A stretch of 64,000 nucleotides of DNA from Candidatus Colwellbacteria bacterium. Lineage in GTDB: Bacteria > Patescibacteriota > Minisyncoccia > UBA6257 > Colwellbacteraceae. The position numbers were made by a program, and so were the translations under genes. Positions 1 through 64,000 of this stretch are shown in pieces (positions within the stretch are counted from its first letter, which is position 1; every line of letters starts with the position of its first letter). The DNA is taken from NCBI GenBank assembly GCA_028710275.1, contig JAQTUL010000002.1, forward strand, positions 12,855 to 76,854. Direction: 5' to 3'. The notes beneath the pieces are model-generated. The model made no database searches, was not told where the DNA came from, and saw only the letters and a list, made by a program, of their open reading frames with translations.

Positions 1-263
1 ATTTATTTTAAACGTATTAAATGGATTGATGAAACAAGTTTTCTATTACATGCGTGGGAATGGCAACCATGCGACCAAGTTCTGATATGTGATCTATCTA
101 AATTCTTTGCTGATCCAGAGAAATACAGCATGGACATGATCTGGTTTGAAGATGATTGGAAGACGTATCCTTCAGTCAAAGATGGAAAGGTTTGTATGGA
201 AGGAGATGATACAGATGAAGAAAGTGATTAAGCGTTTGACAAATATTTCTATAGACTAACACT

Positions 264-770
264 ATGGCCTCTACATCTTATCATCACGCACAATTAGTTG
301 ATACACAGTTGTTTCTCGGATCATTAGAAGCAGCAAACGATGAGAAATGGTTACGAGCAAATAATATTACCCACATCGTAGGTATGATAGACATACAGAA
401 ACGATTTCCCAAGATAGAGTATCTAACGTACGGAGATATAGGAGATATACAGAATCAGAATATTGTAAGGTTCTTCGGTCCATGTTTCGCTTTCATTGAA
501 AGAGGAAAGTCTGGAGGAGGTAATGTTCTTGTTCACTGTCACGCGGGAATCTCTCGATCGACAACGATTGTTGTTGGTTTTATAATGTACGAAAAGGGAA
601 CCTCGTTGGATGAGACATTTGCATCTGTAAAGAGTAGAAGATCTATTATCTTTCCTAACTACGGATTTCTTCTACAGTTGAAAGTTTTTGATCGTCTTAG
701 CCATAAGGATAGACAGATCTGGTGTCAATACAATAGAGATACACCTCTACAAACTGATGTCTCTTTTTAA
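264..770 (+). CDS. dual-specificity protein phosphatase
   Basis: 168 aa ORF with the canonical phosphatase P-loop VHCHAGISRSTT (HCxxGxxRS). ATG at 264 verified. Confidence 0.8.
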   Translation: MASTSYHHAQLVDTQLFLGSLEAANDEKWLRANNITHIVGMIDIQKRFPKIEYLTYGDIGDIQNQNIVRFFGPCFAFIERGKSGGGNVLVHCHAGISRSTTIVVGFIMYEKGTSLDETFASVKSRRSIIFPNYGFLLQLKVFDRLSHKDRQIWCQYNRDTPLQTDVSF

Positions 771-812
771 AAGCTTCGGCCCAATGGAATGGACTACTTC
801 GTACTTTTAACG
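766..812. repeat. 45 bp element AAAAGCTTCGGYCCAAT..ATGGACTACTTCGTACTTTT (copy 1); second copy at 41842-41890
   Basis: ttttaaaagcttcggcccaatggaatggactacttcgtacttttaacg versus ttttaaaagcttcggtccaatacattggactacttcgtactttttaaaag. The CTTCGTACTT core recurs at 61218. Confidence 0.75.
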
Positions 813-869
813 ATAGAGAAAAATGAAACGTATTACTATTTATAAGTATATAGTAATATAGCACTAGTT

Positions 870-1364
870 ATGTCGTCTGATTCCAATCATAAGAGTATCT
901 GTAAATCTATCTACGCTGAAGCCGGCTTCAGTGGAATTATAACTGCTCTGAAAATGTTTCCTGAGCGTCTTCACGATGAGATGTTGGAGGAACTCTCAAT
1001 GAACATGTTCGAATGGGAGTGTAAGCTTCGTCCAGAGGAGAAGGAGGATATGGAGAAAAATCTCTCTTCTCACGCGGTTTTACTTGCTCTTCAGGATATT
1101 AGTGTTCTAAAATCTCTACAGGAGTCAATTCATCAACTGTCTCTGGATGAACAGATGGTCGAGGATAAGAGAGATTATCTGATTAAGATAATTGAAGAGT
1201 TTCCTTCTATTCTTCCAGAGACCGATATTGATAGTATTGCGATAGTCGATGAGGAATTAGAGACTATCCGAAAGAGGGCTTTGAATATCGGAGAACAGAT
1301 TGATAATCTCTCAGAGAAAGTCGATAAGAAAACCGAGCGTCGAAATGACTCTCTCTTTGAGTAA
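870..1364 (+). CDS. hypothetical protein, acidic with coiled-coil
   Basis: 164 aa ATG-initiated ORF with protein-like composition. No recognisable motif. Confidence 0.5.
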   Translation: MSSDSNHKSICKSIYAEAGFSGIITALKMFPERLHDEMLEELSMNMFEWECKLRPEEKEDMEKNLSSHAVLLALQDISVLKSLQESIHQLSLDEQMVEDKRDYLIKIIEEFPSILPETDIDSIAIVDEELETIRKRALNIGEQIDNLSEKVDKKTERRNDSLFE

Positions 1365-1419
1365 CAACTTTGAAAAGACTTTTTGTAATAACTTTACTAT
1401 TACAAAACGCATCGGTCGT

Positions 1420-1830
1420 ATGAAAAGATTATTAACTCTTTTACTCCTGATCTCTATTATTCTTATGTTGAGATACACCAAAGTCGGATGTAATGTGACA
1501 TCATTTATTATCGTCAAACTTGTACAACTAGTACATCTTCTCTTGATTCTCTTTATCGTATTAGGTCCGTTTGTCATAAAGGAGAAGGAGGTCCTTCTTT
1601 TTTATGTGGTGGTTGTCTCATTTATAATTTTTCATTGGATTCTCTCGAGTGATGTCTGCGCTTTAACATTACTGGAACAATGGGTCACTGGAAATCCATC
1701 AGAGTTTACGTTTGTAGGTCGTCTAGTTAAACCTGTATACAACATAACAAATCGTCATGTAATGTGTCTTACTGTAATTCTTTTATTGATCGCCTTTACT
1801 AGAGCTGTAAGAATGTACAAGTTACTCTAG
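1420..1830 (+). CDS. small multi-pass membrane protein
   Basis: The track ORF 1300-1830 starts at TTG. The first in-frame ATG at 1420 gives MKRLLTLLLLISIILML followed by 3-4 hydrophobic helices. Confidence 0.4.
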   Translation: MKRLLTLLLLISIILMLRYTKVGCNVTSFIIVKLVQLVHLLLILFIVLGPFVIKEKEVLLFYVVVVSFIIFHWILSSDVCALTLLEQWVTGNPSEFTFVGRLVKPVYNITNRHVMCLTVILLLIAFTRAVRMYKLL

Positions 1831-2502
1831 ACGGGAAAACATGATTGAATCACGGAGATAATTTTCTTGTTGAGAAGATATCGGTTGTGAAATTGGAAGA
1901 ACAATATCATGCACCGGAAGAGAAAAATCCTCGTCCGAAAAATTAGGAGATGCGAGATTATCATGAGAGAAGACGATTGGAGTCTCAGCTGAGAAGATAT
2001 ACTCTTCTCCCTCAGAAAGTATAGTCATCTTATTCAAACCGAAGAATTGGGGGGTGATTCCTGATCCAAAGAAATCCTGTCCGGGACCGGCAAACGGTAG
2101 AATATCCGATGTCACATCGACCCCTGCCTCGTCACGAATAGCGGTGATCTCTCGTTGAAGAGGACCACGCTTAATAACAAACGGAACCTTATACCACTTC
2201 ATGTTATGATAGATGTAGACAAACTTACTGTTCTTTGAATGTCCTGTCGATTGTGACCAAGAGAGTTCAACCTTCTCGGGACTGTACATCTTCTGGTGAA
2301 TCATAACTTCGAGAGAGGTTTTCAGGATACGAGCGGACTTACATGTTGATTCGATAAAACCCTTGATCGATGAACAGTCAAGAGATGGATTCTCAGAAGA
2401 GACCATCTTTTGAAGCTCATTGAACTGACAGACTTTAGAATAGAGAAATTGGCTCATCCAGGGAAGTGATGCACCGATACATATAGGAATGATATAGTCC
2501 AT
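1822..2502 (-). CDS. hypothetical protein
   Basis: 226 aa minus-strand ORF. ATG verified (revcomp of ..gtccat at 2502). No clear motif. Confidence 0.5.
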   Translation of the reverse strand: MDYIIPICIGASLPWMSQFLYSKVCQFNELQKMVSSENPSLDCSSIKGFIESTCKSARILKTSLEVMIHQKMYSPEKVELSWSQSTGHSKNSKFVYIYHNMKWYKVPFVIKRGPLQREITAIRDEAGVDVTSDILPFAGPGQDFFGSGITPQFFGLNKMTILSEGEEYIFSAETPIVFSHDNLASPNFSDEDFSLPVHDIVLPISQPISSQQENYLRDSIMFSRLE

Positions 2503-2597
2503 TTGGGTAGTTATTATTAAGACTATAGCTTTAGCATACTTTTATCTTTCAGATTTGACTGAAAGATAAAGTTGGAATAAGTCTGATTCAGACAATT

Positions 2598-3065
2598 TTA
2601 TTGTGAACTACCACTTGAAGAAGAGTCACCCTTCTTCTCTCTTGCGAGAAGAGTCTCACGAAGATGATCACGCATATCGCTCTGACGACCAATCTCCGAT
2701 TTCCCTTTCATCTTCTCCTTTTTCTCCTTATCCTCAGCGATATGACGGGCGTCATTCTGTTCTCTCATCAACGCCTTTAGTTCCTCATGAGATGAGTTGG
2801 TAAGCATAACAATCTGCTTCTTAAGATCATTTACATTCTGATTGAGATGTGTGAAAATAGCAATGGAGGGCTCCTCACGATTGATCTTTCCATCATCAGA
2901 GATACCGATATCACTAGCGACACGGCGACACTCGGCAATAACATAGATAAGTGTAGAGATCAGGTCCTTATTATCACTCTCGGTAGTATCACCCTTCAAT
3001 TTCTTTGCCGCATAGTTATTCTTCGCGAGGTTAAGCGCAACGATTCGAGATTTCAATTCCTCCAT
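2598..3065 (-). CDS. hypothetical charged protein with coiled-coil
   Basis: 155 aa minus-strand ORF. ATG verified (revcomp of ctccat at 3065). K/E-rich. Confidence 0.45.
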   Translation of the reverse strand: MEELKSRIVALNLAKNNYAAKKLKGDTTESDNKDLISTLIYVIAECRRVASDIGISDDGKINREEPSIAIFTHLNQNVNDLKKQIVMLTNSSHEELKALMREQNDARHIAEDKEKKEKMKGKSEIGRQSDMRDHLRETLLAREKKGDSSSSGSSQ

Positions 3066-3146
3066 ATTGAGATTAGATACAGAACTTTTCTATTAAACGG
3101 GTTAATAAAAATTGTTCTCAGTTCTAATTATCAAACTTATTTTATC

Positions 3147-4280
3147 ATGCCACCAAAGAAAACTATAGAAGATTATTATAAGCTTGCTGACAGATTCTGT
3201 ATTACATATGTAGATGAATGCAGATTCCCTAAAAATAGTAGAGAAAAATATAAATGGAAATGTACAGAAGGACACGAGTATATATCTAGTTATAATAACA
3301 TTCAACAAGGAAGAGAGTGTCCTTTATGCGCAGAGAAAAAGAGATTGGAATTCATGAAGACTACAAGAAATACGAAAGAGATGTACGTAGACCTAGGTGA
3401 AGAAAAAGGTTTTGAATTTATCGACGAAAGAGAACCTGTGGGTAATAAGGAACGATATAAATGGCGATGTGGAGATAATCATATATGGGAATCCTCTTAC
3501 AACGATATTCAAGGGGGTCATGGTTGTCCATACTGTTATGGTAATATCCCAAAGACTAAAGAAGATTTTCTAAAGTTAGCAGAACGAAAAGGATTTGAAT
3601 TTATAGATGACAGAGAACCTATAAACAACTCGATAAAATATAAATGGAAATGTAAGAAAGAAGGACATGTTAAAATGTCGGAATATAGAACTATGTTATA
3701 TGCCGGGTGTATGGAATGTTATAATAAAATAAGAGGTGATAAGTCGAGACATACCGAAGAGGACTATTTAAATTTAGCAAAGAAGTTTAATATAGAGTTT
3801 GTCGATATATACAAAAAGACAGATTGTGACGAAAAATATAAATGGAAATGTGAAGAGGGACATATATGGATATCTAATTATCATAAAATATATACAGGAT
3901 ACGGGTGTAATCAATGTTCATCTAATCAAAATGAAAAGTTTTGTACTCGTATATTGGAGAAATTAACAGGTTTTCCTTTTGTAAAGATAAGACCTCCGTG
4001 GTTGGGTAAATTAGAATTGGATGGATATTGTGAAAAATTAAATTTAGCGTTCGAATATCAGGGACTTCAGCATTATGAATACATCCCGTTTTTCCATCAA
4101 AACGATATAGAACGATTTAATGGTCAATTAGAACGTGATATACGAAAGAAAGAATTATGTAAAGAAAACGGTACCATTCTATTATGTATTCCATATCAGT
4201 ATAATTGTCGTAATCCAGAAGGATTAGAACAGTATATTATATCACTCATCAAGTTAGAAGAGGATCTCTTGATTATTTAG
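3147..4280 (+). CDS. zinc-ribbon repeat protein fused to Vsr/DUF559-like PD-(D/E)xK endonuclease domain
   Basis: The first ATG (MPPKK) is at 3147. The upstream part of track ORF 2847-4280 overlaps the minus-strand gene. There are four roughly 55 aa repeats (KYKWKC.EGH..S.Y..I..G.GCP.C). The C-terminus ELDGYCEKLNLAFEYQGLQHY matches the DUF559/Vsr-like endonuclease core. Paralog of 11696-13294. Confidence 0.6.
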   Translation: MPPKKTIEDYYKLADRFCITYVDECRFPKNSREKYKWKCTEGHEYISSYNNIQQGRECPLCAEKKRLEFMKTTRNTKEMYVDLGEEKGFEFIDEREPVGNKERYKWRCGDNHIWESSYNDIQGGHGCPYCYGNIPKTKEDFLKLAERKGFEFIDDREPINNSIKYKWKCKKEGHVKMSEYRTMLYAGCMECYNKIRGDKSRHTEEDYLNLAKKFNIEFVDIYKKTDCDEKYKWKCEEGHIWISNYHKIYTGYGCNQCSSNQNEKFCTRILEKLTGFPFVKIRPPWLGKLELDGYCEKLNLAFEYQGLQHYEYIPFFHQNDIERFNGQLERDIRKKELCKENGTILLCIPYQYNCRNPEGLEQYIISLIKLEEDLLII

Positions 4281-5121
4281 ATGAAAGTTTCTTCTCTAGA
4301 GCATCAAGACGTTGATAAATTAAACGGAGACGCCTCGAATTTGAAATTATGTCCTCCACGTCACTATCGACAGGCCCTTCAACAACCTCCTTCTCGACTG
4401 AAGCCACGTTGTCACTCTTGCGACGGATAGTATGTTGAATTCTCTCATCCTCGGAAGAGTCCTCGGAATCAGAAGAGGACACCGGCGATCGTGAGCGATG
4501 GTACTTCTTAGAACCGGCAGACGAACTATCAGCGGAACTCGATCGAGAGGAACGCTTGGACGCAGGAGTACGGGAAGCAGGAGTTCCCTTGCGACGAGAG
4601 ACAGGGGTCTCCTTATGGTTTCGGGGCTTACGACGATCATCCTCACTCTCCGACTCATCAGACGAGGTGTCGTGACGACGACGGGACGATCGTGGATTCG
4701 GACGACGCGATTGACCATGTGACGATTGACCATGAGACGATTTCTCATTTTCACTATCCGAACTCGCATCCTTACGATCCTTGCGTCGAGGGGATCTCTT
4801 AATGACAAGAGGCTCTTCGTCATCAGACACCTCACTCTTGGACTTCTTATCTCCGGAACGACGATCCGACGACTTTGACTTCTCCTCAACGACATCGTCT
4901 TCCTCCTCAACGTGGGATTCAGAATCCTTCGTCTTCTCGAGAAGAGACTTATTATGATCATTGATAGAGACAAGAAGACCCGGACCACCCTTCAGACGAG
5001 TATTCCAGATACCGTTCCCCTGAAGTTGCTTGACAAAGTCCTTACGCTTAGCAGCATCGTCGAGATTCTCTCCTCGCACAACATAAGATTTCTCACTGTA
5101 CTTTTCATAGTTCATCGGCAT
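4273..5121 (-). CDS. hypothetical protein with long RS/SD/E-rich low-complexity tail
   Basis: 282 aa. ATG verified (MPMNYEK). A roughly 70 aa N-terminal globular part is followed by a Ser/Arg/Asp/Glu-rich tail. The antisense ORFs 4347-4988 and 4498-4722 are compositional artefacts. Confidence 0.55.
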   Translation of the reverse strand: MPMNYEKYSEKSYVVRGENLDDAAKRKDFVKQLQGNGIWNTRLKGGPGLLVSINDHNKSLLEKTKDSESHVEEEDDVVEEKSKSSDRRSGDKKSKSEVSDDEEPLVIKRSPRRKDRKDASSDSENEKSSHGQSSHGQSRRPNPRSSRRRHDTSSDESESEDDRRKPRNHKETPVSRRKGTPASRTPASKRSSRSSSADSSSAGSKKYHRSRSPVSSSDSEDSSEDERIQHTIRRKSDNVASVEKEVVEGPVDSDVEDIISNSRRLRLIYQRLDALEKKLSSK

Positions 5122-5201
5122 TGTAAAGTGTTAGTAGAAAGGATGATTTTTTAAACTATCAAATACATAGTAAAAAGTGTAACATATTCAATACCTAAAA
5201 T

Positions 5202-5228
5202 ATTTAATAGATGAGTTATCTATTAAAT
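5202..5228. promoter_or_regulatory. hairpin ATTTAATAGA-tgagtta-TCTATTAAAT in the divergent promoter region between 4273-5121 (-) and 5239 (+)
   Basis: Perfect 10 bp arms. No gene 3' end abuts it, so a pure terminator role does not fit. Confidence 0.4.
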
Positions 5229-5238
5229 TGTAAAGCCA

Positions 5239-6213
5239 ATGAAGATTGCATTCCATGTATATCATTTTACATTCAGAGGAAGTGAGATTGCAGCGTTCGA
5301 TTATGCGCTCTTCAACAGGGAGATCTTAAAAAACTCGTCGATTATTGTCATACCGCGAACACAATCACAACCAGAGAATCCTTTAGTCAAGGAGAAATTC
5401 GAAAACGAGTTTCAGATCTACTACTACGACGATCTCGCACACTTAGAGGAGATCTGTAAGAGGGAAACTGTAGATGCGTTATACACTATCAAATACGGAA
5501 CAAAAGATAAGCTACTTCTAAAGGAGATCCCTGTCTTTGTACACTGTGTCTTTACTACCGAGGAACCACATGGAACTGTTTACGCTGGAGTATCTCAAAG
5601 TGTCGCTAGGAGGAATAATAAATGTGAAACCCCCTTTGTAAATCACATGGTCTATCTTCCGGATATCAAGACTAATTTCAGAGATGATCTCGGAATACCT
5701 TCTAATGCAATTGTGTTCGGTCGACACGGTGGTGATGATACGTTTGATCTTCCATTTGTAAAAGAGGCTATCATTGAATTACTCAATGAGAGAAACGATA
5801 TCTTCTTTCTCTTTGCTGTTCGTCCGAGAATGATGAATGATATCGAACACTCACAGATTATATATCTAGATTCATTTACTGATATGAGAATCAAGACAAA
5901 GTTTATCAATACTTGTGATGCTATGATTCATGCTTGTTCATTAGGTGAAAGTTTCGGTCTATCGATACTGGAATTCTGTCATCAGAATAAACCTGTTATA
6001 ACCTGGACAGGAGGCGCATGGCACAAACAACATCATTCAAATCTCGGATCCAAGGGAATCTACTATACCAACAAGACCTCTGTTAAAAAGATTATGAATG
6101 AGTTCTCTCCATCAGTTCACCAGGGAGAGGATTATAAGAGTCTTGTACTTCCTTTTACACCATCTAAAATTATGAGACAATTCGACGATGTGTTTTTGAA
6201 AGCGATAAAATGA
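5239..6213 (+). CDS. glycosyltransferase (GT1/GT4-like)
   Basis: 324 aa. The C-terminal motif GESFGLSILEFCHQNKPVITWTGG resembles the E(x7)E / EGFGL..EAMA.G.PVI signature of GT-B group 1 glycosyltransferases. Confidence 0.5.
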   Translation: MKIAFHVYHFTFRGSEIAAFDYALFNREILKNSSIIVIPRTQSQPENPLVKEKFENEFQIYYYDDLAHLEEICKRETVDALYTIKYGTKDKLLLKEIPVFVHCVFTTEEPHGTVYAGVSQSVARRNNKCETPFVNHMVYLPDIKTNFRDDLGIPSNAIVFGRHGGDDTFDLPFVKEAIIELLNERNDIFFLFAVRPRMMNDIEHSQIIYLDSFTDMRIKTKFINTCDAMIHACSLGESFGLSILEFCHQNKPVITWTGGAWHKQHHSNLGSKGIYYTNKTSVKKIMNEFSPSVHQGEDYKSLVLPFTPSKIMRQFDDVFLKAIK

Positions 6214-7130
6214 TTTATCTATACAGTCCAATTATATCTACAGACACAACAATGTCTAAACCAGTGGAGATCGTCTTCGAGGATGATAAACCTCTGTATT
6301 CATTGTTTGAAAAGACGAAAGTTAACATATTTCAAACAGCTAAAATTATATCATGGAATGTTAACGGACTTCAAGGAATACTTAAGAAAAATAAGAATGG
6401 AGATAAGAAGTCAAGTTCCGATAAAAATGTTCTGCAACATCTTCTAGATACGGAAAAACCGGACATCATCTGCCTACAAGAGATTCGTTGCTCTGATAAA
6501 TTTAAGTGGGAACCTGAAGATCGAATGAAGTGGTATACCTACGAAAACTATTGTCAATCAAAAAAGGGATATTCAGGAACGTTAATCTCTTCGAAAATCA
6601 AGCCTGTAAATGTAACGTATGGTATGGAAGGTTATGATGATGCTGAAGGTCGGGTAATCACCATGGAGTTTTCAAACTTTTTCTTATTGAATGTGTATAG
6701 TCCGAATTCAGGAACATATAGATTAAAATACAGAACACAGGTTTTTGAACCGTCTTTACATCGTCATGTCGCAAATCTTAATAAACCGGTGGTATTGGTG
6801 GGCGATTTGAACTGTACATTTGAAGATATTGATAAGGGAGTATCTAAACGTATTCCGGGAGATTCTGTAGAAGAACAATTGTGTTCCGCCAAATTATTAT
6901 CACAATGTAAACTTGTTGACACATTCAGATATTTACATCCCACGGATAGAATATATTCATGGTTCTATCCGTGGGATAATAAAAATGGATGTAGATTCGA
7001 CTATATTTTAGTTTCTAAAGAATGGATGAATTTTGTGGTAAGTTCAGATATACTGTATTATTCATCGTCTGATCATCTACCGACACAGATATTTTTAGAT
7101 TTCAAGAAAGATATGCGAGATAAAATATAA
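6210..7130 (+). CDS. AP endonuclease / exodeoxyribonuclease III family (EEP fold)
   Basis: WNVNGL, ICLQEI, GYSGT, NVYSPN, VLVGDLN, VDTFRYLHP, YSWF, RFDYILVS and SDHLP match Xth/APE1 blocks. The start overlaps the upstream stop in ATGA. Confidence 0.85.
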   Translation: MIYLYSPIISTDTTMSKPVEIVFEDDKPLYSLFEKTKVNIFQTAKIISWNVNGLQGILKKNKNGDKKSSSDKNVLQHLLDTEKPDIICLQEIRCSDKFKWEPEDRMKWYTYENYCQSKKGYSGTLISSKIKPVNVTYGMEGYDDAEGRVITMEFSNFFLLNVYSPNSGTYRLKYRTQVFEPSLHRHVANLNKPVVLVGDLNCTFEDIDKGVSKRIPGDSVEEQLCSAKLLSQCKLVDTFRYLHPTDRIYSWFYPWDNKNGCRFDYILVSKEWMNFVVSSDILYYSSSDHLPTQIFLDFKKDMRDKI

Positions 7131-7177
7131 CCATTTTAAAAAATGTATTATAAGTGTATAGTCGATATATACTTATA

Positions 7178-7660
7178 ATGTCGATTCCAAGGGTTGGTGT
7201 ATTATTAGCATATCAGTCAAAAGACACACCCACGAGCTCACCTGAATATCTATGTGTATATCAGGATGCAAGCAAATTATGGGGGTTTCCTAAAGGCCGA
7301 TGGAAAAACTTTGAAACCTACACTCAAGGGGCGTGTAGAGAACTATTAGAGGAAACCGGTATTAAAATCCACCATACTGAATTATCCACTAATAATATGT
7401 ATCATATAAAAAGAGGAAAACACCATCATTACTATTTTGTTAAGGAGGTTAGTCGCAAACCAGTAGTAACTGTTGATGGTGAAGAGATTATCGGATATAA
7501 GTGGATGACCATATCCGATCTCTCAAAGATGAGTGTATCATATTTCACCGATCAGGTTATAAAGAAACTAACAGAGTCTGTACCCGAGGATAATATTGAT
7601 AATCTTATCAAGATTATAGAAACTATTACATTCCGAAATAATATCACTATCTCAGTGTAA
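7178..7660 (+). CDS. Nudix hydrolase (mRNA-decapping-like)
   Basis: The track start 7154 is GTG and the first ATG is at 7178 (MSIPRVG). Perfect Nudix box GRWKNFETYTQGACRELLEETGI (Gx5Ex7REUxEExGU). Confidence 0.75.
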   Translation: MSIPRVGVLLAYQSKDTPTSSPEYLCVYQDASKLWGFPKGRWKNFETYTQGACRELLEETGIKIHHTELSTNNMYHIKRGKHHHYYFVKEVSRKPVVTVDGEEIIGYKWMTISDLSKMSVSYFTDQVIKKLTESVPEDNIDNLIKIIETITFRNNITISV

Positions 7661-7722
7661 ACAACTTTTCAAAAGTGAATTTGTATCTATATTTACAGAT
7701 ATACATACAACTACTTCCCAAA

Positions 7723-8313
7723 ATGTCATCATCAACAATCCTTACAGATCGGAGCGTGAAAACTCTTTTAGAAACACAGTTTCAATCCCGTATGGACAGT
7801 ATCAAAAATCTTATACTCTCTTCTCTTGAAAAGAGAGAAAAAGTTAAAACCGACAGAGAATTTCGTTCTCGATATACGAATAAAAGTATTCATCAACGTC
7901 ATCAGGAACTTAACGGGTGTGGCGCACCTCCACTATTACTTAGACAGTATAATATTTTAGCTGACACAGAGCATACTGATATCCTAGAAGCAAAGAATAA
8001 TATTCAAGCAGAGTATAACAAAAAATTAGTTGAATTCTGTAATTTCTCCGAGGAGGAGATAAAATATATTATCAATACACATATCTCATCACTTTCAACT
8101 GAATCTATCGCCTCAACAATTCCTATTCTATGTACTATTGGGGGAGTAACTTATGTCCTGAAATATTCAGGTGTATTAGAAACTCCCTATCCAGATATCA
8201 GAGGGTTCTTCTTCACTCGTTTTATCATGGAGGATAATATCATTCCGATATTTGATAAGAGATTTTCTTTTTCAACAGAGGGTAACCACTCTGTTTTCTT
8301 GAAATTGTTCTAA
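7723..8313 (+). CDS. hypothetical protein
   Basis: The track start 7675 is GTG and the first ATG is at 7723 (MSSSTIL). No motif. Confidence 0.45.
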   Translation: MSSSTILTDRSVKTLLETQFQSRMDSIKNLILSSLEKREKVKTDREFRSRYTNKSIHQRHQELNGCGAPPLLLRQYNILADTEHTDILEAKNNIQAEYNKKLVEFCNFSEEEIKYIINTHISSLSTESIASTIPILCTIGGVTYVLKYSGVLETPYPDIRGFFFTRFIMEDNIIPIFDKRFSFSTEGNHSVFLKLF

Positions 8314-8380
8314 CTTGTATAGACCAACCAAAATTGATCTCTTTGTTTAGATACTCAATAATATTACTTGACCTTCACAA

Positions 8381-8869
8381 ATGAGTAGGTCTTTCAGTGA
8401 TACGATCTCCCTTCTGGGGAAGATCTACCCTCAGAAAATTACGCGTATGATATCTACGTACACAGTCGATCTACAATCAATAAATAGAGATAACAGAAAA
8501 CTAGAGCAGAGGATGAAGGAGATGAATGAGGAGCTTCGCGCGAATAGAGAATTGACATATTTTATGTTTCTCTCTAACATTATACCGATATCAGATGATA
8601 ATCTGTCGGGATTGAAAATTAAGACTCTGATGCATAATCAATTGACTTCCGTTGTATATAGAGATGTAAAATGGGTTCAGATTCCGGAGACAGACAAATG
8701 TATCTCATATCAAACCATGTTGTCGGATATCATCTCTTGTGATGATGAACAGTATATCTATTTTATCACGCAGATGATGAATAAAACATTCCCCGACCTC
8801 TTTGTTAAGATAGAGGATGATGAGTTGGAAACCGGATGTATTCTTCGTGTGAAGGTTTTCTGGGTGTAA
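8381..8869 (+). CDS. hypothetical protein
   Basis: 162 aa. ATG verified. Confidence 0.5.
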   Translation: MSRSFSDTISLLGKIYPQKITRMISTYTVDLQSINRDNRKLEQRMKEMNEELRANRELTYFMFLSNIIPISDDNLSGLKIKTLMHNQLTSVVYRDVKWVQIPETDKCISYQTMLSDIISCDDEQYIYFITQMMNKTFPDLFVKIEDDELETGCILRVKVFWV

Positions 8870-8897
8870 ACACCGGAATGATAAAAATGAATTAAAC

Positions 8898-8927
8898 GTT
8901 ATCGATACCAATATTGGTATCGATAAC
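8898..8927. terminator. 30 bp perfect palindrome GTTATCGATACCAATATTGGTATCGATAAC between 8381-8869 and 8936
   Basis: Perfect dyad, about 30 nt after the upstream stop and 9 nt before the next ATG. Confidence 0.45.
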
Positions 8928-8935
8928 TATCAAGG

Positions 8936-9151
8936 ATGCCGTATTATAAGTGTTGCCAATGTGAAATGTTCAGAGACGATGAGTTTGTTCGATATAGAAC
9001 ATATATTGAGAGGTTTGATGATATTGTCGGGGATAGAAGATGGAGAGTTTGTCAGGAATGTTCAGATGATAATCATCGTTACACTCGAAAAGTCTATACG
9101 ATAATGGGAGTGTGTTTCGTTGCGTTTATTTTATGGTCTCTTGTTCATTGA
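8936..9151 (+). CDS. small zinc-ribbon protein with C-terminal transmembrane anchor
   Basis: 71 aa with CCQC ... CQEC and a C-terminal hydrophobic helix VCFVAFILWSLV. ATG verified. Confidence 0.4.
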   Translation: MPYYKCCQCEMFRDDEFVRYRTYIERFDDIVGDRRWRVCQECSDDNHRYTRKVYTIMGVCFVAFILWSLVH

Positions 9152-9165
9152 GACCGATGAAGGCT

Positions 9166-9192
9166 CTATTAAATTGAAATCCAATTTAATAG
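9166..9192. terminator. hairpin CTATTAAATTG-aaatc-CAATTTAATAG between 8936-9151 and 9221
   Basis: Perfect 11 bp arms. Confidence 0.45.
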
Positions 9193-9220
9193 ATAAGACA
9201 TTTATTATAAGGAACTCCTG

Positions 9221-11659
9221 ATGAGACTAGAACTGATAAATTTTCGATGTTGGAGAAAGAGGACGTTCGATTTCCCGGATGAGGGATTGGTACTCTTATC
9301 GGGTTCTTCAGGGTCTGGGAAGACTTCGATCCTTTCCGCCATCTATTTTGTCCTATATGGGACGGGAACAAAAATAATTTCTTTCGGGGAGAAGAAATGT
9401 TCTGTACGATTTGTATATGATGGATTGGATATCACACGAACAAAAGGACCGAATCGTTTGATGTTATCTGTTGTATCCGGAGGGGAGACATCGGAATATG
9501 AGGATGATGTCGCTCAAGGGATCATCACTAAGAAATTCGGAACTAATTTCACTCTCACTTCATATATCACTCAGAAGACTGTTCAATCGTTTCTTAACCT
9601 GGGTCCGACCGATAAGATGAATTTCCTAGAACAACTTGCGTTAGGTGATGAGGATATATCGGGAATCAAAAAGAAAGTGAAGGAGAGGATTCGAGAAAAG
9701 AAGGATGCTCTAAGTCAAAAAGTGGGTCAACTAGAACTTCTGACAGCAGAGGTGGGAGAGATGAAGACACCGGAAGAAATCTCTTTTCCTCTTGGACCTA
9801 AACATTCCGATATCAAGATTAAGAATGAGGGAGTGTTCTGGAAGAGAACAATAAAGGAGTTGAAAGAGAAGAGAGAAACTTTGAAGACTACTGAAGGAGA
9901 GTTTTCGAAAGAGAAGGTTAGTAGAGCTGTCAGAGAGGGAAAACAATCATCGTTGGTTGATTTGGAAAAGAAGAGAGAGGCACTACAAGGAGAGATCTCT
10001 AGTATAGAATTCGATGGGGAGGAGACAATCAACGAACTTAAATCCACACTCTCTTTTCTGAAGAATAAGAGGGAATTCTCATCGGTCTCTGATCGATACA
10101 ACGAAGAAAAAACTCGATACGATGATCTGTATACGCAGGAGATGTCGTTGTTAAAAGAGGAGGAGACACGATTGAAAGAGACGAGAGATTCGATTGATGA
10201 AGAAAACTTTTCCGATAAAGTGTTGAAAGGGATTGAAGAAGAGATATTGCTGATTGAATCTATAGTGTCTATCTCTAAGGAGTTAGAGATTCACGAGAAG
10301 AATAGATCACAGTACAGAGAGTATGATAGAGAAGAGAAGGTAAAGGAATTAGAGAGTAAGATGGAGAAGTTACAAGAGGAGATCTCTGTCACAGAGAGGA
10401 GAGTGGATATTAAGTGTTGTCCAAATTGTAAAGTCTCTCTTCGATTCAGTAAGACTAGTCTTGTCTTGGCTGATGGTGATCCGGTTGATGAGGCGAAATC
10501 GAAAATAGAGATTAAGCGAATCAAAAGTGAGATAGCTGGGTGTAAGACACTCATCGACGCAATTAAGAAGGAGATTATGACTATTTCGTATACTGATACG
10601 AAGATAGATGAGTATAAAGAACGATTGAAATTGAAACGAGTTCCTCAAAAGACCTTGGAGGAACTTAAGAATGAGACTAAATCTTTGAGGGAGATGAAGA
10701 GAGAATGGACTGAACTTAGTAGTGGTATCAAAACAGTGATGAATAAGATAAAGACCGATGATCTCTCTTCGACATTGAAGAAACTCAAACTACAGGTGGA
10801 TAAACGAAAGAGGGAGCTTCAATCTATCAAGGAACAGTTAGAGGAGGAACTGGAGACTGATTACACCGAGGAGGAACTCCGAGAAGAGATCTCTAAACAG
10901 GAGTTGGCTTCTCAAAAGAGAAAATCTCTGGAGAAGCAATTGAGGGAATTAGAAGTCTCTATCAGTAAACTAGAGAAGGAGATAGAGAAGATTGTTCTCT
11001 CTGATAGAGATTTTGAAGAGGAGATTGAAAAGATCTCTAAGAGTATAAAGGAGTTGATTACAAAGGAGGAGGAACATAAACGATTAGACAAGGAGATAGA
11101 GAGGTATCTACAATATAGAAAAGAGGAAGAGGACTATAGGAAGTGGGTTGACAAACTTCAAAAATGTAGAGAAGAGGAGGAGAGCGCGAAGAGAGAACTG
11201 GCTTACTGTGATATCTTTTTGAGAAAGGTTCAAGAGGCTGAATCTCTAGCTATTTCTAATGTAATTGACCAGATCAACTATAGTATGAATTATTATTTGG
11301 AGAGATTCTTCCCTGAGAATCCTATAACGGTAGAAATAAAAACATTCAAGGAAACGAAGAAGGATATAAAACCGTCTATAAACATCACGGTTGGATATAG
11401 GGGGATAGAAAATTCTTCTCTAGATAGCCTAAGTGGGGGCGAATATGACAGAATAGTTTTATCACTCACATTGGCGTTGAGTAACTTATTTGGATCTAAT
11501 CTAATTTTGTTGGATGAGAGCATTTCTAGCCTCGACGGAGAATTAAGTAATGACATCTTAGAATGTCTCAAAGAGAATATGAAAGAGAAATTGATCGTTG
11601 TAGTTGCTCATCAAATCAGTGTTGGAATATTTGATACGGTTTTAGATATAAATGATTAA
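9221..11659 (+). CDS. Rad50/SbcC-like SMC-type ATPase with zinc hook
   Basis: N-terminal Walker A LLSGSSGSGKTS. About 600 aa of K/E coiled coil with a central CCPNCK (CxxC hook). C-terminal ABC signature LSGGEYDRIVLSL and Walker B/D-loop ILLDESISSLD. Confidence 0.8.
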   Translation: MRLELINFRCWRKRTFDFPDEGLVLLSGSSGSGKTSILSAIYFVLYGTGTKIISFGEKKCSVRFVYDGLDITRTKGPNRLMLSVVSGGETSEYEDDVAQGIITKKFGTNFTLTSYITQKTVQSFLNLGPTDKMNFLEQLALGDEDISGIKKKVKERIREKKDALSQKVGQLELLTAEVGEMKTPEEISFPLGPKHSDIKIKNEGVFWKRTIKELKEKRETLKTTEGEFSKEKVSRAVREGKQSSLVDLEKKREALQGEISSIEFDGEETINELKSTLSFLKNKREFSSVSDRYNEEKTRYDDLYTQEMSLLKEEETRLKETRDSIDEENFSDKVLKGIEEEILLIESIVSISKELEIHEKNRSQYREYDREEKVKELESKMEKLQEEISVTERRVDIKCCPNCKVSLRFSKTSLVLADGDPVDEAKSKIEIKRIKSEIAGCKTLIDAIKKEIMTISYTDTKIDEYKERLKLKRVPQKTLEELKNETKSLREMKREWTELSSGIKTVMNKIKTDDLSSTLKKLKLQVDKRKRELQSIKEQLEEELETDYTEEELREEISKQELASQKRKSLEKQLRELEVSISKLEKEIEKIVLSDRDFEEEIEKISKSIKELITKEEEHKRLDKEIERYLQYRKEEEDYRKWVDKLQKCREEEESAKRELAYCDIFLRKVQEAESLAISNVIDQINYSMNYYLERFFPENPITVEIKTFKETKKDIKPSINITVGYRGIENSSLDSLSGGEYDRIVLSLTLALSNLFGSNLILLDESISSLDGELSNDILECLKENMKEKLIVVVAHQISVGIFDTVLDIND

Positions 11660-11686
11660 TTATAAAAATTGATATCTGTAATCATT

Positions 11687-11726
11687 GAATATCGTATGCC
11701 ATTATGTATCATGGCATACGATATTC
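11687..11726. terminator. hairpin GAATATCGTATGCCAT-tatgtatc-ATGGCATACGATATTC after the Rad50-like gene stop; both candidate ATGs of the next gene lie inside it
   Basis: Perfect 16 bp arms. Confidence 0.45.
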
Positions 11727-13294
11727 AATCTGATAAAATATTAATTGAAAATAAATGTGTTGTGTGTGGAAAGAAATGTAGTTTTAATTATAAAACTCTA
11801 GATTATGGTGTAAGATGTAGGATTCATAAATTAGAAGAAATGGTTAATATATCGAGCCCAGAATATTGTGAAAAACGATTCGTTAAAACGATAGACAACT
11901 TAAAAGGAAAAGTTGTAGGAAAATATACTGGAGATGGAAATCCGGTTGAATGCGTATGTGAAAAAGGTCATGTGTGTCATCCTAGACCAACTCATATAAA
12001 ACAGGGTAGAGGAATGTGTTTTGCATGTTCAGGAAAAGATTCTAAAACCGCTGAAAATAATTTTTACAAAAACATAATTTTGTTGGGTGGTAAAGTTCTC
12101 GGCGAATATACTGGCAATGATAAACCAGTCGAATGTCTATGCTCTAATGGTCATATTTGCAATCCAAGACCGGGAAGTATACAACAGGGGCAAGGAATGT
12201 GTATTATATGCTCGGGATTAGATTCTAAAACCGCTGAAAATAATTTTTACAAAAACATAATTTTGTTGGGCGGTAAAGTTCTGGGAGAATATAATGGTAA
12301 TGATAAACCAGTCGAATGTCTATGTTCTAATGGTCATATTTGTAATCCAAGACCAGGAAGTATACAACAAGGAAAAGGAATGTGTATTATATGCTCGGGA
12401 TTAGATCCTAAAACGGCCGAATATAATTTTTACAAAAATGTAACTTTATTGGGTGGTAAAGTTATAGGTAAATATGTGAATAGCACCACACAAGTAGAAT
12501 GTATTTGTTGTAATAACCATCAGTGTTATTCAAATCCCTCTTCATTACAACAAGGTAAAGGAATGTGCATAATTTGTGCGAAACAGGATCCTAAAACAGC
12601 AGAAGATAATTTTCACAAATATGTGTCTACTTTGGACGGTAAAGTTATAGGTAAATATGTGAATAGCTACACACAAGTAGAATGTATTTGTTCAAACGGG
12701 CATACATGCAACCCGTATCCATGTAATATTTCAAAAGGGTTAAATATATGTAAAATATGTGCAGGACAAGATCTTCAAACATCAACTGATAAATTCATTA
12801 AAAATATACACAAACTAGGAGGAAAAGTTATCGGTACATATATAAATAATCGCATGCGTGTAGAATGTATATGTATTGCTAATCATAAATGTTGGCCGAT
12901 ACCTAGCAGTATTCAACAGGGTCAAGGAATGTGCCCAAAATGTGCTAAAACATCTTTCTCCAAAATTTCATTCGAGTTTTTGGACGGTATCTGTCTCTCG
13001 CAAAAAATTTCTCTACAGACCGCCAAATCAGAGGAAGGAGAATTCAAGATTCCGGACACCAAATACAAGGTTGATGGCTATCACAAAGAGACCAATACTG
13101 TATACGAGTTTCATGGATGTTACTGGCATGGATGTCCAATGTGTTTTGATCCTGAGAAGATGAATGATATATCAAACAAAACGTTCGGTAAGCTACACGA
13201 TAAGACATTACATCGTGAAGAGTTGATAAGGTCAAAAGGATATAATCTTGTAGTAATGTGGGAGTGTGACTGGAAAGAAAAACTTGTGATTTAA
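11696..13294 (+). CDS. zinc-ribbon repeat protein fused to Vsr-like (very-short-patch-repair type) PD-(D/E)xK endonuclease
   Basis: The track start 11669 is TTG and the first ATGs are at 11696 and 11711. There are seven 61 aa repeats (NPVECxCxxGHxCxPRPxxIQQGxGMCxxCSG). The C-terminus YKVDGYHKETNTVYEFHGCYWHGCPMC matches the Vsr GCFWHG block. Paralog of 3147-4280. Confidence 0.7.
   Translation: MPLCIMAYDIQSDKILIENKCVVCGKKCSFNYKTLDYGVRCRIHKLEEMVNISSPEYCEKRFVKTIDNLKGKVVGKYTGDGNPVECVCEKGHVCHPRPTHIKQGRGMCFACSGKDSKTAENNFYKNIILLGGKVLGEYTGNDKPVECLCSNGHICNPRPGSIQQGQGMCIICSGLDSKTAENNFYKNIILLGGKVLGEYNGNDKPVECLCSNGHICNPRPGSIQQGKGMCIICSGLDPKTAEYNFYKNVTLLGGKVIGKYVNSTTQVECICCNNHQCYSNPSSLQQGKGMCIICAKQDPKTAEDNFHKYVSTLDGKVIGKYVNSYTQVECICSNGHTCNPYPCNISKGLNICKICAGQDLQTSTDKFIKNIHKLGGKVIGTYINNRMRVECICIANHKCWPIPSSIQQGQGMCPKCAKTSFSKISFEFLDGICLSQKISLQTAKSEEGEFKIPDTKYKVDGYHKETNTVYEFHGCYWHGCPMCFDPEKMNDISNKTFGKLHDKTLHREELIRSKGYNLVVMWECDWKEKLVI
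12041..12600 (+). repeat. 183 bp (61 codon) in-frame tandem repeats inside CDS 11696-13294; first three copies over 90% identical
   Basis: tctaaaaccgctgaaaataatttttacaaaaacataattttgttggg... recurs at 12041, 12224 and 12407, then in more diverged copies. Confidence 0.85.
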
Positions 13295-13308
13295 GATATC
13301 GAAAAGTG

Positions 13309-13333
13309 ATTTATAACTTGATGAGTTATAAAT
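13309..13333. terminator. hairpin ATTTATAACT-tgatg-AGTTATAAAT between 11696-13294 and 13345
   Basis: Perfect 10 bp arms. Confidence 0.45.
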
Positions 13334-13344
13334 AGTTATCCATC

Positions 13345-14445
13345 ATGTCATCCGTTGAGAAGTCATCGTCGAAGAAGAAATTATCACCCATTTATTGTCT
13401 TGATATTAAAGATGAATATATCAAAAATATTCACAAAGAGATAGAAACTGTGATAGAAGATGAGAAATATAAAATTAAAGATAATGTAGTCCATAATGGT
13501 TGGACTTTGATATCATGTCGCAAAGAGGATAAACCTAATTGGACAAAAAATAATCTCTGTAACGAAGAGTTCTTGAACAAAACAAACCATAATAATAAAA
13601 CATACTTTCACATATATTTTAAACAGTATTCGAGTTCTATTGTTATGATATCATATGGTGGTATAAAAACATATGAAAATAAGAAACTATTCAAGGATAA
13701 AATATCTCTTGATAAAAATTTAATGTTTGAAGAGGAAATTAAAGATTTTGATTCGTTGATCGAGAAAATAGATGAATGTATATCATCTTCCGATAATTTC
13801 GACGATGTAATGACAAAATATTGGAGTGGAAATGTAGGTATTGATGGTGTTTCTGACATTAAAGAAATTGTAAAGGATATTAAGTTCTCAATGTTTGAAT
13901 CGGTAAAACTGTTCGATAAAAAGGTTGCAGAATTTAAAGAAAAATACAAGAATTTGCCATTTCCATTACCAGATTACGATAAAAATGAAGATATTAAAAT
14001 ACAAAAATCAGGGAAAATAAAACAATCTGAAACCGCGTATAATTCTCGTATATGTAAAACCCTCGATTTTATAAACTTGGATTGTGATACAGCAAGCACC
14101 AATGGAATAGAAATTGCTGATATATACAATAAAACTACGAAACAGTTAATTCATGTTAAAAAAGAAGGTGATCTTCGCGTTCATGCATGTCAAGGATTAA
14201 ACTCTGCTCTTTATTTGGATGATCCAAATGAAAAATCAGGTAGGTTTAAGGATATTCATGACATACCGTCCGATCCAAAATCTTTAACGATTGTTTACGC
14301 TATAATTTGTATGAACAATAAAGTCGATCGATATTTCGATGGAAATACACCTATGAAGGATAAAATAAGTTTAGGTACTATAATGTCCGTATTAGAGTTC
14401 GTAGGATATACGACGGAATTGTTTTATATCAATGCGATAAATTGA
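13345..14445 (+). CDS. hypothetical protein
   Basis: 366 aa. ATG verified. Lys/Asn-rich. No motif. Confidence 0.5.
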   Translation: MSSVEKSSSKKKLSPIYCLDIKDEYIKNIHKEIETVIEDEKYKIKDNVVHNGWTLISCRKEDKPNWTKNNLCNEEFLNKTNHNNKTYFHIYFKQYSSSIVMISYGGIKTYENKKLFKDKISLDKNLMFEEEIKDFDSLIEKIDECISSSDNFDDVMTKYWSGNVGIDGVSDIKEIVKDIKFSMFESVKLFDKKVAEFKEKYKNLPFPLPDYDKNEDIKIQKSGKIKQSETAYNSRICKTLDFINLDCDTASTNGIEIADIYNKTTKQLIHVKKEGDLRVHACQGLNSALYLDDPNEKSGRFKDIHDIPSDPKSLTIVYAIICMNNKVDRYFDGNTPMKDKISLGTIMSVLEFVGYTTELFYINAIN

Positions 14446-14456
14446 TTTCAAATATT

Positions 14457-15371
14457 CTAAACATAAGTCTTCTCAACCAGTCGTTTATCAAACTCATTTC
14501 CCATTCCCTTATTCTCGTTGTACAGATCACTATACTTTTCCAATAGTTCACTCTCGTCGTCGCTGATTTCTGCTAACTCAGCACATTTGATCTTCTTGAA
14601 CTCCTTCAGTTTTGTACTCATAATAGGAAGTATGGCTTCCTTTAGTCTCTTCGCTTGTATATCATTAACTACATTTCCTTTATCGTCGTGGTAAATGAAA
14701 TTCTTTCTATTCTTATCCGTACATTTATAGATTAGATTTCCAGATTCATCTCTGATTACATTATCGAGCACCCAATCAGCTTGACCAATCCCACCTCGTT
14801 CATAATGTTTAATTGTGTATGTATCTTTTATAGATTCTAGTCTTTCTTGTGAGAGATTAAGTGAGTTCATAGTTATATTCTTCGCTTTGATATGTGTTGT
14901 GGTAGTTGTGGTACCAACCTTCTCTATTAGTCGTTTACTCTGTTCCTGAGCGAATAGATGTTCTTTGTTGTATAACTCAGTATAGATCTCTTTCTCTCGT
15001 TTATCTCTCTCCTTTTCGATAAGAATTTCTGTTGATTTCTTATATTCCGATAATATGGTTTCGTAATGTTGTTTTTGAATTTCAAGATTTGTCTCGTACC
15101 GACGCTTTTGTTTTTCAATCTCTTGGTTTTTATTTTCAATTATTGTCTCATATCGTTGTGTAACACATTTCACCGGACAGTCGATCTCATGTTTAATTCT
15201 ACTATTATTCGTACGATGTTCTTTTTTACAGTAAGAGCATTCGTTCTTACTGTCCGGAAGATCAACAATCAATACATTTTGTTTATCTAGACAGTATTTT
15301 GTCTTTGCTTGATGTATTTGAAGATTTTGCTTAGTTGTTAATTCCTTATTGCAGAATTGACACTTGAACAT
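14457..15371 (-). CDS. paralogous-family protein, N-terminal C2H2-like zinc finger plus conserved C-terminal domain
   Basis: 304 aa. The N-terminus C.FC..L.TK.NL.IHQAKTKYC and the C-terminal 150 aa are near-identical to 40645-41514 (NITMNSLNLSQERLESIKDTYTIKHYERGG.GQADWV...KEFKKIKCAELAEISDDESELLE). Confidence 0.6.
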   Translation of the reverse strand: MFKCQFCNKELTTKQNLQIHQAKTKYCLDKQNVLIVDLPDSKNECSYCKKEHRTNNSRIKHEIDCPVKCVTQRYETIIENKNQEIEKQKRRYETNLEIQKQHYETILSEYKKSTEILIEKERDKREKEIYTELYNKEHLFAQEQSKRLIEKVGTTTTTTHIKAKNITMNSLNLSQERLESIKDTYTIKHYERGGIGQADWVLDNVIRDESGNLIYKCTDKNRKNFIYHDDKGNVVNDIQAKRLKEAILPIMSTKLKEFKKIKCAELAEISDDESELLEKYSDLYNENKGMGNEFDKRLVEKTYV

Positions 15372-15506
15372 TATTATGACAGTTTATGATAGATTTATTA
15401 TCATAAACCATAATAAACGACCATAAAACTTATGTTTATGATAGATTTATGTCCATAAACTTTTTCGGAGTTTCCGAAAAATAGGATTGCAGTGATCTCC
15501 GAAAGT

Positions 15507-15665
15507 CATAATTTAGAATTAAAGTTGAAAGGAGGATGTTTTCGGATTATGACTTTCGGAGATAAAAGGCTATCCCGTTTCTAAAACTATTTGAAATTGA
15601 AAAAAGTATATCAAACTCTCTCAATATTTGTGAGAGAGGCGACCTCTCCGCCGAAAAACTTTCAG
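15507..15665. repeat. conserved about 130 bp intergenic element with nested inverted repeats, copy A (copy B at 41638-41795)
   Basis: gttttcggattatgactttcggag...tttctaaaactatttgaaattgaaaaaagtatatcaaactctctcaatatttgtgagagaggcgacctctccRccgaaaaactttc is near-identical at both loci. Internal hairpins CTCCGAAAGTCATAAT/ATTATGACTTTCGGAG and CTCTCTCA/TGAGAGAG. Both copies lie 190-290 bp upstream of the paralogous minus-strand genes. Confidence 0.85.
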
Positions 15666-15749
15666 ATAGCGGAAATGGTTGTGTATCTCTGAACTCCGAA
15701 AAACTTTGGTGATAACTTTCGTTTACAAGTTATCACCAAAGGTCGATAG

Positions 15750-15808
15750 ATTGTTGAGCTAGATAAACAGGTTAAATAGTTGATGGTATAATTATCTAGC
15801 TCAACAAT
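15750..15808. promoter_or_regulatory. long hairpin ATTGTTGAGCTAGATAA-n25-TTATCTAGCTCAACAAT ending on the ATG of 15807
   Basis: Perfect 17 bp arms. Lies in the divergent region after the conserved 130 bp element. Confidence 0.4.
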
Positions 15809-18242
15809 GGACAAAATCTTAAGCATTAGAAACAGAGGTGAGAAGATTAGAGGATTGTATATTGGAAAAAATAAGGGACAGCCTCGAATTATTAAATTCG
15901 GATATTCTGATTGTCTTCAAGATCGTATACGTGATAGTGCATATCAAACAGGATTTTTTCACGAATGGGATTTTACTTTTTATATTCCCGATGATCAATC
16001 AAGAGATTCAAGGATCGATGAACAAACTATACTCAAGTATATTAAAGACGAATTAAAGTTGACGTCAGGATATGGAGTTGAAACTTTTCAATATTTCAAA
16101 CCCCTTTTATACAGCAATATTGTAAAAAGTATTTCTAATAAATTAAACCGAGATTGTGGAGTACATACTAAGATAAAAGAATCTGAAGCGAATTTTAAAG
16201 GGTATAAAGTGGTTGATTATAAAAATATGAGATGGGAGGGACCTTTCGATACAGATATCGGTATGAAATGTGGAATGTGTGAAAAGAATAATATAACGAA
16301 AAAATTTTTTATATTGACACATCCTGATCGTAAAGATATTCTAATGAATGTGGGTAAAGACTGTTTAAAAAAATTAAAAGAAACATATAAAATTAAACAT
16401 AACAATAAAAGGGTTCAATTAGACATAGACTTTTTTGGAGACGATATTCCTATAGATAGTACTAATAACGATCAAACAATAACAAATACCACTATACTAG
16501 ATACGTATATGGATGAATTTGTATACAAGACCCCTAGTATCAATTACTGTAAAAATATTATATCAACCCCGGATACATCAAATTATACGTCAGTTAGATA
16601 CGCGATGTCGGTTCTCTTATTTGATAGGTTTATCAAAAAATGTAGTAAAGGAAATGATCGAGTTAGTATTTCTGTTATTGTAAAGGAATTAAACGATGAA
16701 TGTAAAACATCTATATTTGACGAATATTTAATCAAATCACTAGCAACTGGTATTTTCGCTATTGAAGAAAATACCTTGGTGGGATCGTACTTTAATAACA
16801 TGTATCTTGCCACTATTACCTTTTTGGACACAGCATTAAATAACAATGTTAAATTATCTTACAATCCACAAACCGATGATAAAGATAAACTTAACAAAAA
16901 GCAGTTCAACGCGATTGACAACTTTCGTAACAATAAATTATTGTTTTTAACCGGTAGAGGTGGTACAGGAAAAACAAAAGTATCGACTAATATAATTAAA
17001 TCTATAAATTCGGATAAAAATATGGTTTACATATTAGCTCCATATAACACAATATTACAACGACAAAAAGATGCGTTACATCTTGATGTTTATGATGATA
17101 AGAGTAATATCATATTCAAAACTGTATCAAGTTTTTTGATTGGATTAAAAACTAAAAAAATCAAGATAAATCGCCCTTCTTTGATAGTGATCGATGAATT
17201 TCCTCTTGTTGATATAGTATCGATATATAAGTTGTGTACCGGACTGGAATCCGTAAAACATTTGATAAAGTTTTTATTTTTGGGAGATCCTAATCAGTTG
17301 CCGTCGATAAATTTATCATATTGGTTCGGACAGTATATAGAATATTTTAGAGCTAATAAAATATTTAGTGTTCTGACAGAACAAATGAGAAATAAAGATG
17401 AAACACAAAACATATTTTCCTCTAAATTTTTATCGTTTGATGAAAATTTAAATGCTGTTGTGTCAGGTGTATATGATGAAAAATCATTTAATACATTATG
17501 CTCGGATTCAAAAATAGAACTTGACATGTACAATTCTAATAGAATTATAGAACTTTATATACAAGGGTATCAATATATTACATATACAAATGACATACGT
17601 AAGATGATTAACGAGACTATTCATAAATATATTACAGATGATATGTGTCCCGAATGTACAAAGGAATTTATATGTGACAGTTTAAAATTTTGTAGAATGT
17701 GTGTAGATAAACATAAATATATTGTCACGGAATCTATAATAACCGATGATAGTACAATTCATAAGTCTTCAATTATAAATGGACGCGATATCGTGTATAA
17801 GGATGATAAACTCGTTATTTCAGGTGTTGACATAACACTAACACCTGAAATGTTTACTCATCATCTTAGTTTATCATATTGTTTAACTATTAACAAATCT
17901 CAAGGGTCAGAATATCCAAAAGTATGTTATATTATAAATAGTTATCACTTGTCTAATTCTATACATTATCAGAAAATTTATACAGCAGTAACTCGGCATG
18001 GAAAGACATTAAAAATACTATATTATCAAAACAATAAACTGTTACATAAAAGTTCCAGTATCGGGGAAACTAAACTGTTACATAAAAGTTCCAGTAGAGA
18101 AAAAACTAAAATGCCTAAGGGTACATATGAAGGAAAAACTTATGAATGGGTATATGAAAATTTTCCATATTATGCAACGATGGCCAAACCTCCTGAATGG
18201 ATGAACGATTATATCGATTGGAAGTTAACGAAGATAAATTAA
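15807..18242 (+). CDS. GIY-YIG/T5orf172-like N-domain fused to SF1 (RecD/Pif1-type) helicase
   Basis: N-terminus GLYIGKN..PRIIKFGYSDCLQDRIRD (GIY-YIG-like). Walker A LTGRGGTGKTKV, Walker B LIVIDEFP, motif VI CLTINKSQGSEYPKV. Confidence 0.7.
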   Translation: MDKILSIRNRGEKIRGLYIGKNKGQPRIIKFGYSDCLQDRIRDSAYQTGFFHEWDFTFYIPDDQSRDSRIDEQTILKYIKDELKLTSGYGVETFQYFKPLLYSNIVKSISNKLNRDCGVHTKIKESEANFKGYKVVDYKNMRWEGPFDTDIGMKCGMCEKNNITKKFFILTHPDRKDILMNVGKDCLKKLKETYKIKHNNKRVQLDIDFFGDDIPIDSTNNDQTITNTTILDTYMDEFVYKTPSINYCKNIISTPDTSNYTSVRYAMSVLLFDRFIKKCSKGNDRVSISVIVKELNDECKTSIFDEYLIKSLATGIFAIEENTLVGSYFNNMYLATITFLDTALNNNVKLSYNPQTDDKDKLNKKQFNAIDNFRNNKLLFLTGRGGTGKTKVSTNIIKSINSDKNMVYILAPYNTILQRQKDALHLDVYDDKSNIIFKTVSSFLIGLKTKKIKINRPSLIVIDEFPLVDIVSIYKLCTGLESVKHLIKFLFLGDPNQLPSINLSYWFGQYIEYFRANKIFSVLTEQMRNKDETQNIFSSKFLSFDENLNAVVSGVYDEKSFNTLCSDSKIELDMYNSNRIIELYIQGYQYITYTNDIRKMINETIHKYITDDMCPECTKEFICDSLKFCRMCVDKHKYIVTESIITDDSTIHKSSIINGRDIVYKDDKLVISGVDITLTPEMFTHHLSLSYCLTINKSQGSEYPKVCYIINSYHLSNSIHYQKIYTAVTRHGKTLKILYYQNNKLLHKSSSIGETKLLHKSSSREKTKMPKGTYEGKTYEWVYENFPYYATMAKPPEWMNDYIDWKLTKIN

Positions 18243-18288
18243 AGTGATTTTATAGTATCATTACTATAAAATACCATCAACCAACACA
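18241..18288. repeat. 45 bp hairpin-containing element AAAGTGATTTTATAGTATCWTTACTATAAAATACCATCAACCA, copy 1 (copy 2 at 18571-18614)
   Basis: Near-identical sequence directly upstream of the two consecutive ATGs at 18289 and 18615. Contains the palindrome TTTTATAGTA/TACTATAAAA. Related hairpins lie at 35714-35741 and 32064-32088. Confidence 0.8.
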
Positions 18289-18546
18289 ATGAGTTCTCTT
18301 ATCAATAGTATCATCATGAAATGGAGAAAGCAGGGAAACTTCATCAGATTTATAGATGGAGATAAGAGAAACTGTACAGTGAGTAATTTGTGTTATGTAT
18401 CATTCGAAGATGCCATGAATCATATCGATGATTGGGCTGTTGACTGGGATGCTGAACTAACGAAAAATGAGATTCGGTTGGTCAAGACTAAGAAATTTCG
18501 AGATGGATTGGTGTTCAAGGCTCCTGAACCGGCATTGAAGAAATAG
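18289..18546 (+). CDS. small hypothetical protein
   Basis: 85 aa. ATG verified. Preceded by the same 45 bp hairpin element as the next gene. Confidence 0.35.
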   Translation: MSSLINSIIMKWRKQGNFIRFIDGDKRNCTVSNLCYVSFEDAMNHIDDWAVDWDAELTKNEIRLVKTKKFRDGLVFKAPEPALKK

Positions 18547-18614
18547 TTTCTTTGTATATGAAACAGAATTAAAGTGATTTTATAGTATCTTTACTATAAA
18601 ATACCATCAACCAC

Positions 18615-20717
18615 ATGGACTACAAATATCAATCGTATTGTTGGTTCAATAATCTCGATTCGGAATCCAATGAAGAATCTCCTTTATATCAGAGGAAAAA
18701 ATGGTATCTTTTTGAACTCTATATGTGTTACAAAACATGTGTAATACCCTGGCATTTTATTTCCATTGATACTAAGGAAAAATGGAACGTTCACGTAAAA
18801 GACCACGGTATCGATGGGATTACAGAAGATGGAACTATTTCTGTTCAAGCCAAGTATAGAAACAACACAAGTATAACATACACAGAGTTGTGTACATTTT
18901 TTGGGTTAAGTTCTATATTAGATTGTAAACAGAAAATACTGGGGTGTTTGCAGACATCGAAGATATCAAAACAAAATATACAGTACATGGACCGATTTGG
19001 TATGACCAACCAAATCGTCGATGATGGCTGGGAAGATGAAATGAAGAAGTTGAGTGACCAATATGTTATCCCGGAAATAGTTGAGACCACCATCAAATTA
19101 CGTCCTTATCAAATCGAGGCATTGAATGTATGTAAACAAGAGAAGAAATCTATAAAAATTTCTTTTCCATGTGGAGGAGGAAAATCGATAGTGATTATAG
19201 AAGTAGGATTGTGGTGTAAAGAGAACAACCGAAAATGTGTGATATTTGTTCCTGGATTAACGTTGATGAATCAGTTGTATAAAATGTTTAAAACGTATAG
19301 TAAAAAGAAACTAAATATTTTGCGAATCGGTACAGGATTTAATGAAATGGAGAATGAGTATGATATTATTATTTGTGTATACAACAGTTGGAAAAAGGTT
19401 GATGAAATATGTGAGATAAGTGAATCTTGTTGTATCGTTGACGAAGGTCATCATCTAGAAAAGTTTGAAGATGAGAGTGAGGAAGAGAAAAAAGAATCTG
19501 ATGATGATTTTATTACGTTTGAAGATGAAGGAGAATCTGAAAAAGGACATCTTGAAGGAATATCTAGTCTCTCGTTCCAAAAAGAAATACACTTTAGCGC
19601 TACATTTGGTAACTCTAACATCGATTATACATATACATTAGAAGATGCTATTGAACAAGGATATCTATGCGATTACGATATTATTGTACCGGTTGTAGAT
19701 AAAGAGATATCAGTTGACATTCCTAAAGTTCTTGTTGATCTTCTTTATAAAAGACAAGATCTAACTAAAATTTTAGCATACTGTAATAGCAGAGATAGTG
19801 GGAAAAAGTTTACTCAACTTTTAAATGACAATGGAATAAAATCTAAATTTGTAGATGGAACTATGAACATAAAGAAGAGACAAGAGATTATCAATTCGTT
19901 TACAAAAGGAGATATCAGAGTAATTGTGTCTGTTTATGTATTTGGAGAAGGACTAGATATTCCATGCGCTGATACATGTTTATTTGTTGAACCCAGACAT
20001 AGTCGTATAAATATTATCCAATGTATTGGACGAATTATGAGATTACATAAAAATAAAACTATAGGACATGTAATTTTACCAACAGATAGAGAAGACACTT
20101 GTGTAAAATTCTTTAAGATATTAAGAGACTGGGATTCGAGAGTGAAAAGTTCTTTGAAAGAAAAGAGATTAGGACGAATCACATTCGAGAACATAAAAGA
20201 GATTGAAATTGAAACCGGAGACGTCGATTATTACATTGATATTTACAATAGATTTGGAGAGATAAAAGGATGGGATGATAAATACTCGATCTATAGACGA
20301 GCTGTAGTAGAGGTAGGAATTAAATTCGTTTACTCTACCGTATTTGAAGGTGAAAAAATTGGTTCATGGGAAAGTGACCAAAGAAAGATCTACAAAAAAG
20401 AAAAGTTATCTGATGAAAGAAAAGAAAAGTTGGATAAAATTCCCCGATGGAAAGCGTGGAGAGAAAAAGAGGATTTATCTGAGAAGAAAGAGAAGAAAAA
20501 TCTTACTTGGGATGATAAATACGAGATTTATTCACGAGCTGTAGTAGAGGTAGGAAATAAATTCGATCGATCTACCGTATTTGAAGGTGAAAAAATTGGG
20601 AATTGGGAATCTAAACAAAGAATGAACTACAAAACCGAAAAATTGTCCGATGAAAGAAAAGAAAAGTTAGATAAAATTTCCCGATGGAGAGAGTGGAGAG
20701 AAAAGAGTGGGTGTTAA
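18615..20717 (+). CDS. restriction-res-like N-domain plus SF2 DEAD/DEAH helicase with two C-terminal helicase-associated (HA) domains
   Basis: N-terminus res/Mrr-like (ISIDTKEKWNVHVKDHGIDGITEDGTISVQAKYR). Motif I FPCGGGKS, motif II IVDEGHH. Two 79 aa repeats (YSIYRRAVVEVG.KF..STVFEGEKIG.WES.QR..YK.EKLSDERKEKLDKI.RW) match the HA domain pattern. Confidence 0.7.
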   Translation: MDYKYQSYCWFNNLDSESNEESPLYQRKKWYLFELYMCYKTCVIPWHFISIDTKEKWNVHVKDHGIDGITEDGTISVQAKYRNNTSITYTELCTFFGLSSILDCKQKILGCLQTSKISKQNIQYMDRFGMTNQIVDDGWEDEMKKLSDQYVIPEIVETTIKLRPYQIEALNVCKQEKKSIKISFPCGGGKSIVIIEVGLWCKENNRKCVIFVPGLTLMNQLYKMFKTYSKKKLNILRIGTGFNEMENEYDIIICVYNSWKKVDEICEISESCCIVDEGHHLEKFEDESEEEKKESDDDFITFEDEGESEKGHLEGISSLSFQKEIHFSATFGNSNIDYTYTLEDAIEQGYLCDYDIIVPVVDKEISVDIPKVLVDLLYKRQDLTKILAYCNSRDSGKKFTQLLNDNGIKSKFVDGTMNIKKRQEIINSFTKGDIRVIVSVYVFGEGLDIPCADTCLFVEPRHSRINIIQCIGRIMRLHKNKTIGHVILPTDREDTCVKFFKILRDWDSRVKSSLKEKRLGRITFENIKEIEIETGDVDYYIDIYNRFGEIKGWDDKYSIYRRAVVEVGIKFVYSTVFEGEKIGSWESDQRKIYKKEKLSDERKEKLDKIPRWKAWREKEDLSEKKEKKNLTWDDKYEIYSRAVVEVGNKFDRSTVFEGEKIGNWESKQRMNYKTEKLSDERKEKLDKISRWREWREKSGC
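20271..20700 (+). repeat. 237 bp in-frame tandem duplication encoding the two HA domains of helicase 18615-20717
   Basis: tgggatgataaatac...gctgtagtagaggtaggaa.taaattcg...ctaccgtatttgaaggtgaaaaaattgg at 20271 and 20508. Confidence 0.8.
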
Positions 20718-20974
20718 GAGTTATGAAAATAATTATTTTAAAGTGATCACAGTCGATATTAAAGGACTTAATAAATTTAAGGTAATCGATCTTAAAAATA
20801 GCGTTCGACAATAAATCTGTCTGATGTAAAGCAGGTGAAAGCAATATTAAACGTCTCTTGTACCATTCAGAATTAAATATTAACCTCTGATCATATTTAA
20901 ACACCAAGAAGTGATAATTGAGAATGATAAAATTATTGGTTTAATAAATTTTATTTGGATATTGATAATTGATA

Positions 20975-22561
20975 ATGGATAATTCCTCCTCATCAGGATC
21001 CGATTCGCTAGTCGACATAAGTCTGATTGAATCCAACATAAATGAAGCTGAAGTTGATAGAGAGAGATTGAGTGTGAAATTGTGGGTAAGAAAATACGGA
21101 TGTAAACTGGATCAATATATGTCCGCAATAAAAGTTCTGAAAAATAAAGGGTCAGCGTCGGATTCAATTATTATGTTTGGAAATTTAACCGTTAAGAAGC
21201 AGGTTATAAGTGTGGTATTCAAAATGGTATTCAAACCTAAAAATAAATTAAATAACTCTCTTTTAGTTGAACAACAGATATACGAGAACGTTATTTCAAA
21301 TCTGATCAATAATTATCATACACCCCACATAGTTAATTACATAGGAACAGTTAATTCTTGTGTCACAGATACATTTACGGAGGATCTCTCTCTTGCTGAA
21401 AGTAAAAATTTCGAGGAGGCTAAAAGTAAAATTCGAATGTCGGGATTTGACTCTTCAGTGTTGGATATAATGATCTTAGAGAAATCATCGGGATACACTC
21501 TTAATCAATGTGTAGATGAAGAGGTGTTATCGACTCTTGATAAATTTAAAGTTCTCTTTCAAATTCTGTATACACTACTATGTTTCGAACGAATAAAATT
21601 AACACATAACGATCTTCATTTTAACAATATATTTATTGATAAATTAGATAAACCGATAGAGAGAATATATTATCTTGATAGTACACGATGGGTGAAATTT
21701 ACAACATCATACGATGCAAAAATATATGACTTCGATAGAGGAGCAATCTATCATCCGGCCGTAGATAGAAACCTTACTATTGATAAACAATATTGTGAGG
21801 CATATGAAACATGTAATAGTTTCGACCCTAAGAGAGATTTAGGATCAGTAATCGCAGGATATCTATTGAACGAACTTAATCCTGAATTTATGGAATTTCT
21901 ATTCCCCCTTACGAGTCAGAAATTCCGAGATGATATAGCGAACCGAGACTATTTTCAACTTAACTCGTCACACAGCAGATATACAGATGAGGATCTGAAA
22001 CCGACAGCAGAGTATTTAAATCTCGTCGTAGCTAAAATAAGTGACGCCGTCACAGGAGAGGGTAAAAATAACGGAAATATCTACACTCTTCCGGAAAAGA
22101 GAAACCACACATTTTGGTACCCAAGTACATCACAAACTCATAAAAATTCAAAAGTGGATATGAGTGACGAATCGGTGAACAATTACGATAAAGAGTATAT
22201 CAATGATGTATTTATTGACGCCAGAGATATTTTAAATCTAAAACTATACAATAAGGAACTGACCGCCATTTATGAAGAACATAAACAACCATCATATCAC
22301 CAGACGTGTAAATTACTGTTCACCGAGTTTCTCAGAAAGAAAAACGTCCACAATAAATATCATGAAACGTATATGTTAGCGTGTTTTATATTGTGTTTAC
22401 CGTTTACATATAAATTCACGTCTGACGAAATGGTTTATTTTATCAATGATTGGTTACCCCGAAATCGAGATCCTACTTTCGGAAGTAAGTTGTCGATGTT
22501 TATTTCTGATGTATGGAATACGTTTGATAACTTACTTCCGGTTAAAATGGTTAGAATGTAA
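20975..22561 (+). CDS. protein kinase-like (atypical Ser/Thr kinase)
   Basis: The track start 20969 is TTG and the ATG is at 20975. Catalytic-loop-like LTHNDLHFNNIFI (HxDxxxxN) and DFG-like KIYDFDRGA. Confidence 0.55.
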   Translation: MDNSSSSGSDSLVDISLIESNINEAEVDRERLSVKLWVRKYGCKLDQYMSAIKVLKNKGSASDSIIMFGNLTVKKQVISVVFKMVFKPKNKLNNSLLVEQQIYENVISNLINNYHTPHIVNYIGTVNSCVTDTFTEDLSLAESKNFEEAKSKIRMSGFDSSVLDIMILEKSSGYTLNQCVDEEVLSTLDKFKVLFQILYTLLCFERIKLTHNDLHFNNIFIDKLDKPIERIYYLDSTRWVKFTTSYDAKIYDFDRGAIYHPAVDRNLTIDKQYCEAYETCNSFDPKRDLGSVIAGYLLNELNPEFMEFLFPLTSQKFRDDIANRDYFQLNSSHSRYTDEDLKPTAEYLNLVVAKISDAVTGEGKNNGNIYTLPEKRNHTFWYPSTSQTHKNSKVDMSDESVNNYDKEYINDVFIDARDILNLKLYNKELTAIYEEHKQPSYHQTCKLLFTEFLRKKNVHNKYHETYMLACFILCLPFTYKFTSDEMVYFINDWLPRNRDPTFGSKLSMFISDVWNTFDNLLPVKMVRM

Positions 22562-22602
22562 TTTCTTTTTACTCTATTTTGATGTAAAAGATCACTAATA
22601 TA

Positions 22603-22630
22603 TTTACAATTAATAACTGTTAATTGTAAA
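22603..22630. terminator. hairpin TTTACAATTAA-taactg-TTAATTGTAAA abutting the ATG at 22630
   Basis: Perfect 11 bp arms. Confidence 0.45.
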
Positions 22631-23517
22631 TGAGTCGTTTGAATTGGCGAAGTAACCCTCCAAAAAAACAGATCGATGAGCAATGCGCTGTTCGTATCAT
22701 TCCATATGTAATTGAAAAAGATGGAACTATTTCTCTTTTTCTGGGGTTGGATAAGAGGTTTAAAGAATGGACCCCGGCGGGAGGGGCATGTAACGAACAG
22801 AAAGGTTCATGTTCGAGACGAGATACGTCATCGTTAAAAACATGTCTCGCTCGAGAGTTGTCTGAGGAATCGAAAGAGATTATCGATCTCGACCAGACGG
22901 TTGATTTTGTAAATTGTAGGTTCATTCATTACGTTGTAAAACTTTCATGGGCTAATATGCATAACAATATCTATTTTGCTCAATGGACAGGTGATAATAA
23001 AGAATCGATCATCAGTTATTTCAATGATGCTGAACGTGATAAATCTCTGCGTGAGAGACTTCAATCCGAAGGTAAAACCCCAAAAATAGTAAATTCATAT
23101 TTTGAAATGGATTCGATAGATTTTATTCCTGTTACATACGAAGTGTTTGGGGAATACATCTACAACAGTATTCAGGATTTCTACAAATTAGAGGAGACCT
23201 ACAAAAAAGATAAGGCGTTTTATGCGCAGATATCAGATACATTTTCCGCGATGTTTAAACATTATCCCAAGAAGGATAATGGTAATACGAACGGACGTCG
23301 TCTCGATCCTCGGTTTCTCTTAGGAATGGTCGAGGCAATATCAGATTATCTATCCAATGAGTTCAAATACAAGCATGTTGATGATATCGTTGATGATATA
23401 ATTAGATATATCAAGGGTATTAAAAATGGATGTTCTCTTAATAGTGATAGTATCAGGTTACCATCGAAAAGTGATTCTTCTAAAAAGGTATCGGAAGATG
23501 ATACACCGTTAGTCTAA
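22630..23517 (+). CDS. hypothetical protein (possible degenerate Nudix-like region)
   Basis: 295 aa. ATG verified. GGACNEQ...LARELSEESKEI only loosely resembles a Nudix box. Confidence 0.4.
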   Translation: MSRLNWRSNPPKKQIDEQCAVRIIPYVIEKDGTISLFLGLDKRFKEWTPAGGACNEQKGSCSRRDTSSLKTCLARELSEESKEIIDLDQTVDFVNCRFIHYVVKLSWANMHNNIYFAQWTGDNKESIISYFNDAERDKSLRERLQSEGKTPKIVNSYFEMDSIDFIPVTYEVFGEYIYNSIQDFYKLEETYKKDKAFYAQISDTFSAMFKHYPKKDNGNTNGRRLDPRFLLGMVEAISDYLSNEFKYKHVDDIVDDIIRYIKGIKNGCSLNSDSIRLPSKSDSSKKVSEDDTPLV

Positions 23518-23518
23518 C

Positions 23519-24148
23519 ATGTCTACTCCACCAGAAGCTATTAGACAAGTTTCTTACCTAGAGGGTAAAACTATTTTTCAAGGAGAAAAGATCTCTCTAT
23601 CATTCTGTTTCCATACAGGGTTGTGGATTGTTAAAGTTGTGAAAGGGGAGAGGAATTTTGAGATTATCTTTGAGTCTGTAAAGGAGTTTAAATCGGCTAT
23701 CGAAAAATGCAAAGAGCTTCTTTTCGAAATCGGATCTTTCAACGAAACTGAGGGACTATCAGTCAGACAAACAAGATTGGATCTATGGAAAAATAAGTGG
23801 AAAGAGATGGTTGAAGACGGTTGGAGTTTTATCGACAATCCCGATTTCAAGGAAGAGGAGTCTTATACTACAGATGAGTTTATGACTGTTCTCGGGCGAT
23901 TGATGGATGATCTCTCATTCAGTTGTGAACTCTGTGTTTCAACAATCGGAGGGTTTAGAGATTTCTTTCATTGTGAAAAATGTCTTCTCGAAGGAGGGGG
24001 ATTTGTTGTGTGTCGTACATGTATGGAGGAGAATGAGGATGGATACAAAGAGCATCAAGATGATTTCCCTGGACACAATATGGAGAGTCCAGACAAAGGA
24101 AATATTCTAGCACTTTATATCTCTTTGGCAAAAGAGTGTATCGAATAA
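23519..24148 (+). CDS. hypothetical protein with C-terminal Cys/His zinc-finger-like cluster
   Basis: 209 aa. ATG verified. C-terminus CELC..CEKC...CRTC. Confidence 0.45.
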   Translation: MSTPPEAIRQVSYLEGKTIFQGEKISLSFCFHTGLWIVKVVKGERNFEIIFESVKEFKSAIEKCKELLFEIGSFNETEGLSVRQTRLDLWKNKWKEMVEDGWSFIDNPDFKEEESYTTDEFMTVLGRLMDDLSFSCELCVSTIGGFRDFFHCEKCLLEGGGFVVCRTCMEENEDGYKEHQDDFPGHNMESPDKGNILALYISLAKECIE

Positions 24149-24150
24149 AA

Positions 24151-25194
24151 ATGATTTTATTCTTTTCGGATTGGAGACTATTACTTTCCACCATGGCAGC
24201 TCCTTACGTTGTTCCCATTATCTTTGAGGATTCGGATGAAGAAGAGATCAAACTTTCGACCGTGACGGTGTGTCCATACATATTCGTCAAGGGAGTGAGA
24301 AAGGGAGAGACGTGTGGGAAGAAGTGTAAGGAAAAGTACTGTAGTGTACACAAGGAGAGAAAAGGTATCGTGAAAAGTTGGAACAAGCGGGATACGATCC
24401 CACCGGAGCTTTTGAAAAAGAGTATGGTGTACGATAATGCAGTTGAAGAGATGAAGGAAGGAGTGTACGATAATGAGAGTGAAGAGCTTAACGAAGATGG
24501 GTTGACCGCGAGACAACAAAGCGCACTTGATTACGCTATGTGTCTAGAGAAGAAGATTCCATCCCCACCATCAACTGATGCGATCTGTCTCGCGAACTTC
24601 ATACAGTTCATCTGTCCGATCAGTATCAACTTTCCATCGGCGATTCTTCATAAGCTTGTCAACGACACACACGTGAGAAACGGGTTTGAGACAAAAAGAG
24701 GATTGGACAAAACAATTCGTCCAACATGGGAGAGTAAACTATTCAATACATATTACGATAAGTCTGTTCCTTTCGAGCGACCAAAGTATGGAGCGATCAA
24801 AACAAATCCTCTCAGTATGGTGAGCAACAATTCTACTATGGGATATGGTGATGCAGTGTTCATTCTGAAAGACGAGGTGAAGAGGAGATGCACAATGACT
24901 CCCGGAGACAGTTCGATTTTTGCAGCTGATAATGTATACACATTCGATCAGATTCAGGAGATGCTGATGAAACATCCTCATGTAAGGAATCACATCATGA
25001 CTTGTTATCAAGCGTACGAACGAGAGGATCACGCAGGATCAAAAGAATTTGCATCATACATTGAAGTCCAAATTCATGGTCAACTCCTATTCTCAAGTAT
25101 CGCTAAACTTGTGATCTTATCAAAGGATGAGGGACTACGGATGATCGCGACTAGATTCGGAGAGAAGAATAAGTGTGAGGTTGTTTTCCTGTAG
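24151..25194 (+). CDS. hypothetical protein with N-terminal Cys cluster; carries an in-frame copy of the dispersed repeat
   Basis: The track start 24136 is GTG. In-frame ATGs are at 24151 and 24193. CPYIFVKGVRKGETCGKKCKEKYCSVH. The repeat copy 24371-24419 encodes KSWNKRDTIPPELLKK. Confidence 0.45.
   Translation: MILFFSDWRLLLSTMAAPYVVPIIFEDSDEEEIKLSTVTVCPYIFVKGVRKGETCGKKCKEKYCSVHKERKGIVKSWNKRDTIPPELLKKSMVYDNAVEEMKEGVYDNESEELNEDGLTARQQSALDYAMCLEKKIPSPPSTDAICLANFIQFICPISINFPSAILHKLVNDTHVRNGFETKRGLDKTIRPTWESKLFNTYYDKSVPFERPKYGAIKTNPLSMVSNNSTMGYGDAVFILKDEVKRRCTMTPGDSSIFAADNVYTFDQIQEMLMKHPHVRNHIMTCYQAYEREDHAGSKEFASYIEVQIHGQLLFSSIAKLVILSKDEGLRMIATRFGEKNKCEVVFL
24371..24419. repeat. dispersed repeat copy (+ orientation) embedded in frame in CDS 24151-25194
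   Basis: tgaaaagttggaacaagcgggatacgatcccaccggagcttttgaaaa. Confidence 0.85.
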
Positions 25195-25563
25195 ATTTCA
25201 TGTCACTATTAACAGAATAATATATTCCTTTGAATGAATATATTAATCACAATGAAGTTCTTTATACAGAACAGAAACTGTATCTGTAGCGGCTGTCGGC
25301 CAGAAATATGGAAGGATTCCATGTATCGTTGTTTTCACACTACAGATAATCATTCTTGTAGATATTGAGAATGCTCTCTTCATATGATCAAAATAGCTTA
25401 TGTTATTCTCTGTGAGATGAGAGAAAAATCTTGAATTAATCGCGTCGATTCGTTGGGCCATTCTTTCTTATACTTTCAATTATTTAAAACGACAACGATG
25501 AAAAAGTGAGATCCCGAATAATATTGTAGTTGAAATCACTACACTTTACCAACCACCAACACT

Positions 25564-27432
25564 ATGGCTAACGCGACTTCTATGACCACCGTCACTCTCA
25601 ATTTGACCCCGGAACAGTCCCTTTTTCACGGGTCACCAACTCTATTCGAAGCTCCGTATCTTCCTCGTAACATCGAGAACAGATTTTCATGTGAGACTAA
25701 GTTTCCACTCTATTACGCGACAAAGAGTTGTTCTACTATCTCTCCTGGAGAGGGATACTTGTACGAGTATAAGATCTCAGAGTGGGCAAAAAAAGAACAT
25801 GGAGGAATTCCTAATTTCCTTCATCTTCAGGGAAATATTCATGAATCGATGAAACATTATATCGACATGATGCTTCAAGAACCTGAAATTCATCATTTTA
25901 CCGATGACGAGATTCGTCGGAATATGCCATACGGATTTATGTCATCTCGAGTTAATTCTTCACAGAACGATTTGGAACTTGCATGTGTCTGTCGCACAAA
26001 ATACAATGGTATTTATGTACCAGGATATGAGAATCAACTACTGATCTGTGGTAGAGGACGCCCTCAGTGGTTGGAGATTCACAACATCTTCAAAGTCGTA
26101 AAGGGAAAGGATGGAAAGATTACGTCGACGTTATTTCAAACTTTCCCTGATTTTTTCTCGGAGCCAGCGAAAAGAAGTGGAACTCCGGTTCCGTCAGAGA
26201 ATAGATCTTGTAACCTTTACGAGGGAGACAAGCTGTCGTTGGAAGAGATTTTTGGAGAGGATATCTTTAAGAATGATAAAATCGAGACTGATAGCAGTAG
26301 CGGGTATAATTCATCCATTGGAGATATCGATCATATGTTCAACAGTCCATATAACTCACCGACTCGAAAGAATGAAGAAAGAAAAGAGGGAGAACCTGAG
26401 ATTCCAGTTGATGTGTGGGAGCAGATTTGTACTCGTACTGTAGTGGAGAAGACTACGGTCATCAATGGTAAGAAGGTTCGGATTGATGTTGACGGCGCGA
26501 CACCTCGGCTTCCTAAACCTATCCGTATTTCAGACACACTCACAAAGGGAAGTGTGTTTAAACAGTCCACTCTGAAGACTGGCAAGTCTATCGAACAGAA
26601 GCATGAAGAACTCTCTGAAAAGAAGGGTGTATGGTCAGGAAAATCTTACGGAACAGATTCGTGGGATACTGGATCGTGGCATAACGGAGGTGATTGGCGT
26701 GATACTGGATCGTGGGGTAACGGAGGTGATTGGCATAACGGAGGATGGAAGACGAAGTGGAATGATAAGAATGTTGATAAATTCGATGAAGAGGTTAATA
26801 CGGGAGTAGATCCAATCATTAAGTTCTATCGAAATGAAGCTGTCAATAAGGCAAAGAGACGTCTTTCTACAATTTGGAACTGGAGTGATGAGAAGCTAGA
26901 GAGTCAACATGATTTTATCCAGTGGATATTTCCTCTGATTGAGAAGAGTCGTTTCAACTATGATGCTCCTGTCCTTACCAAGCGTTCAATTGAGATTCTC
27001 AGAACAGATAGAGAGATTCAAGAAAACATTAAAGTCTCATTCGATAAGATGTTCGCATTCTATGGTTGGAAGGTTAATGAAACTCTTGATGGAGTTGAGA
27101 GAATGACTATCGAGGTCGAGAAGGATGGTGAAGTTGAGAAGAAGCTTAAGCCGATGGAGTGGCTTCGCCATTCTCACAACTTTGATCGTATCACACGTAT
27201 CATGACGTCGTTGAAACTTTTGGGTCGTACTGACCTGTCTGAGCTTTTCTTCATGGCGTTGTGTCGTACAGCAAAGGGCCCCAACGCTCGAAAGATTATC
27301 GCTTCTTCATTCATCGAGTACTGGCTTCCCACACAAGAACATTTTCTTCCTACCAATGTCCTCGAGGCCTACTGTACCGACATCACCGATCGACGAAAGA
27401 AAAGTAATCGAATCGACTCCTTTGTCTCTTAA
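25564..27432 (+). CDS. hypothetical protein with W/G-rich tandem peptide repeats
   Basis: 622 aa. ATG verified. The repeats DSWDTGSWHNGGDWRDTGSWGNGGDWHNGGW correspond to a tandem DNA repeat near 26640-26750. Confidence 0.5.
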   Translation: MANATSMTTVTLNLTPEQSLFHGSPTLFEAPYLPRNIENRFSCETKFPLYYATKSCSTISPGEGYLYEYKISEWAKKEHGGIPNFLHLQGNIHESMKHYIDMMLQEPEIHHFTDDEIRRNMPYGFMSSRVNSSQNDLELACVCRTKYNGIYVPGYENQLLICGRGRPQWLEIHNIFKVVKGKDGKITSTLFQTFPDFFSEPAKRSGTPVPSENRSCNLYEGDKLSLEEIFGEDIFKNDKIETDSSSGYNSSIGDIDHMFNSPYNSPTRKNEERKEGEPEIPVDVWEQICTRTVVEKTTVINGKKVRIDVDGATPRLPKPIRISDTLTKGSVFKQSTLKTGKSIEQKHEELSEKKGVWSGKSYGTDSWDTGSWHNGGDWRDTGSWGNGGDWHNGGWKTKWNDKNVDKFDEEVNTGVDPIIKFYRNEAVNKAKRRLSTIWNWSDEKLESQHDFIQWIFPLIEKSRFNYDAPVLTKRSIEILRTDREIQENIKVSFDKMFAFYGWKVNETLDGVERMTIEVEKDGEVEKKLKPMEWLRHSHNFDRITRIMTSLKLLGRTDLSELFFMALCRTAKGPNARKIIASSFIEYWLPTQEHFLPTNVLEAYCTDITDRRKKSNRIDSFVS

Positions 27433-27486
27433 AGAAGATGAAGGAAAATTGAGATATCATTTTGAATATAATATCTCAATTACACA

Positions 27487-27681
27487 ATGATTACTAATCC
27501 CTTTCAGAAGATGATAGATCTCGAATCTCAAATATTAAAAGAGACTGCGATATTAGAGAAGATACGAGAGAAATTTTCTACATCCGTCCGTCATGTGACT
27601 CTTAACAAATATATCTATCTCTCATTATTCACCGGGTGCGTCTTTCTTTCATCTCTACTTCTTGTTGTTGTTCTCGTTTGA
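27487..27681 (+). CDS. possible small tail-anchored membrane protein
   Basis: 64 aa with a C-terminal hydrophobic helix. It lies in a repeat-rich spacer, so it is uncertain. Confidence 0.25.
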   Translation: MITNPFQKMIDLESQILKETAILEKIREKFSTSVRHVTLNKYIYLSLFTGCVFLSSLLLVVVLV

Positions 27682-27808
27682 AAAGTTGGAACAAGTGGGA
27701 TCGTATCCCACCGGAGCTTTTGAAAAGTTGGAACAAGTGGGATCGTATCCCACCGGAGCTTTTGAAAAGTTGGAACAAGTGAGGTCGTATCCCACCGGAG
27801 CTTTTGAA
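27676..27808. repeat. 3x tandem array of 42 bp unit TTTTGAAAAGTTGGAACAAGTGGGATCGTATCCCACCGGAGC (dispersed repeat family, + orientation)
   Basis: Three head-to-tail copies with one variant (gtgaggtcg). The unit carries the imperfect palindrome GTGGGATCGTATCCCAC. Minus-strand ORF 27615-27812 is a reading-frame artefact of this array. Confidence 0.9.
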
Positions 27809-27979
27809 ACAATTGATTATTGAAAAATTTGAGAATTGTAGATCAACATTATGGACACTCTCTTCTCAAATTTTTCAATAATTCCATCTAGATTGATAAC
27901 TCACTATTTAGTAAGTGATGATATCTCAAAAGTGTGCTTAAAAGTTGAAGCACATATCTCTGTGGCTCAGAGAGAGATC

Positions 27980-28040
27980 TTTGAAAAGTTGGAACAAGTG
28001 GTATACAATCCCACCGGAGCTTTTGAAAAGTTGGAACCGC
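27980..28040. repeat. dispersed repeat copy (+ orientation) inside small ORF 27851-28147
   Basis: ctttgaaaagttggaacaagtggtatacaatcccaccggagcttttgaaaagttggaacc. Confidence 0.85.
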
Positions 28041-28135
28041 TTGACTCAGTTAAAATAAAAAGTCTCAGACAAAAGATAAAATCTTTTGTAGGAATGAGGG
28101 AACTGGTTATGGATCAGGCTCTTATAGACGCTGAG

Positions 28136-28471
28136 TTATCCGTTTAATTTAGCATCGTTTAGATCTCGAACCGTAAGTGATTGAATCTTATAGAGAATCG
28201 TGAGAAATAGAATCATAACCATAACAATTGGTATGAGAATAACTGCCCATGCGATCTTCTCGTGCTTATACTTACAAAGAAAATAGATTACTGTTATAAG
28301 AACTATACCACTAATCACACCACACACATTAGATTTGATTCTGATGGATTTAGTTGTTTCATCCATACAATTACTTACGGCGGTTTTGTGACGGAGTAGG
28401 TCGAATAGATTTATGATTATCATTCCTGAATATAGAACTAGACCAATCAAAAACGGCAAACATGTGTGCAT
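28136..28471 (-). CDS. small multi-pass membrane protein
   Basis: 111 aa. ATG verified. Three hydrophobic helices. Confidence 0.4.
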   Translation of the reverse strand: MHTCLPFLIGLVLYSGMIIINLFDLLRHKTAVSNCMDETTKSIRIKSNVCGVISGIVLITVIYFLCKYKHEKIAWAVILIPIVMVMILFLTILYKIQSLTVRDLNDAKLNG

Positions 28472-28542
28472 TTGTCTTTATTTATTGTAAAGATATTGTA
28501 AAAATGATTTGTTTATAATTTAGAGTAGTCATTATTACTCAC

Positions 28543-30252
28543 ATGCCGAACCGACAAGGATTGTCTTCAGAAGACATGGCTTCTCTTTTTTCATCGATGC
28601 GCCCTAATACGATGTTTAACCCTCTCAATATTGTACGTCCAATGGTTCCTCTTAGCTCAGGAAGAATTCCTCTTGAATCAGTTGGTCGAGCATTGGTCCC
28701 TCCTGTTGTTCATTCAGGAGCATCATCTTCTCGAGGAGAATCAAAAGATCAGTATGAACTCAAAGAAGATAATGTTTCACCACCGGATTACATACGTTCT
28801 GATCAGTATGTCGATTATAAAAAATTATGTGATGATAATCTCGAATGTTCTATATGTCTTAATATCATTGATGGAACAGTGGCTATCACAACATGTATGC
28901 ATCGTTTCTGTTCATCATGTCTTTTCGAGTATATGATGAAAAAAGTAGGAAGTGCATCATGTCCCAACTGTAGAGCTTCTATTGACAACCCGGAAGATGT
29001 TATGATCTCATCCGAACTATCAGATATATTGGATAGTTCAGTTATCCGTTGTAAAAATAAAGAGTGTACTGCTGAGCTTCCTCGTAAAGAATATAAGAAA
29101 CATACACAGATCTGTGAGTTCAATAAGAAACAATGTAAGGGGTGTAAGTCTCTCTATTTCGAAAAGGACTTTGAAAGTCATATGGAGGAATGTCTATATC
29201 GAGTTGTGAAATGTAATCTGTGCAATTCATACACTAAAGTCAAGGACCAGAAAACCCATAGAGATGATGTGTGTCCGGGAACAATGATCAAATGTCCTAA
29301 TCAAAAGTGTAACTATATGACGCAGCGTTCTAAGATCAATAGACATAACGCTTCATGTACTTATCGAATGGTTACCTGTTCTAATGGATGTGAATCGATA
29401 TTCGACCATAAGGAACAATCTTTGCATAATGAGATCTGTAATCTTCGTCCTGTGATGTGTGAGTTCTGTGAGAACAATGTTCCATACAGTAAGCTCATTG
29501 ATCATTACAGGCTCTGTCCCAAGAAGCCGGCCGAATGTAAGTGGTGTAAATCCACGATTGTGTTTGGAGATATGTCTATTCACGAAATGAACTGTTTGAA
29601 AAAAATAGTAAAATGTCCCTTGGGTTGCGGTATTGATATTGAAAGAATGGAAACCGTAAATCATACTTCTATCTGTTCGAATAGATACGTCAAGTGTAGT
29701 GACTGCTCTCAACAGTATATGCTATCGAGAAAAGATTATCACGAATCGCTGTGTTCAGAGACAGTCGTGAAATGCCCAGACTGCTCTCAGAAGATCACTC
29801 GGAAGAATATCTATTTTCATTCTCAAAGTAATTGTGAGATGAAGATTGTCGAATGTAAGTATGTGTACGCGGGATGTTCATGTAAGTTTACCAGAAAAAC
29901 TGAGAGCGAACATTACAGAGAGTACAAGGATCTTCATCTTGAGATTCTTGATAAATATATTCAAGAAAAGGTTCACGTTTCTCTTTCCCGTCCGAGAAAT
30001 CGTTTCGAAGACATGCCGGCGTCTTATTTTGCACTTGTCTCTCAACCGGCTGCATCTCCGATACTATCTAGACCTCCCCCACGAGTTGAGAATAGATCTT
30101 TTGTTGATGCTGCAAACGAGTATATTGCTCGAGACGAGGCCTTACACGCTAGTCATCAACGACAGATGGATGCTCTTAATCAGGCGGAATCAGATGACGA
30201 GAATGATGAAGAGTATGAACACGGTCATGATTCTGGAGAAAGATGGGGATAA
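28543..30252 (+). CDS. RING finger plus multiple TRAF-type zinc fingers (putative E3 ubiquitin ligase)
   Basis: C3HC4 RING CSICLN...CMHRFCSSCL...CPNCR. This is followed by at least six C-x2-C-x(n)-H-x(n)-C modules spaced as in TRAF/SIAH-type zinc fingers. Acidic C-terminus. Confidence 0.7.
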   Translation: MPNRQGLSSEDMASLFSSMRPNTMFNPLNIVRPMVPLSSGRIPLESVGRALVPPVVHSGASSSRGESKDQYELKEDNVSPPDYIRSDQYVDYKKLCDDNLECSICLNIIDGTVAITTCMHRFCSSCLFEYMMKKVGSASCPNCRASIDNPEDVMISSELSDILDSSVIRCKNKECTAELPRKEYKKHTQICEFNKKQCKGCKSLYFEKDFESHMEECLYRVVKCNLCNSYTKVKDQKTHRDDVCPGTMIKCPNQKCNYMTQRSKINRHNASCTYRMVTCSNGCESIFDHKEQSLHNEICNLRPVMCEFCENNVPYSKLIDHYRLCPKKPAECKWCKSTIVFGDMSIHEMNCLKKIVKCPLGCGIDIERMETVNHTSICSNRYVKCSDCSQQYMLSRKDYHESLCSETVVKCPDCSQKITRKNIYFHSQSNCEMKIVECKYVYAGCSCKFTRKTESEHYREYKDLHLEILDKYIQEKVHVSLSRPRNRFEDMPASYFALVSQPAASPILSRPPPRVENRSFVDAANEYIARDEALHASHQRQMDALNQAESDDENDEEYEHGHDSGERWG

Positions 30253-30326
30253 TTGCTCGTAGAGTTTTACATATTTAATGATATATAAAACTGAAATATA
30301 GAAGAGTAAGATAGAATCAACCAATC

Positions 30327-31805
30327 ATGGCAGCGACATCTTCAACCGCCTCTTTTCCCTACTTCTCATGCATTCTCGCGAGAGATTCTGTTGATGGTGG
30401 TATCGGTTACAAGAACGCTCTTCCGTGGAAACTTAAAGATGATATGAATCATTTTAAAATGATTACAACGTTCAATACTGAGAAGAAGGAGAATGTTGTT
30501 ATTATGGGTAGACTTACATGGGAGGGAATGGGTGGAAAACCGTTGTCGAACAGAATCAATATCGTAGTCTCTAAGACACTAGAGAATGTTGAGGGTGTGA
30601 CATTGGCCTCCTCTCTAGATGATGCACTACAGAAGGCTCTAACTTTCGGTAAGGGGAGATACATCTTTGTGATCGGTGGAGCAGCTCTCTATCGAGAAGC
30701 GTTCAATCATCCACAAATGGAGACTGTATATGAGACAAGGGTTATGTATTCTGGAGCCAAGTATGACGCATTCTTTAATACATATGTCCCTCTGGATTTC
30801 GAACCTATTTCTTTTCGAGAAGTGAAGGGAGAGAACTTCAACCTTCAATTTATTCAACACAATAAGAGACGAGAGAGTTCTGAGTACGCGTACCTCTCGC
30901 TTGTGAAGGAGATTCTTGAGACTGGAGAGGAGAGAGGAGATCGCACTGGAACTGGTACTATCTCGGTATTTGGACCTCAAGTGTCCTACGATATTAGAGA
31001 GTTCTTCCCTCTTATCTCAACAAAAACAGTTGGATTGAAAACGATTTTCGAAGAGCTCATCTGGATGTTGAGAGGTCAAACGAATAACAATACCCTAAAG
31101 AGAAAGAAGGTGAACATCTGGACTGAGAATTCAGACTCTCATCACAAGAAGATGGTGAAACGACAGATTGAGAAGAATGGAGTTTCGACCCATGTAGATG
31201 GTGATATGGGCCCGTTGTACGGCTATCAATGGAGAAGTTTCGGTGGCGATTATAAGCCGGTTGTCTATCCAGAGAATGCAACTGAAGACGAGAAGATTGC
31301 GATCGAAGATAAGAGACATATTGGAGAGGGTTTTGATCAGATTGCATGGATCATAAATGAGATTAGAACTAATCCTGAATCAAGACGAATTAAGCTTTCC
31401 GCATGGAATCCTAAAGCGATTGATGATATGGCTCTTCCGCCTTGTCACGATAGTTGCACTTTCTACGTTAGTAGAAAGAAATATCTCCATTGCAAACTCC
31501 ACATGCGAAGTAATGATATCTTTCTCGGTGCTCCATTCAATATCGGACAGTATGCTCTTCTTACCTATATGATTGCATCTATGACTGGTTATGTTCCTGG
31601 TAATCTGATTCACACAATTGATGACGCTCACATCTATTCTAATCATGTTGAACAGATGAAACAGCAACTCCTGAGACCGGTGAGAGATCTTCCCACATTG
31701 AAGGTTCTTCGAGTTCCAGAGAAGATTGAGGAATTTGAGTTCTCGGATTTCAAGTTGTCAGGAAGTAATCCTCACCCATCTATCAAGGGGGATATGGCTG
31801 TTTAA
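30327..31805 (+). CDS. DHFR-TS: bifunctional dihydrofolate reductase-thymidylate synthase
   Basis: The N-terminal DHFR fold has LPWKLKDDMNHF and VIMGRLTWE. The C-terminal TS has PLYGYQWRSFGG, ALPPCHDSCTFYV and DAHIYSNH. 492 aa. ATG verified. Confidence 0.93.
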   Translation: MAATSSTASFPYFSCILARDSVDGGIGYKNALPWKLKDDMNHFKMITTFNTEKKENVVIMGRLTWEGMGGKPLSNRINIVVSKTLENVEGVTLASSLDDALQKALTFGKGRYIFVIGGAALYREAFNHPQMETVYETRVMYSGAKYDAFFNTYVPLDFEPISFREVKGENFNLQFIQHNKRRESSEYAYLSLVKEILETGEERGDRTGTGTISVFGPQVSYDIREFFPLISTKTVGLKTIFEELIWMLRGQTNNNTLKRKKVNIWTENSDSHHKKMVKRQIEKNGVSTHVDGDMGPLYGYQWRSFGGDYKPVVYPENATEDEKIAIEDKRHIGEGFDQIAWIINEIRTNPESRRIKLSAWNPKAIDDMALPPCHDSCTFYVSRKKYLHCKLHMRSNDIFLGAPFNIGQYALLTYMIASMTGYVPGNLIHTIDDAHIYSNHVEQMKQQLLRPVRDLPTLKVLRVPEKIEEFEFSDFKLSGSNPHPSIKGDMAV

Positions 31806-31828
31806 AGTCTCGTTTCAGATAAGTAGAT

Positions 31829-32056
31829 ATGAGTGATCTTAAAGAAATTTCTCCATCCGTTGATCTCTTCATTATGGATGATTGTCTTGCTAATACTGAT
31901 AAGACTATGGACCTCCTAAAGAATCCTCTCATTCGAAAGATATATTTAGAAGGACGACATAGTGATCTGATGGATCCAGAGAAATGGAGACTATGGATTC
32001 AACAATGTGAACATAACAAGGAATTGCGAGATAAGGATCTGATAAAACTGATCTAA
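31829..32056 (+). CDS. small hypothetical protein
   Basis: 75 aa. ATG verified. Confidence 0.3.
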   Translation: MSDLKEISPSVDLFIMDDCLANTDKTMDLLKNPLIRKIYLEGRHSDLMDPEKWRLWIQQCEHNKELRDKDLIKLI

Positions 32057-32085
32057 TCTCTTCATAAATTTATAGTATCACCAAC

Positions 32086-32442
32086 ATGGAATCATACTAT
32101 AAATTTACATACGGAAATGAGATCTCTATCTACTTCAAAGAGGAACTGGAAGAGATAGAGACTTATCTCAATAGGACAATTCTTGAAGAGATGACGAGTT
32201 ATCACTGTGATGGATGTAATTACTGTTGTTATGGAACTTATGTATCCAAATATTGGTGTGAGAAGAAATTCAAGGGGGAAGAGGATTTTTCCGAATACTA
32301 TGAGATGTGTCGACAGAAGGGATTTACCTTGAAAGCTCACATAGAAAAAATCTCTTTCGAAAAAGGTATTGTAGGGTACTTTGATGGTGTGGAATTTCTA
32401 TGGGAACTTGATAGCGATTACAAATTCAAGTTGGTTCTGTAG
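32086..32442 (+). CDS. small Cys-rich hypothetical protein
   Basis: 118 aa. CDGCNYCCYGTY..C cluster. Confidence 0.35.
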   Translation: MESYYKFTYGNEISIYFKEELEEIETYLNRTILEEMTSYHCDGCNYCCYGTYVSKYWCEKKFKGEEDFSEYYEMCRQKGFTLKAHIEKISFEKGIVGYFDGVEFLWELDSDYKFKLVL

Positions 32443-32509
32443 AAATACAGCCCAGAGCTTAAAAATGAATTTTTATTATTCAATCTGAAAAGTATTACTT
32501 CTGCTAAAC

Positions 32510-34711
32510 ATGGCTGCCCTTATTACATTTTTCACTGATCTATTGTGGACGAAACGAGATGATCCTATCATTCTCTTTGAGAGTGATGTAGAGAGTGATG
32601 TAGAAGAGGATCCTGGTGACGAATCGGATATTATTGAAGACGAAATTGTTTCATCATCGTCTCCCTCTGATACCGAAGAGAAAAAGGATACCGATCGCGT
32701 TGACGAAACAAAGAAGTTTTACTCTATGGTTGATGGTCTAAGTGTTCTTAATCTCGGAGAAGATGAGGTCAAAGATATGGTGGAATCTCTCAAGTCCTTA
32801 GTGTATAACATTCTGGCAAAGAATAAGGATGATGAGTTTGGTAAGCATAAGATGTGTACACATCTCAAAAAGGAGTACAATATTTCTGTAGATAAGCCGA
32901 TAATCACAATCGGATCTGTTCTGCGAGATCTATGGGATGATAACAAGATCGTTCGTCGATCATCAGATAAGGCAGGAATGTTATACAAAGCAAAGACTAA
33001 GATTACTAAGGTACGAAAAGAGACATATAGATTTTTTGATATGTGCTCAACGTTGAAACAGATCAAATCAAAAACAAAGTCGTTGGTTATGGGTGCAGTC
33101 CAATCGGGTAAAACGAAACTTATCATCTCTTACGCGTATCAATCATTTCTGAAAGGGATTTCGACTGTAATTCTTGTTCTTCCTACAAACGAAAACGAAT
33201 ATCAGATCAGAGCGCGTTTCGATGATCAGAGAGAGTACACTGAACATATGCTCAGTATCGGACTGGATCCTATTGTTTTTCCTGAACCAGTTCATGCAAC
33301 AACAGATGATGAGGAGTTAGAAGATCTTCTGGACAGTACTATTCCGGGAATAGTAGTTCTTCTATGTAACCCTTCAAAGATGAAGAAACTTATGAACATC
33401 ATCACAGAGATGAATACTTGTAAGTTCAATCTGATTATCGACGAGATTGATTCGTTTTATAAGTCAAAGGATGAACGAAAGTTCCATGAGCCGTTTAAGT
33501 TTCTGATCGATAAAGCTCATACAGTGGTGGGTGTAACAGCTACGATTTTCGACGTGGTTCTTCCTACCAAATCAAAGTTCGTTACCAATAAAAACATCTA
33601 TCTTATGGATATCCCTGGTGATTATAAGGGATTCTCTGATCTGAAATGGATCGAGTTAGAGGATTCAAAGATTAAGACTAACAAGATATCGAATAGTTGG
33701 ATAGACTCATTCTATTCTGATCTTCTAGGGACACCACCATATCGATTGGACGACGGAACTCTACATCCGATAATCTGTCTTCATAAAGTGGACCGCAAGA
33801 ATAATGATCAGGAGAATACCCAATACTATTTCAAGAGAAATCTCCCAAGTCTCTGTTCTATAGTCTACAACGGAAAGGGTGTTCATCTCTATTATGAAGA
33901 ACTTCTCGGATATGAATCTTTAATGATTGATGACAAGGAGAGTTTTATCGACTGTGGAGTTTTCAAAGTGAAGACGAGTATCAGTAGGATTCTCGGATGG
34001 TTGAGAAACAATCGAACAGTTAGACCTCCAACTCATATTATGATTGTCTCCGGAAAGATGGCTGATAGAGGAATTTCATTCGTCTCGAGTGATTACAAAT
34101 GGCATTTGACACATGAGTTAATGATCATCCCACCCTCATCGACAGCTGGTTCTCTTCTTCAGGGAGTGAGAATCTGTGGTCGTTACAAAGATGACATTCC
34201 ACTACATATTATTGCTGATAGAACGGTATATGAAGACTGTATCAGATCATCCAAGACACAGGACGAAATCTATTCGAATGCAAAGAAGATGATTGACGAA
34301 AAATATATGAACAAGTGTATAGAGGAGATGACATTTAGTGATGAGGTACTCATCAAAGGACGCAGACTAGCCGTGAATGAGTATAAGAAGATCAAGACGG
34401 TAGTCAAGCCCAACGATACAGGAGACTATTGTCTTATCACTCCGAGTATGTATGGAAAATACAAAGATGTGTTCGAGGAGGTTGTTGAGTTCTTTAGAGA
34501 TGGACAACTTAACGAATGGATACTTCGCGCCGATGTATGTAACTATCTTGTCAGTATCGGTATCAGTAGTAGAGATAACACTGGATACCGATCAATGTTT
34601 GAGAACAAAAAGGATAATAAAACAAATGACGACACAGTGCCTGGAATTTTGATGATGAAGGATAAAGACGATTACGGTGAGATTAGATGGTGGGTGCGAT
34701 ACAACGAATAA
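32510..34711 (+). CDS. SF2 helicase-like NTPase (A18-like?) with acidic N-terminal extension
   Basis: Motif I MGAVQSGKTKLI, motif II LIIDEIDS, motif III VGVTATIFD, motif VI LLQGVRICGR. 733 aa. Confidence 0.55.
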   Translation: MAALITFFTDLLWTKRDDPIILFESDVESDVEEDPGDESDIIEDEIVSSSSPSDTEEKKDTDRVDETKKFYSMVDGLSVLNLGEDEVKDMVESLKSLVYNILAKNKDDEFGKHKMCTHLKKEYNISVDKPIITIGSVLRDLWDDNKIVRRSSDKAGMLYKAKTKITKVRKETYRFFDMCSTLKQIKSKTKSLVMGAVQSGKTKLIISYAYQSFLKGISTVILVLPTNENEYQIRARFDDQREYTEHMLSIGLDPIVFPEPVHATTDDEELEDLLDSTIPGIVVLLCNPSKMKKLMNIITEMNTCKFNLIIDEIDSFYKSKDERKFHEPFKFLIDKAHTVVGVTATIFDVVLPTKSKFVTNKNIYLMDIPGDYKGFSDLKWIELEDSKIKTNKISNSWIDSFYSDLLGTPPYRLDDGTLHPIICLHKVDRKNNDQENTQYYFKRNLPSLCSIVYNGKGVHLYYEELLGYESLMIDDKESFIDCGVFKVKTSISRILGWLRNNRTVRPPTHIMIVSGKMADRGISFVSSDYKWHLTHELMIIPPSSTAGSLLQGVRICGRYKDDIPLHIIADRTVYEDCIRSSKTQDEIYSNAKKMIDEKYMNKCIEEMTFSDEVLIKGRRLAVNEYKKIKTVVKPNDTGDYCLITPSMYGKYKDVFEEVVEFFRDGQLNEWILRADVCNYLVSIGISSRDNTGYRSMFENKKDNKTNDDTVPGILMMKDKDDYGEIRWWVRYNE

Positions 34712-34762
34712 GAGTGATTTGTCTACTTAAAATATACAAATTACAATCATACAATTTATACT

Positions 34763-35359
34763 ATGGCGTCTGAAACATCGTATAGATATCTAGCCGTTCT
34801 TGATTTCGAGGCAACGTGTTGGGATACTAACAATGAGCATGAGATCATTGAGTTTCCTACGGTTATCATCGATCTCGATACAAACACAGTTATCGATCGA
34901 TTCGAACAGTTTGTCCTACCTAAAAATAAACCTCGACTGAGTGAATTTTGTCATAACCTTACAACTATTACACAAGATCAGGTAAACTCCGGTATCTCAC
35001 TACCTGAAGCACTTAAAAGACATCAACAATTTATGTCTAAATATCCGAGCAGTATTTTCGTAACATGCGGGGACTGGGATCTTAAAACAATGCTTCCTAT
35101 GGATGCTATCAATCATAATATTTCGACACCTGGAATGTATCGTCGATGGATCAATATCAAACGTGTATTTGATAAGTTTTTCGGTCTCAAGAAAAGTACA
35201 AGTATGATTGGTATGCTCTCAGTTGTAGGTCTCGAATTGGAAGGTACTCATCATCGAGGAATTGATGACTGTGTTAATATTGCTCGTATCTGTTGCGTTA
35301 TTCTCAATAAGGGATGGAATCCATCGAAAGAACGACTAAATGCTGTGTTGACTTGCTAG
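34763..35359 (+). CDS. ERI-1/3'hExo-like DEDDh 3'-5' exonuclease
   Basis: YLAVLDFEATCWD....HEIIEFPTVIID matches the ERI-1 exo I block. HHRGIDDCVNIARI gives the H-x4-D DEDDh motif. Confidence 0.8.
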   Translation: MASETSYRYLAVLDFEATCWDTNNEHEIIEFPTVIIDLDTNTVIDRFEQFVLPKNKPRLSEFCHNLTTITQDQVNSGISLPEALKRHQQFMSKYPSSIFVTCGDWDLKTMLPMDAINHNISTPGMYRRWINIKRVFDKFFGLKKSTSMIGMLSVVGLELEGTHHRGIDDCVNIARICCVILNKGWNPSKERLNAVLTC

Positions 35360-35742
35360 AAAATGATTTTATCTTACCATTCATTATCTTATACTATCAA
35401 ATGACTACCATCAATTGTATTATCGAGACAAACATCTACAGAAAATATGAATTGGTAGGACCAAATTCATATGCTACGTGTGTAATTGAAAAATACGACA
35501 AAAATTGGAGTAAGTGGATGGCATGTTGAGTTGATATCAGCATTCCCTAAACGTCAAGGACTTGCTAGTAAACTTATTTCTCATATTCGAAATGATATGA
35601 AGGTTGATTTTTCAGTATGTCCTATAAACGACGGAATTCCTTTCCTTAATAAGATGGGTATGTCAATTAACAATGGTCTTCCAAAAATCGAGTGATAAGT
35701 TTCGACTTTTATATTTTATAGTAGTAATATCTACTATAAAAT

Positions 35743-36633
35743 ATGCCTATCAGGTATCAAGGTGGAAAGCAACGCTTTGCAAAGGCGATCTATGAGGTTA
35801 TGACCGATTACGAATATCGAAACACAGGAAAGAATAAGCTCAATCTCTACTCACCATTTTTCGGTATGGGAGCCGTAGAGTTAGAGTTCTCTAGAAGGGA
35901 TAACGACGAGAAGTGTGTACGAACGATAACAGCCAATGATATAAACGAAGATGTTATTCTTATGTGGGAGTCTCTCCAAGATGGTTGGCTTCCTAAAAAG
36001 ACCTGTTCAGAGACATACTACAAGAAATTAAAGACATCTGATCCATCAGCTGAGAGAGGATTTTATCTTTCCGCTTACGCGTTTGGTGGAGTATTTGGAA
36101 GCAGTTTCAGAGGAAAGTATCAAACTCCTGAACAGAATAAACGAGAAGGTCTTAATGCATACAACAAAGTGAAAGAGGTTGTTCCTTATCTAGACTGTTT
36201 TAAGTTTCGTAACGGATCGTATATAAAACGAATGCCGAAAAAGGGAGAGATGGTCTACGCTGATCCTCCGTATTATAGTTCTCTAGATTATGGAGTGAAT
36301 AAGTATCTGACCGATTTCGATTACGATGAGTTCTGGGATACGATGAGAAAATGGAGTAAGACCAATCTAGTGTTTATAAGTGAAGAGAAAGGAAAACATA
36401 TACCGAAAGATTTTATAAGTATATGGGAACTCTCTACAACTAGAACGGTGGGAAGTCTCAAAGGTGGAAAGGGAAAGAAAAAGGAATCTCTCTTTATTCA
36501 TAAACGATATGTGAAGAAGGGATCGAAGAGACGAGAGAGTCCCGATAAGGAGAAGATTTCAGAATGCAAAGAGTATCTAGAGGATATGGGATATAATGTT
36601 AAGAAAACCCGTAGATCTAAAAATGATTTGTAA
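35743..36633 (+). CDS. N6-adenine DNA methyltransferase (Dam/D12 class)
   Basis: N-terminus IRYQGGKQR (WAGGK-like AdoMet motif). Catalytic DPPY at VYADPPYYSS. Confidence 0.75.
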   Translation: MPIRYQGGKQRFAKAIYEVMTDYEYRNTGKNKLNLYSPFFGMGAVELEFSRRDNDEKCVRTITANDINEDVILMWESLQDGWLPKKTCSETYYKKLKTSDPSAERGFYLSAYAFGGVFGSSFRGKYQTPEQNKREGLNAYNKVKEVVPYLDCFKFRNGSYIKRMPKKGEMVYADPPYYSSLDYGVNKYLTDFDYDEFWDTMRKWSKTNLVFISEEKGKHIPKDFISIWELSTTRTVGSLKGGKGKKKESLFIHKRYVKKGSKRRESPDKEKISECKEYLEDMGYNVKKTRRSKNDL

Positions 36634-36956
36634 CTTATATTTTAGAAACAATACCACCTCATCTAGAAGCTTTCAGATGTCAAATATCGTACATAGCGGT
36701 AAAGGATATGAAGATCGTATTTATAGTATTACTACTGATGGATTAATCGCCGGAGTAATCCCTAATTGTACTACAGTTATCTACAGAATCAATCTCTCAA
36801 CAGGGAAATGGAGTATTCGAGAGGAGAAATCCGATGTGTCTGATTGTCTCTCCCGATTAAAGTTGACTGATGGTTAAATTCTTGTACAAGTCCAAAAAAT
36901 GAATCATTGGACAGTTTACAATTACTAATCACTCAATCGTCAGTCCATTCACAACC

Positions 36957-37697
36957 ATGTCTATCGCACGATACAACGAGTGGGTGAAGTTCGTATCCTA
37001 TGGAAAGAAACAGAGTTCACAGAAGAATGCGGTGGACTACTTTTTTATACATCATTCTTGGTGGATTCGTTCGACCAAGAGTTTGGTATACCAGATTGAA
37101 AACTACACCGGAAAGAGTTTCGGTGTGAGATCGCCACGTAGATCTCTCATTCGATGTCTAAACGAATTGATCAAGGACAGTATCATTGTGACGTGTAAGA
37201 GAGGAGAAGCACGATTCTATATTCATTCGATGTATAATAAGACTTCAATGAAAGTACCGATTATTGAAGAGAACGAGGAGAGTGATATCGAAGAGAGTGA
37301 AGACGAGAAGAAGAGTGATATCGAAGAGAGTGAAGACGAGAAGAAGAGTGATATCGAAGAGCATGACGAGAAGAGTGATATCGAAGAGAAGAAGAGTGTC
37401 ATTAGATGTGTACATTTTCAGGCCGCACGTTGTAATCACGATGACAATCCGTTGAAGATTTCGGAGATGAATCTTCAATGGAAGGTCTCACCATTTGACG
37501 ATGAAGAGAATGACGAGATCCGTGAGATGGAGCTTTATGATCTCAAGTGTCTCATAGAGAAGGAGAATCGTCAATTCGACGGAGAGCCCGAATACAAGTT
37601 TGGATATCGACCGATCGAAACTCTTGGTCTTATTATTGTTACTTTGTCTCTCTCCTACTGTTTCTGTTTGTCAGGTCTCGGAATCTATCTGATGTAA
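36957..37697 (+). CDS. hypothetical protein with tandem acidic repeats and C-terminal transmembrane helix
   Basis: SDIEESEDEKK x3-4 from the 33 bp DNA tandem repeat at 37281-37398. C-terminus LGLIIVTLSLSYCFCLSGLGIYLM. Confidence 0.5.
   Translation: MSIARYNEWVKFVSYGKKQSSQKNAVDYFFIHHSWWIRSTKSLVYQIENYTGKSFGVRSPRRSLIRCLNELIKDSIIVTCKRGEARFYIHSMYNKTSMKVPIIEENEESDIEESEDEKKSDIEESEDEKKSDIEEHDEKSDIEEKKSVIRCVHFQAARCNHDDNPLKISEMNLQWKVSPFDDEENDEIREMELYDLKCLIEKENRQFDGEPEYKFGYRPIETLGLIIVTLSLSYCFCLSGLGIYLM
37281..37398 (+). repeat. 33 bp tandem repeat (agtgatatcgaagagagtgaagacgagaagaag) x about 3.5 inside CDS 36957-37697
   Basis: Read directly from the sequence. Encodes SDIEESEDEKK repeats. Confidence 0.85.
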
Positions 37698-37734
37698 TGT
37701 TGTCGGATCGATATTGATCCAGAAAAGTGAATAG

Positions 37735-37769
37735 AGTAAAAGATATATAAATATAATATATCTTTTACT
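37735..37769. terminator. hairpin AGTAAAAGATATAT-aaatata-ATATATCTTTTACT between 36957-37697 and 37781
   Basis: Perfect 14 bp arms. Confidence 0.45.
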
Positions 37770-37780
37770 ACAAGACAACT

Positions 37781-38446
37781 ATGTCACAACAACGTTCATC
37801 TATACAGGTTATTCTTATCGATATGGATAACACATTAGCAGACTTTGAGAAGTCTGCTAAAGAGAAATACGAATCAAAAGGTTTTATCTGGCCTGATAGA
37901 ACCGATTTTGAATTTTCAGACGATACAAATCTACGCCCGATCATTACTGCGAAGGGATTTTTTGAGAATCTAGATCCCATTCCCGGAGCGATCGACGCCG
38001 TTAAGGAGATGGAGAGTCTCGGATTTGTTGTCTTCTTCTGTACGTCACCATTGACACAATATCTCCATTGTGTCCCGGAAAAATATACATGGATCGAAAG
38101 ACACTTTGGTAAGGAATGGGTGAAACGTATTATTGTTGCAAAGGATAAGACAATGGTGATCGGAGACTATCTTATTGATGATAAACCTAATCCGGAAAAA
38201 GGAGTTCTTACCCCGGTATGGAAACATATTCTATTTCATCAGGAGTACAATAAGTCTCTGAACCGTCAGAGAATCACAGACTGGTGTGATTGGAAAAAGA
38301 TCATCTTTCAAGAGGAAGAGGAAGAGGAATCTGAATACTGGGATAAGCTCTCGGAATCGATTAAATATGAAAATTATTCAGTGGATACTCGGTGTAGTTG
38401 TTCTCCGGGCCAAAAAGCGTGGTGTATCTGCTATTCTGGGAGATAA
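37781..38446 (+). CDS. HAD-superfamily 5'(3')-deoxyribonucleotidase
   Basis: N-terminus VILIDMDNTLADFE (DxDxT motif I, as in mitochondrial/cytosolic dNT). 221 aa. Confidence 0.65.
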   Translation: MSQQRSSIQVILIDMDNTLADFEKSAKEKYESKGFIWPDRTDFEFSDDTNLRPIITAKGFFENLDPIPGAIDAVKEMESLGFVVFFCTSPLTQYLHCVPEKYTWIERHFGKEWVKRIIVAKDKTMVIGDYLIDDKPNPEKGVLTPVWKHILFHQEYNKSLNRQRITDWCDWKKIIFQEEEEEESEYWDKLSESIKYENYSVDTRCSCSPGQKAWCICYSGR

Positions 38447-38455
38447 TATCAAAAA

Positions 38456-38911
38456 TTGAATATTTCCGCTTTTCAATATTCCTTTTCACCACCATCTCAC
38501 TCGTCTTCGACACTTTCAACCATGTCATCTACATCCACTAAGATCAAGAACTGGTACCTGTTCGAGAACGGAAAGATTCTTTGTGGAGATATCATGACAG
38601 CGAACCAGAATTACACGTTCTTCCAGTTTGGTATCGCCAAGTACACTCCATTCTCTTCGTACGAAGAGGAAGTGAAGACTATTGTGAAGGAAGATGGAAA
38701 GAATATTGAGAAGATCATTAAGAGAAAGGTGTACATCCCAGCACTTGTCGATGGTGTCACCAAGTCAGGAATCCGGATTCAACTCTCTCTCTTCGATTCA
38801 GAGAAGGATAGATACTTTCAGACTACCGACTTCTTCAAGGTTCTCGCTGAGAAGCATGGATCTAAGAAACAGGAGATTAAGAAGGATGAGTCCGATGAAG
38901 ATGATGAGTAA
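38456..38911 (+). CDS. hypothetical protein with acidic C-terminus
   Basis: The track start is TTG. The real start is probably the ATG at about 38522 (MSSTSTKIKNW). Confidence 0.45.
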   Translation: MNISAFQYSFSPPSHSSSTLSTMSSTSTKIKNWYLFENGKILCGDIMTANQNYTFFQFGIAKYTPFSSYEEEVKTIVKEDGKNIEKIIKRKVYIPALVDGVTKSGIRIQLSLFDSEKDRYFQTTDFFKVLAEKHGSKKQEIKKDESDEDDE

Positions 38912-38933
38912 ATCACTTACGGAGAACAGAATA

Positions 38934-38961
38934 ATTTTCATTGAATAACACCAATGAAAAT
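38934..38961. terminator. hairpin ATTTTCATTG-aataacac-CAATGAAAAT in the convergent spacer between 38456-38911 (+) and 38982-39455 (-)
   Basis: Perfect 10 bp arms. Could serve both converging genes. Confidence 0.45.
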
Positions 38962-38981
38962 TACAATTAAAGTTGGGGCTT

Positions 38982-39455
38982 TTAAGAGAAGATACGAAAG
39001 AATAGAAAACTTAGAACAGAGGATGCAATCCCCGTCTTTGCAGACATCAACATGATGAATGGTGTATAGGTTCCAGCTAATCTAAGCACAGGAAAAAGAT
39101 AATCCTTTATGTAGGAGTATTTGCTATAAGGAATTTTTACACCCTTGATAGTACTGATCTCGTTTGAAACCAGAATCATACTCTCATTCATCTTATCAAC
39201 GTTATCACCTAATCTATTTACATTTTCGTTTTGTATAACCATGAGTTTATGCATATCGATAACCATACTTTTGAGGTACTCCACCTCCTTTAACAGATCA
39301 CAGTGTCGTTTGTGATCAATCACTTCATTTACAATAAGCCATTTTCTCTCATCCCCGGTATTTGAGTCATCAAGATCATCAATCTCGTCTAACACTTCAA
39401 TCTCGGTATGATCAATTAATAGCTGTTCATTAGAGACACATTCGTTAGTCGACAT
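38982..39455 (-). CDS. hypothetical protein with C-terminal hydrophobic segment
   Basis: 157 aa. ATG verified (MSTNECV). Confidence 0.45.
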   Translation of the reverse strand: MSTNECVSNEQLLIDHTEIEVLDEIDDLDDSNTGDERKWLIVNEVIDHKRHCDLLKEVEYLKSMVIDMHKLMVIQNENVNRLGDNVDKMNESMILVSNEISTIKGVKIPYSKYSYIKDYLFPVLRLAGTYTPFIMLMSAKTGIASSVLSFLFFRIFS

Positions 39456-39583
39456 TGTATAAACTATGTAAAGATATTCGGTCTTAAATCAAATTTTATG
39501 AAATCTGAGCAGCTTAGATGAGATTGGTGAATCCAACCCGGAGCTTTTAACAATAGAAAATCTATTTAAGAGAGTAGTTGTTT

Positions 39584-39994
39584 ATGTATCTTATGTCGAA
39601 TATTAGTCTCACCGACGCTGATAAAATTGCGTTAGAAACATTCAGATTTCTAGCCGATGACCAATTACTTGAAAATCTGCAAATGGAATTGATGAGTAAA
39701 CTACGAGCTCATCATTCGATCTATACAATTATGGATGTTCTTTCGTATTACATCAAAGAGAAACTTATCAATCCTCTCGACCTGTTCTATGGAACAGAAG
39801 ACCGTTACGAAGCTCTGATGCTCTGGAAAGCTTCAGAGGGATCGGAATTCTATTACGACGATTTCGTTGAGTGTTGGGATGAGGAGAATCCTATCGTATC
39901 ATGGAAAATGGAGATTCTCAATGTACACCCATCGGATATTGAGATTAATAGACGACAGGATCTGCTGAAGATTATCCCTGAGTCTGAACGATGA
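39584..39994 (+). CDS. hypothetical protein
   Basis: The track start 39578 is TTG. ATGs are at 39584 and 39593. Confidence 0.4.
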   Translation: MYLMSNISLTDADKIALETFRFLADDQLLENLQMELMSKLRAHHSIYTIMDVLSYYIKEKLINPLDLFYGTEDRYEALMLWKASEGSEFYYDDFVECWDEENPIVSWKMEILNVHPSDIEINRRQDLLKIIPESER

Positions 39995-40014
39995 AAACTG
40001 ATTAATCTTAAATA

Positions 40015-40623
40015 ATGTATAGTAAGTACCACCTGCAACTGAGTCTCATCACGATGTCTTTCGCTCCCATTCGTACCGAGATGCAATGCGAAGAGTATCT
40101 CTCTTATCTTCAAGCGTCGCAAGTCTTGAAAGTTCTTCATAAGTACTCTCAAGATCGTGATAGACGTCCACTGGACGGACGGTGTAATTCTCCTGGATGC
40201 GCCGATGGAAATGATGTGACTGAGATGATCGTTCTTTGTTTGTACAAGGGTGAGTATACATGTTTTGGATTTATCGTATCAGAAGATGGAGGATTTCGAC
40301 TGTATAATACTGATGGTTCATTTGAAGAACTCCTTCGTGAAGGAGAGAAAAGTTTGAACAAGTTTGGCGAATCAAACCCGGAGCTTTTGAAGAAAAATAA
40401 GTCAAAATACTATTACGGAGAGACACGATCCTATTATGGAGATACCTCCGTGTACAAGATGAATTTTTATGAATACGATTTTGATGCTTATCTACAGTAC
40501 CCTGATGATACCGATAACGATGTACTCAACGTACGATCTCTCATCACACAAAAAGAGACTAATGAATGGGCGCAATCTCAGACTGACGAAACGTTCAATA
40601 AGAACTCTCATATGTATGAGTAA
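40015..40623 (+). CDS. hypothetical protein; contains an in-frame copy of the dispersed repeat
   Basis: 202 aa. ATG verified. The repeat at 40351-40392 encodes NKFGESNPELLKK. Confidence 0.45.
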   Translation: MYSKYHLQLSLITMSFAPIRTEMQCEEYLSYLQASQVLKVLHKYSQDRDRRPLDGRCNSPGCADGNDVTEMIVLCLYKGEYTCFGFIVSEDGGFRLYNTDGSFEELLREGEKSLNKFGESNPELLKKNKSKYYYGETRSYYGDTSVYKMNFYEYDFDAYLQYPDDTDNDVLNVRSLITQKETNEWAQSQTDETFNKNSHMYE

Positions 40624-40644
40624 TTTCAAAAGTTGGAGAATCAT

Positions 40645-41514
40645 TTATTTATCATAAGTCTTCTCAACTAGTCGTTTATCAAATTCGTTACCCATCGATT
40701 TATTTTCATTATATAGATTACTATACTGTTCTAACAATTCACTCTCGTCGTCGCTGATTTCTGCTAACTCAGCACATTTGATCTTTTTAAACTCCTTCAA
40801 TTTTGTACTCATAATAGGAAGTATAGCCTCCTTCAGTTTCTTAGCTTGTATGTCAGTAACTATATTTCCTTTATCGTCGTGGTAAATGAAATTCTTCCGG
40901 TTCTTATCTGTACAACGATATGTTAGAGTACCCGATTCATCTTTGATTACATTATCAACTACCCAATCAGCTTGACCAACTCCTCCTCTTTCATAATGTT
41001 TTATAGTGTAGGTATCCTTTATAGATTCTAATCGTTCTTGGGAGAGATTGAGGGAGTTCATTGTTATATTCTTCGCTTTGATGTTTGTTGTGGTTGTTAT
41101 CGATGTTGCTTTTTCGAGTAATTTTTTACTTTGTTCTTGTGAGAAATCATGTTCTTTACTGAATAATTTGTAGTATATTTCACCCCGTTCCTTCTCTTTC
41201 TCTAATTGTATTTTAAGAGAACAATTTTCATCCTTCAATACATTTATGATTTTTTCATATGATTCCCGTACATCTTTTATCTCTTTTGTAAATTGTTCGA
41301 CTCCATACTTTTTAGGGCATATTATTTCATGGTTATCGTTGTTATGTTTACGAGTAAATTCCTTATAACAATACTGACAATTATATAAAATTGTATTAAT
41401 AGGTGTATCCACTATATCTTTTTGTTTGTTAAGACAATATTTGGTTCTAGCTTGATGCAGTTTCAAATTAGATTTTGTAGATAAATGCTGTCCGCAAAAT
41501 TCACACACAACCAT
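40645..41514 (-). CDS. paralogous-family protein (paralog of 14457-15371)
   Basis: 289 aa. The N-terminal C2H2-like finger CEFCGQHLSTKSNLKLHQARTKYC and the C-terminal domain are about 85% identical to the 14457-15371 product. Confidence 0.6.
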   Translation of the reverse strand: MVVCEFCGQHLSTKSNLKLHQARTKYCLNKQKDIVDTPINTILYNCQYCYKEFTRKHNNDNHEIICPKKYGVEQFTKEIKDVRESYEKIINVLKDENCSLKIQLEKEKERGEIYYKLFSKEHDFSQEQSKKLLEKATSITTTTNIKAKNITMNSLNLSQERLESIKDTYTIKHYERGGVGQADWVVDNVIKDESGTLTYRCTDKNRKNFIYHDDKGNIVTDIQAKKLKEAILPIMSTKLKEFKKIKCAELAEISDDESELLEQYSNLYNENKSMGNEFDKRLVEKTYDK

Positions 41515-41637
41515 GGCTGATTACTTTTTCTTACATTTCTTTAAAGTTACTTACTTAAGGAAAGTAAGTAAAAGTAAGGAATCTTCGAAATACTTCCGAA
41601 CTTATGACTTTCAGAGATCAGAGAAATCGTCTGAAAG

Positions 41638-41795
41638 TCATAACTCAAATTTATACATTAATAGAGACCGTTTTCGGATTATGACTTTCGGAGTTCAAAG
41701 GGAATCCCATTTCTAAAACTATTTGAAATTGAAAAAAGTATATCAAACTCTCTCAATATTTGTGAGAGAGGCGACCTCTCCACCGAAAAACTTTC
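41638..41795. repeat. conserved about 130 bp intergenic element with nested inverted repeats, copy B
   Basis: See the 15507-15665 entry. Confidence 0.85.
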
Positions 41796-41841
41796 TAGTT
41801 TCGGAGTTCGGAGATAGTCGTGAACTCCGAAAAACTATTTG

Positions 41842-41890
41842 ATTTTAAAAGCTTCGGTCCAATACATTGGACTACTTCGTACTTTTTAAA
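41842..41890. repeat. 45 bp AAAAGCTTCGG...CTTCGTACTTTT element (copy 2)
   Basis: See the 766-812 entry. Lies about 70 bp upstream of the PIF1 gene start. Confidence 0.75.
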
Positions 41891-41956
41891 AGACATTGAT
41901 CAATGTCTTTTAAAATTGATCCAAAAGAATAGAGATAATACTAGTACATCTTCCAA

Positions 41957-44900
41957 ATGGCTGCTGAGAAATCGATCAGTTCTTTATCAAACTCCTTCAA
42001 GGAGATAAATCTCGAGGGTAACAACGACAGTGTGATACAATCTAAATTTTTAGATCTGGTTTTTAACAAAAAGAGAAATATTTTGTTATCATCCCCTGGT
42101 GGATGTGGTAAATCGTGGCTTATTATTAACATCATAAAAAAGGAAGCTGAACAAAGAGGTCTATCAATATCATTGACGTCAACCACAGGAGTCTCTGCGT
42201 TATCAATTGGTGGAACTACAATTAATAGATGGGGGAGTATCAAATTGGGAAAGGAATCGATTATGACTATTTGTACAAGAATAAAGAATAATAAGGAGAC
42301 ATTAAAAAGATGGAATGAATGTAAAATTTTAGTTATAGATGAAATATCTATGATGGGAGTAAAAACATTTGAATTATTAGATAATGTGGGTCGAAATATA
42401 TGTGAATCAAATTTACCTTTCGGTGGCAAACAATTAATATTATCAGGTGATTTTTTACAACTACCTCCCATCGGAGATTCCTTTATTTTTAAATCTGAGA
42501 TATGGGATACTTTTAATTTCAGATTTTTCAGATTAACGACCCCGAAGCGATATCCTGATATCGATCATTTTAATATGCTCATGAATATGAGATTGGGAAA
42601 TACTTCTAAAGATGATACTAAAAAAATGTATGGTAGAGTTGACGCATATATCGATTATATTCGTAAAGGATTAGAAAAGAAGGAAAAAATTAAACCAACA
42701 AGAATTTATTCCCTTAAAAAAGATGTTGAAACATTTAACCTAGACGAACTCTCTAAATTGGAAGGTAAAACTATCGTCTATAATTCTATTGACAAGTTCT
42801 CCAAAAAATTATCTGAAAAGGAAAAATTAATCGACAAGAATGAGCGAAAAAAGGATAATATATCAGGAAAGGATGTTATGGACTGTACAGAATTTTTAGA
42901 TACAGTTGTGAATAGGCAGATACTTTTAAAACCGGGAGCACAAATAATGTTGACATATAATTTAGCCATAGATATTGGGTTAGTTAATGGGTCTAGAGGT
43001 GTAGTATTATCTTGTGATCAAGACAGTATCAATGTATTATTTAAAAATGGAATCACAACCAGAATAGGGTATAATAAATACGAATTTGACGATGGTAAGA
43101 TTCTCATGGTAAGATATCAACTTCCAATAATTCTGGCGTGGGCAACGTCGATACATAAATGTGTCGATGAAAATACATTAATAAGCACAGAGAATGGGTT
43201 GATAAGAATCAAAGATATATCAACTCATATGATGGGGAAAAATACAAATATGATTCATCCTGATAATTCTATATTACATATATCAGAAAAAATATACGGT
43301 CGCAATGGAATTAATAAAACATCTGAAATATATAAAGGGTGTGTGGAAAAATCTTTAAAAATAACAACCAAATTAGGATATAGTATTGAGGGGTCACATA
43401 AACATCCTATATTAGTTTACGATAATGGAAAAGAGGTATGGAAAACTCTTCCATTTATCAACAAGGGAGATTATATTGTATTCCGAACAGGATTGTTCTG
43501 TGGTCGAAAAGATAATATTACAACTGATATGTTTACTATTGAGCAATATAGAGAAGGAAGTAAAAAGATATACTCTATTCCTCAAACAATAGATGAAGAT
43601 ATATGTTATGTTATCGGATTATTAGTAGGGGACGGAACATATTGTTATTCTACAAACGGAGATTATAAAATAGGATATGTAACATTAGATAACGAACTAA
43701 TCAATAAATTTAAATCTGTTATGGATACCAAATTCAAAACCGATGTTAGAATTTTCGAAGATAATGGCGCCCAACGCTGTATTGTAAGTTCCAAAATGAT
43801 TAGAAACTTTTTTGAGATATTCGGTCTTTCGTATACGAAAAGAACCGAGAAAACGGTTCCATGGTGTATTCTTGAGAATACAGTGGAATGCCAAAGAAAA
43901 TTCATAAAGGGATTATTCGATACGGACGGGGGTATAAATAATTCGTGTATACATTTTACAAATACGTCAGAAAAAGTTATTGATATTACTCAAATTCTTC
44001 TACTCAACAATGGTATTATATCTTCTAAAAGAGTTCTCAGAGAAGCAACCGATAAATGGAGTAAAGTATTTAGAATTCAGATATGTGGAATAAATGCTCG
44101 AAAATATATGTCTACAATTGGATTTTTCTGTTTACGTAAACAGAAACAAGGTATAAAACAGTACGGTAAAGACCCATCGATACAATTGATCCCAAAAACT
44201 AATATATGCAGTATTCCCGATTCTTATACTATTACGAAAACTATTAAAGATCAGCTTACAACATCAAAAAGAAATGATTCATCATTTCATAGTTTCATCT
44301 ATAAACGTGTAGGAAGAGGTGATCTCAATTCGACTATATGTTACGATCAGTTACCATATTTAATTCAAGAGTGTAAAAATAGAAATATTAAATTAGACCC
44401 TAAAATCCAAGAGTGGGTAAATAATGGAATATTTTTTGATAGAGTCGATTCAATTGAAGAAGGTTTGTGTCAGATGTATGATATCGCAGTTCCGGAAGAT
44501 CATACATTTATAGCGAACGGGATTGTAAATCATAACTGTCAAGGAGCGACCCTTGATTATGCTATCATGGATCTTGGATCATCTATCTTCGCTCCGGGAA
44601 TGGCGTATGTCGCCCTTTCTCGTGTCAGAACTCTTGATGGTCTACTATTGAGTAGCTTTGTCCCAAAGAAGATCATCGCGGATCCAGAGGCTCTAGAATT
44701 TGAGAGAATGATTGAAGCTCAAGAAAAGGATGAGGATATCGATTACGAGATCGAGAAAGGAGGTGGAATGCCTCAAGAGGAGGGGCGCCCGAATAAACAA
44801 GTGAAACAACAAGAGATTACTGTTCTTCGAGGAACAATGTGTGGTGAGACCATGATGGTTGATAAGATTCCAGGAGTAGACAAACACATTGTCGCATTCA

Positions 44901-45112
44901 TTATGGCAGATTGTCCAGAGATCTACGAGATTATGGATCCTGATATGTGGAAGAAACTCAAGGGATTAGAAGCACCATTGAAAGTTGATAATGAGACACT
45001 GTATAGTAAGCTCTTAGAACTTCTGGAGTTGGAGAGCGGAGAAACTGGAGACGAAGATGATAACGAACCTGGTGGATTGATAGACTGTGAGGAGGATGTG
45101 TTAGAGTTGTAG
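41957..45112 (+). CDS. PIF1-like SF1 DNA helicase interrupted by an intein
   Basis: Walker A SSPGGCGKSW, LVIDEISMMG, LILSGDFLQLPPI. The motif ATSIHK is split from CQGATLDYAIMDLG...MAYVALSRVRTLDGLLL by a 459 aa Hint+LAGLIDADG insert. Confidence 0.88.
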   Translation: MAAEKSISSLSNSFKEINLEGNNDSVIQSKFLDLVFNKKRNILLSSPGGCGKSWLIINIIKKEAEQRGLSISLTSTTGVSALSIGGTTINRWGSIKLGKESIMTICTRIKNNKETLKRWNECKILVIDEISMMGVKTFELLDNVGRNICESNLPFGGKQLILSGDFLQLPPIGDSFIFKSEIWDTFNFRFFRLTTPKRYPDIDHFNMLMNMRLGNTSKDDTKKMYGRVDAYIDYIRKGLEKKEKIKPTRIYSLKKDVETFNLDELSKLEGKTIVYNSIDKFSKKLSEKEKLIDKNERKKDNISGKDVMDCTEFLDTVVNRQILLKPGAQIMLTYNLAIDIGLVNGSRGVVLSCDQDSINVLFKNGITTRIGYNKYEFDDGKILMVRYQLPIILAWATSIHKCVDENTLISTENGLIRIKDISTHMMGKNTNMIHPDNSILHISEKIYGRNGINKTSEIYKGCVEKSLKITTKLGYSIEGSHKHPILVYDNGKEVWKTLPFINKGDYIVFRTGLFCGRKDNITTDMFTIEQYREGSKKIYSIPQTIDEDICYVIGLLVGDGTYCYSTNGDYKIGYVTLDNELINKFKSVMDTKFKTDVRIFEDNGAQRCIVSSKMIRNFFEIFGLSYTKRTEKTVPWCILENTVECQRKFIKGLFDTDGGINNSCIHFTNTSEKVIDITQILLLNNGIISSKRVLREATDKWSKVFRIQICGINARKYMSTIGFFCLRKQKQGIKQYGKDPSIQLIPKTNICSIPDSYTITKTIKDQLTTSKRNDSSFHSFIYKRVGRGDLNSTICYDQLPYLIQECKNRNIKLDPKIQEWVNNGIFFDRVDSIEEGLCQMYDIAVPEDHTFIANGIVNHNCQGATLDYAIMDLGSSIFAPGMAYVALSRVRTLDGLLLSSFVPKKIIADPEALEFERMIEAQEKDEDIDYEIEKGGGMPQEEGRPNKQVKQQEITVLRGTMCGETMMVDKIPGVDKHIVAFIMADCPEIYEIMDPDMWKKLKGLEAPLKVDNETLYSKLLELLELESGETGDEDDNEPGGLIDCEEDVLEL
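43160..44536 (+). mobile_element. intein with LAGLIDADG homing endonuclease domain, inserted in PIF1 helicase motif (IHK|C...HN|CQG)
   Basis: Starts with Cys (CVDENTLI) at codon 402 and ends with IVNHN followed by a +1 Cys. Two LAGLIDADG blocks (VIGLLVGDGTY and IKGLFDTDGGIN). Removing it restores the ATSIHK-CQGATLD helicase motif. Confidence 0.8.
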
Positions 45113-45125
45113 AAAAAATGTTTGT

Positions 45126-45153
45126 TTTCAATATGTACTTGACTATTGAAAAC
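45126..45153. terminator. hairpin palindrome TTTTCAATA-n10-TATTGAAAA 14 bp after the PIF1 gene stop
   Basis: Perfect 9 bp arms. Position relative to the stop is consistent with a 3'-end hairpin signal. Confidence 0.45.
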
Positions 45154-45250
45154 TAATCTTCCGAGATTCTCCGGATAGTGACTAAAAAGTGAATTTCTGA
45201 CTAACTAAGAAGAGACAATCACCCACCACCTAATCACAACACACTCAATC

Positions 45251-45742
45251 ATGTCGTCCACCTCTGCTTACACCGCTCTCGGCCAGTACCTCATCGGAAA
45301 GGAGAAGTCCGATCGAGAGAACACAAAGCTCAAGGACGCAGCGGTTTGTGGTTCTATCGTGAACTTCAAGAGTCTCGTTTCTCGTGGATACAATCCCTAT
45401 CGTCCAGACAATGATGGAAAGATGCCGTTCGAGTGGGCTGAGGATCAGGAGAAGTTCAAAGAGCTGTCAGCTGAGTGGATTCATCAGCTCGCGTTCGATA
45501 TGAATCCCGACACCTTCTCGGACGATTCTGACGACGAGGATCGGAAGAAGACTCTCGAGAAGGTGGTTCAGTATGTTGTGCAGGTTGACGGTCACGAACT
45601 TGCTATGCTTCGGGAACATCTCAGTTCCATGCGCAACAACGATGAGGAAGATGAAGATGAGAAGACACCTAGAAGGTATGTTCAATCTACGGATGATCCT
45701 ATGTGCGATCACAATTATCTTTCCAACTCTAGAGGAGATTGA
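45251..45742 (+). CDS. hypothetical acidic protein
   Basis: 163 aa. ATG verified. Confidence 0.45.
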   Translation: MSSTSAYTALGQYLIGKEKSDRENTKLKDAAVCGSIVNFKSLVSRGYNPYRPDNDGKMPFEWAEDQEKFKELSAEWIHQLAFDMNPDTFSDDSDDEDRKKTLEKVVQYVVQVDGHELAMLREHLSSMRNNDEEDEDEKTPRRYVQSTDDPMCDHNYLSNSRGD

Positions 45743-45780
45743 TGTAACTTAGACTATGCATGGATACTACAAGGAGTAAC

Positions 45781-46140
45781 TCATCCGCAAACACTCGAGT
45801 CGGGAATAGGAGAATACATTAGAAAAGAGGCAATAAATCCTGCTATCACTGCTGTTGCCGGTGATAACAAGACCTGTTTAGTTGTTATGTTCGGAATATT
45901 ATCTCCGATAACCAAGACCATTACTAAAACACTAAATGTCACAGCCATCGGAACAGACATTCTGAGTGCATTTAGATAATTTGGTTTCTTTGTCTGATCT
46001 TGACATCTAGAGATTAAGGCGAGAAAGCATGATAAAAATCCTAGAATAACTGCAACAGGAAGTGATCCTGATACACCATATTTTCCGTGAATATACCAGA
46101 CGAGAAGCGGAAGGAAAAATAGAATAGTCTCTCTTATCAT
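45781..46140 (-). CDS. small multi-pass membrane protein
   Basis: 119 aa. ATG verified. Four hydrophobic helices. Confidence 0.45.
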   Translation of the reverse strand: MIRETILFFLPLLVWYIHGKYGVSGSLPVAVILGFLSCFLALISRCQDQTKKPNYLNALRMSVPMAVTFSVLVMVLVIGDNIPNITTKQVLLSPATAVIAGFIASFLMYSPIPDSSVCG

Positions 46141-46156
46141 CTTATGTTGTGTAAAT

Positions 46157-46231
46157 ACTTTTTAAAGTCTAGACTTTAAAAAGCTCCGTCTCGATTATCA
46201 GGATTGTTCCAACTTTTTAAAAGCTCCGTCC
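46157..46231. repeat. two partial dispersed repeat copies (- orientation) plus 26 bp perfect palindrome CTTTTTAAAGTCTAGACTTTAAAAAG in the divergent spacer
   Basis: ctttttaaagtctagactttaaaaagctccgtc ... gttccaactttttaaaagctccgtcc. Confidence 0.75.
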
Positions 46232-46236
46232 GATAT

Positions 46237-47694
46237 CTAGACCACATCAAATCCAAAGTACTTATTTACTATTGTACTGAACGTCGTGTTGAATTCATCT
46301 ACCGTCATATGGATAGGAACATATTGTTTACTGAATTTTTGGCTCCACTTTTTCACCTCTTCAACTACATAGGTTTTGGTATCTTCTTCCCACGGATCGC
46401 CTGATAATCCGTTCATAATTTTTTCTTGCATTTCTTCAGATGTTTCATCAACCACATTTTGTAAACTTGTTTTAAGAGAGATTGTAAATTCATGTTTCAT
46501 ATCAATGTATACAAGACCATCCTCAATCCCTGTAAAAACATTGAACAACCTATTGTAGTGACCGGAGAAGCAAGTACCAGACATCTCTGTCAACTCTTCA
46601 ATAAGTCTCATCCACAAGAGATTATATTCCTTGTGATTGGAGATAATAAAGACTACACGATCAAAGACATCCTTAAGAACATATTCCCCCACTGTTTCAG
46701 TCATGATTTTAACGTTATCAGTTGAAAATCTCTGCACGCTCAATTCAACTGCATTCTTATTGATCTTTACAACTTTTTGGTGTTCGTCAAAATACGATCC
46801 AGTCTGAATAGCGGATGATATTTTGTTTTTCATATCCGTGTAATTTCTCATCTTCTGATCTGATCTCTCAAAATCAGTCGAACTCTTTATCATCCACAAA
46901 AGAAATTTTGTCTTGCAGCTATCGAGTTGATGAACCGATTGAGAGTTATGATTTAATTCACCAACAACTCTCAATAACCTAATATTGTTTTCACCCCATC
47001 GATTGAACTCTCTAAACTGCTCAGTCTGAGGAAGAGTGTACAGGAAAAAATCAGCAAGATCGTTGGTTAATTTTTCATCACCTACAACCAACCCTTGTGA
47101 TATTCTACACATTTCAGGAGTGATCCAATTGTTAAGAGTATACATCTGTAGTACTGGGATCAGAAAATTGGTGACATTCAATTGGTTCTGAAAGAAGTAT
47201 GAATCCAGACCGTCTTTCAATAGTGGTTTTGATGGTGTGTGTTTAGAGATATCATGAACGCGAGACAGACCGGCTATATATTTTCTTGTTGGACGATGTA
47301 GCATTTGAACACTATTGTATATGTTATATCCTCTAGCGATAGTGTTTTTCGATACTAACTCTTCATATAATCTCTTTCCGATATTAGTGTATTCCTCTGA
47401 CATTCTAGCCATAAAGAAATTAAACCATACTTCATACTTGATCTCGTTGTTCACAGTATCGCTCAAGTTAAACCCGATCATCTCTTCCAATATAGTTTCA
47501 CCTATAGTAGTTGTGTCCAGGTATTCACAGCACTTAATACGTTGATCAAAATGAAGTGTTTTATCCTTTGCATAGGTTTCTATTTTTGAGAGAAAACTCT
47601 CCCTTGTTGTTCCGTAAGGGGTTACATGTTGATTACAGTTAACCATAAATTCGTAAGTGCTGCATAAGTCGTCTACCATCTCTACTAATATCAT
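46237..47694 (-). CDS. hypothetical protein
   Basis: 485 aa. ATG verified (MILVEMVDD). Confidence 0.55.
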   Translation of the reverse strand: MILVEMVDDLCSTYEFMVNCNQHVTPYGTTRESFLSKIETYAKDKTLHFDQRIKCCEYLDTTTIGETILEEMIGFNLSDTVNNEIKYEVWFNFFMARMSEEYTNIGKRLYEELVSKNTIARGYNIYNSVQMLHRPTRKYIAGLSRVHDISKHTPSKPLLKDGLDSYFFQNQLNVTNFLIPVLQMYTLNNWITPEMCRISQGLVVGDEKLTNDLADFFLYTLPQTEQFREFNRWGENNIRLLRVVGELNHNSQSVHQLDSCKTKFLLWMIKSSTDFERSDQKMRNYTDMKNKISSAIQTGSYFDEHQKVVKINKNAVELSVQRFSTDNVKIMTETVGEYVLKDVFDRVVFIISNHKEYNLLWMRLIEELTEMSGTCFSGHYNRLFNVFTGIEDGLVYIDMKHEFTISLKTSLQNVVDETSEEMQEKIMNGLSGDPWEEDTKTYVVEEVKKWSQKFSKQYVPIHMTVDEFNTTFSTIVNKYFGFDVV

Positions 47695-47770
47695 TGTAGT
47701 CTCTTAAATTAATTTATAATCGGTACTTTGAAAAGTGAAAAAGTTGATACAGCGCAAATGGTAAGAAACC

Positions 47771-48361
47771 ATGTCGAAAACTGAGGTAGAAATAATATTT
47801 GAGGATCACATCTTTGTTGCAGTTATCGGAACTGCTGGTGGAAAGAAGGATCCTATGAACGAGAAGCTTGATGAGGATCTCTTTCGGAAGATGGTAATCT
47901 CCGCAGACAAAACTATTATGAATGAGTTCGGATTGGATTCTCGAGGTGTTATTCTTGTTAGTGGAGGTGCAGCGTGGAGTGATCATGTAGCTGTAGAGTT
48001 GTACAAGACTGGACGATATGGTGGGCTACAGATTCATTTTCCGTGTGAATGGGAGGGAGGAAAACACAATGATACCGGAGAATATGATTGGAGAACCAAT
48101 CCGGGGAGATTGGCAAACAGTCTCCATGACGCATTCTCGAAAAAGATTGGTCGAGATAGTCAATCCGATTTCTCTCTTCTCTCAGAAGATGAGAATGTAC
48201 AGTTCGTCACTGGAAAGGGATTTCATACTCGAAATTCTAAAGTCGCTAAATCAGAATACATGATAGCTTTCACATTCGGAAGTATCAAGGGTGGAACCTC
48301 GGATACGTGGGGAAAATGTAAAGGAAGTCGCCATCATATAGATATCGATTCTTTGACTTAA
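47771..48361 (+). CDS. possible SLOG-superfamily (DprA/Smf/LOG-like Rossmann) protein
   Basis: AVIGTAGG...ILVSGGAAWSDHVAVELY...GKGFHTRNSKVAKSEYMIAFTFGSIKGGTSDTW follows the glycine-rich pattern of the SLOG fold. Weak, and not verified by search. Confidence 0.35.
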   Translation: MSKTEVEIIFEDHIFVAVIGTAGGKKDPMNEKLDEDLFRKMVISADKTIMNEFGLDSRGVILVSGGAAWSDHVAVELYKTGRYGGLQIHFPCEWEGGKHNDTGEYDWRTNPGRLANSLHDAFSKKIGRDSQSDFSLLSEDENVQFVTGKGFHTRNSKVAKSEYMIAFTFGSIKGGTSDTWGKCKGSRHHIDIDSLT

Positions 48362-48433
48362 TGTCGAAAAAATGATTATTTCATATTGTATCACGGAGAG
48401 ATTACTCCGTGATACAAATACCACTTCAAAACC

Positions 48434-49507
48434 ATGGCTCTCACAACCGCATCTATCAAGAGTAGCATCGTTGAGCTCAGCAAACTTCTCGCTGGGAAGA
48501 GTTTCTCGGTCTCTGAGATTCAGGAGAAATGGAACTCTCTGGTCGGAGAGAAACTGAAGATCAAGCAAATAGAGATCGAAATCGAGAGTGACGATGAGAC
48601 TGAAGAACAAAAACAACCACTTACGACAATCCCAATTACTGCGAAACCAACTTCCGTAATCAAGACGTGTTTCGCTGCGGGAGATAAAGTCAAGATGATC
48701 TTCAAGAAGGGATACTATGCTGCTGTGATTGGTAAGTTGAATCTCAAACACTACACCGTGTGGACATGCAAGAATTCTCTTTCACCGACCGCTGTGATCT
48801 ACAAGTATACCTGTCCGATCAATCTTCTGAGATACACATCTGAGGAGGAGGGTATGAGTGAACCTTGGAATTTCCATCATCGCCTGACTGGAGAACACAT
48901 TCCCGGGAGAAAGACTCATGCGGTCGTAAAGACTGGATATTCCGTGTCGGTACCCAAGTGTCTCTCGATGAGTAGCGGAATTGCTTATACGAGCACTATG
49001 TTTCGCGACGGAAAGAATATCGGAACTATTCAGAATGGAGGAACAGGAGGTCCAACGTATGTCAATCTGTATGGTGAAGAGAAGACCCTGTGGACTAGTT
49101 GGTTGAAAGCGAAGGGACACACCGAAGAGGATGGTCTTGAGAAGTTGATCTCTACTGCTGAGAATGGAGAAGTAAAAAAGACTGAGGAACCGTCTAAGAT
49201 CGGGTACGATTCGATTGGAAATCTACATGACTATGTCAAGAAGTGGGTGAAGGAGAGATACGCACGTGGATACACCACCGTCTCTGCAAAGAACAGCAAC
49301 GAGATTCTTGTGGAGTTGGAGGATCTGCGGCACGGAGATCATAAAAAGATGGTTCTAAAGGCGTCAGGTCCGGTTGGAGATCTGGTGAAGAGGATTCAAC
49401 AGGCCCTTCCTCGAGTGTACGGAAGAACTCCGGGATTGACTGATGATTTCGACTACACACATCCGATCATCATCAAGGGTGATATGAATCAGAACATCGA
49501 TGTGTAA
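48434..49507 (+). CDS. hypothetical protein
   Basis: 357 aa. ATG verified. Confidence 0.5.
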   Translation: MALTTASIKSSIVELSKLLAGKSFSVSEIQEKWNSLVGEKLKIKQIEIEIESDDETEEQKQPLTTIPITAKPTSVIKTCFAAGDKVKMIFKKGYYAAVIGKLNLKHYTVWTCKNSLSPTAVIYKYTCPINLLRYTSEEEGMSEPWNFHHRLTGEHIPGRKTHAVVKTGYSVSVPKCLSMSSGIAYTSTMFRDGKNIGTIQNGGTGGPTYVNLYGEEKTLWTSWLKAKGHTEEDGLEKLISTAENGEVKKTEEPSKIGYDSIGNLHDYVKKWVKERYARGYTTVSAKNSNEILVELEDLRHGDHKKMVLKASGPVGDLVKRIQQALPRVYGRTPGLTDDFDYTHPIIIKGDMNQNIDV

Positions 49508-49568
49508 AACAAAGAATAAAAACGAATTTCAATACTCAACTTAGAATATCAACCAACCGAGTATCGAA

Positions 49569-50252
49569 ATGTCCTCACCCGCACAAACTCCCACTTTAGA
49601 GGATCTCACTAGATTGCTTTCCGATGAAAGTCCAATGTATGTAAAGTACAACAATCAGAAACTCTATATCAACAACATCGTATCGATGCCCACTGTCGCT
49701 CAGGTATATGAACCGAAAACCGGATTGTTGACCAGAGACTATAGAAGTCAAGATGATGTTCTAAAGGAGATTGTGAGCAACAAGACTAAGGATCCCACAT
49801 CAGAGATCGAAGTGTCGTTGTCTCTTCTTCATTTTCCAGAGGGGACATCGATCGATCCGTATGATCATCTCGATGAGGATCTGTATCAACCCATAAAATT
49901 TCCTGTTGATAAACACAAGGAGATTATGAAATATAAGACGGATTACGATACCATCTCCAAGTTCTCTCAGAAGGCTAATACCCATGTACTTCTCACTACC
50001 GACTCGAGAGGGGATGGTCGTATCAACGGTGGTCTTCTATCACCAGAACTACAATCGATTCGTACACATCTCTGTCGCGCGATCAACGAGATAGATAAGT
50101 ATTATCAATATCACGAGGGTTTTAAGATTGATCTAGAATTTCCATCTGAACTCTCGTTTATGTCACGTCTCAATTGGTATGTGGATATTCACAATTACGA
50201 CGAAACGACTGGAAACTACTGTCCTTACCTTCGTATTATGACGAAGTTCTAA
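49569..50252 (+). CDS. hypothetical protein
   Basis: 227 aa. ATG verified. Confidence 0.5.
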   Translation: MSSPAQTPTLEDLTRLLSDESPMYVKYNNQKLYINNIVSMPTVAQVYEPKTGLLTRDYRSQDDVLKEIVSNKTKDPTSEIEVSLSLLHFPEGTSIDPYDHLDEDLYQPIKFPVDKHKEIMKYKTDYDTISKFSQKANTHVLLTTDSRGDGRINGGLLSPELQSIRTHLCRAINEIDKYYQYHEGFKIDLEFPSELSFMSRLNWYVDIHNYDETTGNYCPYLRIMTKF

Positions 50253-50265
50253 CGATTCAAAAATG

Positions 50266-50291
50266 ATTTCTAATTTGATCAAATTAGAAAT
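50266..50291. terminator. 26 bp perfect palindrome ATTTCTAATTTGATCAAATTAGAAAT after the 49569-50252 stop
   Basis: Perfect dyad with no loop. Confidence 0.45.
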
Positions 50292-50323
50292 AACAATCAG
50301 CTCATTCCAACTTTTCAACTAGA

Positions 50324-50833
50324 ATGACTATCTACACTGTCATCACCGTGTTCGGAATTCAGATCGACAAGATCGCTCTTCTAAAGATTATCATTGCTAA
50401 CGAACAATGGCGACAGGAGATTAAAGACCGCGCTGTATCACACAAAGATGACGTCATCTTTCCAACGATTGAGGAGATTGAGGAGTATGAGAAACAACCT
50501 AATCTTAAGGAAGAAGAGAGGAATGAGAATCTCTCTTCATCGGTTGATGAGTTTTTCGACACATTTATTATCAACGAGTCGTTTTGTAATCTCACTCCAT
50601 ACTTCTTCAAGGGACAACGACATGAACATAATGAATCGACACTTGTTTTCGGTGTTGAGCTTTTCGAATCGATGGTCGAAGGACCCGGATCGTCATGTAC
50701 ATTCTCTATAGAGGATTTCAACGTGTATCAGAAGAAGATTTCGGATTGTAAGGGGGCAATCGAAACTTTGATCGGTAAACACGAAGAGTTTGAGATGTTT
50801 GCAGTTGCTAACGATTGTCAGTGTTGTTCGTAA
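50324..50833 (+). CDS. hypothetical protein
   Basis: 169 aa. ATG verified. Confidence 0.45.
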   Translation: MTIYTVITVFGIQIDKIALLKIIIANEQWRQEIKDRAVSHKDDVIFPTIEEIEEYEKQPNLKEEERNENLSSSVDEFFDTFIINESFCNLTPYFFKGQRHEHNESTLVFGVELFESMVEGPGSSCTFSIEDFNVYQKKISDCKGAIETLIGKHEEFEMFAVANDCQCCS

Positions 50834-50904
50834 AATGTCAATAAAAGTGATTTTTCGTGTATTTAAGACTACTCAGCAACCATACCTCTTCATCACTAAT
50901 CAAC

Positions 50905-51366
50905 ATGAGTTCTCGAGACGATTTCATCCGTATTAAAAAGTTTAGTGAATTGAAAACTCATCCGGATATCAACAAGATTGTTCATTGGAGTGAATTTGTC
51001 GAGGCACTAAACAAAGGGAACCCGAAATTTCACTCGTGGTTTGACACGAAAGAGAATTCTAAACAAGATGAGATGATACGCTGTGGAGGATGTGGACATG
51101 AATTTTGTCTCGATGCGAAGACCCCGACAATAATTCCGGTATGTTTTCTCTACAAGTATTGGAAGTGTGACGGTCGTAAATCAAATGAGAATCTCTGTAC
51201 CGCATGTTTTTACGCGATACAAAACCCTCAATGGAATAAAAAAGTAATATCTAATGACTTGTCTTACAAAGGTGAGATGGTGATGAATGAAAGTGGAACA
51301 TGGGAATGGGCTGATCGTCGCGATTGTGGCTGTGACGCATGTGAACGTCGAAAAGAGGAGTTCTAA
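50905..51366 (+). CDS. hypothetical Cys-rich zinc-finger protein
   Basis: The track start 50857 is GTG and the ATG is at 50905. CGGCGHEFC ... WKCDG ... CTAC ... CGCDAC. Confidence 0.45.
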   Translation: MSSRDDFIRIKKFSELKTHPDINKIVHWSEFVEALNKGNPKFHSWFDTKENSKQDEMIRCGGCGHEFCLDAKTPTIIPVCFLYKYWKCDGRKSNENLCTACFYAIQNPQWNKKVISNDLSYKGEMVMNESGTWEWADRRDCGCDACERRKEEF

Positions 51367-51392
51367 AAGGGTGATGTTATGAAGGAATAAGT

Positions 51393-51425
51393 TTACTAAT
51401 AGAGATAAAGAATCTCTATTAGTAA
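51393..51425. terminator. hairpin TTACTAATAGAGAT-aaaga-ATCTCTATTAGTAA between 50905-51366 and 51433
   Basis: Perfect 14 bp arms. Confidence 0.45.
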
Positions 51426-51432
51426 TTAAGAC

Positions 51433-52107
51433 ATGAAGGGGTTATCGATAGATATCGGGGTGCATAATATGGCCTTCTACATAGAGGAGTTTGATCAATC
51501 AAAAATTAAATCTCTTAACTGTCCCAAGACCCAACGATATGATGATAATGGAGCGGCAACTGAGAAATTTAAAACTCAGGTACTGAAACATGTGTACACG
51601 AATGGAAAGAATGTGTTTCTTGATAAAGCTGATCTATCACAAGAGAAGGGAGTGGCTTTTGATGTTCATCTATTTATAAATTTAACATCATATCTGGATA
51701 GTCATATCAAAGAGTTTGATGACTGTTCATTCGTTATCATCGAACAACAGTTGAAGACCAATCCGATGGCGCAACGACTAGAACAGCATTGTGTGTCTTG
51801 GTTCACATTTACTTATCTCGATACAAAAGAGATTGTTATCTTCCCATCAAAGAACAAAACACGTGTTCTCGGCGCTCCGAAAAAGGTACCTCATCGAAAG
51901 ACGGGGAAACCATCGAAGATGACCAAATCTCAAAGAAAGAAGTGGGCGTGTGACGAGGCATCTAAAATACTTACCCTAAGAGATGATATGGTATCAATGA
52001 AACATATCTTTGTTACCAATAAAAAAAAATCAGACGATCTGAGTGATGTAATTTCAATGATGCAAGCCTTTAAAATTAAATGTTTTATTGATGGGGTATT
52101 AAAGTGA
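51433..52107 (+). CDS. poxvirus A22-like RuvC-family Holliday junction resolvase
   Basis: N-terminus LSIDIGVHNMAF (as in A22 ICAFDIGAKNPA). Second acidic block FVIIEQQ. C-terminus DDLSDVISMMQAF (as in A22 DDVADSFNLAM). Confidence 0.65.
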   Translation: MKGLSIDIGVHNMAFYIEEFDQSKIKSLNCPKTQRYDDNGAATEKFKTQVLKHVYTNGKNVFLDKADLSQEKGVAFDVHLFINLTSYLDSHIKEFDDCSFVIIEQQLKTNPMAQRLEQHCVSWFTFTYLDTKEIVIFPSKNKTRVLGAPKKVPHRKTGKPSKMTKSQRKKWACDEASKILTLRDDMVSMKHIFVTNKKKSDDLSDVISMMQAFKIKCFIDGVLK

Positions 52108-52160
52108 TATCATTATATCATCTATCTCTAAAGGTCCTATCAAAAATGATAACAACCTAA

Positions 52161-52201
52161 TTAGCCATATCGATTATCACAGTGATAATCGATATGGCTA
52201 A
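52161..52201. terminator. 41 bp perfect palindrome TTAGCCATATCGATTATCAC-a-GTGATAATCGATATGGCTAA after the resolvase gene; overlaps the start codon of the next gene
   Basis: 20 bp arms, the longest dyad in the window. Confidence 0.5.
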
Positions 52202-53222
52202 TGCAATCCCGCGACAGGATTCATACTCTTTTCTGGACACGATAAACCCATCGGTCTTTCGTCACTTAACAAAGAACGTAGTGGATCTAAGAGTATGGAA
52301 TACATCATTCCCTTTAACGATTATGAGTCATAACAAGAGACGTGAGTGTAGATACGGAAAGGAATGTAAGAAGAAGGATAAGTGTATTTTCAGACATGAT
52401 CCGAACTACTGTCTCAATTTCTTTCTCTATGAAAAGTGTGATTGTATTAATAAGAACAATGGATATCATATCACCGAAAAAATGTTCACTATAGTCGCAT
52501 CCAATACTCTGGAATCTCTCATACAGATAAAGCAGACACGTCTGGAAGAGAAAGTAAAAAAGGATGAGATTGAACGACAGAGACAATTAAGAGATGCAGA
52601 GATTCAAAGAAAGATGTATGAGGAGCAAATGAAGAAGTGGGAACAAGAGTATGAAAGACAACGTAAAAAAGATGAAAAACGACAAGAAGAGTTGGATCGT
52701 AAACGGAAAGAGAAACAGAGAGCGGAACTGAAGAAACAAGATGATGAGAGGAAAATTAAAATTAAGAATATTACGGAACCCGATTATGTCGATCTCTCTG
52801 ATCCAAGTGAGTTTTACGATGAGTTTCCCTTCACAGAGAAATATATCGTAAACATGATCGTCGATTATATGAAGTCGAATGTCACTCTTCCCAATTTTCT
52901 AAACACTTGTGGATGTGAGAGTGTAGGATACGCAAGTGCGGGATACAATTCCTACTCTGTAAAATATACCACATTCACTCGTATGTTTGGTAACACTTAT
53001 AAAAATATCTGTACAGTATGTTTCAAGGATCTAGTCATTCTTCACGTAGACTACTTCGCTTCACAAATAGAATTCCCTTTTGGTGGATGGTTTCTCAATG
53101 AGATACAACAACTGAGTCACAAAGATAAGAAAGGATATGAGATATACAAGACTCAATGGACTGACCTCTTAGAATTGACAGATCTGATCAGACGAAGGAG
53201 AAAGGAGATAAAAGAGACCTAA
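52194..53222 (+). CDS. hypothetical protein with K/E/R-rich coiled-coil segment
   Basis: The track start 52182 is GTG and the ATG is at 52194, inside the right arm of a 41 bp perfect palindrome. Confidence 0.5.
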   Translation: MANAIPRQDSYSFLDTINPSVFRHLTKNVVDLRVWNTSFPLTIMSHNKRRECRYGKECKKKDKCIFRHDPNYCLNFFLYEKCDCINKNNGYHITEKMFTIVASNTLESLIQIKQTRLEEKVKKDEIERQRQLRDAEIQRKMYEEQMKKWEQEYERQRKKDEKRQEELDRKRKEKQRAELKKQDDERKIKIKNITEPDYVDLSDPSEFYDEFPFTEKYIVNMIVDYMKSNVTLPNFLNTCGCESVGYASAGYNSYSVKYTTFTRMFGNTYKNICTVCFKDLVILHVDYFASQIEFPFGGWFLNEIQQLSHKDKKGYEIYKTQWTDLLELTDLIRRRRKEIKET

Positions 53223-53418
53223 AGATATAATATACTTATATGGGCGCGCGAATGGTTTCGACTTGGTTCTTATACAGCTGACGGAGGGGTCCAATTCCCC
53301 TCGTGCCTATACACTAAAATTATTTTATCGTATGAATACGATAAAATATCTTCAATAAAAATGAATATGCCGACTGTTCTAGAGGAAATTCTACCACTCA
53401 TCGTCTCTTCCGTAAAAG

Positions 53419-56400
53419 ATGTCGATCGAATTTGAAAACGATTCTGAAGATGATATCGAATTGGATGTTGCAGTTACCGGTGCAAGAGTAGGAGATGTGA
53501 TTATCGGTCAGCAGAAGTGTACGATGAAAGCGATGCTTCGTGTGTATACATCTCCTATTTTCCCGATGAAGAAGTATCTGGATGAATTACGAGATGATGA
53601 TGAAAAGTGGGAGAGATTTCTCGCGAAGCTCTCGTCACTCTCATTCTTCGCAAACATGACTCGGGATGAGCGTGAAGAGTGGATGGATGAGAATGAGACA
53701 ACTGTAGAGTTTATTGGGGACGACCGTGAGGGAGGCGAGAAGAGTGGAAAAAGAAAAGAAACGCATATCGAGATTCTGGATGTAGGAACTTCGACATTGA
53801 CCTCTCAAGTGGAGTCAGAGGATCTGGAGGTACTCATGGAGGGTAAGGAAGAGGGATTCTATTCGGTTGAGGAGATTGAATCTCGATTCCCGAGAAAGCC
53901 GGGAAGTAATGCGCGAAAACATACTCTCTTCTTTATGAAACAGTTTTGGGTTGTGGTGACAGATTACAAGATCGTTACGTCGTTCGATGGAGTTGTATTC
54001 GATATCGAAAATGGAGAGATCAAGTCGAACTGTGAAACAGAGGATGGAAAGGAGTTGATTGTTATTGACGGAATCACAAAGCAGTACACGTTCGGAAAGA
54101 AAGATGAATGGGTGAAAAAGTCAGAACAAAAACTCGCGTTTCTCGTTTCGAAAGAGAGATTCGATCTCTCAAAGATAGATGAGATTGTAAAGGAGACATA
54201 TAAGGAGTTGTCAGACGTCGATGGCGATATGAATGATACGATCCGGAAAATTAGAACAGACTTGAGAGAATACACAGCCGGGTCGTTCAAATCTCTTATG
54301 CAGAAGATCATTCGATTCGGTCCGGATAAGGTATCACTTCTGGATGGAGAGATTGTGGATGGAGGAATAGTCATTCTCGTTGTTGTTGCGATGCTCGCAC
54401 AGAATCCAGGATCATTCGTTCCTGATATTCAGAGATATGTTACAGGACTTGAGTCTGTAGCAAAACGATTGGGGATCATCTGTGGATTCGAAGACTCGTA
54501 TACACCTCCGGAACGAGTGAATGAATTGGTGTCGTTGTTCTCTGGCGCACTTCTTGCTCAGAGAGTAAGATCATGGAAACCGAATAGACAAACTCTAAAA
54601 CTCTGGATGACAACTGCGTATAAATCGCTCAATGAGCGGAGAGCTATCGATTACGAGAAGGAGTCATCTAATCTCTCAATTACAGACTGGTGGACTCTAT
54701 GTCATAAGAAGGGATTGGATATGAAACCGTACGCTATCTCGGAGAAGTTGAGTCCGATAAAAACGTGTAGCGCGATTCTAGATACTCTTAGGTCGTTCGA
54801 GGGAGATATTGGAATGGCTCGACATATTGCATCAGTTTATCCGAAGTGTGAACTTATAGAATGTGATAGAACACATGAGGTTGTGATGCCTCTGTGTCAC
54901 GGAACAGATCAACATTGGGCTGCAGGGTTCATCTACTTCTTCACTCCGAAAACTATTCTTCAGAATAAAGGAGAATCCTCACCGTTCGATAAGATATTCA
55001 CTCGTGTGTTTCAGGAGGTGACCGGATTCAATCCTCGAAGAGATGAGATTGGAGAAGACTTTGAAGATGATGAATTTGTGAAGGAGACGCGGAGATCGCA
55101 GATGTTGTATCTAGTAGCAAAACAGAACAAACAGACAAAGAGAAAAATCCTCAAACGAGAACATTACAAGAGTAGCTATCAGTTGAACGATTCATGGTTG
55201 GCTGGAATGGTTAGTGCTATAGAGATTCCAGGAAGTCCGGCAACTATTGTGACTCTTCGTCCAGAGAATATCTATCAGCTTATCGCAATCAGAAAGCCGT
55301 CTCGTAATATGGCAGAGAACATCACTCCCGAAAGAGAGGAGTACTCGAAGAAGACTGCAAAGGAGATGTTGAAGAATGGAATAAAACTAAAGGGAACACA
55401 TCCTCCATCGGAATTTTTTAAAGGTGCATCAGTCAAACTAGTTGATGATGAGTATATTATCATTTCAGCAGATGGTATTTCGATGACATGGGAGGATGCA
55501 AGAGATATCGATATCTCTCTTCCATATCACAATGCTGTAGATAAGAATATAGAGAATTCTATTTCTCAGTGGGGAGAAGGTATTGAGATCAATGCGTTTG
55601 AGAAACTTGATAAGCTCATTGCAAAAACCAACACAAAGGTAATGTACCGTGTCCTTTCGTATATCGCAAACTATAAGAAGGAGTTTGAGATGAATAGAGT
55701 TAGTCGAGATGGAAACGGAACTTATCAGAGTGTCAGTCTTAATGATGTTCGTGCTTATCAGTTCATTCTCACTCTGAGTCAACTCTTTCCTGCAGCATTA
55801 CGACCGGTTGAAAAATCGCCTCAGAAATTCCTAGTTCCAGTTGGACCATTACTGTGGAACATTGTTACAAAGATCAAGGGATTCTTGTGTAAGCCGGAGG
55901 ACGATGATGGATGGGATGAAGTAGAGATTAAGGATTCCTTAGAGAGAGTTGAGTGGACTCATCAGAAGGAGACTACAGAGGAGATGATCAGGAACTTCAA
56001 GTCGGGAACGAAAGGAAACTTCTTATGGCTGCGCGTCGGGCTTGGGAAGTGCCTCCACCCAGATACTAAAGTTTTGTTATGGGATGGGTCCATGAAACGC
56101 GCGGAAGATGTACAAGTGGGTGACAGACTTATAGGGGACGACAATACGTATAGAAATGTACTGACTACATGTACCGGTGAAGAGGAAATGTTTGAAATTT
56201 CACAAATCAAAGGTGATTCTTATAAAGTAAACAGATCTCATATTCTGTCTCTGAAGTTTTCAGGACATAAAGGATATTATTGGAGTGAGTCTTATCATAG
56301 ATATTCTGTCACTTGGTTGGATAAAGAGGAGGTGAAACGAAAAACTAAAATCTTTACGGTTAGCCAGGTATATAAAACGAAAGAGATTGCTTATGATACA

Positions 56401-58389
56401 ATGATGCAATTTCGATCTACAATTCCAGACGATGATATTATCGATATCTCTGTAAACGATTATCTCTCTCTTCCTCAAAATTTTAAGAATGAATTGAAAG
56501 GTTTTAAGGTAGGGGTTGATTTCCCTTCACAAATTGTTTTTATGGATCCTTATTTATTGGGAGTATGGCTTGGTGATGGATACTCAAATGGATCCGGATT
56601 TACTAACATAGATGAAGATTGTATTAATTCTTTCGTGAAAGAAATAGAATCTATGGGGTGTCATATCTATAGAAAAAAATCAAAGGGAGAAGATACAATT
56701 TCCTATGCTGTACGAGGTATTTATGAAAATAAAAAGAGAAAGAGAAACCATTTTCTGGATATTATAAGATACTATGGAATGTATAAAAATAAACATATCC
56801 CTAAGGACTTTTTAATTAATGATAGAGAAATTAGATTGCAGGTTTTGGCTGGATTGATAGATACTGATGGATATTATAACGATGGATGTTATGAGATAAT
56901 ACAAAAAAGAAAAGAGTTATCGGATAACATTTTGTACTTGGTTAGATCATTAGGATTTAACGCTACACAAAAAGAGGTTCAAAAAACATGTACAAATTCT
57001 ATACATGGAAGAATAACAGGTACTTATCATAGGTGTATATTCAGTGGAGAAGGAATAGATCTTATTCCTTGTAAAATTGAAAGGAAAAGAGCACCTGAAA
57101 GAATGCAGGTGAAAGATGCATTGAGTACAGGAGTTACAGTTAAGAGTATAGGGAATGGTAAATATTGTGGATTTACTATCGACGGAAATAGTAGATTTCT
57201 TCTTGGAGATTTCACGGTGACTCATAATACCTTAATCGTAATGAACTTTCTCTCGTGGTTGAAAAGTATGAAAAAACTCTCAAAGTATATTCTCTACACA
57301 CTCCCACCGTCCGCGATTGAGAGTGTTGTACATGAGATTCAGGCGTTTGGATTAGAGATCAACTATATCATTCCGCTGAAGAGTATCAAAGGTAAGAAGA
57401 TTCCGAAAGGAGTAACGGTTACTCAGGAATGTGTTCTCGTTCCGTATGCGGTGAATATCATTGCACACGACCATTTGCGGCGATGTAGCGACGAACTTCT
57501 CAGTTATGCAAGCGAGTGTACATTCCTGGTCGATGAGGTTCATAAGGGATTGAATGAGACAAAGAGAACTAGTACCCTTCTCGATATTGCTCGTCTTTCA
57601 AGAATATTTGTAGCCTTTACAGGAACACCAGTGATCGACAACAAGATCTATAAACTCATCTGGTGGTTGGAACAGATTGTTGAGTTTGAGGTCAATCTCG
57701 GAAACTTCTGGGTGAGTGCAAATTCGATGGTTGCGAGAAAGATCTCGACAGGCGTGAGAGTGATTCGAAAGGAGGTGGTAGCTAAATTCAAGGATGATGA
57801 ACTTTCCGAATACAAAAAACTTGTTCCAGTTGCAATGGGAGGAGAGAATAAGTATGCGTCGAATACAGACTTCAACGATGCGTACAAACTCTGTTGTAAC
57901 GTGACAGCGAGTAGACGAATGATTGAGGAGACAATGGCGGCGTTGGGTGAAGATAAAGGAGTCATGTTGGTCGCGCAGAATAGATCTCATCAAGATCGTT
58001 TGAAAGATATGCTTGTTGATGAGGGAGTGAAGGAGAAGGATATCTTTATCTTGACTGGAAACAATAGTATATTCTTGACGGATGAGGCTGTGAAGAAGAA
58101 GATCATTCACGATTACAAAGTTGTTATCGTTCCGATGAACAAACCTGAAGGATACACATTGACAAGACTAACAGTTATGGTAACGTGTGTCTATCCGTCT
58201 AACGAAGCAACTCGTGAACAGATCGAGGGTCGTATCAATCGTATTAGTCAGGCTGCGGAAGAGATTGAAATTATCGTGGTACACTGCGGAATTCTCACTT
58301 ATATTCTAAAGAATCATAATCAAGCAAAGAGTCTGAGTATCGCGTTGAGTGATATGGCAAAGAAACTGGAGGGTGTGAAGATTGCGTAG
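53419..58389 (+). CDS. D6/D11-like (SNF2/DExH) SF2 helicase interrupted by an intein
   Basis: The 1656 aa ORF has a Walker A split as RVGLGK|[intein]|TLIVMNF. Downstream are FLVDEVHKGLN (DExH) and QIEGRINRISQ (motif VI). The host protein is about 1263 aa without the insert. Confidence 0.75.
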   Translation: MSIEFENDSEDDIELDVAVTGARVGDVIIGQQKCTMKAMLRVYTSPIFPMKKYLDELRDDDEKWERFLAKLSSLSFFANMTRDEREEWMDENETTVEFIGDDREGGEKSGKRKETHIEILDVGTSTLTSQVESEDLEVLMEGKEEGFYSVEEIESRFPRKPGSNARKHTLFFMKQFWVVVTDYKIVTSFDGVVFDIENGEIKSNCETEDGKELIVIDGITKQYTFGKKDEWVKKSEQKLAFLVSKERFDLSKIDEIVKETYKELSDVDGDMNDTIRKIRTDLREYTAGSFKSLMQKIIRFGPDKVSLLDGEIVDGGIVILVVVAMLAQNPGSFVPDIQRYVTGLESVAKRLGIICGFEDSYTPPERVNELVSLFSGALLAQRVRSWKPNRQTLKLWMTTAYKSLNERRAIDYEKESSNLSITDWWTLCHKKGLDMKPYAISEKLSPIKTCSAILDTLRSFEGDIGMARHIASVYPKCELIECDRTHEVVMPLCHGTDQHWAAGFIYFFTPKTILQNKGESSPFDKIFTRVFQEVTGFNPRRDEIGEDFEDDEFVKETRRSQMLYLVAKQNKQTKRKILKREHYKSSYQLNDSWLAGMVSAIEIPGSPATIVTLRPENIYQLIAIRKPSRNMAENITPEREEYSKKTAKEMLKNGIKLKGTHPPSEFFKGASVKLVDDEYIIISADGISMTWEDARDIDISLPYHNAVDKNIENSISQWGEGIEINAFEKLDKLIAKTNTKVMYRVLSYIANYKKEFEMNRVSRDGNGTYQSVSLNDVRAYQFILTLSQLFPAALRPVEKSPQKFLVPVGPLLWNIVTKIKGFLCKPEDDDGWDEVEIKDSLERVEWTHQKETTEEMIRNFKSGTKGNFLWLRVGLGKCLHPDTKVLLWDGSMKRAEDVQVGDRLIGDDNTYRNVLTTCTGEEEMFEISQIKGDSYKVNRSHILSLKFSGHKGYYWSESYHRYSVTWLDKEEVKRKTKIFTVSQVYKTKEIAYDTMMQFRSTIPDDDIIDISVNDYLSLPQNFKNELKGFKVGVDFPSQIVFMDPYLLGVWLGDGYSNGSGFTNIDEDCINSFVKEIESMGCHIYRKKSKGEDTISYAVRGIYENKKRKRNHFLDIIRYYGMYKNKHIPKDFLINDREIRLQVLAGLIDTDGYYNDGCYEIIQKRKELSDNILYLVRSLGFNATQKEVQKTCTNSIHGRITGTYHRCIFSGEGIDLIPCKIERKRAPERMQVKDALSTGVTVKSIGNGKYCGFTIDGNSRFLLGDFTVTHNTLIVMNFLSWLKSMKKLSKYILYTLPPSAIESVVHEIQAFGLEINYIIPLKSIKGKKIPKGVTVTQECVLVPYAVNIIAHDHLRRCSDELLSYASECTFLVDEVHKGLNETKRTSTLLDIARLSRIFVAFTGTPVIDNKIYKLIWWLEQIVEFEVNLGNFWVSANSMVARKISTGVRVIRKEVVAKFKDDELSEYKKLVPVAMGGENKYASNTDFNDAYKLCCNVTASRRMIEETMAALGEDKGVMLVAQNRSHQDRLKDMLVDEGVKEKDIFILTGNNSIFLTDEAVKKKIIHDYKVVIVPMNKPEGYTLTRLTVMVTCVYPSNEATREQIEGRINRISQAAEEIEIIVVHCGILTYILKNHNQAKSLSIALSDMAKKLEGVKIA
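56050..57228 (+). mobile_element. intein with LAGLIDADG homing endonuclease domain inserted in helicase P-loop (GLGK|C...HN|T)
   Basis: Begins with CLHPDTKVLLWDG (Hint block A) and ends with FTVTHN followed by a +1 Thr. LAGLIDADG blocks LLGVWLGDGYSNG and LAGLIDTDGYYNDG. 393 aa. Confidence 0.8.
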
Positions 58390-58412
58390 GAGAAAAAATG
58401 AATATCTTATAC

Positions 58413-58480
58413 TTTTGAAGAGAAGAATACACCCGTACGGTACTTTCCCTTCAAAAGCTCCGGTTTGTGATTCCAATTTT
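58413..58480. repeat. inverted pair of partial dispersed repeat cores (CTTTTGAAG ... CTTCAAAAGCTCCGG) upstream of 58489
   Basis: acttttgaagagaagaatacacccgtacggtactttcccttcaaaagctccggtttgtgattccaattttt. Confidence 0.7.
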
Positions 58481-58488
58481 TTCTCGAA

Positions 58489-58992
58489 ATGACTACCCCG
58501 AATGATATTCTCCGGATGAGAAGAAATAAGATAGTCAAGACTACGCTGTTCGACTATACTCGGATGGAGTATTTCTTCATCCACTGCAGAGATGGACCTG
58601 TGTACATCCGGAAACTTATCAATGCGCCTCCGTTCAAGAAGATTGACTGGAGTATAGAGTATACAGGAAAGAATCGAGAGATGTACACAACTGTCGGTGA
58701 GTACTTCGTGATGATGTCTGTGAAAAAGATATTCGAATCTTTCACAAGAAAGGAGATGAATGGTTGGATCAAAGTTCTCTGTATTTTGATGGAGAGAGGA
58801 TTTCTGTCGCGAGAGATTATTACACGGGTTGAGTCGTACATCTCTCAAAAGAGAATGCCTCATATGTTGAGATGTGTTGTTCGCATTTTGATGAATAAGG
58901 CTCTTCTTTTTGTGAAGAGCCTGATCAAACACTCAGTATCAGCTGAGTACTATACAGGGGTTGATGATCTGATCTCTTCATATGTTTTGTGA
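58489..58992 (+). CDS. hypothetical protein
   Basis: 167 aa. ATG verified. Confidence 0.45.
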   Translation: MTTPNDILRMRRNKIVKTTLFDYTRMEYFFIHCRDGPVYIRKLINAPPFKKIDWSIEYTGKNREMYTTVGEYFVMMSVKKIFESFTRKEMNGWIKVLCILMERGFLSREIITRVESYISQKRMPHMLRCVVRILMNKALLFVKSLIKHSVSAEYYTGVDDLISSYVL

Positions 58993-59021
58993 AAGAGTGT
59001 TCGAACGATCACGGGCTAAAA

Positions 59022-60041
59022 ATGAAAATTGAGATAATACAACAAAAATCTTTACCTGTTGTATTACCTACACCTCACCAACCAATCATGTCGACAACGT
59101 GCAATATTTCCTTTAACTTTGGAACCATGAGTACAAAGAATCTCGAGGAGATCAGAGCGAATGTGAATCGAATTCTCGCGGCTCGTCGTCCTCTATCAAG
59201 TGTTTCCTACTTGAACCGACTTATGACCAAGGATCATATGAAGTACGAATATAAGTTTGTTCGAGAGACCAATAACGACGGTCTTCGTTATTGGAATTGT
59301 TTTTTGACTTATCGAAAGGCCGGTGACGATACTCTTCATACGTGGGGTTGTGATATTAATAAGAAGAAAGCAAAGCAGGTTGCAGCATCGGAAATGAGAC
59401 TATTCTTTGATGAAGAGTACTCGTATAACCCCCGAGATTATGATAAGCAGGAAATTGAAGCAAAATTCATTGACCCAATTGAAGATGATGACGAATACGA
59501 GGACGATTTTTATTACTCCGACGAAGACAAAGAGTCTCCATATTCATTGAGTGAGGATGAACGTTACATGTCACAGAAATATACTCCTATTCCGGTTGAG
59601 AGTGACTACGACAGTGACTACAATGGAAGTGATCTGGATGAAACTGATCGATCACCTCGTGTAGTCTATATTCATGGATTGAAGGATTTCGAGGACAATG
59701 ACGACGACTCAACATCCAATCCCGAATGGATGTCTGAGTGGAAGAATATGAATGATGGAGAGAAGAAGGAGTTTCTGGATAAGGAGATCGATGAATATAC
59801 CAATGAGACGATCGAACGAGGAAAATATCTCTCTAATCTTAAGGAATGTGTCGAAACTCTTCAAAACCTTCCATGGAAGAAAGAGATTCTGAAGACTATT
59901 TCAGAATCGAATGAGTCTACAGTGAGTGGTGATTGGGAGAAGTATGTTGTTTCTCTTCCACTACATACTCTCGATTTGAATACTTCTGACCAGAACGTGA
60001 TTATTGATATCAACGACGATGAATGGGAGATGATGATCTAA
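59022..60041 (+). CDS. hypothetical acidic protein
   Basis: The track start 58989 is GTG overlapping the upstream stop. The first ATG is at 59022 (MKIEIIQQ). Confidence 0.5.
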   Translation: MKIEIIQQKSLPVVLPTPHQPIMSTTCNISFNFGTMSTKNLEEIRANVNRILAARRPLSSVSYLNRLMTKDHMKYEYKFVRETNNDGLRYWNCFLTYRKAGDDTLHTWGCDINKKKAKQVAASEMRLFFDEEYSYNPRDYDKQEIEAKFIDPIEDDDEYEDDFYYSDEDKESPYSLSEDERYMSQKYTPIPVESDYDSDYNGSDLDETDRSPRVVYIHGLKDFEDNDDDSTSNPEWMSEWKNMNDGEKKEFLDKEIDEYTNETIERGKYLSNLKECVETLQNLPWKKEILKTISESNESTVSGDWEKYVVSLPLHTLDLNTSDQNVIIDINDDEWEMMI

Positions 60042-60062
60042 ATTACACGAGTAACTGAATAG

Positions 60063-60086
60063 ATTCAAAAGTTATAACTTTTGAAT
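60063..60086. terminator. hairpin ATTCAAAAGTT-at-AACTTTTGAAT after the 59022-60041 stop
   Basis: Perfect 11 bp arms. Confidence 0.45.
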
Positions 60087-60120
60087 TTAACCTTAAAGAC
60101 GTATAATCTTATAGTATCTA

Positions 60121-60762
60121 GTGACAATGTCCACTCAACCTTCAGAAATCTCTATCACCCGAGCGCTCGATGAACTTGTTCTCATCGACAAGCGTATTCA
60201 GAAGAAGGTGACCGAGGTTAACTTCATTACCTCTATCTCTAAGAAGAATAAGAGCTTTATCAATCCTGAACAGTTCGAACAGAACGCCAAGTCGGATTGG
60301 CAGTAGATTCGTGATCTGATTTCTCTTCGTCATCGAATGAAGGGTGCGATTGTTAAGAGTAATGCAGAGACGCTGGTGAAGGTTGGTGACGAGACTCTCA
60401 GTGTCGCAGAGGTGATCGAGCGCAAGAAGTCACTCTCTATTCACACCAATCTTCTCATGAAGCTGAAGACGCAACGAGAGAGTATTCTGCGTACATCGGA
60501 GTATGCAAACGCGCAGATGGAGCCCGAGCTTCAGAAGCTGATTGAGATTCATTTTGGTAAGTCTAGTAACGGAAAGACTAACCCTGATGACATTGAGGCG
60601 ATCAGTCGACCGTTCCGTGAGAACAACTGTACAAAGGTTATCGACCCTATTGGAATCGACAGTAAGATCAAGGAGTTGGAGACCTATGTCGAGAACTTTG
60701 AGCGTGAAGCAAAGTTTGTTCTCTCAGAGTCGAACGCATTGACTAAGATCAAGCTGAATTAA
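60121..60762 (+). pseudogene. two same-frame ORFs (60121-60306 and 60337-60762) separated by a single in-frame TAG; possible disrupted or readthrough gene
   Basis: Both ORFs are in frame 1. The translation across the stop reads ...NAKSDWQ*IRDLISLRHRMKGAIVKS... with protein-like sequence on both sides. Confidence 0.3.
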
Positions 60763-60786
60763 AAGTACCACAAATAAAGAAGTTTA

Positions 60787-61107
60787 GCCCCCTTCTTGCA
60801 CGAAGTTAGACACGCACCACCTGATCTACCTTTCTTGGGATGTAGGACAACACCTCAAAACAACCAATTATGGAAATTGTCAAAACTTAACTATCAGATC
60901 TCTGCGCCACGGTATAACGTGTGTGTGGTTTTCAACTATTAAGAATCATCTCTCAACTCTCACTAATCAAATTTTAACTCTCAACAAGAATGTGTAGTCG
61001 CATTCGATCAACAAACATTAAATCCGTGATCATGGTCGTCTCTGAAAAGAGATAAGGATATTAGATTAATCCTGTATGACACCACACGGCTGTGTAAGAA
61101 GGGGGCC
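60787..61107. ncRNA. candidate structured non-coding region: 467 bp ORF-free spacer with a 15 bp long-range stem (GCCCCCTTCTTGCAC / GTGTAAGAAGGGGGC, one G-U)
   Basis: No ORF of 60 aa or more on either strand across 60770-61236 in an otherwise gene-saturated window. The stem arms lie 290 nt apart. Confidence 0.25.
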
Positions 61108-61236
61108 CTTCAATTAACAAATTACTGAGTAATCTGTTAATATTTTGAAAGTTGGAACGAGAGCGTTTGATAATTGACGATAAAAATGATTGTTTGTCTG
61201 GATAGATAGTGAGTTTTACTTACTTCGTACTTCAAA

Positions 61237-61995
61237 ATGAGTAAACTCATTCCCGAACGAGGATCATTCTCAAAAGCTCCGGTGGGATCGTATCCCACTT
61301 GTTCCAACTTTTCAAAAGCTCCGGTGGGATACGATCACACTTGCCTAAGTGGTTCCAACTTTTCACGTCCGGAATTCTATCCAAGTGCTCGCGCCGGGAT
61401 GGGAACCCAACAGGGATTTCTCTATTCTAGTCCAGGTGTAGATATCATCCATAATGATGATCTGGAAGAGATTGTCATCCATACACCTCCTATGAAATCT
61501 CCACCACAAGTTCGTCAGATAATCAACGATGATTCGTACTGTTCCTCAAAAGTTATGATCGGAAATGTAAAGTTCCCTCTATCTATTTTTATTATTTTAG
61601 CAACTATCTTGACAGCATTGTCTATATGTGCTATTATTATTCACGATAGATATAGCAATACCACATGTATTGGATCATACAGTGGGATTGTATTTGGTTA
61701 TGTAAAATGGTTGTATATTTATGCATGGACAAATATTGGACTTATCGGGTGTATGTGTTGGTTGTTCATTATCTCTCGGTTCTCATCAATCAAAGTAGAT
61801 TCTCTAAAACTTAATATCCTGAGACTGGGATATCTTTTTCAGTTTGCATGGTATATCGTCGGAGCTGTTCTCTACTTTATTGAGATTAATGAATCATGCT
61901 CGTCGGGTGATATTCTCTACGATTTCGGTTTGGCTCTATTTATTTGTCAAACAGTCGTGTGGTTCACTATTTTATTTCAGGACCGAACAACGTGA
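61237..61995 (+). CDS. multi-pass membrane protein; N-terminal 45 aa encoded by dispersed-repeat copies
   Basis: Four C-terminal hydrophobic helices. The N-terminus FSKAPVGSYPTCSNFSKAPVGYDHTC is the reverse-complement reading of two repeat units. The true start may be a downstream ATG. Confidence 0.5.
   Translation: MSKLIPERGSFSKAPVGSYPTCSNFSKAPVGYDHTCLSGSNFSRPEFYPSARAGMGTQQGFLYSSPGVDIIHNDDLEEIVIHTPPMKSPPQVRQIINDDSYCSSKVMIGNVKFPLSIFIILATILTALSICAIIIHDRYSNTTCIGSYSGIVFGYVKWLYIYAWTNIGLIGCMCWLFIISRFSSIKVDSLKLNILRLGYLFQFAWYIVGAVLYFIEINESCSSGDILYDFGLALFICQTVVWFTILFQDRTT
61270..61372. repeat. two dispersed repeat copies (- orientation) at the 5' end of ORF 61237-61995
   Basis: ctcaaaagctccggtgggatcgtatcccacttgttccaacttttcaaaagctccggtgggatacgatcacacttgcctaagtggttccaacttttcacg. 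Confidence 0.85.
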
Positions 61996-62020
61996 AAGCC
62001 GCTCCCAACGATATCGAAGA

Positions 62021-62046
62021 ATAAATGTGACTTTAAAATATAGAGA
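62021..62046. terminator. hairpin CTTTAAAATA-tagaga-TATTTTAAAG after the 61237-61995 stop
   Basis: Perfect 10 bp arms. Confidence 0.45.
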
Positions 62047-62075
62047 TATTTTAAAGTAAAGTAACCTAACAAGCG

Positions 62076-62645
62076 ATGAGTTCTCCCTCCCTTAAAACTT
62101 ACGTCATCAATATCATCGGCGGACCGGGAGTAGGAAAATCCACTCTGTCAGCTCTTATTTATGCTCAGCTTAAACTGAACAAGTATGTCACTGAATATGT
62201 GCAGGAGTATGCGAAACAGCTCGTCTGGACAAAGGATTTTTCTAAACTGAACAATCAGTATTACGTAACAGATCACCAATATTCTCTATTCAAACGAATG
62301 GAAGGTCTTGTAGATTTTATTGTAACCGATGGACCTCTGTGTCATGGACTATACTACAATATTTACAATCCGGACAACACATCAAACGTCGAGAAGACGG
62401 AAGAGAAGATTCTTGAATGCCATCGAGAATTCAGAAACATAAATATCGTTCTTAAACGAGGACGATTTGAATATGAAACTCAGGGACGTCTTCAGGATAA
62501 GAATGAAGCGATAGATATTGATGGTCTTATTAAAGAACAGTTGGTTGAACACGAAATCCCGTTCAAGGAGTTTGTCGCAAGTCCTGATAGGAAGACTATC
62601 GAAGCTATCATTCAGTACATTGAAACTAACATAAATCTACTTTAG
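62076..62645 (+). CDS. P-loop nucleoside/nucleotide kinase-like protein
   Basis: N-terminus YVINIIGGPGVGKSTLSALI (Walker A in a kinase-like context). 189 aa. Confidence 0.45.
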   Translation: MSSPSLKTYVINIIGGPGVGKSTLSALIYAQLKLNKYVTEYVQEYAKQLVWTKDFSKLNNQYYVTDHQYSLFKRMEGLVDFIVTDGPLCHGLYYNIYNPDNTSNVEKTEEKILECHREFRNINIVLKRGRFEYETQGRLQDKNEAIDIDGLIKEQLVEHEIPFKEFVASPDRKTIEAIIQYIETNINLL

Positions 62646-62675
62646 TTAAAGTAAAAAATCTCTAATGAACTAGTC

Positions 62676-63008
62676 ATGAAAACCTTTCCTGATAAACTAC
62701 GTCCAGAGAATAGAGAACGATTTGTAGCTGAATATCGATTCAATCGAGAACTCTGTAAACTAAGACAGAGAATCGTCGATTATATGTATTCTGGAGATAA
62801 TAAGGGATTCGACCTTAAATCGTCTACAGACGGTAACGGACAATATGAGTATTCAACAATAGATCGTGAACTTGTAGATTCCGCGTGTAGAGAACTTCAT
62901 ACTCTTGGATGGAATACGGAATTAGCGTACGGAGAAACCACGCTTTTCATATTCAAGAATCGTTCAGAGCTTCCAATGATGAGTGATATGCAAGAGATCG
63001 ATTCGTAA
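62676..63008 (+). CDS. hypothetical protein
   Basis: 110 aa. ATG verified. Confidence 0.4.
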   Translation: MKTFPDKLRPENRERFVAEYRFNRELCKLRQRIVDYMYSGDNKGFDLKSSTDGNGQYEYSTIDRELVDSACRELHTLGWNTELAYGETTLFIFKNRSELPMMSDMQEIDS

Positions 63009-63240
63009 AGATTTATAATATTTACTGTATTATAAATATGTCAAAACTTGCACCCATAATTATGTTATGATGATGTTGTATTATGGTCTTAGTTTTGGGT
63101 GGATGTACATGTCAGAAGACAGGAACAGGATGGAGAATATAATCTCTATTCCCACACATACAAATTGATTATATTCTTATTCAAGAGAATATAATCACTC
63201 CTTCTCAAAAACCCACAGAGGAGGTTCCAACTTTTCAGAT

Positions 63241-63648
63241 ATGGCTACTCCGACAACTCACCTCCCGACCCGTATGTCGTATTACTCTCCAGTGGATTAT
63301 GGAGAGCGATATCACTATGTACATCCTTCTCTTCCAGGTATTCCTCCATCGTCTTACAATCCTCCCGCCCCAGGTGATAAGCTTTATGAAGTCAGTATCA
63401 AGGTAGAGGAGGTGAAGTCTTCTCTCCACCAAGCGATCGATAAGACTATTGCTCGTGGAGAACAACTTGAGGAGACTGAACGAAGGGCTCAGGAGCTTGA
63501 GAACAACTCCAACCGTTTTTATCGAGGAGCCCGTAATCTCAAGTGTATGTTCTGTAAAAAGAACGCGCGAATGATCGGATGTTGTCTATTTGCTCTTGCA
63601 CTTGTGATCTTCACAATCGTTATGATCGCAAAGTCGTATTCGAATTGA
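63241..63648 (+). CDS. synaptobrevin/VAMP-like R-SNARE, tail-anchored
   Basis: Pro-rich N-terminus. IDKTIARGEQLEETERRAQELENNSNRFYRGARNLKCMFCKKNARMIGCCLFALALVIFTIV aligns residue by residue with the VAMP2 SNARE motif ([58 protein letters not shown]), including the zero-layer Arg and the C-terminal TM helix. Confidence 0.6.
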   Translation: MATPTTHLPTRMSYYSPVDYGERYHYVHPSLPGIPPSSYNPPAPGDKLYEVSIKVEEVKSSLHQAIDKTIARGEQLEETERRAQELENNSNRFYRGARNLKCMFCKKNARMIGCCLFALALVIFTIVMIAKSYSN

Positions 63649-63668
63649 GAACTATAACGTTAAAATTG

Positions 63669-63696
63669 AATAAATCCTATTGTAATAGGATTTATT
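63669..63696. terminator. hairpin AATAAATCCTAT-tgta-ATAGGATTTATT 21 bp after the SNARE-like gene stop
   Basis: Perfect 12 bp arms. Confidence 0.5.
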
Positions 63697-64000
63697 CACC
63701 CGTTTATTAATCGATATCGATTCTGATATGCACACTCTCGTTAACTTCACCAAGAGGGAGAGGATCTGTGTCGGTAAGCCTGGTGAGGAACCGGTCTTTC
63801 AGATTCTCAAGGAGATGAAGTCTCGTTTCCAGTGGGATCTGGAAACTGATCAGATCGAACTCGTTGATTCAGAGAATCTCCAGAGTATGGGATACGCGTC
63901 AATCGATGGAGATGATGACGGGAGAGATACCAACACAGAGGAGAAGAAGCAGGATGATGGTATGAAACGAGAGGTATTTCTTGATCGAGGGTCGGAATTC

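Follow-up and report, generated by a model that had tools for sequence, protein, structure and literature searches.

To our knowledge, the regulatory DNA known so far from giant viruses comprises only short promoter words (AAAATTGA and AT-rich late motifs) and terminator hairpins. Elsewhere, operator or centromere arrays lie beside the gene of their own binder, as in plasmid iterons with rep, parC with parR and the archaeal origin boxes beside orc1/cdc6. Families shaped by gene conversion can also carry conserved upstream DNA, such as the VSG cassettes with their upstream 70-bp repeats and conserved 3' ends, and the var genes with their ups sequences. In Mimiviridae, palindromes at transcript 3' ends direct cleavage and polyadenylation, the so-called hairpin rule (PMC4402537). 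Multi-copy C2H2 proteins are known from several Nucleocytoviricota, and Pacmanvirus has at least seven copies of a C2H2-type protein (PMC11788076). The engineered protein Zif23-GCN4 (PDB 1LLM) combines two fingers with a leucine zipper and binds an inverted repeat as a dimer.

Here we describe a zinc-finger gene family and the non-coding module ("the block") that stands upstream of its members. The window, that is, the whole 64,000-nt stretch of DNA analysed, was deposited as part of a "Colwellbacteria" MAG and is a Mimiviridae-like giant-virus contig. It holds two such cassettes, copies A and B, whose parts are as follows (H1 to H3 are palindromes; the first eleven lines refer to copy B and its surroundings).

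40645-41514, minus strand: copy B gene, an open reading frame of 289 aa (locus tag PHG66_00965)
40645-41100, minus strand: part coding for the C-terminal domain, common to copy A at 85% nucleotide identity and homogenised among the paralogs of this genome
41515-41601, minus strand: AT-rich, copy-specific spacer next to the ATG, with a palindrome at 41547-41571 (TTACTTACTT/AAGTAAGTAA)
41602-41693, minus strand: H3 palindrome system, with three arms TTATGACTTTC(A/G)GA at 41602-41615, 41630-41643 (inverted) and 41679-41693
41630-41836, minus strand: whole conserved non-coding module, the block, from an nhmmer core profile and blastn
41710-41744, minus strand: conserved unpaired stretch between palindromes, in gene orientation a T-run and then AAATAGTTnTA(G/A)AAA, with near-invariant columns
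41748-41770, minus strand: H2 palindrome, CTCTCTCA, 7 nt, TGAGAGAG, with arms of 8-14 bp across copies
41775-41836, minus strand: distal part of the module, with the conserved TTTTTCGG(T/C)GGAGAGG at 41775-41790, H1, and the end of homology at 41836
41799-41832, minus strand: H1 palindrome, an inverted pair of the CTCCGAAA motif
41843-41886, plus strand: dispersed 42-nt hairpin element (the 45-bp element), AAAAGCTyCGG, a covarying hairpin, then CTnnTTCnnACTTTT
41884-41915, plus strand: perfect 16+16 bp palindrome, overlapping the AAAATTGA octamer at 41912-41919
14457-15705, minus strand: copy A cassette, with the gene at 14457-15371 (304 aa) and the block at 15497-15705
15495-15705, minus strand: parts of the copy A block, namely H3 15495-15563, conserved stretch 15578-15592, H2 15616-15638 and the end of homology at 15705

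The copy B protein consists of two zinc fingers (finger 1, C4-C7-H20-C27; finger 2, C46-C49-H62-C66) followed by one long helix over residues 67-136 and, at residues ~150-289, a C-terminal domain. Its AlphaFold2 model has a mean pLDDT of 90, with both fingers in the beta-beta-alpha fold. All eight ligands (C4, C7, H20, C27, C46, C49, H62, C66) are kept in at least 90% of the family-alignment sequences, and the family has the fold and the ligand spacing of classical C2H2 fingers (C-x2-C-x12-H-x3-6-H/C, as in PF00096/PF13894); since the last ligand is Cys, the fingers are of the C2HC variant. Consistently, the family profile matches classical C2H2 DNA-binding fingers in the PDB with E = 1.9e-8. 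The Pfam C2H2 scores are 23.0 bits for copy B and 17.3 for copy A against a gathering cut-off of 25.2, which is exceeded by the relatives P0051 (29.5), P0061 (32.1) and P0188 (42). The helix of finger 2 runs straight into the 70-residue helix, as in the Zif23-GCN4 chimera, and the alignment of the family profile to this chimera spans both parts (positions 2-97, E = 0.006; Foldseek probability 0.85). Unlike that engineered protein, the viral one adds a 140-residue domain, and its dimerisation and DNA binding are predictions. A Foldseek search of the PDB gave matches confined to the zinc fingers and none for the C-terminal domain, and PHROGs returned only weak matches of no use. Full-length matches of the predicted fold were found in BFVD among the multi-copy C2H2 proteins of Klosneuvirus, Catovirus, Indivirus, Edafosvirus, Yasminevirus, Marseillevirus LCMAC and Tupanvirus (E down to 2.6e-11). 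These proteins likewise have N-terminal C2H2 fingers, exist in multiple copies and have no assigned function; unlike in the present family, no conserved upstream module was found reported for them in the literature searched.

The initial annotation had presented copy B as the counterpart of copy A, with gene and block in common, and this is borne out: the gene at 40645-41514 (minus strand) and the block at 41630-41836 both match copy A. The genes align well only over their 3' ~480 nt (85% nucleotide identity; 91% amino acid identity in the C-terminal domain, with dS 0.88 and dN 0.057 in the part coding for it), while identity is 50-58% over their 5' ~400 nt, where synonymous sites are saturated. 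Upstream, 41630-41795 corresponds to 15498-15663 at 88% identity. Within it, the subpart 41668-41795 is ~95% identical to copy A and includes a 60-nt exact match (41722-41781 = 15590-15649; chance expectation 0), and homology picks up again at 41821-41836 = 15690-15705. For 41515-41629, directly upstream of the copy B ATG, no alignment with copy A is possible. The cassette copies are mosaics, with a similar block and C-terminal domain, and an anciently diverged N-terminal half and proximal promoter.

The block stands upstream of 13 of the 14 family genes examined, from four virus sources and always in the same orientation, with blastn E values of 1e-9 to 1e-31 to family loci. The nhmmer core profile (E = 1e-23 to 1e-40 at family sites) detected no orphan copy away from family genes in ~155 kb. 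In three other virus sources the block is 67-81% identical, at a distance where synonymous sites are saturated. Mean identity of its 94-nt core is 75% over 66 pairs; for the best-conserved protein domain it is 52% at codon position 3 and 82% at positions 1+2. In the JGI virus, the block is as similar between genomes (0.75) as within the genome (0.76), and its conservation there therefore reflects selection and not homogenisation. The block is under purifying selection of about the strength of that on the protein. Such conservation, almost as tight as that of the protein across at least four viruses, makes it probably a dedicated control region. L005, one of the family genes, has no block and a spacer of only 55 bp; the block is therefore dispensable for at least one copy. 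Also proposed initially was a duplicated cassette of a paralog and a structured upstream element. The cassette stands, but not the two-copy duplication, since this genome encodes ~15 paralogs of the zinc-finger gene, as counted from protein sequences, and the block recurs throughout the family. At the DNA level, two of these ~15 paralogs (copies A and B) were inspected in this genome, and the others by protein sequence only.

Several other identities of the block were considered and rejected. A tRNA or known RNA is ruled out by tRNA and Rfam searches, the latter giving no match in the window at Rfam 15 gathering thresholds (best spacer E values 0.12 and 0.68, 15-16 bits against cut-offs >50). 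The putative micro-ORF ATGACTTTCGGAG...TTTCTAA (11 codons, antisense) has lost its ATG in L003, L010 and L011. Within the block, the AAATTGA at 41726 lacks conservation among the other copies and is therefore not a promoter. As for a MITE or other small DNA transposon, the homology boundaries show no terminal inverted repeats or target-site duplications, and each block copy is tied to a family gene rather than independent of it. Bacterial-type promoter and terminator scans have no meaning for this virus. Literature searches for an upstream element described for giant-virus C2H2 families, and for gene conversion in giant-virus gene families, returned nothing relevant.

Compared with shuffled sequences, the block folds far more strongly whichever strand is taken, with z = -6.6 as DNA (sense) and z = -5.2 as RNA (antisense). 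The distance from H2 to the downstream family-gene ATG is 247-297 nt (once 372 nt), and that from H2 to the H3 arm is 75-77 nt in 12 of 12 copies. Both sides of H2 have changed in 7 of 13 pairs, a level reached by 1 of 500 shuffles. RNAalifold recovers H2 only, with no conserved pairing between H2 and H3 and no structure elsewhere in the block. The H3 arm at 41679-41693, which in gene orientation reads CTCCGAAAGTCATAA, is near-invariant. In 8 of 12 copies, the arms of H3 measure 13-26 bp; their inner part covaries, and the gap between them varies from 17 to 37 bp. In the other 4 copies, which lack the opposite arm, CTCCGAAAGTCATAA is near-invariant as well; its retention despite the loss of its partner indicates recognition of the sequence, not of a hairpin alone. 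Among 309 arm positions of the palindromes there are 303 Watson-Crick pairs, one G-T and one A-C, and where changes are compensatory, they exchange T:A for A:T with no wobble intermediate. Covarying arm extensions occur in L007 (GTTGAAAA/TTTTCAAC) and L008 (GTTCAAATT/AATTTGAAC). Extensions of this kind are superfluous for a protein half-site and are consistent with selection for a hairpin or with a mutational process making palindromes perfect. Likewise, an H3 gap of varying length breaks the helical phase for a simple dimer. Both observations speak against a DNA module.

Two further repeat classes mark the family spacers. The heptamer TCCGAAA/TTTCGGA occurs 11 times per kb there, in variable positions and both orientations, against 0.22 per kb elsewhere (50-fold). 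Beside the ATG, 7 of 13 copies have a copy-specific tandem repeat of period 10, of which there are 6 in 154 kb elsewhere; copy B has no clear 10-bp tandem repeat, only a weak CTTAC phasing. For a co-variation of these proximal repeats with the N-terminal half, the one pair compared (winA and L011) gave a weak signal (a local score of 19, the median being 13, and rank 10 of 66), and the idea was dismissed.

The hairpin rule evidently operates in this virus: 38 of the 54 palindromes with arms of at least 10 bp in the window are intergenic (intergenic DNA being 14% of the window), about one per gene 3' end. Like such terminators, the block palindromes are near-perfect, AT-rich, intergenic and almost entirely Watson-Crick paired. 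Unlike them, H1 to H3 lie 5' of the gene, in head-to-head spacers, and their sequence and spacing are kept across paralogs and viruses. Terminators are gene-specific and number one per gene, whereas each of the two family spacers in the window has five palindromes. In copies A and B, these palindromes are found 100-330 nt upstream of the ATG, where no gene ends, and not just after a stop codon.

An exhaustive profile search yielded 3362 cluster representatives. The close family, sharing this C-terminal domain at >45% identity, comprises ~45 clusters from a few metagenomes only. Mean identity of the C-terminal domain is 0.85 within this genome versus 0.73 between viruses, and the best match of each paralog in this genome comes from the same genome. 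The N-terminal halves instead pair across viruses (P0002-P0010 0.69, P0007-P0017 0.69, P0009-P0025 0.59). Judged from these protein sequences, the N-terminal halves are orthologous between viruses and the C-terminal domains homogenised within each genome. The family thereby resembles VSG and var genes, which likewise join conserved non-coding DNA upstream to an N-terminal half that varies and a 3' half that is conserved and evolves in concert per genome; unlike them, it resembles a DNA-binding factor and gives no sign of expression-site switching or surface exposure. Neighbouring genes are inconsistent across the family loci. A linkage of the cassette to helicase genes was discarded, helicase neighbours being found only at the two window copies. 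Replication genes lie close to some loci (helicases in the window, PolB in L002). A search for related loci in genome, viral and metagenome collections recovered none, and scanning viral and metagenome contigs for exact patterns of the block gave no match; the JGI sample with relatives evidently lies outside the collection.

We favour, at a probability of about 0.5, the explanation that the block regulates at the DNA level, as a module to which the family's own dimeric zinc-finger proteins possibly bind. Such a module would be inherited with each paralog as the dedicated upstream control region of a non-early gene; the early motif AAAATTGA is upstream of 0 of the 13 family genes. Its parts would be several CTCCGAAA sites in both orientations, the palindromic sites H2 and CTCCGAAAGTCATAA at a fixed distance, and between these two the conserved asymmetric T-run/AAATAGTTnTAGAAA stretch. 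The most economical candidate for a binder would be the family's own product. As its two C2H2 fingers are fused directly to a long helix, a dimer is expected, and a dimer suits inverted-repeat sites. The outcome could be auto-regulation together with cross-regulation among paralogs, each of which may owe its individuality to the copy-specific part, namely the proximal 10-bp-phased repeats, zinc finger 2 and the coiled coil.

An unlikely alternative is that the block is transcribed and works as a structured RNA, either a long 5' leader or a separate short hairpin RNA. The latter might start at the T-run/AAATAGTTATAGAAA stretch, end at or be the H3 hairpin, and be processed by the Mimiviridae hairpin cleavage and polyadenylation machinery, which would give discrete RNAs delimited by the T-run/AAATAGTT stretch and H3. 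The strong folding (z = -5.2 to -6.6) and the complementarity of H2 and H3, maintained by compensatory changes, are consistent with it, as are the H3 stems of 22-26 bp with loops of 17-21 nt in L007, L008 and L011, which resemble processed hairpin precursors. So are the adherence of this virus to the hairpin rule (38 of 54 palindromes intergenic) and the five palindromes per family spacer, although head-to-head spacers need no terminator. A single G-T pair among 309 arm positions, however, is unusual for RNA stems at such divergence, the H3 arm is kept without its partner in 4 of 12 copies, and the conserved 76-nt interval has no consensus pairing. Moreover, there is no Rfam match, a 5'-leader hairpin of -25 to -40 kcal/mol would hinder scanning ribosomes, and the 11-codon ORF in the block is not conserved. 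Quite doubtful, too, is the idea that the block and the conserved 3' half are recombination substrates flanking a cassette that is duplicated, moved, inverted and gene-converted, with palindromes as recombination or break hot spots and a middle (proximal repeats and N-terminal half) that stays diverse. This would account for the pairing of N-terminal halves between viruses and the clustering of C-terminal domains by genome (0.85 versus 0.73), and for the contrast in A versus B between a 95% identical block, a C-terminal dS of 0.88 and a saturated N-terminal half. The cassette also varies in place and orientation where the gene backbone is conserved (AAA_23 neighbourhood of the window, L005 and L010), and in L004 a cassette sits between the DHFR-TS and DEAD helicase genes, where the window has none. 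On the other hand, no terminal inverted repeats or target-site duplications surround the cassette, the protein showed no transposase or nuclease domain, and the JGI virus values (0.76 within, 0.75 between genomes) point to selection; recombination would account for the upkeep of block similarity, not for sequence constraint across viruses.

The remaining readings are far less probable. That the cassette is an origin-like or centromere-like site beside the gene of its own binding protein is a remote prospect. By analogy, it may be likened to the iteron, parC and orc1/cdc6 arrays in its repeats in both orientations, its helical-turn tandem repeats and its adjoining gene for a predicted DNA binder. 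Clustered 7-mers, palindromes and period-10 tandem repeats in AT-rich DNA (7 of 13 copies), ~15 copies spread over the genome and the replication genes near some loci would all agree with such a role. Yet the family protein has no homology to the proteins of those systems and no recognised replication-initiator or partition fold, neighbours differ among loci, the cumulative GC skew does not turn at either copy, clear iterons are missing from copy B, and internal origins are not known from these viruses. A related view, in our judgement very unlikely, would have ~15 dispersed nucleoprotein sites, origin-like or genome-organising, each specified by its own paralog; the palindromic module would then be the common platform, and the variable zinc finger 2 and the coiled coil would recognise the 10-bp iterons peculiar to each copy. 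Finally, that the block is an unselected remnant of a recent A/B duplication has next to nothing in its favour beyond the 95% identity of the two window copies: it is already contradicted by the conservation of the block at 67-81% in three other virus sources with saturated synonymous sites, and the A and B blocks are far more similar than the adjacent proximal DNA and the 5' half of the gene.

As a putative regulatory module, the block differs from the promoter words and terminator hairpins of giant viruses in being ~200 nt long, with a fixed internal geometry, dedicated to one multigene family and present across several uncultivated viruses. It is probably a control region of a kind so far undescribed for giant viruses, and it adjoins a gene whose predicted product resembles a dimeric sequence-specific DNA binder. 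If this protein binds its own module, the family would constitute a virus-encoded transcription-factor network with paralog-specific wiring; if instead the origin or organiser reading were true, it would give giant viruses their first defined internal origin or organiser system. The family also offers a clean case of region-specific concerted evolution in a giant virus.

Two elements lie between the block and the next gene. The 45-bp element reported initially in the surrounding spacer is indeed there (41843-41886), but it is not part of the cassette and has no counterpart in copy A: it is a member of another, dispersed family of 42 nt, represented at least 15 times in the window, including by a copy of 91% identity at 765-808. 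The early-promoter-like AAAATTGA, placed in the same annotation about 40 nt before the PIF1 ATG, was found at 41912-41919; the PIF1 helicase gene, which carries a LAGLIDADG intein, begins 37 nt further on with its ATG at 41957. The position of the octamer agrees with the Mimiviridae early promoter, an exact octamer on the coding strand within about 100 nt of the ATG. The octamer is not enriched in the window (9 observed against 10 expected), and 7 of the 9 sit in spacers just upstream of plus-strand ORFs.

Pairwise DNA alignment of copies A and B of the cassette, each a gene with a conserved non-coding block 5' of it, gave a mosaic.

Genes of the two copies
40645-41514, minus strand, copy B ORF, 289 aa
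14457-15371, minus strand, copy A ORF, 304 aa

Identity is 85% over the last ~480 nt (3') of the genes and 50-58% over the first ~400 nt (5'), and the ~115 nt immediately 5' of the ATG are not alignable. Further upstream, 41630-41795 matches 15498-15663 at 88% identity (~95% in its 41668-41795 part), including an exact 60-nt match that no shuffle reproduced, and homology ends with a shared 16-mer at 41836/15705. The proposal in the initial annotation that gene 40645-41514 and its block are shared with copy A is thus borne out. A family profile search of the window found no third copy.

We took 11 further family loci from three other sources (JGI, L001-L008; ENA, L010; Logan, L011); in this genome, two of its ~15 paralog loci were read at the DNA level. 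Blastn with the two window spacers (E = 1e-9 to 1e-31) placed the block 5' of every family gene but one, always in the orientation of the gene that it precedes; the exception, L005, has a spacer of just 55 bp. A core profile (nhmmer) matched only at upstream sites of family genes (E = 1e-23 to 1e-40); neither the rest of the 64-kb window nor ~90 kb of DNA flanking the loci gave another match. H2, one of the palindromes H1-H3 of the block, starts 247-297 nt 5' of the ATG (once 372 nt) and lies 75-77 nt from the next conserved arm in 12 of 12 copies.

Parts of the upstream region in gene orientation, first to sixth (coordinates of copy B)
41799-41832, H1, an inverted pair of motif CTCCGAAA
41748-41770, palindrome H2, preceded by TTTTTCGGnGGA
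41710-41744, T-run and near-invariant AAATAGTTnTA(G/A)AAA
41679-41693, arm CTCCGAAAGTCATAA
3' of the H3 system, additional TCCGAAA/TTTCGGA motifs
last, AT-rich ~100 nt, different in each copy

H3, present in 8 of 12 copies, consists of CTCCGAAAGTCATAA and, 17-37 nt further downstream, its inverted copy; the arms measure 13-26 bp, and a third CTCCGAAAGTCATAA-type arm is present in copy B at 41602-41615. The 5.0 kb of family spacers contain 55 TCCGAAA/TTTCGGA motifs, compared with 0.22 per kb elsewhere. In 7 of 13 copies (L001, L003, L006, L007, L008, L010 and window 15374-15398) the proximal stretch, the 30-100 nt that lead up to the ATG, carries a tandem repeat whose period is exactly 10, with 2.2-5.6 copies of a unit unique to each copy, such as TAAATAAAGA, GTTAAAGTTG, TGTTGAATTC or AATCTTTACA. 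The other 154 kb hold only six period-10 repeats, an ~85-fold enrichment before family genes. TRF found no such repeat in copy B, whose proximal stretch has just a short palindrome at 41547-41571. Although head-to-head, the family spacers of A and B contain five palindromes each, in contrast to zero or one in other head-to-head spacers of the window.

The 94-nt core is 75% identical over all 66 pairs, whereas in the best-conserved protein domain of the same genes codon position 3 is 52% identical (positions 1 and 2, 82%); the block is therefore subject to purifying selection and is no duplication remnant. A coding role was rejected: the only recurrent ORF, 11 codons in antisense, has lost its ATG in L003, L010 and L011.

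Sequence relationships across the family also bear on its history. Between A and B, the C-terminal domain shows a dS of 0.88 and a dN of 0.057, and the N-terminal half is saturated at synonymous sites. Reciprocal best partners of N-terminal halves come from other viruses (P0002-P0010, 0.69; P0007-P0017, 0.69; P0009-P0025, 0.59), whereas the C-terminal best match of every MAG paralog is another paralog of the same MAG, with a mean C-terminal identity of 0.85 within this genome versus 0.73 between viruses. Expansion of the family therefore predates the divergence of these viruses, and the 3' half was homogenised afterwards inside each genome. Homogenisation cannot be the general explanation for block conservation, because the block core, 0.95 identical between A and B, is 0.76 identical within the genome of the JGI virus and 0.75 between genomes. 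In L003, two family genes lie in tandem (5001-5813 and 6136-6945) with one block each; their cores are 97% identical and the proteins only moderately similar, which looks like local homogenisation of the block. The position and orientation of the cassette vary on a conserved gene backbone: this is evident beside the AAA_23 gene when the window is compared with L005 and L010. L004 also carries a cassette between its DHFR-TS and DEAD-helicase genes, a place that is empty in the window.

Our main reading, at a probability of about 0.5, is that the block acts at the DNA level as a regulatory module dedicated to a non-early gene; the Mimiviridae-early-promoter-like octamer AAAATTGA occurs in 0 of 13 family copies. 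The upstream element had been described initially as structured, and the block does fold far better than shuffles on both strands. H2 has compensatory changes in 7 of 13 pairs, a count from 12 related sequences that 1 of 500 shuffles equals and that is much lower in slid controls, and the inner parts of the H3 arms vary between copies with complementarity kept. Such observations would suit a hairpin role, as RNA or as DNA, and a transcribed structured or hairpin-processed RNA deserves consideration as an unlikely but serious alternative. However, the arm pairs comprise 303 Watson-Crick, one G-T, one A-C and four others, all H2 changes are T:A to A:T swaps, RNAalifold found no conserved pairing in the 76-nt interval, and the CTCCGAAAGTCATAA arm is equally conserved in four copies without an opposite arm. 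Taken together, this speaks more for a double-stranded sequence recognised at fixed spacing than for an RNA fold.

A role of the conserved flanks in recombination or mobility, which we consider doubtful, accounts for the dynamics of the cassette but not for the sequence constraint, and is thus compatible with a regulatory module. We regard a site of origin-like or centromere-like type, together with a binding protein of its own, as very improbable; a neutral duplication remnant, contradicted by the cross-virus data, is scarcely credible. For the regulatory module, the most economical candidate binders would be the family's own, probably dimeric zinc-finger proteins.

The family protein has two C2H2-type fingers (C-x2-C-x12-H-x6-C and C-x2-C-x12-H-x3-C), a single ~70-residue helix prolonging the finger 2 helix, and a C-terminal domain of ~140 residues, alpha3-beta3-alpha3 in an AlphaFold2 model (mean pLDDT 90). 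For the fingers, a family profile returns classical DNA-binding fingers (E = 1.9e-8), and fingers plus helix align with the Zif23-GCN4 chimera; the C-terminal domain has no match in Pfam, PDB or PHROG. Close relatives form only ~45 clusters among 5.8 billion, with ~15 in this MAG (on 7 contigs), ~9 in JGI sample 3300050206 and a few in ENA and Logan assemblies. An exhaustive profile search yielded 3362 cluster representatives of distant relatives, and the predicted fold matches unnamed 'C2H2-type domain-containing' proteins of many Nucleocytoviricota. The family gene is therefore a lineage-specific offshoot within a giant-virus family that is both widespread and uncharacterised. Divergently upstream of the L004 family gene lies a gene (3131-4495, minus strand) whose 454-aa product has a stretch of 93 aa in common with the family (41% identity, E = 3e-15) and may be a distant paralog with different architecture.

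Window proteins have exact matches under NCBI names of the 'Candidatus Colwellbacteria bacterium' MAG (locus tags PHG66_xxxxx, 90.6-kb contig), yet the genes are of giant-virus rather than bacterial type: a bifunctional DHFR-thymidylate synthase, a TRAF/RING protein, an OGFr-like protein, several helicases and two intein-bearing genes. JGI contigs with relatives of the family gene also encode intein-bearing PolB, RNA polymerase subunit 2, mRNA capping enzyme and PCNA. Seven of the nine AAAATTGA octamers in the window, a total not above chance, stand just 5' of ORFs. About one near-perfect palindrome occurs per gene 3' end, fitting the hairpin rule (PMC4402537), and 38 of 54 palindromes with arms of at least 10 bp fall in intergenic DNA, which is 14% of the window. 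Octamer placement and 3'-end palindromes show two Mimiviridae hallmarks of the virus. Because genes, promoters, terminator palindromes and inteins are all of giant-virus type, the Colwellbacteria label is a binning error: the MAG is mis-binned or mislabelled, and the contig is a Mimiviridae-like giant virus.

The inteins belong to the PIF1 helicase gene (41957-45112, LAGLIDADG) and the gene of a 1656-aa protein (53419-58389, Hom_end/Hint; host protein without Pfam match). A 541-aa ORF at 11669-13294, flanked by copy A and the conserved AAA_23 gene and without counterpart there in L005 or L010, has four or five 183-nt tandem repeats, each encoding a CxxC...CxxC zinc-ribbon unit, and a C-terminal endonuclease-like motif (..EFHGCYWHGC..); it is probably a mobile endonuclease gene. 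The small ORF 18289-18546 is flanked by a 47-nt palindrome-containing sequence (18237-18283 and 18567-18613, 98% identical; a 74% copy at 53312-53358), and terminator-type hairpins appear to have been duplicated around it.

Two further elements reported in the copy B spacer are both present. The AAAATTGA octamer at 41912-41919, 37 nt 5' of the PIF1 ATG, is a credible early promoter and overlaps a perfect 32-bp palindrome (16+16 bp, 41884-41915). Large palindromes mark the start regions of two helicase genes: that at 41884-41915, and one at 15750-15808 with 17-bp arms that extend as far as the start codon (ATG) of the 811-aa helicase. The 45-bp element, at 41843-41886, is unrelated to the cassette and missing from copy A; it belongs to a dispersed 42-nt family (AAAAGCTCCGG before and CTTGTTCCAACTTTT after a covarying 5-7 bp hairpin) with at least 15 copies in the window, in both orientations.

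Copies of the 42-nt element
765-808, 24369-24426, 27980-28037, ~39500-39546, 40340-40390, 41843-41886, 46181-46260, 58455-58500, 61267-61343
27677-27818, tandem triplet

Long ORFs with copies from this list
ORF 24136-25194, ..KSWNKRDTIPPELLK..
ORF 40015-40623, ..EKSLNKFGESNPELLKK..
ORF 61237-61995, ..FSKAPVGSYPTCSNFSKAPVGYDHTC..
ORF 27851-28147, ..FEKLEQVVYNPTGAFEKLE..

A literature search returned no account of an element of this kind in giant viruses. Some copies sit in spacers and others, in frame, within long ORFs, where three different frames or orientations are used, a behaviour that recalls the Rickettsia palindromic elements, which insert into genes.

Follow-up and report, generated by a model that had tools for sequence, protein, structure and literature searches.

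Is the long insert in a helicase gene of the window, as the whole 64,000-nucleotide stretch analysed here is called, a protein-splicing element, and is its insertion site new, as a first-pass annotation had supposed? The gene is a forward-strand open reading frame at 41957..45112, encoding 1051 aa plus stop, and all of its features given below lie on the same strand. Its earlier description as a PIF1-type helicase is borne out by the ORF list and by Pfam, since the precursor matches PIF1 (2e-28, above the 25.9-bit cut-off), AAA_19 and Pif1_2B_dom (1e-7), the last corresponding to the 2B SH3-like domain. The N-extein (41957..43159; aa 1-401), which also holds the 2B/SH3 domain, contains Walker A (SSPGGCGKS, 42089-42115), Walker B (LVIDEISM, 42329-42352) and LLDNVGRNICESNLPFGGKQLILSGDFLQLPP (42374-42469), which aligns with the Pif1 signature region, and it ends with the first half of motif V (LAWATSIHK, 43133-43159). 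Within the precursor, DNVGRNICESNLPFGGKQLILSGDFLQLPP aligns to human PIF1, and we take this stretch to be the named Pif1 signature motif. The C-extein (44537..45112; aa 861-1051), whose first residue is the +1 Cys, opens with the second half of motif V (CQGATLD, 44537-44557), followed by motif VI (AYVALSRVR, 44603-44629) and a C-terminal extension (about 44813-45034) that is common only to the nearest orthologues. Walker A/B, the SF1 motifs and the signature region before GDFxQLPP are all present, as expected of the PIF1 family (SF1B). Moreover, an AlphaFold2 model of the precursor (mean pLDDT 82.5) matched human PIF1 6HPT in Foldseek with E = 4e-27 and a TM score of 0.72. Judged by these matches, the host protein is a PIF1-family (SF1B) DNA helicase with predicted 5'->3' unwinding.

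The insert occupies 43160..44536 (aa 402-860). With Cys-402 at nt 43160 and Asn-860 ending at nt 44536, it comprises 459 aa, which form a Hint domain that encloses a LAGLIDADG homing endonuclease of the double-motif type, and its splice junctions read WATSIHK|CVDENTLIS upstream and FIANGIVNHN|CQGATLD downstream. On the precursor, Pfam detects Intein_splicing (5e-12) and LAGLIDADG_3 (7e-15). The curated NCBIfam end models both score above their cut-offs: intein_Nterm (TIGR01445) covers aa 402-487 with 33.3 bits versus a cut-off of 24.5, its model position 1 falling on aa 402, and intein_Cterm (TIGR01443) covers aa 841-861 with 32.6 bits versus 15.6. The N-terminal splicing region (43160..43417; TIGR01445) consists of block A CVDENTLISTENG (43160-43198), with the Cys1 nucleophile (Cys402), and block B GYSIEGSHKHPILV (43376-43417), which features S-x-x-H. 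The C-terminal splicing region (44468..44536; TIGR01443) comprises block F CQMYDIAVPEDHTFIANG (44468-44521), with its Asp/His, and block G IVNHN (44522-44536), with the penultimate His and terminal Asn, so that the intein C-terminus, QMYDIAVPEDHTFIANGIVNHN|C, displays blocks F/G, both terminal residues and the +1 Cys. Among 41 PIF1-hosted relatives, the block B His and the block F Asp are kept in all (41/41). The canonical residue at the first position of the block B motif is Thr; the window intein has Ser instead, which is the norm of its family (38/41 relatives). The Hint fold is indicated by Pfam Intein_splicing as well as by Foldseek matches of the AlphaFold2 model to 7QSS, 1DQ3, 2CW7 and 1VDE, and the intein portion aligns end to end with nine allelic inteins. 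Hence, junctions, profiles and fold all uphold the previously proposed Hint and LAGLIDADG insert, which begins at Cys-402, ends in His-Asn and is followed by a +1 Cys, and blocks A, B, F and G were all found on profile alignment. By these features the insert is a canonical class-1 intein, with predicted splicing. That blocks and +1 nucleophile are present, and that both termini match curated intein end models, argues against a non-splicing insert, be it a domain or loop specific to the lineage or an auto-cleaving domain of Hint type (BIL/Hedgehog-like), that stays in or merely cleaves the helicase. Such an insert is highly improbable and nothing specific speaks for it, although an unrelated 147-aa insert elsewhere in the helicase of homologue P0067 shows that lineage-specific inserts occur in the family.

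The position of the intein within the helicase is most readily seen after its removal in silico. Excision joins WATSIHK to CQGATLD, the human PIF1 counterpart in motif V being SIHKSQGMTLD, and no gap interrupts the alignment of the spliced 592-aa extein to human PIF1 structures across the junction (E = 1e-54), where 'lawatsihkcqgatld' of the extein faces 'LAWAMSIHKSQGMTLD' of human PIF1. The predicted ligated junction is SIHK-CQGATLDYAIMDLGSSIFAPGMAYVALSR and the reconstructed empty site TCGATACATAAA|TGTCAAGGAGCGACCCTTGAT. [quoted passage not shown] The insertion point thus lies between the Lys that touches ssDNA and the Gly that touches the gamma-phosphate. Because the insert parts the His-Lys of the ssDNA channel from this Gly, the helicase should have no activity before splicing, which should thus be obligatory. 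By the same token, the enzyme would be expected to lose its activity if the 459 aa stayed in place, since they part motif V neighbours on which ssDNA binding and ATP hydrolysis depend; this further weakens the case for a non-splicing insert.

Intein-free alleles corroborate the boundaries. A syntenic locus, L004, lacks exactly nt 43160-44536, its orthologue being 66% identical and its flanks colinear on both sides, and homologues devoid of exactly this segment likewise tell against a permanent domain or loop. Alignment of the junctions to human PIF1 and L004 therefore revealed a precise motif interruption rather than a lineage-specific loop. The earlier proposal that the insert splits ATSIHK(S)QG.TLD exactly holds for the HK|SQG interruption, which is precise, but the 'S' is not invariant in this viral clade: among 107 intein-free homologues, the position is occupied by S in 55, C in 15, A in 9, T in 7, L in 7, I in 5 and V in 4, besides others. 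Since Cys occurs in 15/107 of these, the HKCQG Cys of the intein-free orthologue P0002, considered as a possible 'scar' of intein loss, is indistinguishable from ordinary variation.

An assembly chimera or pseudogene, in which intein DNA was mis-assembled onto a helicase gene, has next to no probability. The window does derive from metagenome or SRA-type data, and its sole exact match is one Logan contig, SRR22315508_508560, which encodes the same 1051-aa protein, is 100% identical in DNA to the window over 13,227 nt and possibly stems from the same reads. On the contrary side, the 3.15-kb frame is unbroken, both junctions coincide exactly with codon boundaries within one motif, homologous inteins occupy the same position in independent samples, and the synteny at L004 is colinear on either flank. 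On account of frame, junctions, intein blocks and L004 synteny, the chimera, the lineage-specific loop and the BIL/Hedgehog-type domain were rejected outright. We are thus highly confident that the locus carries a canonical class-1 LAGLIDADG intein in motif V of a giant-virus PIF1 (SF1B) helicase, belonging to an old allelic family; no evidence contradicting the intein call was encountered, and its weak points concern activity.

Protein splicing and homing of the window intein are inferred from sequence and would proceed as follows. An N-S acyl shift at Cys402 would yield a thioester, which would be attacked by Cys861 (trans-thioesterification); cyclisation of Asn860 would then free the intein, and an S-N shift would give rise to a mature helicase of 592 aa reading ...SIHK-CQGATLD.... 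During co-infection, the freed intein would cut intein-free PIF1 alleles around CATAAR|TGYCAAGGAGCGACC, as its intact motifs suggest, whereupon the cut allele would acquire a copy of the intein through repair.

The endonuclease portion is compatible with such a cycle. Its core (43601..43936), delineated by Pfam LAGLIDADG_3 and alignment, comprises two LAGLIDADG motifs, ICYVIGLLVGDGTY (43601-43642; GLLVGDG) and KFIKGLFDTDGGI (43898-43936; GLFDTDG), in both of which the acidic residue is kept. With both motifs intact, homing endonuclease activity of the released intein is probable. Both Asp residues are also kept in 31/41 PIF1-hosted relatives; in P0022 and P0035 the LAGLIDADG Asp is lost and the intein shortened to 311-312 aa. 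Between the core and block F lies an extra, mostly helical segment of ~97 aa (44138..44428), with helices at residues 756-766, 775-786, 796-808 and 815-822 of the AlphaFold2 model, which is gapped in the alignment of the shorter relatives P0022, P0035, P0107, P0122 and P0121 and may constitute an accessory DNA-binding region.

Whether the intein is still mobile is less certain than its identity. It is possible, though on balance unlikely, that it is competent for splicing but immobile ('fixed'), with an endonuclease that cuts nothing, and is kept since imprecise loss from an essential motif is impossible. Over 39 hosts, the more an intein has diverged, the more its extein tends to have diverged as well (Spearman rho 0.51, p = 9e-4), as a fixed element would lead one to expect; the correlation fits largely vertical inheritance, and the endonuclease could be no longer needed. 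In addition, close copies are absent: the closest full-length intein is 46% identical to that of the window, and a fragment 57%, so there is no sign of a very recent spread. The GC content of the intein (0.306) matches that of the N-extein (0.317) in a window that is itself a GC mosaic (0.29-0.43), hence a compositional mark of recent arrival is absent, and the endonucleases of P0022, P0035 and P0107 have clearly decayed. In the window copy, on the other hand, neither catalytic Asp is lost and the full length of 459 aa is preserved, whereas relatives with broken motifs are already 100-150 aa shorter, which implies that the endonuclease decays fast once selection stops. Moreover, some close orthologues (55-69% identity), including a syntenic one, have no intein; the site is therefore polymorphic in the clade, as the homing cycle predicts.

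With regard to the breadth of the family, nine full-length motif-V inteins and one fragment were found at the identical site among the ~120 nearest PIF1 homologues, the full-length ones being 32-47% identical to the window intein. A word-indexed search with the intein alone gave 3 matches and missed obvious relatives; the following counts come from an exhaustive search of cluster representatives. Roughly 55 of the best 150 representatives carry HK|C...HN|[C/S]Q[G/S], and their hosts comprise giant-virus PIF1 as well as bacterial and phage RecD-like helicases. In IMG/VR, an alignment-based scan yielded 514 PIF1 relatives, of which 80 were kept; two of these, on viral contigs, bear a motif-V intein, while a scan for close relatives with the full protein gave no match. 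The JGI record P0107 already bears the name 'intein/homing endonuclease'. A neighbour-joining tree places motif-V inteins and their P-loop relatives in separate clusters, and S-x-x-H is the form of block B in 55/59 of the former, against T-x-x-H in 34/43 of the latter. The window intein is, by these sequence relationships, a member of an old, widespread and poorly documented "SF1B motif V" intein family.

The nearest structural counterparts are the archaeal VMA inteins TliVMA/PhoVMA (7QSS/7QSU/7QST) and PI-PfuI (1DQ3), which share the Hint domain split by a double-LAGLIDADG endonuclease, Cys1 and the terminal HN. The closest PDB sequence match is to the archaeal V-ATPase inteins 7QSU/7QSS (E = 2e-12, intein residues 2-310), and among inteins with an endonuclease the precursor model resembles TliVMA 7QSS (TM 0.70) and PI-PfuI 1DQ3 (TM 0.61). 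These elements nonetheless differ from the window intein in host protein, site and domain of life and show only ~16-22% identity to it; a further difference is that ahead of block F the window intein has an additional helical segment of ~97 aa and that its block B reads S-x-x-H.

The same motif V site, HK|SQG, is occupied by inteins in bacterial and phage SF1B helicases of the RecD/RecD2-like kind (e.g. TVHK|C...HN|SQGSEW). They are homologous to the window intein (28-38% identity), share its S-x-x-H and, like the PIF1-hosted inteins with which they group, stand apart from those of the P-loop; their hosts are RecD-type and cellular or phage, in contrast to the PIF1-type, giant-virus host of the window. 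Novikova et al. 2016 give RecD as a bacterial intein host in a main text that states no insertion point (PMC4760082), and database sequences suggest that these published inteins sit at the same site. Natural PIF1 inteins are not described in open-access papers containing both 'intein' and 'Pif1', and neither 'Pif1' nor 'RecD' occurs in the supplementary files of the 2018 catalogue of eukaryotic-virus inteins by Green, Novikova & Belfort, which, in the entries considered, reports only P-loop inteins, in other helicases (PMC5784728). These giant-virus helicase inteins (chlorovirus, CeV DEAD-like, VV A18-like and Marseilleviridae D6/D11-like) are likewise endonuclease-bearing and situated in conserved ATPase motifs of Nucleocytoviricota helicases that act in replication or transcription, yet all complete entries examined lie at the Walker A P-loop, GK|T/S, and, unlike the window intein, none of those examined resides in PIF1 or motif V (PMC5784728). 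The Marseilleviridae group is labelled 'P-loop insertion' in that source, one entry there being an N-terminally truncated remnant. The suggestion that the insertion site may be new thus stands insofar as open-access descriptions of a PIF1 intein are concerned, but homologous same-site inteins are common in public sequences; as the same insert is found at the same site in dozens of viral and bacterial helicases, it is not a new kind of element.

A more far-reaching reading, which we regard as improbable, is that the intein is more than a parasite, serving as a weapon against the PIF1 of intein-free relatives at co-infection, a role proposed for elements of Bodo saltans virus (PMC5871332), or rendering helicase maturation conditional (e.g. 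redox-dependent) through Cys1/Cys+1. Equally improbable, and separate from this, is that the motif-V family jumped between RecD-type and PIF1-type helicases by homing on shared HKSQG-coding DNA; if true, this crossing would be an inter-family and inter-domain jump that lacks a formal description.

Within PIF1, motif V is only one of three invaded sites: inteins occur at Walker A GK|S (site a; P0007, P0008, P0125), at motif III GDF|xQLPP (site b; P0033, P0037, P0148) and at motif V (site c), the site of the window intein. DnaB (sites a and b) and ribonucleotide reductase are multi-site intein hosts, and the PIF1 family resembles them in being invaded at several conserved motifs; no description of such a pattern for PIF1 was found in the searchable literature. 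The list of intein-invaded proteins hence gains PIF1 and, in a wider sense, motif V of SF1B helicases, and the invasion of one giant-virus helicase family at three separate catalytic motifs agrees with the known tendency of inteins to settle in those motifs of replication proteins that bind ATP or DNA. The general understanding of inteins or PIF1 helicases is unchanged by this finding. For annotation, the mature helicase should be taken as 592 aa rather than 1051 aa, and nt 43160-44536 should be masked in phylogenies that use this PIF1, while the syntenic intein-free allele provides a ready homing-site substrate on which a new LAGLIDADG specificity could be tested.

The host genome is that of a giant virus, Nucleocytoviricota-like, as assigned from gene content and GVMAG contig names: the surroundings include a fused DHFR-TS, TRAF/RING and OGFr domains, several helicases and genes with homologues on GVMAG contigs. 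A second intein is present in another gene of the window (56050-57228); it is of the published giant-virus-helicase type, and the algal-virus inteins examined resemble this VMA1/PI-SceI-type element (Hom_end_hint) in the catalogue entries considered (PMC5784728).

The ORF at 41957-45112 (plus strand, uninterrupted, 1051 aa) encodes the precursor of a giant-virus PIF1 helicase in which a genuine, canonical LAGLIDADG intein splits motif V. In its translation, the 459-aa insert (43160-44536) extends from Cys-402 (nt 43160) to Asn-860 (nt 44534-44536), with the junctions WATSIHK/CVDENTLIS on the N side and FIANGIVNHN/CQGATLD on the C side (slashes mark splice points). All coordinates and residues of the first-pass annotation, including the terminal His-Asn and the +1 Cys that opens the C-extein, are correct, and its reading as PIF1 with a Hint/LAGLIDADG insert agrees with Pfam and NCBIfam profiles. 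The exteins match Pfam PIF1 (2e-28) and Pif1_2B_dom and the insert LAGLIDADG_3 (7e-15) and Intein_splicing (5e-12), while NCBIfam intein_Nterm (aa 402-487) and intein_Cterm (aa 841-861) score above their curated cut-offs and fall exactly at the proposed N terminus and C-terminal end of the intein. Blocks A, B, F and G, whose absence on profile alignment would have spoken against an intein, are all present within a complete canonical set: block A (Cys1), block B (GSHKH, that is S-x-x-H), LAGLIDADG motifs 1 (GLLVGDG) and 2 (GLFDTDG), block F (YDIAVPEDHTF) and block G (IVNHN). The AlphaFold2 model of the whole precursor (mean pLDDT 82.5) retrieves two classes of solved structures as top matches, namely PIF1 helicases (human 6HPT, TM 0.72; yeast and Bacteroides enzymes) and endonuclease-containing inteins (TliVMA 7QSS, TM 0.70; PI-PfuI 1DQ3; PI-TkoII 2CW7; PI-SceI). 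Sequence comparison with solved structures places the intein nearest to 7QSU and 7QSS, two inteins of archaeal V-ATPases (E = 2e-12). Past the helicase core, a C-terminal extension (…IPGVDKHIVAFIMADCPEIYEIMDPDMWKKLKGL…; aa 953-1026, 44813-45034) precedes an acidic tail; it has no Pfam match, is confidently folded in the model (pLDDT ~90) and is kept in the nearest orthologues examined (P0001-P0008, P0010, P0121).

In silico deletion of the insert yields a 592-aa product that aligns gap-free with human PIF1 across the junction (lawatsihkcqgatld against LAWAMSIHKSQGMTLD), in line with the proposed exact split of the HK(S)QG motif. The equivalent human residues, I554-H555-K556-S557-Q558-G559, belong to motif V of the helicase. 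The ssDNA channel is lined by H555 and K556, and the substitution K556A causes the largest ssDNA-binding defect with little or no ATPase activity; S557 has R584 of motif VI as its partner, and G559 touches both Mg2+ and the gamma-phosphate of ATP (PMC6451128). Since the intein separates the counterparts of K556 and S557, we infer that the unspliced precursor is non-functional as a helicase, and hence that splicing is obligatory. The predicted mature helicase carries Cys where Ser is usual at +1. The conservation of HK(S)QG assumed in the first-pass annotation applies to the rest of the motif but not to this S, the residue that must be the nucleophile: among intein-free homologues of the viral clade, +1 is S in 55, C in 15, A in 9, T in 7, L in 7, I in 5 and V in 4. 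The residues A, L, I, V or M, found in 27 of 107, could not support splicing upon invasion. The +1 Cys (HKCQG) of 15 of these 107, such as P0002 (10001-11854 of the 50.5-kb JGI contig L004), could be a relic of past occupancy or plain variation.

The closest extein homologues (P0001-P0006 and P0010, 55-69% identity) have no insert at the motif-V site. L004 is colinear with the window from ~36.9 to 52 kb and lacks exactly the intein segment, because the tblastx match of PIF1 breaks at 43162 (window 41954-43162 against L004 9998-11206) and restarts at window 44531 and L004 11198. The empty site rebuilt from the window reads CATAAA/TGTCAAGGAGCGACCCTTGAT, and the natural empty allele of L004 reads CATAAGTGCCAAGGAGCGACCCTCGAC. 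The segment being missing in both L004 and human PIF1, the insert is a precise interruption rather than a lineage-specific loop. L004 also wholly lacks the block 45157-45787, where a 163-aa plus-strand ORF (45251-45742) of unusually high GC (0.49; GC3 0.56) and without Pfam match sits between PIF1 and a conserved 119-aa minus-strand gene; ~39.4-41.9 kb and 46334-49231 likewise have no L004 counterpart.

The window intein belongs to an existing, widespread family spanning SF1B helicases; the type of element is not new, and the insertion site is not unique. Out of the ~120 PIF1 homologues that match best, an insert at the identical position, alignable end to end with the window intein, occurs in nine full-length proteins (32-47% identity) and in the fragment P0121 (57%). 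Used as query against 1.84 billion cluster representatives in an exhaustive HMMER search, the intein had 5314 matches at E <= 1e-3, of which 215 reached E <= 1e-30. Within the best 150, ~55 show the junction HK/C...HN/[C/S]Q[G/S] and 41 have PIF1-like hosts by BLAST to the window extein; the remaining motif-V hosts have RecD-type C-flanks (e.g. SQGSEW, SQGLEYD), the three scanned (P0136, P0139, P0145) bearing the RecD2-type domains AAA_30, SH3_13 and UvrD_C_2. For most other relatives, the insertion site is the Walker A loop of an ATPase (MutS-like, terminase-like or other). Motif-V inteins cluster separately from P-loop inteins in an NJ tree built without bootstrapping, with some RecD-hosted ones nested among the PIF1-hosted; block B is S-x-x-H in 55 of 59 motif-V inteins and T-x-x-H in 34 of 43 P-loop relatives. 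The motif-V intein also occurs on two IMG/VR viral contigs (L006, L007), and the JGI entry P0107 is already annotated 'intein/homing endonuclease'. The PIF1 family has moreover been invaded at Walker A (GK/C...HN/S; P0007, P0008, P0125) and at GDF/C...HN/CQLPP (P0033, P0037, P0148). Inteins at these two sites are VMA-type and unrelated to the motif-V intein; P0125 and P0148 hold two apiece, and L002 2001-4382 is listed with such proteins.

In print, by contrast, host and site are scantly covered. Searchable literature naming both 'intein' and 'Pif1' describes no natural PIF1 intein. A 2018 survey of inteins from eukaryotes and their viruses lists as viral helicase hosts a chlorovirus helicase, a CeV DEAD-like helicase, VV A18-like and Marseilleviridae D6/D11-like helicases, the complete viral helicase entries examined there having P-loop inteins, and its supplementary files contain neither 'Pif1' nor 'RecD' (PMC5784728). 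RecD is named among intein-bearing bacterial helicases in a 2016 prokaryotic survey, whose main text gives no insertion point (PMC4760082). The site, which the first-pass annotation thought possibly new, is therefore poorly documented in print, not rare, being well populated in sequence databases.

Judged from sequence, the endonuclease may well be active in homing, because the intein keeps both catalytic Asp and full length, while relatives with broken LAGLIDADG motifs (P0022, P0035) are reduced to 311-312 aa, and because the motif-V site is polymorphic among close orthologues. That the intein is instead a fixed element capable of splicing only would fit its closest full-length relative being only 46% identical, the positive correlation between intein and extein identities in a set of 39 hosts (rho 0.51, p = 9e-4) and a base composition equal to that of the N-extein; against the retained Asp pair and the polymorphic site, we consider this doubtful. 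Unlike the PIF1 intein, a second intein in the window is far more AT-rich than its own exteins (GC 0.334 and GC3 0.257 against 0.42 and 0.44-0.47). This 393-aa element (56050-57228, plus strand; Pfam Hom_end_hint 6e-16, Hom_end 9e-7) is of the VMA1/PI-SceI type, resides in a helicase-like ORF of 1656 aa (53419-58389, plus strand), splits its Walker A loop (GLGK/CLHPDTKVLLWDG...LLGDFTVTHN/TLIV) and closely resembles published helicase P-loop inteins of chlorovirus, PgV and CeV.

The gene content of the window, comprising a fused DHFR-thymidylate synthase, TRAF/RING and OGFr-domain proteins and several SF1/SF2 helicases, together with PIF1 homologues, many of them intein-free, on giant-virus MAG (GVMAG) contigs, points to a giant virus (Nucleocytoviricota); no giant-virus hallmark gene was found within the window. 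A Logan assembly contig from SRR22315508 matches the window at 100% identity over 13.2 kb. Two genes serve well as markers for a genome of giant-virus type: the DHFR-thymidylate synthase fusion (30327-31805, plus strand; Pfam 4e-97 and 8e-29) and the gene for a second SF1 helicase, which has no intein (15807-18242, plus strand; AAA_30/UvrD_C_2).

Follow-up and report, generated by a model that had tools for sequence, protein, structure and literature searches.

Organization of the locus

The window, a 64,000-nt stretch of DNA, carries on its + strand a structured RNA situated between two protein genes. The upstream gene encodes the partner protein of this RNA, the downstream gene encodes a protein of 252 aa, and an AT-rich palindrome follows the RNA on its 3' side (Table 1). 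Within the window, the 5' end of the closing helix P1 lies 24 nt past the stop of the upstream gene. The RNA contains two arrays of 7-nt units; in the larger one (array B), units stand at 60932, 60939, 60953, 60967, 60974 and 60981, accompanied by two degenerate units in the same register.

Table 1. Features of the gene-plus-RNA locus, in window coordinates
Feature	Position	Strand	Basis
Upstream partner gene, T5.085 / phrog_1491 family, ~210 aa	60127..60762	+	Homologues; alignment to the L025 copy
Whole structured RNA, 320 nt, bounded by helix P1	60787..61106	+	
P1 5' strand GCCCCCUUCUUGCACG, with terminal family-conserved CG	60787..60802	+	
Junction J1 AAGUUAGAC (family consensus AAAACNNUAAACUUA) and variable 5' hairpins	60803..60879	+	
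Hairpin CAAUUAUGGAAAUUG, among the variable 5' hairpins	60865-60879	+	
Heptad array A, three in-phase UYAR units (UCAAAAC UUAACUA UCAGAUC)	60880..60900	+	
Hairpin GCGCCACGGUAUAACGUGUGUGUGG, separating the two heptad arrays	60904..60928	+	L025 comparison; also predicted by folding
Heptad array B, eight in-phase 7-nt units (UCAA/UUAA/UCAU/UCAC)	60931..60985	+	
Variable hairpin GAAUG…CAUUC	60988..61005	+	
Conserved 3' domain: CAUUAAAUCC, Pa, proposed Pb, two hairpins, GGC	61016..61090	+	
Helix Pa (CCGUG/CACGG)	61024-61028 with 61085-61089	+	
Proposed helix Pb	61033-61037 with 61078-84	+	Manual comparison only
Two hairpins inside the 3' domain	61039-61052 and 61056-61072	+	
P1 3' strand UGUGUAAGAAGGGGGC	61091..61106	+	
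AT-rich palindrome TTAACAAATTACTGAGTAATCTGTTAA, likely transcript-end hairpin of the gene-plus-RNA unit	61114..61140	+	Inferred

The locus had been singled out as an ORF-free island enclosed by a 15-bp long-range stem with a single G-U. No ORF of at least 60 aa is indeed present on either strand within 60763-61236, and GCCCCCTTCTTGCAC (60787-60801) is complementary to GTGTAAGAAGGGGGC at 14 of 15 bases, the sole exception being a G·U on the + strand. The 3' arm, placed at 61093-61107 by the original prediction, sits one base further left (61092-61106), and the helix reaches 16 bp once an adjacent G·U is counted (60787-60802 / 61091-61106). The stretch was also described as the only ORF-free one above 400 bp; a second one, of 435 bp, exists at 15372-15806. 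Two sequence elements that had been pointed out at the right end both lie outside the RNA. The dispersed-repeat core GTTCCAACTTT is genuine, with 15 matches against 1.8 expected and one copy at 61148-61158, and belongs to a lineage-specific insertion (61141-61180) that the closest relative, contig L025, does not have. The CTTCGTACTT motif shows no enrichment, since its 6 matches compare with 4.1 expected and are equalled in 24 of 100 shuffles.

By itself, the stem is only moderately unusual. An inverted repeat of at least its length arises in 3 of 200 dinucleotide shuffles of the 467 bp, and the folding z-scores are alike on both strands (-3.2 and -3.7). It is the comparative data, rather than the single sequence, that raise the stem above chance. 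Among the natures initially offered for the locus (ncRNA, origin or regulatory element), these data uphold the ncRNA, which is strand-specific and has helices that covary over dozens of lineages. The origin is not supported, given the GC skew, the G·U pairs and the fixed orientation.

The window genome and its closest relatives

The gene content of the window, the relatives of its AAA_28 gene, a promoter-like motif and the palindromes that follow its genes point to a giant-virus contig that was wrongly binned into a 'Candidatus Colwellbacteria' MAG. The window proteins match those deposited under the name of this MAG and include TRAF and RING fingers, synaptobrevin, an OGFr domain and two intein-containing proteins, whereas the relatives of the AAA_28 gene are giant-virus MAG contigs. 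The promoter-like motif AAAAWTGAWT has 13 matches, all on the + strand, against 4.3 expected, and is placed 40-65 nt upstream of many + strand genes; we take it to resemble the mimivirid early promoter. Palindromes like the one behind the RNA also follow neighbouring genes (60060-60089 and 62030-62057). Under the Mimivirus-type 'hairpin rule', an AT-rich palindrome is found shortly past the point where a transcription unit ends.

For the window RNA copy, close relatives at the DNA level were found in Logan assemblies only. One of these (L135) carries an identical copy, and the other (L025) is a 3.2-kb contig that is colinear with positions 60000-62600 of the window. The region from stop codon to palindrome is conserved far better between the window and L025 than the flanking genes are. 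The 3' domain shows 1 difference in 132 nt (0.8%) and the 5' part of the RNA region (222 nt) differs by 6.3%, against 21.7% at third codon positions of the upstream gene and 78.5% identity in the downstream gene. Judged by this sequence divergence, the window RNA copy is under strong purifying selection. A further window-specific insertion, at 61280-61355, is a dispersed-repeat copy as well and, like that at 61141-61180, leaves the RNA untouched.

Substitutions relative to L025 keep pairing in three helices, as seen by manual comparison of the alignment. In P1, C60799 is replaced by U, so that a C-G pair becomes U·G. The hairpin at 60865-60879 reads CAAUUGUGGCAAUUG in L025, with two changes and one G-C pair gained, and the three substitutions in the hairpin at 60904-60928 all pair if G·U on the + strand is allowed. 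The hairpin at 60988-61005 is swapped in L025 for a different, longer one (CCACACGC…GCGUGUGG). A blastn search of the window region against phage records gave no match. Exact-pattern scans with GTAAGAAGGGGGCC in IMG/VR and with GATCATGGTCGTCTCTGA in JGI metagenomes and GTDB genomes returned chance matches only, as assessed by local blastn.

A widespread RNA family linked to one protein family

Positions 60787-61106 belong, on the + strand, to a family of structured RNAs, roughly 270-400 nt long, that is widespread, large and apparently undescribed. Linkage to the gene, the P1 helix, the 3' domain and the heptad array characterize the family, and the window copy displays all four. Homologues of the upstream protein in contigs L136-L138 are likewise followed by ORF-poor DNA, which shares the core AAAUCC…GGCUG, and this holds for all close homologues that were inspected.

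A covariance model built from the 3' domain alone (CM R1) yields a single same-strand match 220-420 nt past the gene stop in about 72 loci, 19 of them not used in building the model, out of 87 that carry a homologue. Matches elsewhere or on the opposite strand are essentially absent. The positive loci include T5, BF23, giant viruses and phages from IMG/VR; a prophage of Clostridium tagluense is matched at 52.6 bits. The window match covers 61016-61099 (39 bits, E 2e-8), with the window itself being part of the seed alignment. CM R1 misses the GC-rich L136 and L138 together with about a dozen other loci.

The converse test, a scan of IMG/VR for the RNA pattern, gave 64 matches, and 29 of these are preceded on the same strand by the gene, at a distance of 230-360 nt. 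Of the 35 that are left, about 30 have CM scores at chance level. One strong match is located at a contig edge; there is also one of 26 bits inside tail genes and three more at 19 bits. The 5' end of P1 is found 0-70 nt past the stop in most loci and further away in a few. In T5, the copy downstream of T5.085 (NC_005859, about 43142-43504) is unannotated, as are the equivalent 360-440 nt in both BF23 and T5. In nearly all of 444 T5-like records, conservation of this region reaches at least 89%, and feature annotation under it is absent in almost all of 60 sampled T5-like rows. The RNA is obligately tied to a single protein family in phages, a prophage and giant viruses alike.

The downstream 252-aa gene was considered as the partner and rejected. 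Its homologues in six contigs (L023, L098, L099, L129, L133 and L134) have short upstream spacers without the RNA, which assigns the RNA to the upstream gene. Contig L133, which lacks the gene-plus-RNA cassette, shows the order dsRBD gene, palindrome, promoter motif and 252-aa gene. Its palindrome is almost identical to that at 61114-61140 and comes directly after the preceding gene. Relative to this arrangement, the window has gained a block composed of the upstream gene and the RNA.

Searches against described RNAs were negative. At the gathering threshold, Rfam 15 gave nothing on BF23, L136-L139 or the window. Permissive thresholds, applied to the window and to BF23, returned noise only; the best hit, to U4, reached 17 bits where the threshold is 46 and fell on the wrong strand. 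ARAGORN detected no tRNA and no tmRNA in the window. RNase P RNA, tmRNA and SRP RNA were rejected as identities, given that no model matches and their conserved motifs are absent. A group I intron was rejected because the element is intergenic and has no model match, and a TnpB or Fanzor ωRNA because the protein is too small and all-helical. No description of the RNA or of T5.085 was found in the freely accessible literature.

RNA architecture

The family layout begins with P1, a helix of 13-24 bp with free sequence, and proceeds through a conserved A-rich junction, variable hairpins and the heptad array to the 3' domain. This domain is closed by helix Pa (AAAUCC-NNN … NNN-GGC), and the GGCUG junction is conserved. 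In the pairing alignment, which is anchored on the conserved CG/AAA and GGC/UG junctions, P1 and Pa pair in 98.8% of 692 cells, against 62% when shuffled and 38-43% when the partner is slid. Double changes occur in 13 of 14 P1 pairs, and the innermost pair is a G·U in 37 of 37 sequences, a set partly chosen by complementarity and therefore subject to an ascertainment bias that a 17-locus check answers only in part. The sequence of P1 differs in nearly every lineage while its complementarity is kept.

The check covered 17 loci detected via the 3'-domain model without using P1, and the helix was recovered in 16. These helices measure 12-20 bp and extend from right after GGC (or AGC, GGCA) to the segment before AAA, with this partner segment located 0-70 nt past the stop codon. 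RNAalifold recovers P1 and Pa alone as family-wide helices, because the remaining hairpins vary. The structure under selection is the RNA of the + strand, since G·U pairs are abundant and the orientation is fixed. An ENE-like U-rich clamp was noticed by eye in phage versions only; the window copy is devoid of it, and this assignment was rejected on that ground.

The heptad unit has the consensus A-R-W-U-Y-A-A and is present in 3-14 units per RNA, with 11 in the window. Its periodicity is pronounced: UYAR spacings of 7, 14, 21 and 28 nt occur 139, 116, 79 and 50 times, respectively, against about 9 expected. The predicted unpaired probability is only slightly higher in the heptads (0.47) than in the rest of the RNA (0.39). 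A small ORF was rejected as an explanation, since the UAA-rich heptads place stop codons in all frames. By eye only, and with no claim made, the heptad resembles a T-loop or a Leu anticodon loop (U-Y-A-A-A).

Partner gene and protein

The partner gene of the window contains an in-frame TAG at 60304-60306 and is annotated as two ORFs of 59 and 141 aa, while the adjacent RNA is intact. The L025 counterpart is uninterrupted and encodes 213 aa. This 213-aa protein matches phrog_1491, and tblastn against phage records gave 737 matches, among them T5-like, Otagovirus, Brevibacillus, Bacillus, Vibrio and Lactococcus phages. An IMG/VR locus search with the truncated 141-aa ORF found nothing; a query alignment of distant homologues matched 401 IMG/VR stretches. 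Among 1.84 billion proteins, the family has 3,553 representatives (50% identity clusters), with a uniform length of ~205-215 aa.

The AF2 model of the protein (pLDDT 92.6) displays long helices and short strands. Its best fold match in the PDB, 3kdq, is weak (Foldseek probability 0.90, E 0.21, TM 0.37-0.48) and corresponds to an uncharacterised protein of Corynebacterium diphtheriae, presumably DIP1984. The resemblance exists at fold level only, as sequence profiles do not place the protein in the DIP1984 / 'septicolysin' family. Pfam and NCBIfam searches with P0130, P0068 and P0020 gave no match at E <=1, and neither did a PDB sequence-profile search with the partner protein. Viral structure matches in BFVD (Foldseek) are all uncharacterised phage proteins. 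Profile and fold searches recognised no RNA-binding domain.

Transcription unit and tRNA context

The AAAAWTGAWT motif is absent between 60042 and 61181, and the palindrome begins 8 nt past P1. With no promoter motif in between and the palindrome this close, the RNA is probably co-transcribed with its gene.

In phages, tRNA genes are frequent neighbours of the RNA. Of 39 phage loci scanned, 10 have a tRNA gene that begins 4-92 nt past P1, and in 15 of the 39 one begins within 300 nt, often as the leading member of an array. In one case, a tRNA sits inside the variable domain of the RNA. This association with tRNAs does not hold everywhere, as the giant-virus window is free of tRNA genes.

Proposed function and alternative explanations

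The leading explanation, which we favor with slightly more confidence than doubt, is that the structured RNA is cut from the gene transcript and forms an RNP with the co-encoded protein. Lacking a promoter of its own, the RNA would constitute the 3' part of the gene's transcript, which would end at the palindrome at 61114-61140. In phages, the transcript would continue into tRNA arrays, and tRNA processing would free the RNA. P1, by sealing both ends, would yield a stable molecule. The co-encoded protein may use the heptad array as a multivalent single-stranded platform for binding, and the 3' junction domain could be the specificity or nucleation site. The position of the RNA at the head of phage tRNA operons suggests a function in translation or in tRNA metabolism while infection proceeds. 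The protein-RNA interaction is predicted from genetic linkage only, and a protein-independent role fits as well, considering the nonsense codon that the window gene carries beside an intact RNA.

A bolder formulation, tentative and in our estimate more probably wrong than right, envisages an unrecognised RNP common to tailed phages, T5 among them, and giant viruses of eukaryotes, made up of a closed RNA of ~300 nt and the co-encoded DIP1984-like helical protein. Its UYAA array would be read by a protein oligomer or would titrate a universal translation or tRNA factor, and the complex would act in translation or tRNA takeover or in the evasion of RNA-directed defences.

A cis-acting 3'-UTR element without trans function could stabilise the mRNA against 3' exonucleases, set its 3' end or provide translational feedback on the upstream gene; we consider this unlikely. 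It would account for the placement of the RNA, which lies 0-70 nt past the stop in most loci and so leaves no room for a promoter, stands in the window between stop codon and transcript-end palindrome, and is strictly linked to one gene family. Nonetheless, some 320 nt with an 11-unit array and a multi-helix junction far exceed what known 3' stabilisers need. The window gene is broken by a stop codon, yet the RNA is nearly invariant, and the tRNAs directly after the phage RNA point to a processed, separate product.

We also give little credence to a decoy or sponge, in which the UYAA heptads would titrate a host RNA-binding protein, a ribonuclease or a tRNA-directed defence nuclease, and the neighbouring protein would be a helper or mechanistically unrelated. 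Multiple short periodic motifs in an RNA of ~300 nt are a hallmark of sponge RNAs such as CsrB/RsmZ and CrcZ, and both the position at the head of phage tRNA arrays and the occurrence of the family in large virulent phages rich in tRNAs would suit such a role. However, an RNA shared by viruses of bacteria and eukaryotes would require a universal target, and a purely host-directed decoy does not explain the strict co-inheritance with one viral protein.

A DNA-level element is highly improbable, be it a miniature transposon with 15-bp TIRs or an origin or partition site with 7-bp iterons. The inverted termini around about 290 bp, the direct 7-bp repeats, and the presence or absence of the gene-plus-RNA block among related giant-virus contigs would agree with it. 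Against it, the arm sequence occurs only at both arms in 64 kb, CM R1 has one match in the window, and inspection of the flanks (AAGTTTA on the left, CCTTCAA on the right) reveals no target-site duplication. The supposed terminal repeats change in nearly every lineage yet stay complementary, and the G·U pairs, one of them invariant, would be mismatches in DNA and A·C on the opposite strand. Orientation and position relative to one gene are fixed in phages, the prophage and giant viruses. As for an origin, the cumulative GC skew rises monotonically through 60-62 kb with no inflection. Finally, a chance inverted repeat in ordinary intergenic DNA, to which the shuffles and the nearly equal folding of both strands would lend some colour, can practically be dismissed in view of conservation far above that of neighbouring synonymous sites, homology to the RNA of hundreds of genomes, and covarying helices.

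Implications for viral RNA biology

If these conclusions hold, a conserved RNA of ~360 nt has been overlooked in T5, a classic model phage, and the same RNA-plus-protein cassette is present in giant viruses of eukaryotes. The family would then be among the very few structured ncRNAs common to different viral realms, and the RNA would offer the first experimental handle on a large partner protein family. The question is open to direct experiment through the genetics of T5 and the biochemistry of T5.085. An array with a 7-nt period is unusual for RNA and should impose a particular way of being recognised by protein. Moreover, the family model enables annotation in thousands of viral genomes and draws attention to a giant-virus contig that was binned in error as a CPR bacterium.

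Comparison with known systems

ROOL and GOLLD RNAs often adjoin tRNA genes, as supported by a preprint (bioRxiv 10.1101/2024.12.08.627333). These are large structured ncRNAs of phages and prophages, and the present RNA is similarly phage-borne and often heads tRNA arrays. Despite this likeness, their Rfam models match neither the window nor the BF23 copy, even when E-values are relaxed. The RNA described here is also smaller (about 270-400 nt), carries a periodic heptad array, is obligately linked to one protein gene, and has a distribution that reaches giant viruses.

CsrB/RsmZ and CrcZ are RNAs of a few hundred nucleotides whose many short-motif copies bind several copies of a protein, and the heptad array might work in an analogous way. 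Their motifs are GGA in hairpin loops or A-rich CA motifs, as opposed to the A-R-W-U-Y-A-A found here. Sponge RNAs have neither strict 7-nt phasing nor a closing helix and are not encoded beside their protein partner, and CsrB/RsmZ and CrcZ share no sequence or Rfam similarity with the present RNA. A precedent for the phasing is the HutP-binding RNA of Bacillus subtilis, where the trinucleotide of a UAG-N4 repeat, recurring at a 7-nt period, is read by a ring-shaped oligomer. A 7-nt phase can thus mirror the subunit spacing of a protein oligomer. HutP sites comprise three repeats in each of two sets and belong to a 5' leader that controls antitermination, whereas the present RNA has 3-14 repeats in a closed ncRNA located 3' of the gene, with an unrelated helical partner.

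Type III toxin-antitoxin systems also place a repetitive RNA (ToxI) beside its single protein gene, on phages and plasmids. ToxI repeats span about 34-36 nt, precede the toxin gene and are cleaved by the toxin. In contrast, the RNA described here has 7-nt repeats within a larger fold and lies downstream of a gene whose product is DIP1984-like in fold rather than a ToxN-type endoribonuclease, and the assignment to Type III systems was rejected on these grounds.

Phage-encoded RNAs tied to tRNA clusters have precedents in the stable RNAs of T4 (species 1 and 2), which are associated with such clusters, and in RNAX of T5. The RefSeq record of T5 annotates rnaX as a 'stable RNA with unknown functions' about 1.6 kb from the RNA linked to T5.085. 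The RNA downstream of T5.085 is a separate, unannotated locus.

Identity of the contig and a shared upstream motif

The window derives from a contig deposited in GenBank as part of a metagenome-assembled genome (MAG) of the CPR bacterium 'Candidatus Colwellbacteria'. Its relatives are giant-virus MAGs, and eukaryote-type domains (TRAF, RING, synaptobrevin, and OGFr) are encoded within it. The window is thus probably a mis-binned giant-virus contig. The motif AAAAWTGAWT occurs 13 times (4.3 expected), always on the + strand, at sites spanning 8883 to 63662, and it precedes many + strand ORFs by 40-65 nt. It is common to the window and seven related contigs (L023, L025, L098, L099, L129, L133, and L134) and is probably the early-promoter element of the clade.

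Interrupted partner gene and repeat insertions

An in-frame TAG at 60304-60306, where the nearest relative (L025) has TCG, divides the T5.085-family partner gene of the structured RNA into ORFs of 59 and 141 aa. Substitutions 3' of this codon still fall mostly on third codon positions. Hence, either the TAG is recent or the C-terminal part of the gene is still translated.

A dispersed 42-nt repeat, TTCAAAAGCTCCGGTGGGATACGATCCCACTTGTTCCAACTT, contains an internal palindrome and forms tandem arrays around 27.7-28.0 kb. One in-frame insertion adds approximately 25 aa to the N-terminus of the ORF at 61237-61995, a segment missing in all eight homologues. A partial, inverted copy lies between the AT-rich palindrome at 61114-61140 and the promoter-like motif. 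Neither insertion is present in L025, and an independent assembly (L135) breaks within the repeat, at window position 61299. The element looks like a small, actively spreading repeat.

Two genes in the window contain inteins, and two further ORFs contain long tandem repeats. Another ORF-free stretch, 435 bp in length, is flanked by divergently oriented genes and includes short tandem repeats at 15374-15427.

Coordinates of repeats, inteins, and related features (window positions unless a contig is named)
Feature	Position	Description
42-nt repeat copies	27677-27809, 27985-28040, 61141-61180, 61267-61365	
Intein gene 1	41957-45112	Pif1-type helicase with LAGLIDADG intein
Intein gene 2	53419-58389	1656-aa ORF; Pfam matches limited to Hint and homing-endonuclease parts
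Tandem repeats in ORF 11669-13294	11995-12693	183-nt units
Tandem repeats in ORF 18615-20717	20271-20704	237-nt units spanning helicase-associated (HA) domains
Second ORF-free stretch	15372-15806	
GC-rich family RNA	L136, 4000-4385	
GC-rich family RNA	L138, 3705-4085	

The family RNA in other genomes

GC-rich versions of the RNA, to which the covariance model of the family gave no match, lie approximately 200 nt 3' of longer partner-protein homologues (268-282 aa) on two viral or eukaryotic contigs that also encode PAP2, DAGK, and papain-like genes. In one IMG/VR phage (L186), the family RNA (3138-3493) has a tRNA-Ser(UGA) gene (3209-3283) embedded in its variable 5' domain. In the T5 RefSeq record (NC_005859), rnaX, described there as a 'stable RNA with unknown functions', is annotated at 40848-41566, approximately 1.6 kb downstream of the T5.085-linked RNA, which itself carries no annotation.

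Follow-up and report, generated by a model that had tools for sequence, protein, structure and literature searches.

The open reading frame at 63241..63648 on the + strand encodes a 135-aa R-SNARE of the brevin type, which carries no longin domain. With a probability of about 0.7, we consider it to be a functional SNARE of an uncultured giant virus that redirects membrane fusion in the host, encoded on a contig that was mis-binned into a CPR MAG; this function is predicted from sequence. The window, i.e. the whole stretch of DNA that was analysed, comprises 64,000 nucleotides, and all coordinates given here are positions within it.

The ORF is present as the sequence-only reading had claimed, with an ATG start and with the stop codon included in the coordinates. 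The protein matches the Pfam Synaptobrevin profile (PF00957) with 65 bits against a GA of 26.4 (E = 5.6e-18), a score that by sequence comparison is far above chance. The match spans residues 46-130, which correspond to profile positions 3-87 of 89, and the absence of a profile match that the earlier reading had named as grounds for its refutation does not apply. A sequence search of the PDB with the full-length protein returned R-SNAREs only (VAMP2, VAMP3, VAMP4, VAMP7, VAMP8, Ykt6, Snc1 and Nyv1), and a search with the SNARE motif alone retrieved no Q-SNARE matches, even at E <= 10. An exhaustive profile search gave 3,252 matches at E <= 1e-3, and those that bear a name are synaptobrevins. 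NCBI holds an identical protein (P0001) that was named "synaptobrevin family protein" by the NCBI pipeline, and PF00957 is precomputed on all close homologues. We conclude from these comparisons that the ORF is a genuine gene of the Synaptobrevin/R-SNARE family and firmly R-type. The R-SNARE identity proposed earlier is borne out by the profile score, the heptad register, an invariant zero-layer Arg, the tail anchor and the zero Q-SNARE matches.

The N-terminal extension (residues 1-45; 63241..63375, +) is rich in Pro and Tyr and predicted to be disordered, based on AlphaFold and alignments. It contains 10 Pro, in agreement with the earlier description of a Pro-rich N-terminus, and 6 Tyr. An S-Y-N-P-P motif is conserved in this extension, and Y39, P41 and P42 are invariant within the close family. 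In the AlphaFold model (mean pLDDT of 70.9), residues 1-28 have a pLDDT <50, there is no predicted secondary structure before residue 46, and a single continuous helix covers residues 46-134. The 135-aa protein has no Pfam match to a Longin domain and just 45 residues precede the SNARE motif; it is classified as a 'brevin' because it lacks the longin domain. Fold searches with the AlphaFold model found no PDB match, the best BFVD match had an E of 6, and such a search is uninformative for a SNARE model that consists of a single long helix.

The SNARE motif (residues 48-100; 63382..63540, +) possesses 16 layers. HMMER aligns residues 48 to ~120 with residues 32 to ~104 of VAMP2, gap-free and at an offset of 16, and this reproduces the match of a 53-residue stretch to the VAMP2 SNARE motif that had been proposed from the letters alone. 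The layer positions were transferred from VAMP2 via this alignment. Layers -7 to -1 are occupied by L48, V51, V55, V58, L62, A65 and T69, and layers +1 to +8 by L76, T79, A83, L86, S90, F93, A97 and L100. At layer +2, most clade members carry a Thr in place of the Leu of VAMP2. In ten viral-clade sequences, the mean Kyte-Doolittle hydropathy at the 15 non-zero layers is +2.61, compared with a mean of -2.14 at non-layer positions and values from -2.9 to +0.39 in registers shifted by 1-3 residues. The heptad register is unbroken both on the HMMER alignment and in this hydropathy test, and the earlier reading's second ground for refutation, a broken register, does not apply either.

The zero-layer Arg is R72 (codon CGT; 63454..63456, +), which is embedded in ARGEQL ('TIARGEQL') and aligns with R56 of VAMP2. 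We take the VAMP2 zero layer to be R56 in 'LERDQKL', a numbering that was cross-checked with W89/W90 and the Q76-F77 toxin site. The sequence-only reading was right that a zero-layer Arg is present, but it named R82 in 'TERRAQEL' rather than R72. Its pairing of TERRAQEL with DDRADAL places the column correctly, but R82 then pairs with VAMP2 R66, a residue found between layers +2 and +3 and not at the zero layer. R72, F93 and L100 are invariant in 15/15 aligned sequences, one of which is a nematode synaptobrevin. R82 is not fixed and reads R/K/K/K/R in the close family.

A juxtamembrane linker (residues 99-110, NLKCMFCKKNAR; 63535..63570, +) was delimited by the HMMER alignment to VAMP2, which pairs ARNLKCMFCKKN with VAMP2 in the same way as the earlier reading did. 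Cys102 and Cys105 are clade-specific and occupy the positions of R86 and W89 in VAMP2. They form part of an LKCxFCK di-cysteine signature that is conserved in the viral clade, and a Gly-Cys that opens the transmembrane domain (TMD) is also clade-specific. Both Cys102 and Cys105 could possibly be palmitoylated. The transmembrane tail anchor follows at residues ~111-130 (63571..63630, +) and is indicated by hydropathy and AlphaFold, with a Kyte-Doolittle 19-mer maximum of 2.88 for the C-terminal hydrophobic segment and a pLDDT of 91-92 in the residue 111-130 blocks. A lumenal tail of five residues after the TMD, KSYSN (63631-63645, +), ends the protein and contains no CAAX. The earlier claim of a C-terminal tail anchor agrees with this hydrophobic segment, its short tail and the continuous predicted helix of residues 46-134. 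Taken at the level of sequence, the protein has every feature of a fusion-competent, tail-anchored R-SNARE.

The protein shares its layout with the cellular brevins VAMP2 and VAMP8: the N-terminus is short and unstructured, and a linker joins the 53-residue R-SNARE motif to a TMD. It also shares the Phe at layer +6, the Leu at layer +8 and the ungapped alignment with cellular R-SNAREs, and its zero-layer Arg lies in an RGE motif as in Ykt6. Identity to cellular brevins is nevertheless only ~25-35%, and the viral protein differs from them in the Thr at layers -1 and +2, in the Tyr-rich N-terminus and in a C-M-F-C that stands where VAMP2 has its WW/basic juxtamembrane patch. VAMP2 comes top of the full-length search, but with entries that contain the TMD as well. 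A query restricted to the motif (residues 44-104) scores 25.8 bits against VAMP4, 24.5 against VAMP8, 22.7 against Ykt6, 20.6 against VAMP2/3, 18.7 against Snc1 and 17.5 against VAMP7. We thus rejected orthology to VAMP2: VAMP4, VAMP8 and Ykt6 outscore VAMP2/3 on the motif, and ARGEQL and KCMFCKKN replace ERDQKL and KRKYWWKN. By these scores the SNARE motif is not specifically VAMP2-like and shows no clear orthology, as the score differences are small; the margins are too small for a trafficking step to be assigned.

Four close homologues are 63-80% identical to the protein, with syntenic copies from several independent metagenomes. A second tier of homologues (P0096-P0100, E of 1e-27 to 1e-40) ranks ahead of the broad mass of cellular brevins. 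On contigs of several independent samples, that of the more distant P0100 among them, the gene is preceded by a 108-110-aa gene and followed by a ~180-aa gene. This arrangement is kept in L001-L005, L017 and L018 (at least five related contigs), and L002 has ~12 colinear genes in common with the window at 37-82% identity. Nei-Gojobori dN/dS values are 0.138 and 0.124 for two orthologue pairs (dS of 0.9 and 2.0). Of the other four pairs, three are synonymous-saturated and one, L002-L017 (dS of 1.11), has a dN/dS of 0.52. The sequence comparisons indicate that the SNARE gene is under purifying selection, with a dN/dS of ~0.13, and is inherited vertically in a clade of related viruses.

Among named proteins, metazoan synaptobrevins come closest (25-35% identity). 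A second search for relatives was biased by a nematode sequence within the query alignment; given this bias and the low identity, we make no claim about a donor or a host. Two GVMAG contigs encode relatives of the SNARE, and outside the clade the nearest relatives on viral MAGs have 29-38% identity to it. With a single SNARE sequence as the query, neither IMG/VR nor the GTDB genome collection gave a match, metagenome contigs searched with the family alignment gave none either, and no named viral SNARE is found among the homologue matches.

The upstream companion of the SNARE gene is a 110-aa gene (62676..63008, +) that accompanies it in all related contigs. By tblastn it is 82-85% identical in L002, L004 and L005 and 34% identical in the giant-virus MAG L006, and a 108-aa gene occupies the position upstream of P0100 in L017 and L018. 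The 110-aa gene has no Pfam match. The 64-kb window encodes no Q-SNARE, NSF, SM, Rab or other trafficking genes that Pfam recognizes. An AAA protein encoded ~2 kb downstream in the relatives was considered as a SNARE-disassembly ATPase and rejected, since it matches PF00004 only and its alignment is limited to the generic Walker-A regions of Cdc48/p97-type ATPases. On such generic matches it is not callable as NSF.

The spacer upstream of the SNARE gene contains an AAATTGA (63162..63168, +) that lies 79 nt before the ATG and is a candidate promoter core by positional bias and conservation. The sequence 'ACAAATTGATTAT' by the SNARE gene is conserved in L004 and L002, and L017 has a variant of it. 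Across the window, 20/41 copies of AAA[T/G]TGA are on the same strand as a gene and <=120 nt upstream of its start codon, mostly at 39-69 nt, where ~2.3 would be expected. The motif resembles the Mimiviridae early motif AAAATTGA (PMC4402537), and the copy at 63162 may act as a promoter. As a lineage marker the exact octamer AAAATTGA was discarded: the window has 9 copies against ~10 expected, which is no overall enrichment. The same spacer contains a hairpin with a 12-nt stem (63166..63197, +), which was also traced in an alignment with relatives. Its structure is kept while its sequence differs, with arms read from the alignment as ATTATTTCTTT / AAAGAAATAAT in L002 and TTTTTATAAA / TTTATAAAAA in L017. 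It could be either the terminator of an upstream (pseudo)gene or part of the 5' control region of the SNARE gene.

Another hairpin, perfect and with a 15-nt stem and a 2-nt loop, begins 18 nt past the SNARE stop codon (63667..63698, +) and is likely a signal for the 3' end of the transcript. Perfect hairpins of >=10 nt occur within 100 nt after the stop codon of 22/60 genes (37%), compared with 0.3% of coding and 0.7% of shuffled controls. This hairpin rule is known from Mimiviridae and Pithovirus (PMC4402537).

NCBI files both the SNARE protein and a neighbouring intein-bearing helicase under 'MAG: Candidatus Colwellbacteria bacterium', on a contig of 90,576 bp. The gene-content results cover the 64-kb window, with its 61 predicted genes, of this 90.6-kb contig. 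The window is 90% coding, 50/61 genes are on one strand, and there is no sign of introns. It contains no tRNA and no rRNA or other Rfam matches, and a search against a phage collection gave no match. SD-like tetramers precede 2/61 genes, where 7.4 are expected by chance, and are thus depleted. The genes include a bifunctional DHFR-TS, a TRAF-zinc-finger/RING protein, an OGFr-domain protein and a VH1-type dual-specificity phosphatase, as well as NUDIX, RNase T, NT5C, a Dam methylase and several SF1 and SF2 helicases. A PIF1 helicase carries a LAGLIDADG intein. A SNF2-type helicase of 1,656 aa has a 393-residue intein inside its Walker A motif (GLGK|C...HN|T), and in its spliced form belongs to a large family of proteins of ~1,250-1,330 aa. 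Relatives of this helicase are encoded on IMG/VR GVMAG contigs and on viral contigs of up to 505 kb, where their neighbours include an Rpb1 fragment, a eukaryote-type topoisomerase IB, XRN, Bro-N, a ~1,250-aa capping enzyme and an ATP-dependent ligase. An IMG/VR search with the single helicase sequence gave no matches. Members of the helicase family are likewise present in MAGs that bear the names Marinicaulis and 'PVC group bacterium', which shows that giant-virus contigs are repeatedly mis-binned into bacterial MAGs. Among the 61 genes of the 64-kb window, Pfam recognizes no capsid, PolB, A32 or VLTF3, and what remains is a sub-threshold match to A22 (18 bits against a GA of 22) and the SNF2 helicase family. 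With no hallmark gene in the 64-kb window, the viral identity rests on context. The genomic context makes it very probable that the contig is of viral origin and stems from a eukaryotic giant virus (Nucleocytoviricota-like), and the Candidatus Colwellbacteria label almost certainly results from an error in binning. The earlier description of the SNARE as virus-encoded is supported in the same way, by gene content, transcription signals and the helicase and SNARE relatives on giant-virus MAGs.

Two other origins have to be weighed against this one. If the NCBI label were correct, Candidatus Colwellbacteria (CPR) or its phage would encode a SNARE-like effector, for which the bacterial SNAREs of Legionellales set a precedent (PMC9546365), and that name is indeed the one under which the identical protein was deposited, as was the intein-bearing helicase. 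We regard this as exceedingly improbable. It is contradicted by the depletion of SD-like motifs, by a window that has neither tRNA nor rRNA nor a match in the phage collection, and by a gene content of eukaryote/giant-virus type whose helicase has relatives on giant-virus MAGs; the Marinicaulis and 'PVC group' MAGs moreover point to recurrent mis-binning. Bacterial SNAREs typically have a CAAX and no TMD (PMC9546365), whereas the viral protein has a TMD and no CAAX. The contig could alternatively come from a eukaryote, as cellular DNA or as an endogenous insertion of a giant virus, such that the SNARE would be a host gene or a fossil. The helicase family is also found in the assemblies of Planoprotostelium fungivorum and Nowakowskiella, and the nearest named SNARE relatives are metazoan, which would both fit this origin. 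It is nonetheless very improbable in view of the dense, apparently intronless and largely one-stranded coding, the 3' hairpin rule, the upstream motif and the helicase inteins. The protein is also far closer to the syntenic metagenome copies (63-80%) than to named cellular proteins (25-35%), with a dN/dS of ~0.13, and if an intact virus had integrated, the SNARE gene would still be viral.

In the reading that we prefer, the R-SNARE of the giant virus would be translated in the host cytosol and inserted post-translationally by its tail anchor into host endomembranes or membranes recruited to the viral factory. It would then pair through its 16 layers with Qa, Qb and Qc SNAREs of the host and zipper up into a four-helix bundle in which R72 occupies the ionic layer. 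Vesicle fusion could thereby be redirected toward viral needs, for example membrane supply for virion assembly or control of phagosome/endosome maturation, and the traffic involved would most plausibly be endosomal, TGN or ER-derived.

The same protein could instead act as an inhibitory decoy (i-SNARE) that engages Q-SNAREs of the host in unproductive complexes and stops a fusion step, e.g. on a phagosome-lysosome or antiviral trafficking route. The replacement of the VAMP2 Trp-Trp/basic patch by Cys/Phe and the Thr at layer +2 might weaken C-terminal zippering and would suit such a role. The full-length motif, however, runs into the TMD as one predicted helix (residues 46-134), which is the geometry for force transmission, and purifying selection has preserved the zero-layer Arg and all of the 16 layers. 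Known bacterial decoys are usually without a TMD (PMC9546365). On balance we find a decoy unlikely. Packaging of the R-SNARE into an internal lipid membrane of the virion is a further alternative, and an improbable one. Its tail anchor would suit an ER-derived virion membrane, and the candidate upstream element is like the Mimiviridae early motif, though this bears on timing and not on packaging. Virion proteins are normally late, so that an 'early' promoter fits packaging poorly. The vertical inheritance and fixed synteny across the whole viral clade favour packaging, given that most viral SNAREs have been reported as sporadic (PMC9546365). On the other hand, the SNARE of Mimivirus went undetected in its virions, and the authors of that study argue against a role as fusogen because SNAREs are absent from most giant viruses (PMC9546365). 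The fixed synteny, the clade-wide purifying selection and the clade-specific di-cysteine linker also lead us to speculate that the SNARE could be a core structural or entry component, either as machinery for the fusion of virion membrane and phagosome or as a dedicated fusogen of factory membranes. We think this improbable; if true, it would be the first SNARE that acts as a viral fusion protein.

Virus-encoded SNAREs have been described before. Khalifeh, Neveu and Fasshauer (2022, Traffic) reported ~80 giant-virus SNAREs, including R-SNAREs, that are mostly TMD-bearing, mostly singletons and mostly too divergent to place (PMC9546365). Some of them form SNARE complexes in vitro, and redirected host vesicle fusion is the general reading that was offered for them (PMC9546365). 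A 2025 study found synaptobrevin in Imitervirales, Pandoravirales and Pimascovirales (PMC11915834). Giant-virus R-SNAREs such as those of Emiliania huxleyi viruses and Bodo saltans virus are, like the protein described here, eukaryote-derived, encoded in the genome of a large DNA virus, equipped with a C-terminal TMD and too divergent for a donor or trafficking step to be named, and the EhV cluster is likewise a group of related sequences in related viruses (PMC9546365). The clade is set apart from the published giant-virus SNAREs, by their description, through marks of its own: LKCxFCK, SYNPP and the bacterial name of the deposit.

The SNARE-like effectors of Legionellales (R-, Qa-, Qc- and Qbc-types, e.g. 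LseA) are likewise pathogen copies of eukaryotic SNAREs that are presumed to subvert traffic. They mostly lack a TMD, often have a CAAX and need type IV secretion (PMC9546365). The viral protein differs from them in its TMD, in the lack of CAAX and in a genome without bacterial translation signals. A bacterial effector of Legionellales type was accordingly rejected on the TMD, the KSYSN end, the SD depletion and the lack of bacterial marker or RNA genes.

The protein is a further example of an already published class, the giant-virus SNAREs, and it opens no new question, since a 2022 paper had already described SNAREs encoded by viruses and the part they probably play in subverting host traffic. 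It stands out modestly through its vertical clade, its own linker signature and its bacterial filing. Read literally, the CPR label would imply that Patescibacteria encode SNAREs; our results indicate instead a giant-virus contig that was mis-binned. The clean conservation of the zero-layer Arg, the full set of layers, LKCxFCK and SYNPP makes the protein a good candidate for biochemistry that asks whether viral SNAREs drive or block fusion. With it, the catalogue of trafficking genes in giant viruses gains a clade of brevin-type R-SNAREs that is well defined and passed on vertically.

Upstream of the SNARE gene (63241-63648, + strand), the spacer contains what is left of a decayed gene for a small membrane protein (63038-63142, + strand). 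It translates as MSKLAPIIML, two in-frame stops and then CCIMVLVLGGCTCQKTGTGWRI up to a final stop, and about 80 codons have been deleted. Its counterpart in L004, a related metagenome contig with a syntenic SNARE gene, is an intact ORF of ~110 aa that begins MSSLVPILILCFCC and ends CTCQKTGTGWRI before the stop codon. The region downstream of the SNARE gene is described here from the related contigs; its counterpart in the present genome falls past the window end. In these contigs, a copine gene (L004 9038-9976), whose product is a Ca2+-dependent membrane-binding protein with a vWA domain, lies ~8 kb downstream, and an AAA ATPase of 575-604 aa is conserved at ~2-3 kb (L004 4677-6404; L002, a second such contig, 12371-14185). 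This ATPase is of a generic kind and is not NSF.

The + strand holds 50 of the 61 genes of the window, a strong strand asymmetry, and cumulative GC skew rises monotonically over all 64 kb. Genes across the window follow a "hairpin rule": in 22 of 60 genes, versus 0.3-0.7% in controls, the first 100 nt past the stop codon contain a perfect inverted repeat of 10 nt or more. Examples lie at 11683-11728, 52159-52201 and 63667-63698. The longest stems reach 21 nt, the hairpin sequences vary between genes, and a single hairpin is common to the convergent genes at 38522-38911 (+) and 38982-39455 (-).

A recurrent element, AAA[T/G]TGA, precedes a number of start codons. Of its 41 copies across the window, 20 lie ahead of a start codon on their own strand, at a distance of 30-108 nt and in 19 genes, against ~2.3 expected; examples are at 221, 13303, 18571, 47732 and 63162. 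The AAAGTGA copies are concentrated at -39 to -65. This promoter-like element is similar, but not identical, to the Mimiviridae early motif AAAATTGA.

The window encodes two helicases with inteins. The first is a 1,656-aa SNF2/DEXH helicase (53419-58389, +) whose Walker A motif is the insertion site (VGLGK|C...VTHN|T) of a 393-residue Hint/homing-endonuclease intein spanning residues 878-1270. Intein-free relatives of ~1,250-1,330 aa are common across metagenomes and giant-virus MAGs. The assemblies of Planoprotostelium fungivorum and Nowakowskiella also contain family members, which are probably viral insertions there. The second is a PIF1-like helicase (41957-45112, +) in which LAGLIDADG and intein splicing domains occupy residues ~437-860. 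Its orthologue in L002 extends for 617 aa up to the open end of the locus, with no intein domain recorded in that stretch.

Another gene (30327-31805, +) encodes a bifunctional DHFR-thymidylate synthase of 492 aa, in which DHFR_1 and Thymidylat_synt are fused, an arrangement of the protist/plant type. Two more genes, for proteins of 569 aa (28543-30252, +) and 622 aa (25564-27432, +), encode eukaryotic domains of a signalling type: a RING and three TRAF-type zinc fingers in the former, and an opioid-growth-factor-receptor (OGFr_N) domain in the latter. Two genes show weak links to virus families. The one at 1822-2502 (-) has a DUF5772 domain, which scores 37 bits and passes its cut-off; the one at 51433-52107 (+) gives an N-terminal match, below threshold, to the poxvirus A22 Holliday-junction resolvase (18.2 bits versus a gathering cut-off of 22).

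At NCBI, the identical SNARE protein and the intein-bearing helicase are filed on a 90,576-bp contig labelled "MAG: Candidatus Colwellbacteria bacterium". Homologues of the SNF2/DEXH helicase are also found in MAGs labelled Marinicaulis sp. and "PVC group bacterium"; in the Marinicaulis sp. MAG, the homologue sits on a 96.5-kb contig with eIF-5/eIF-2B, ATG8 and ERCC4 genes. Because the window has giant-virus features, the Colwellbacteria label of this contig looks like a binning error.
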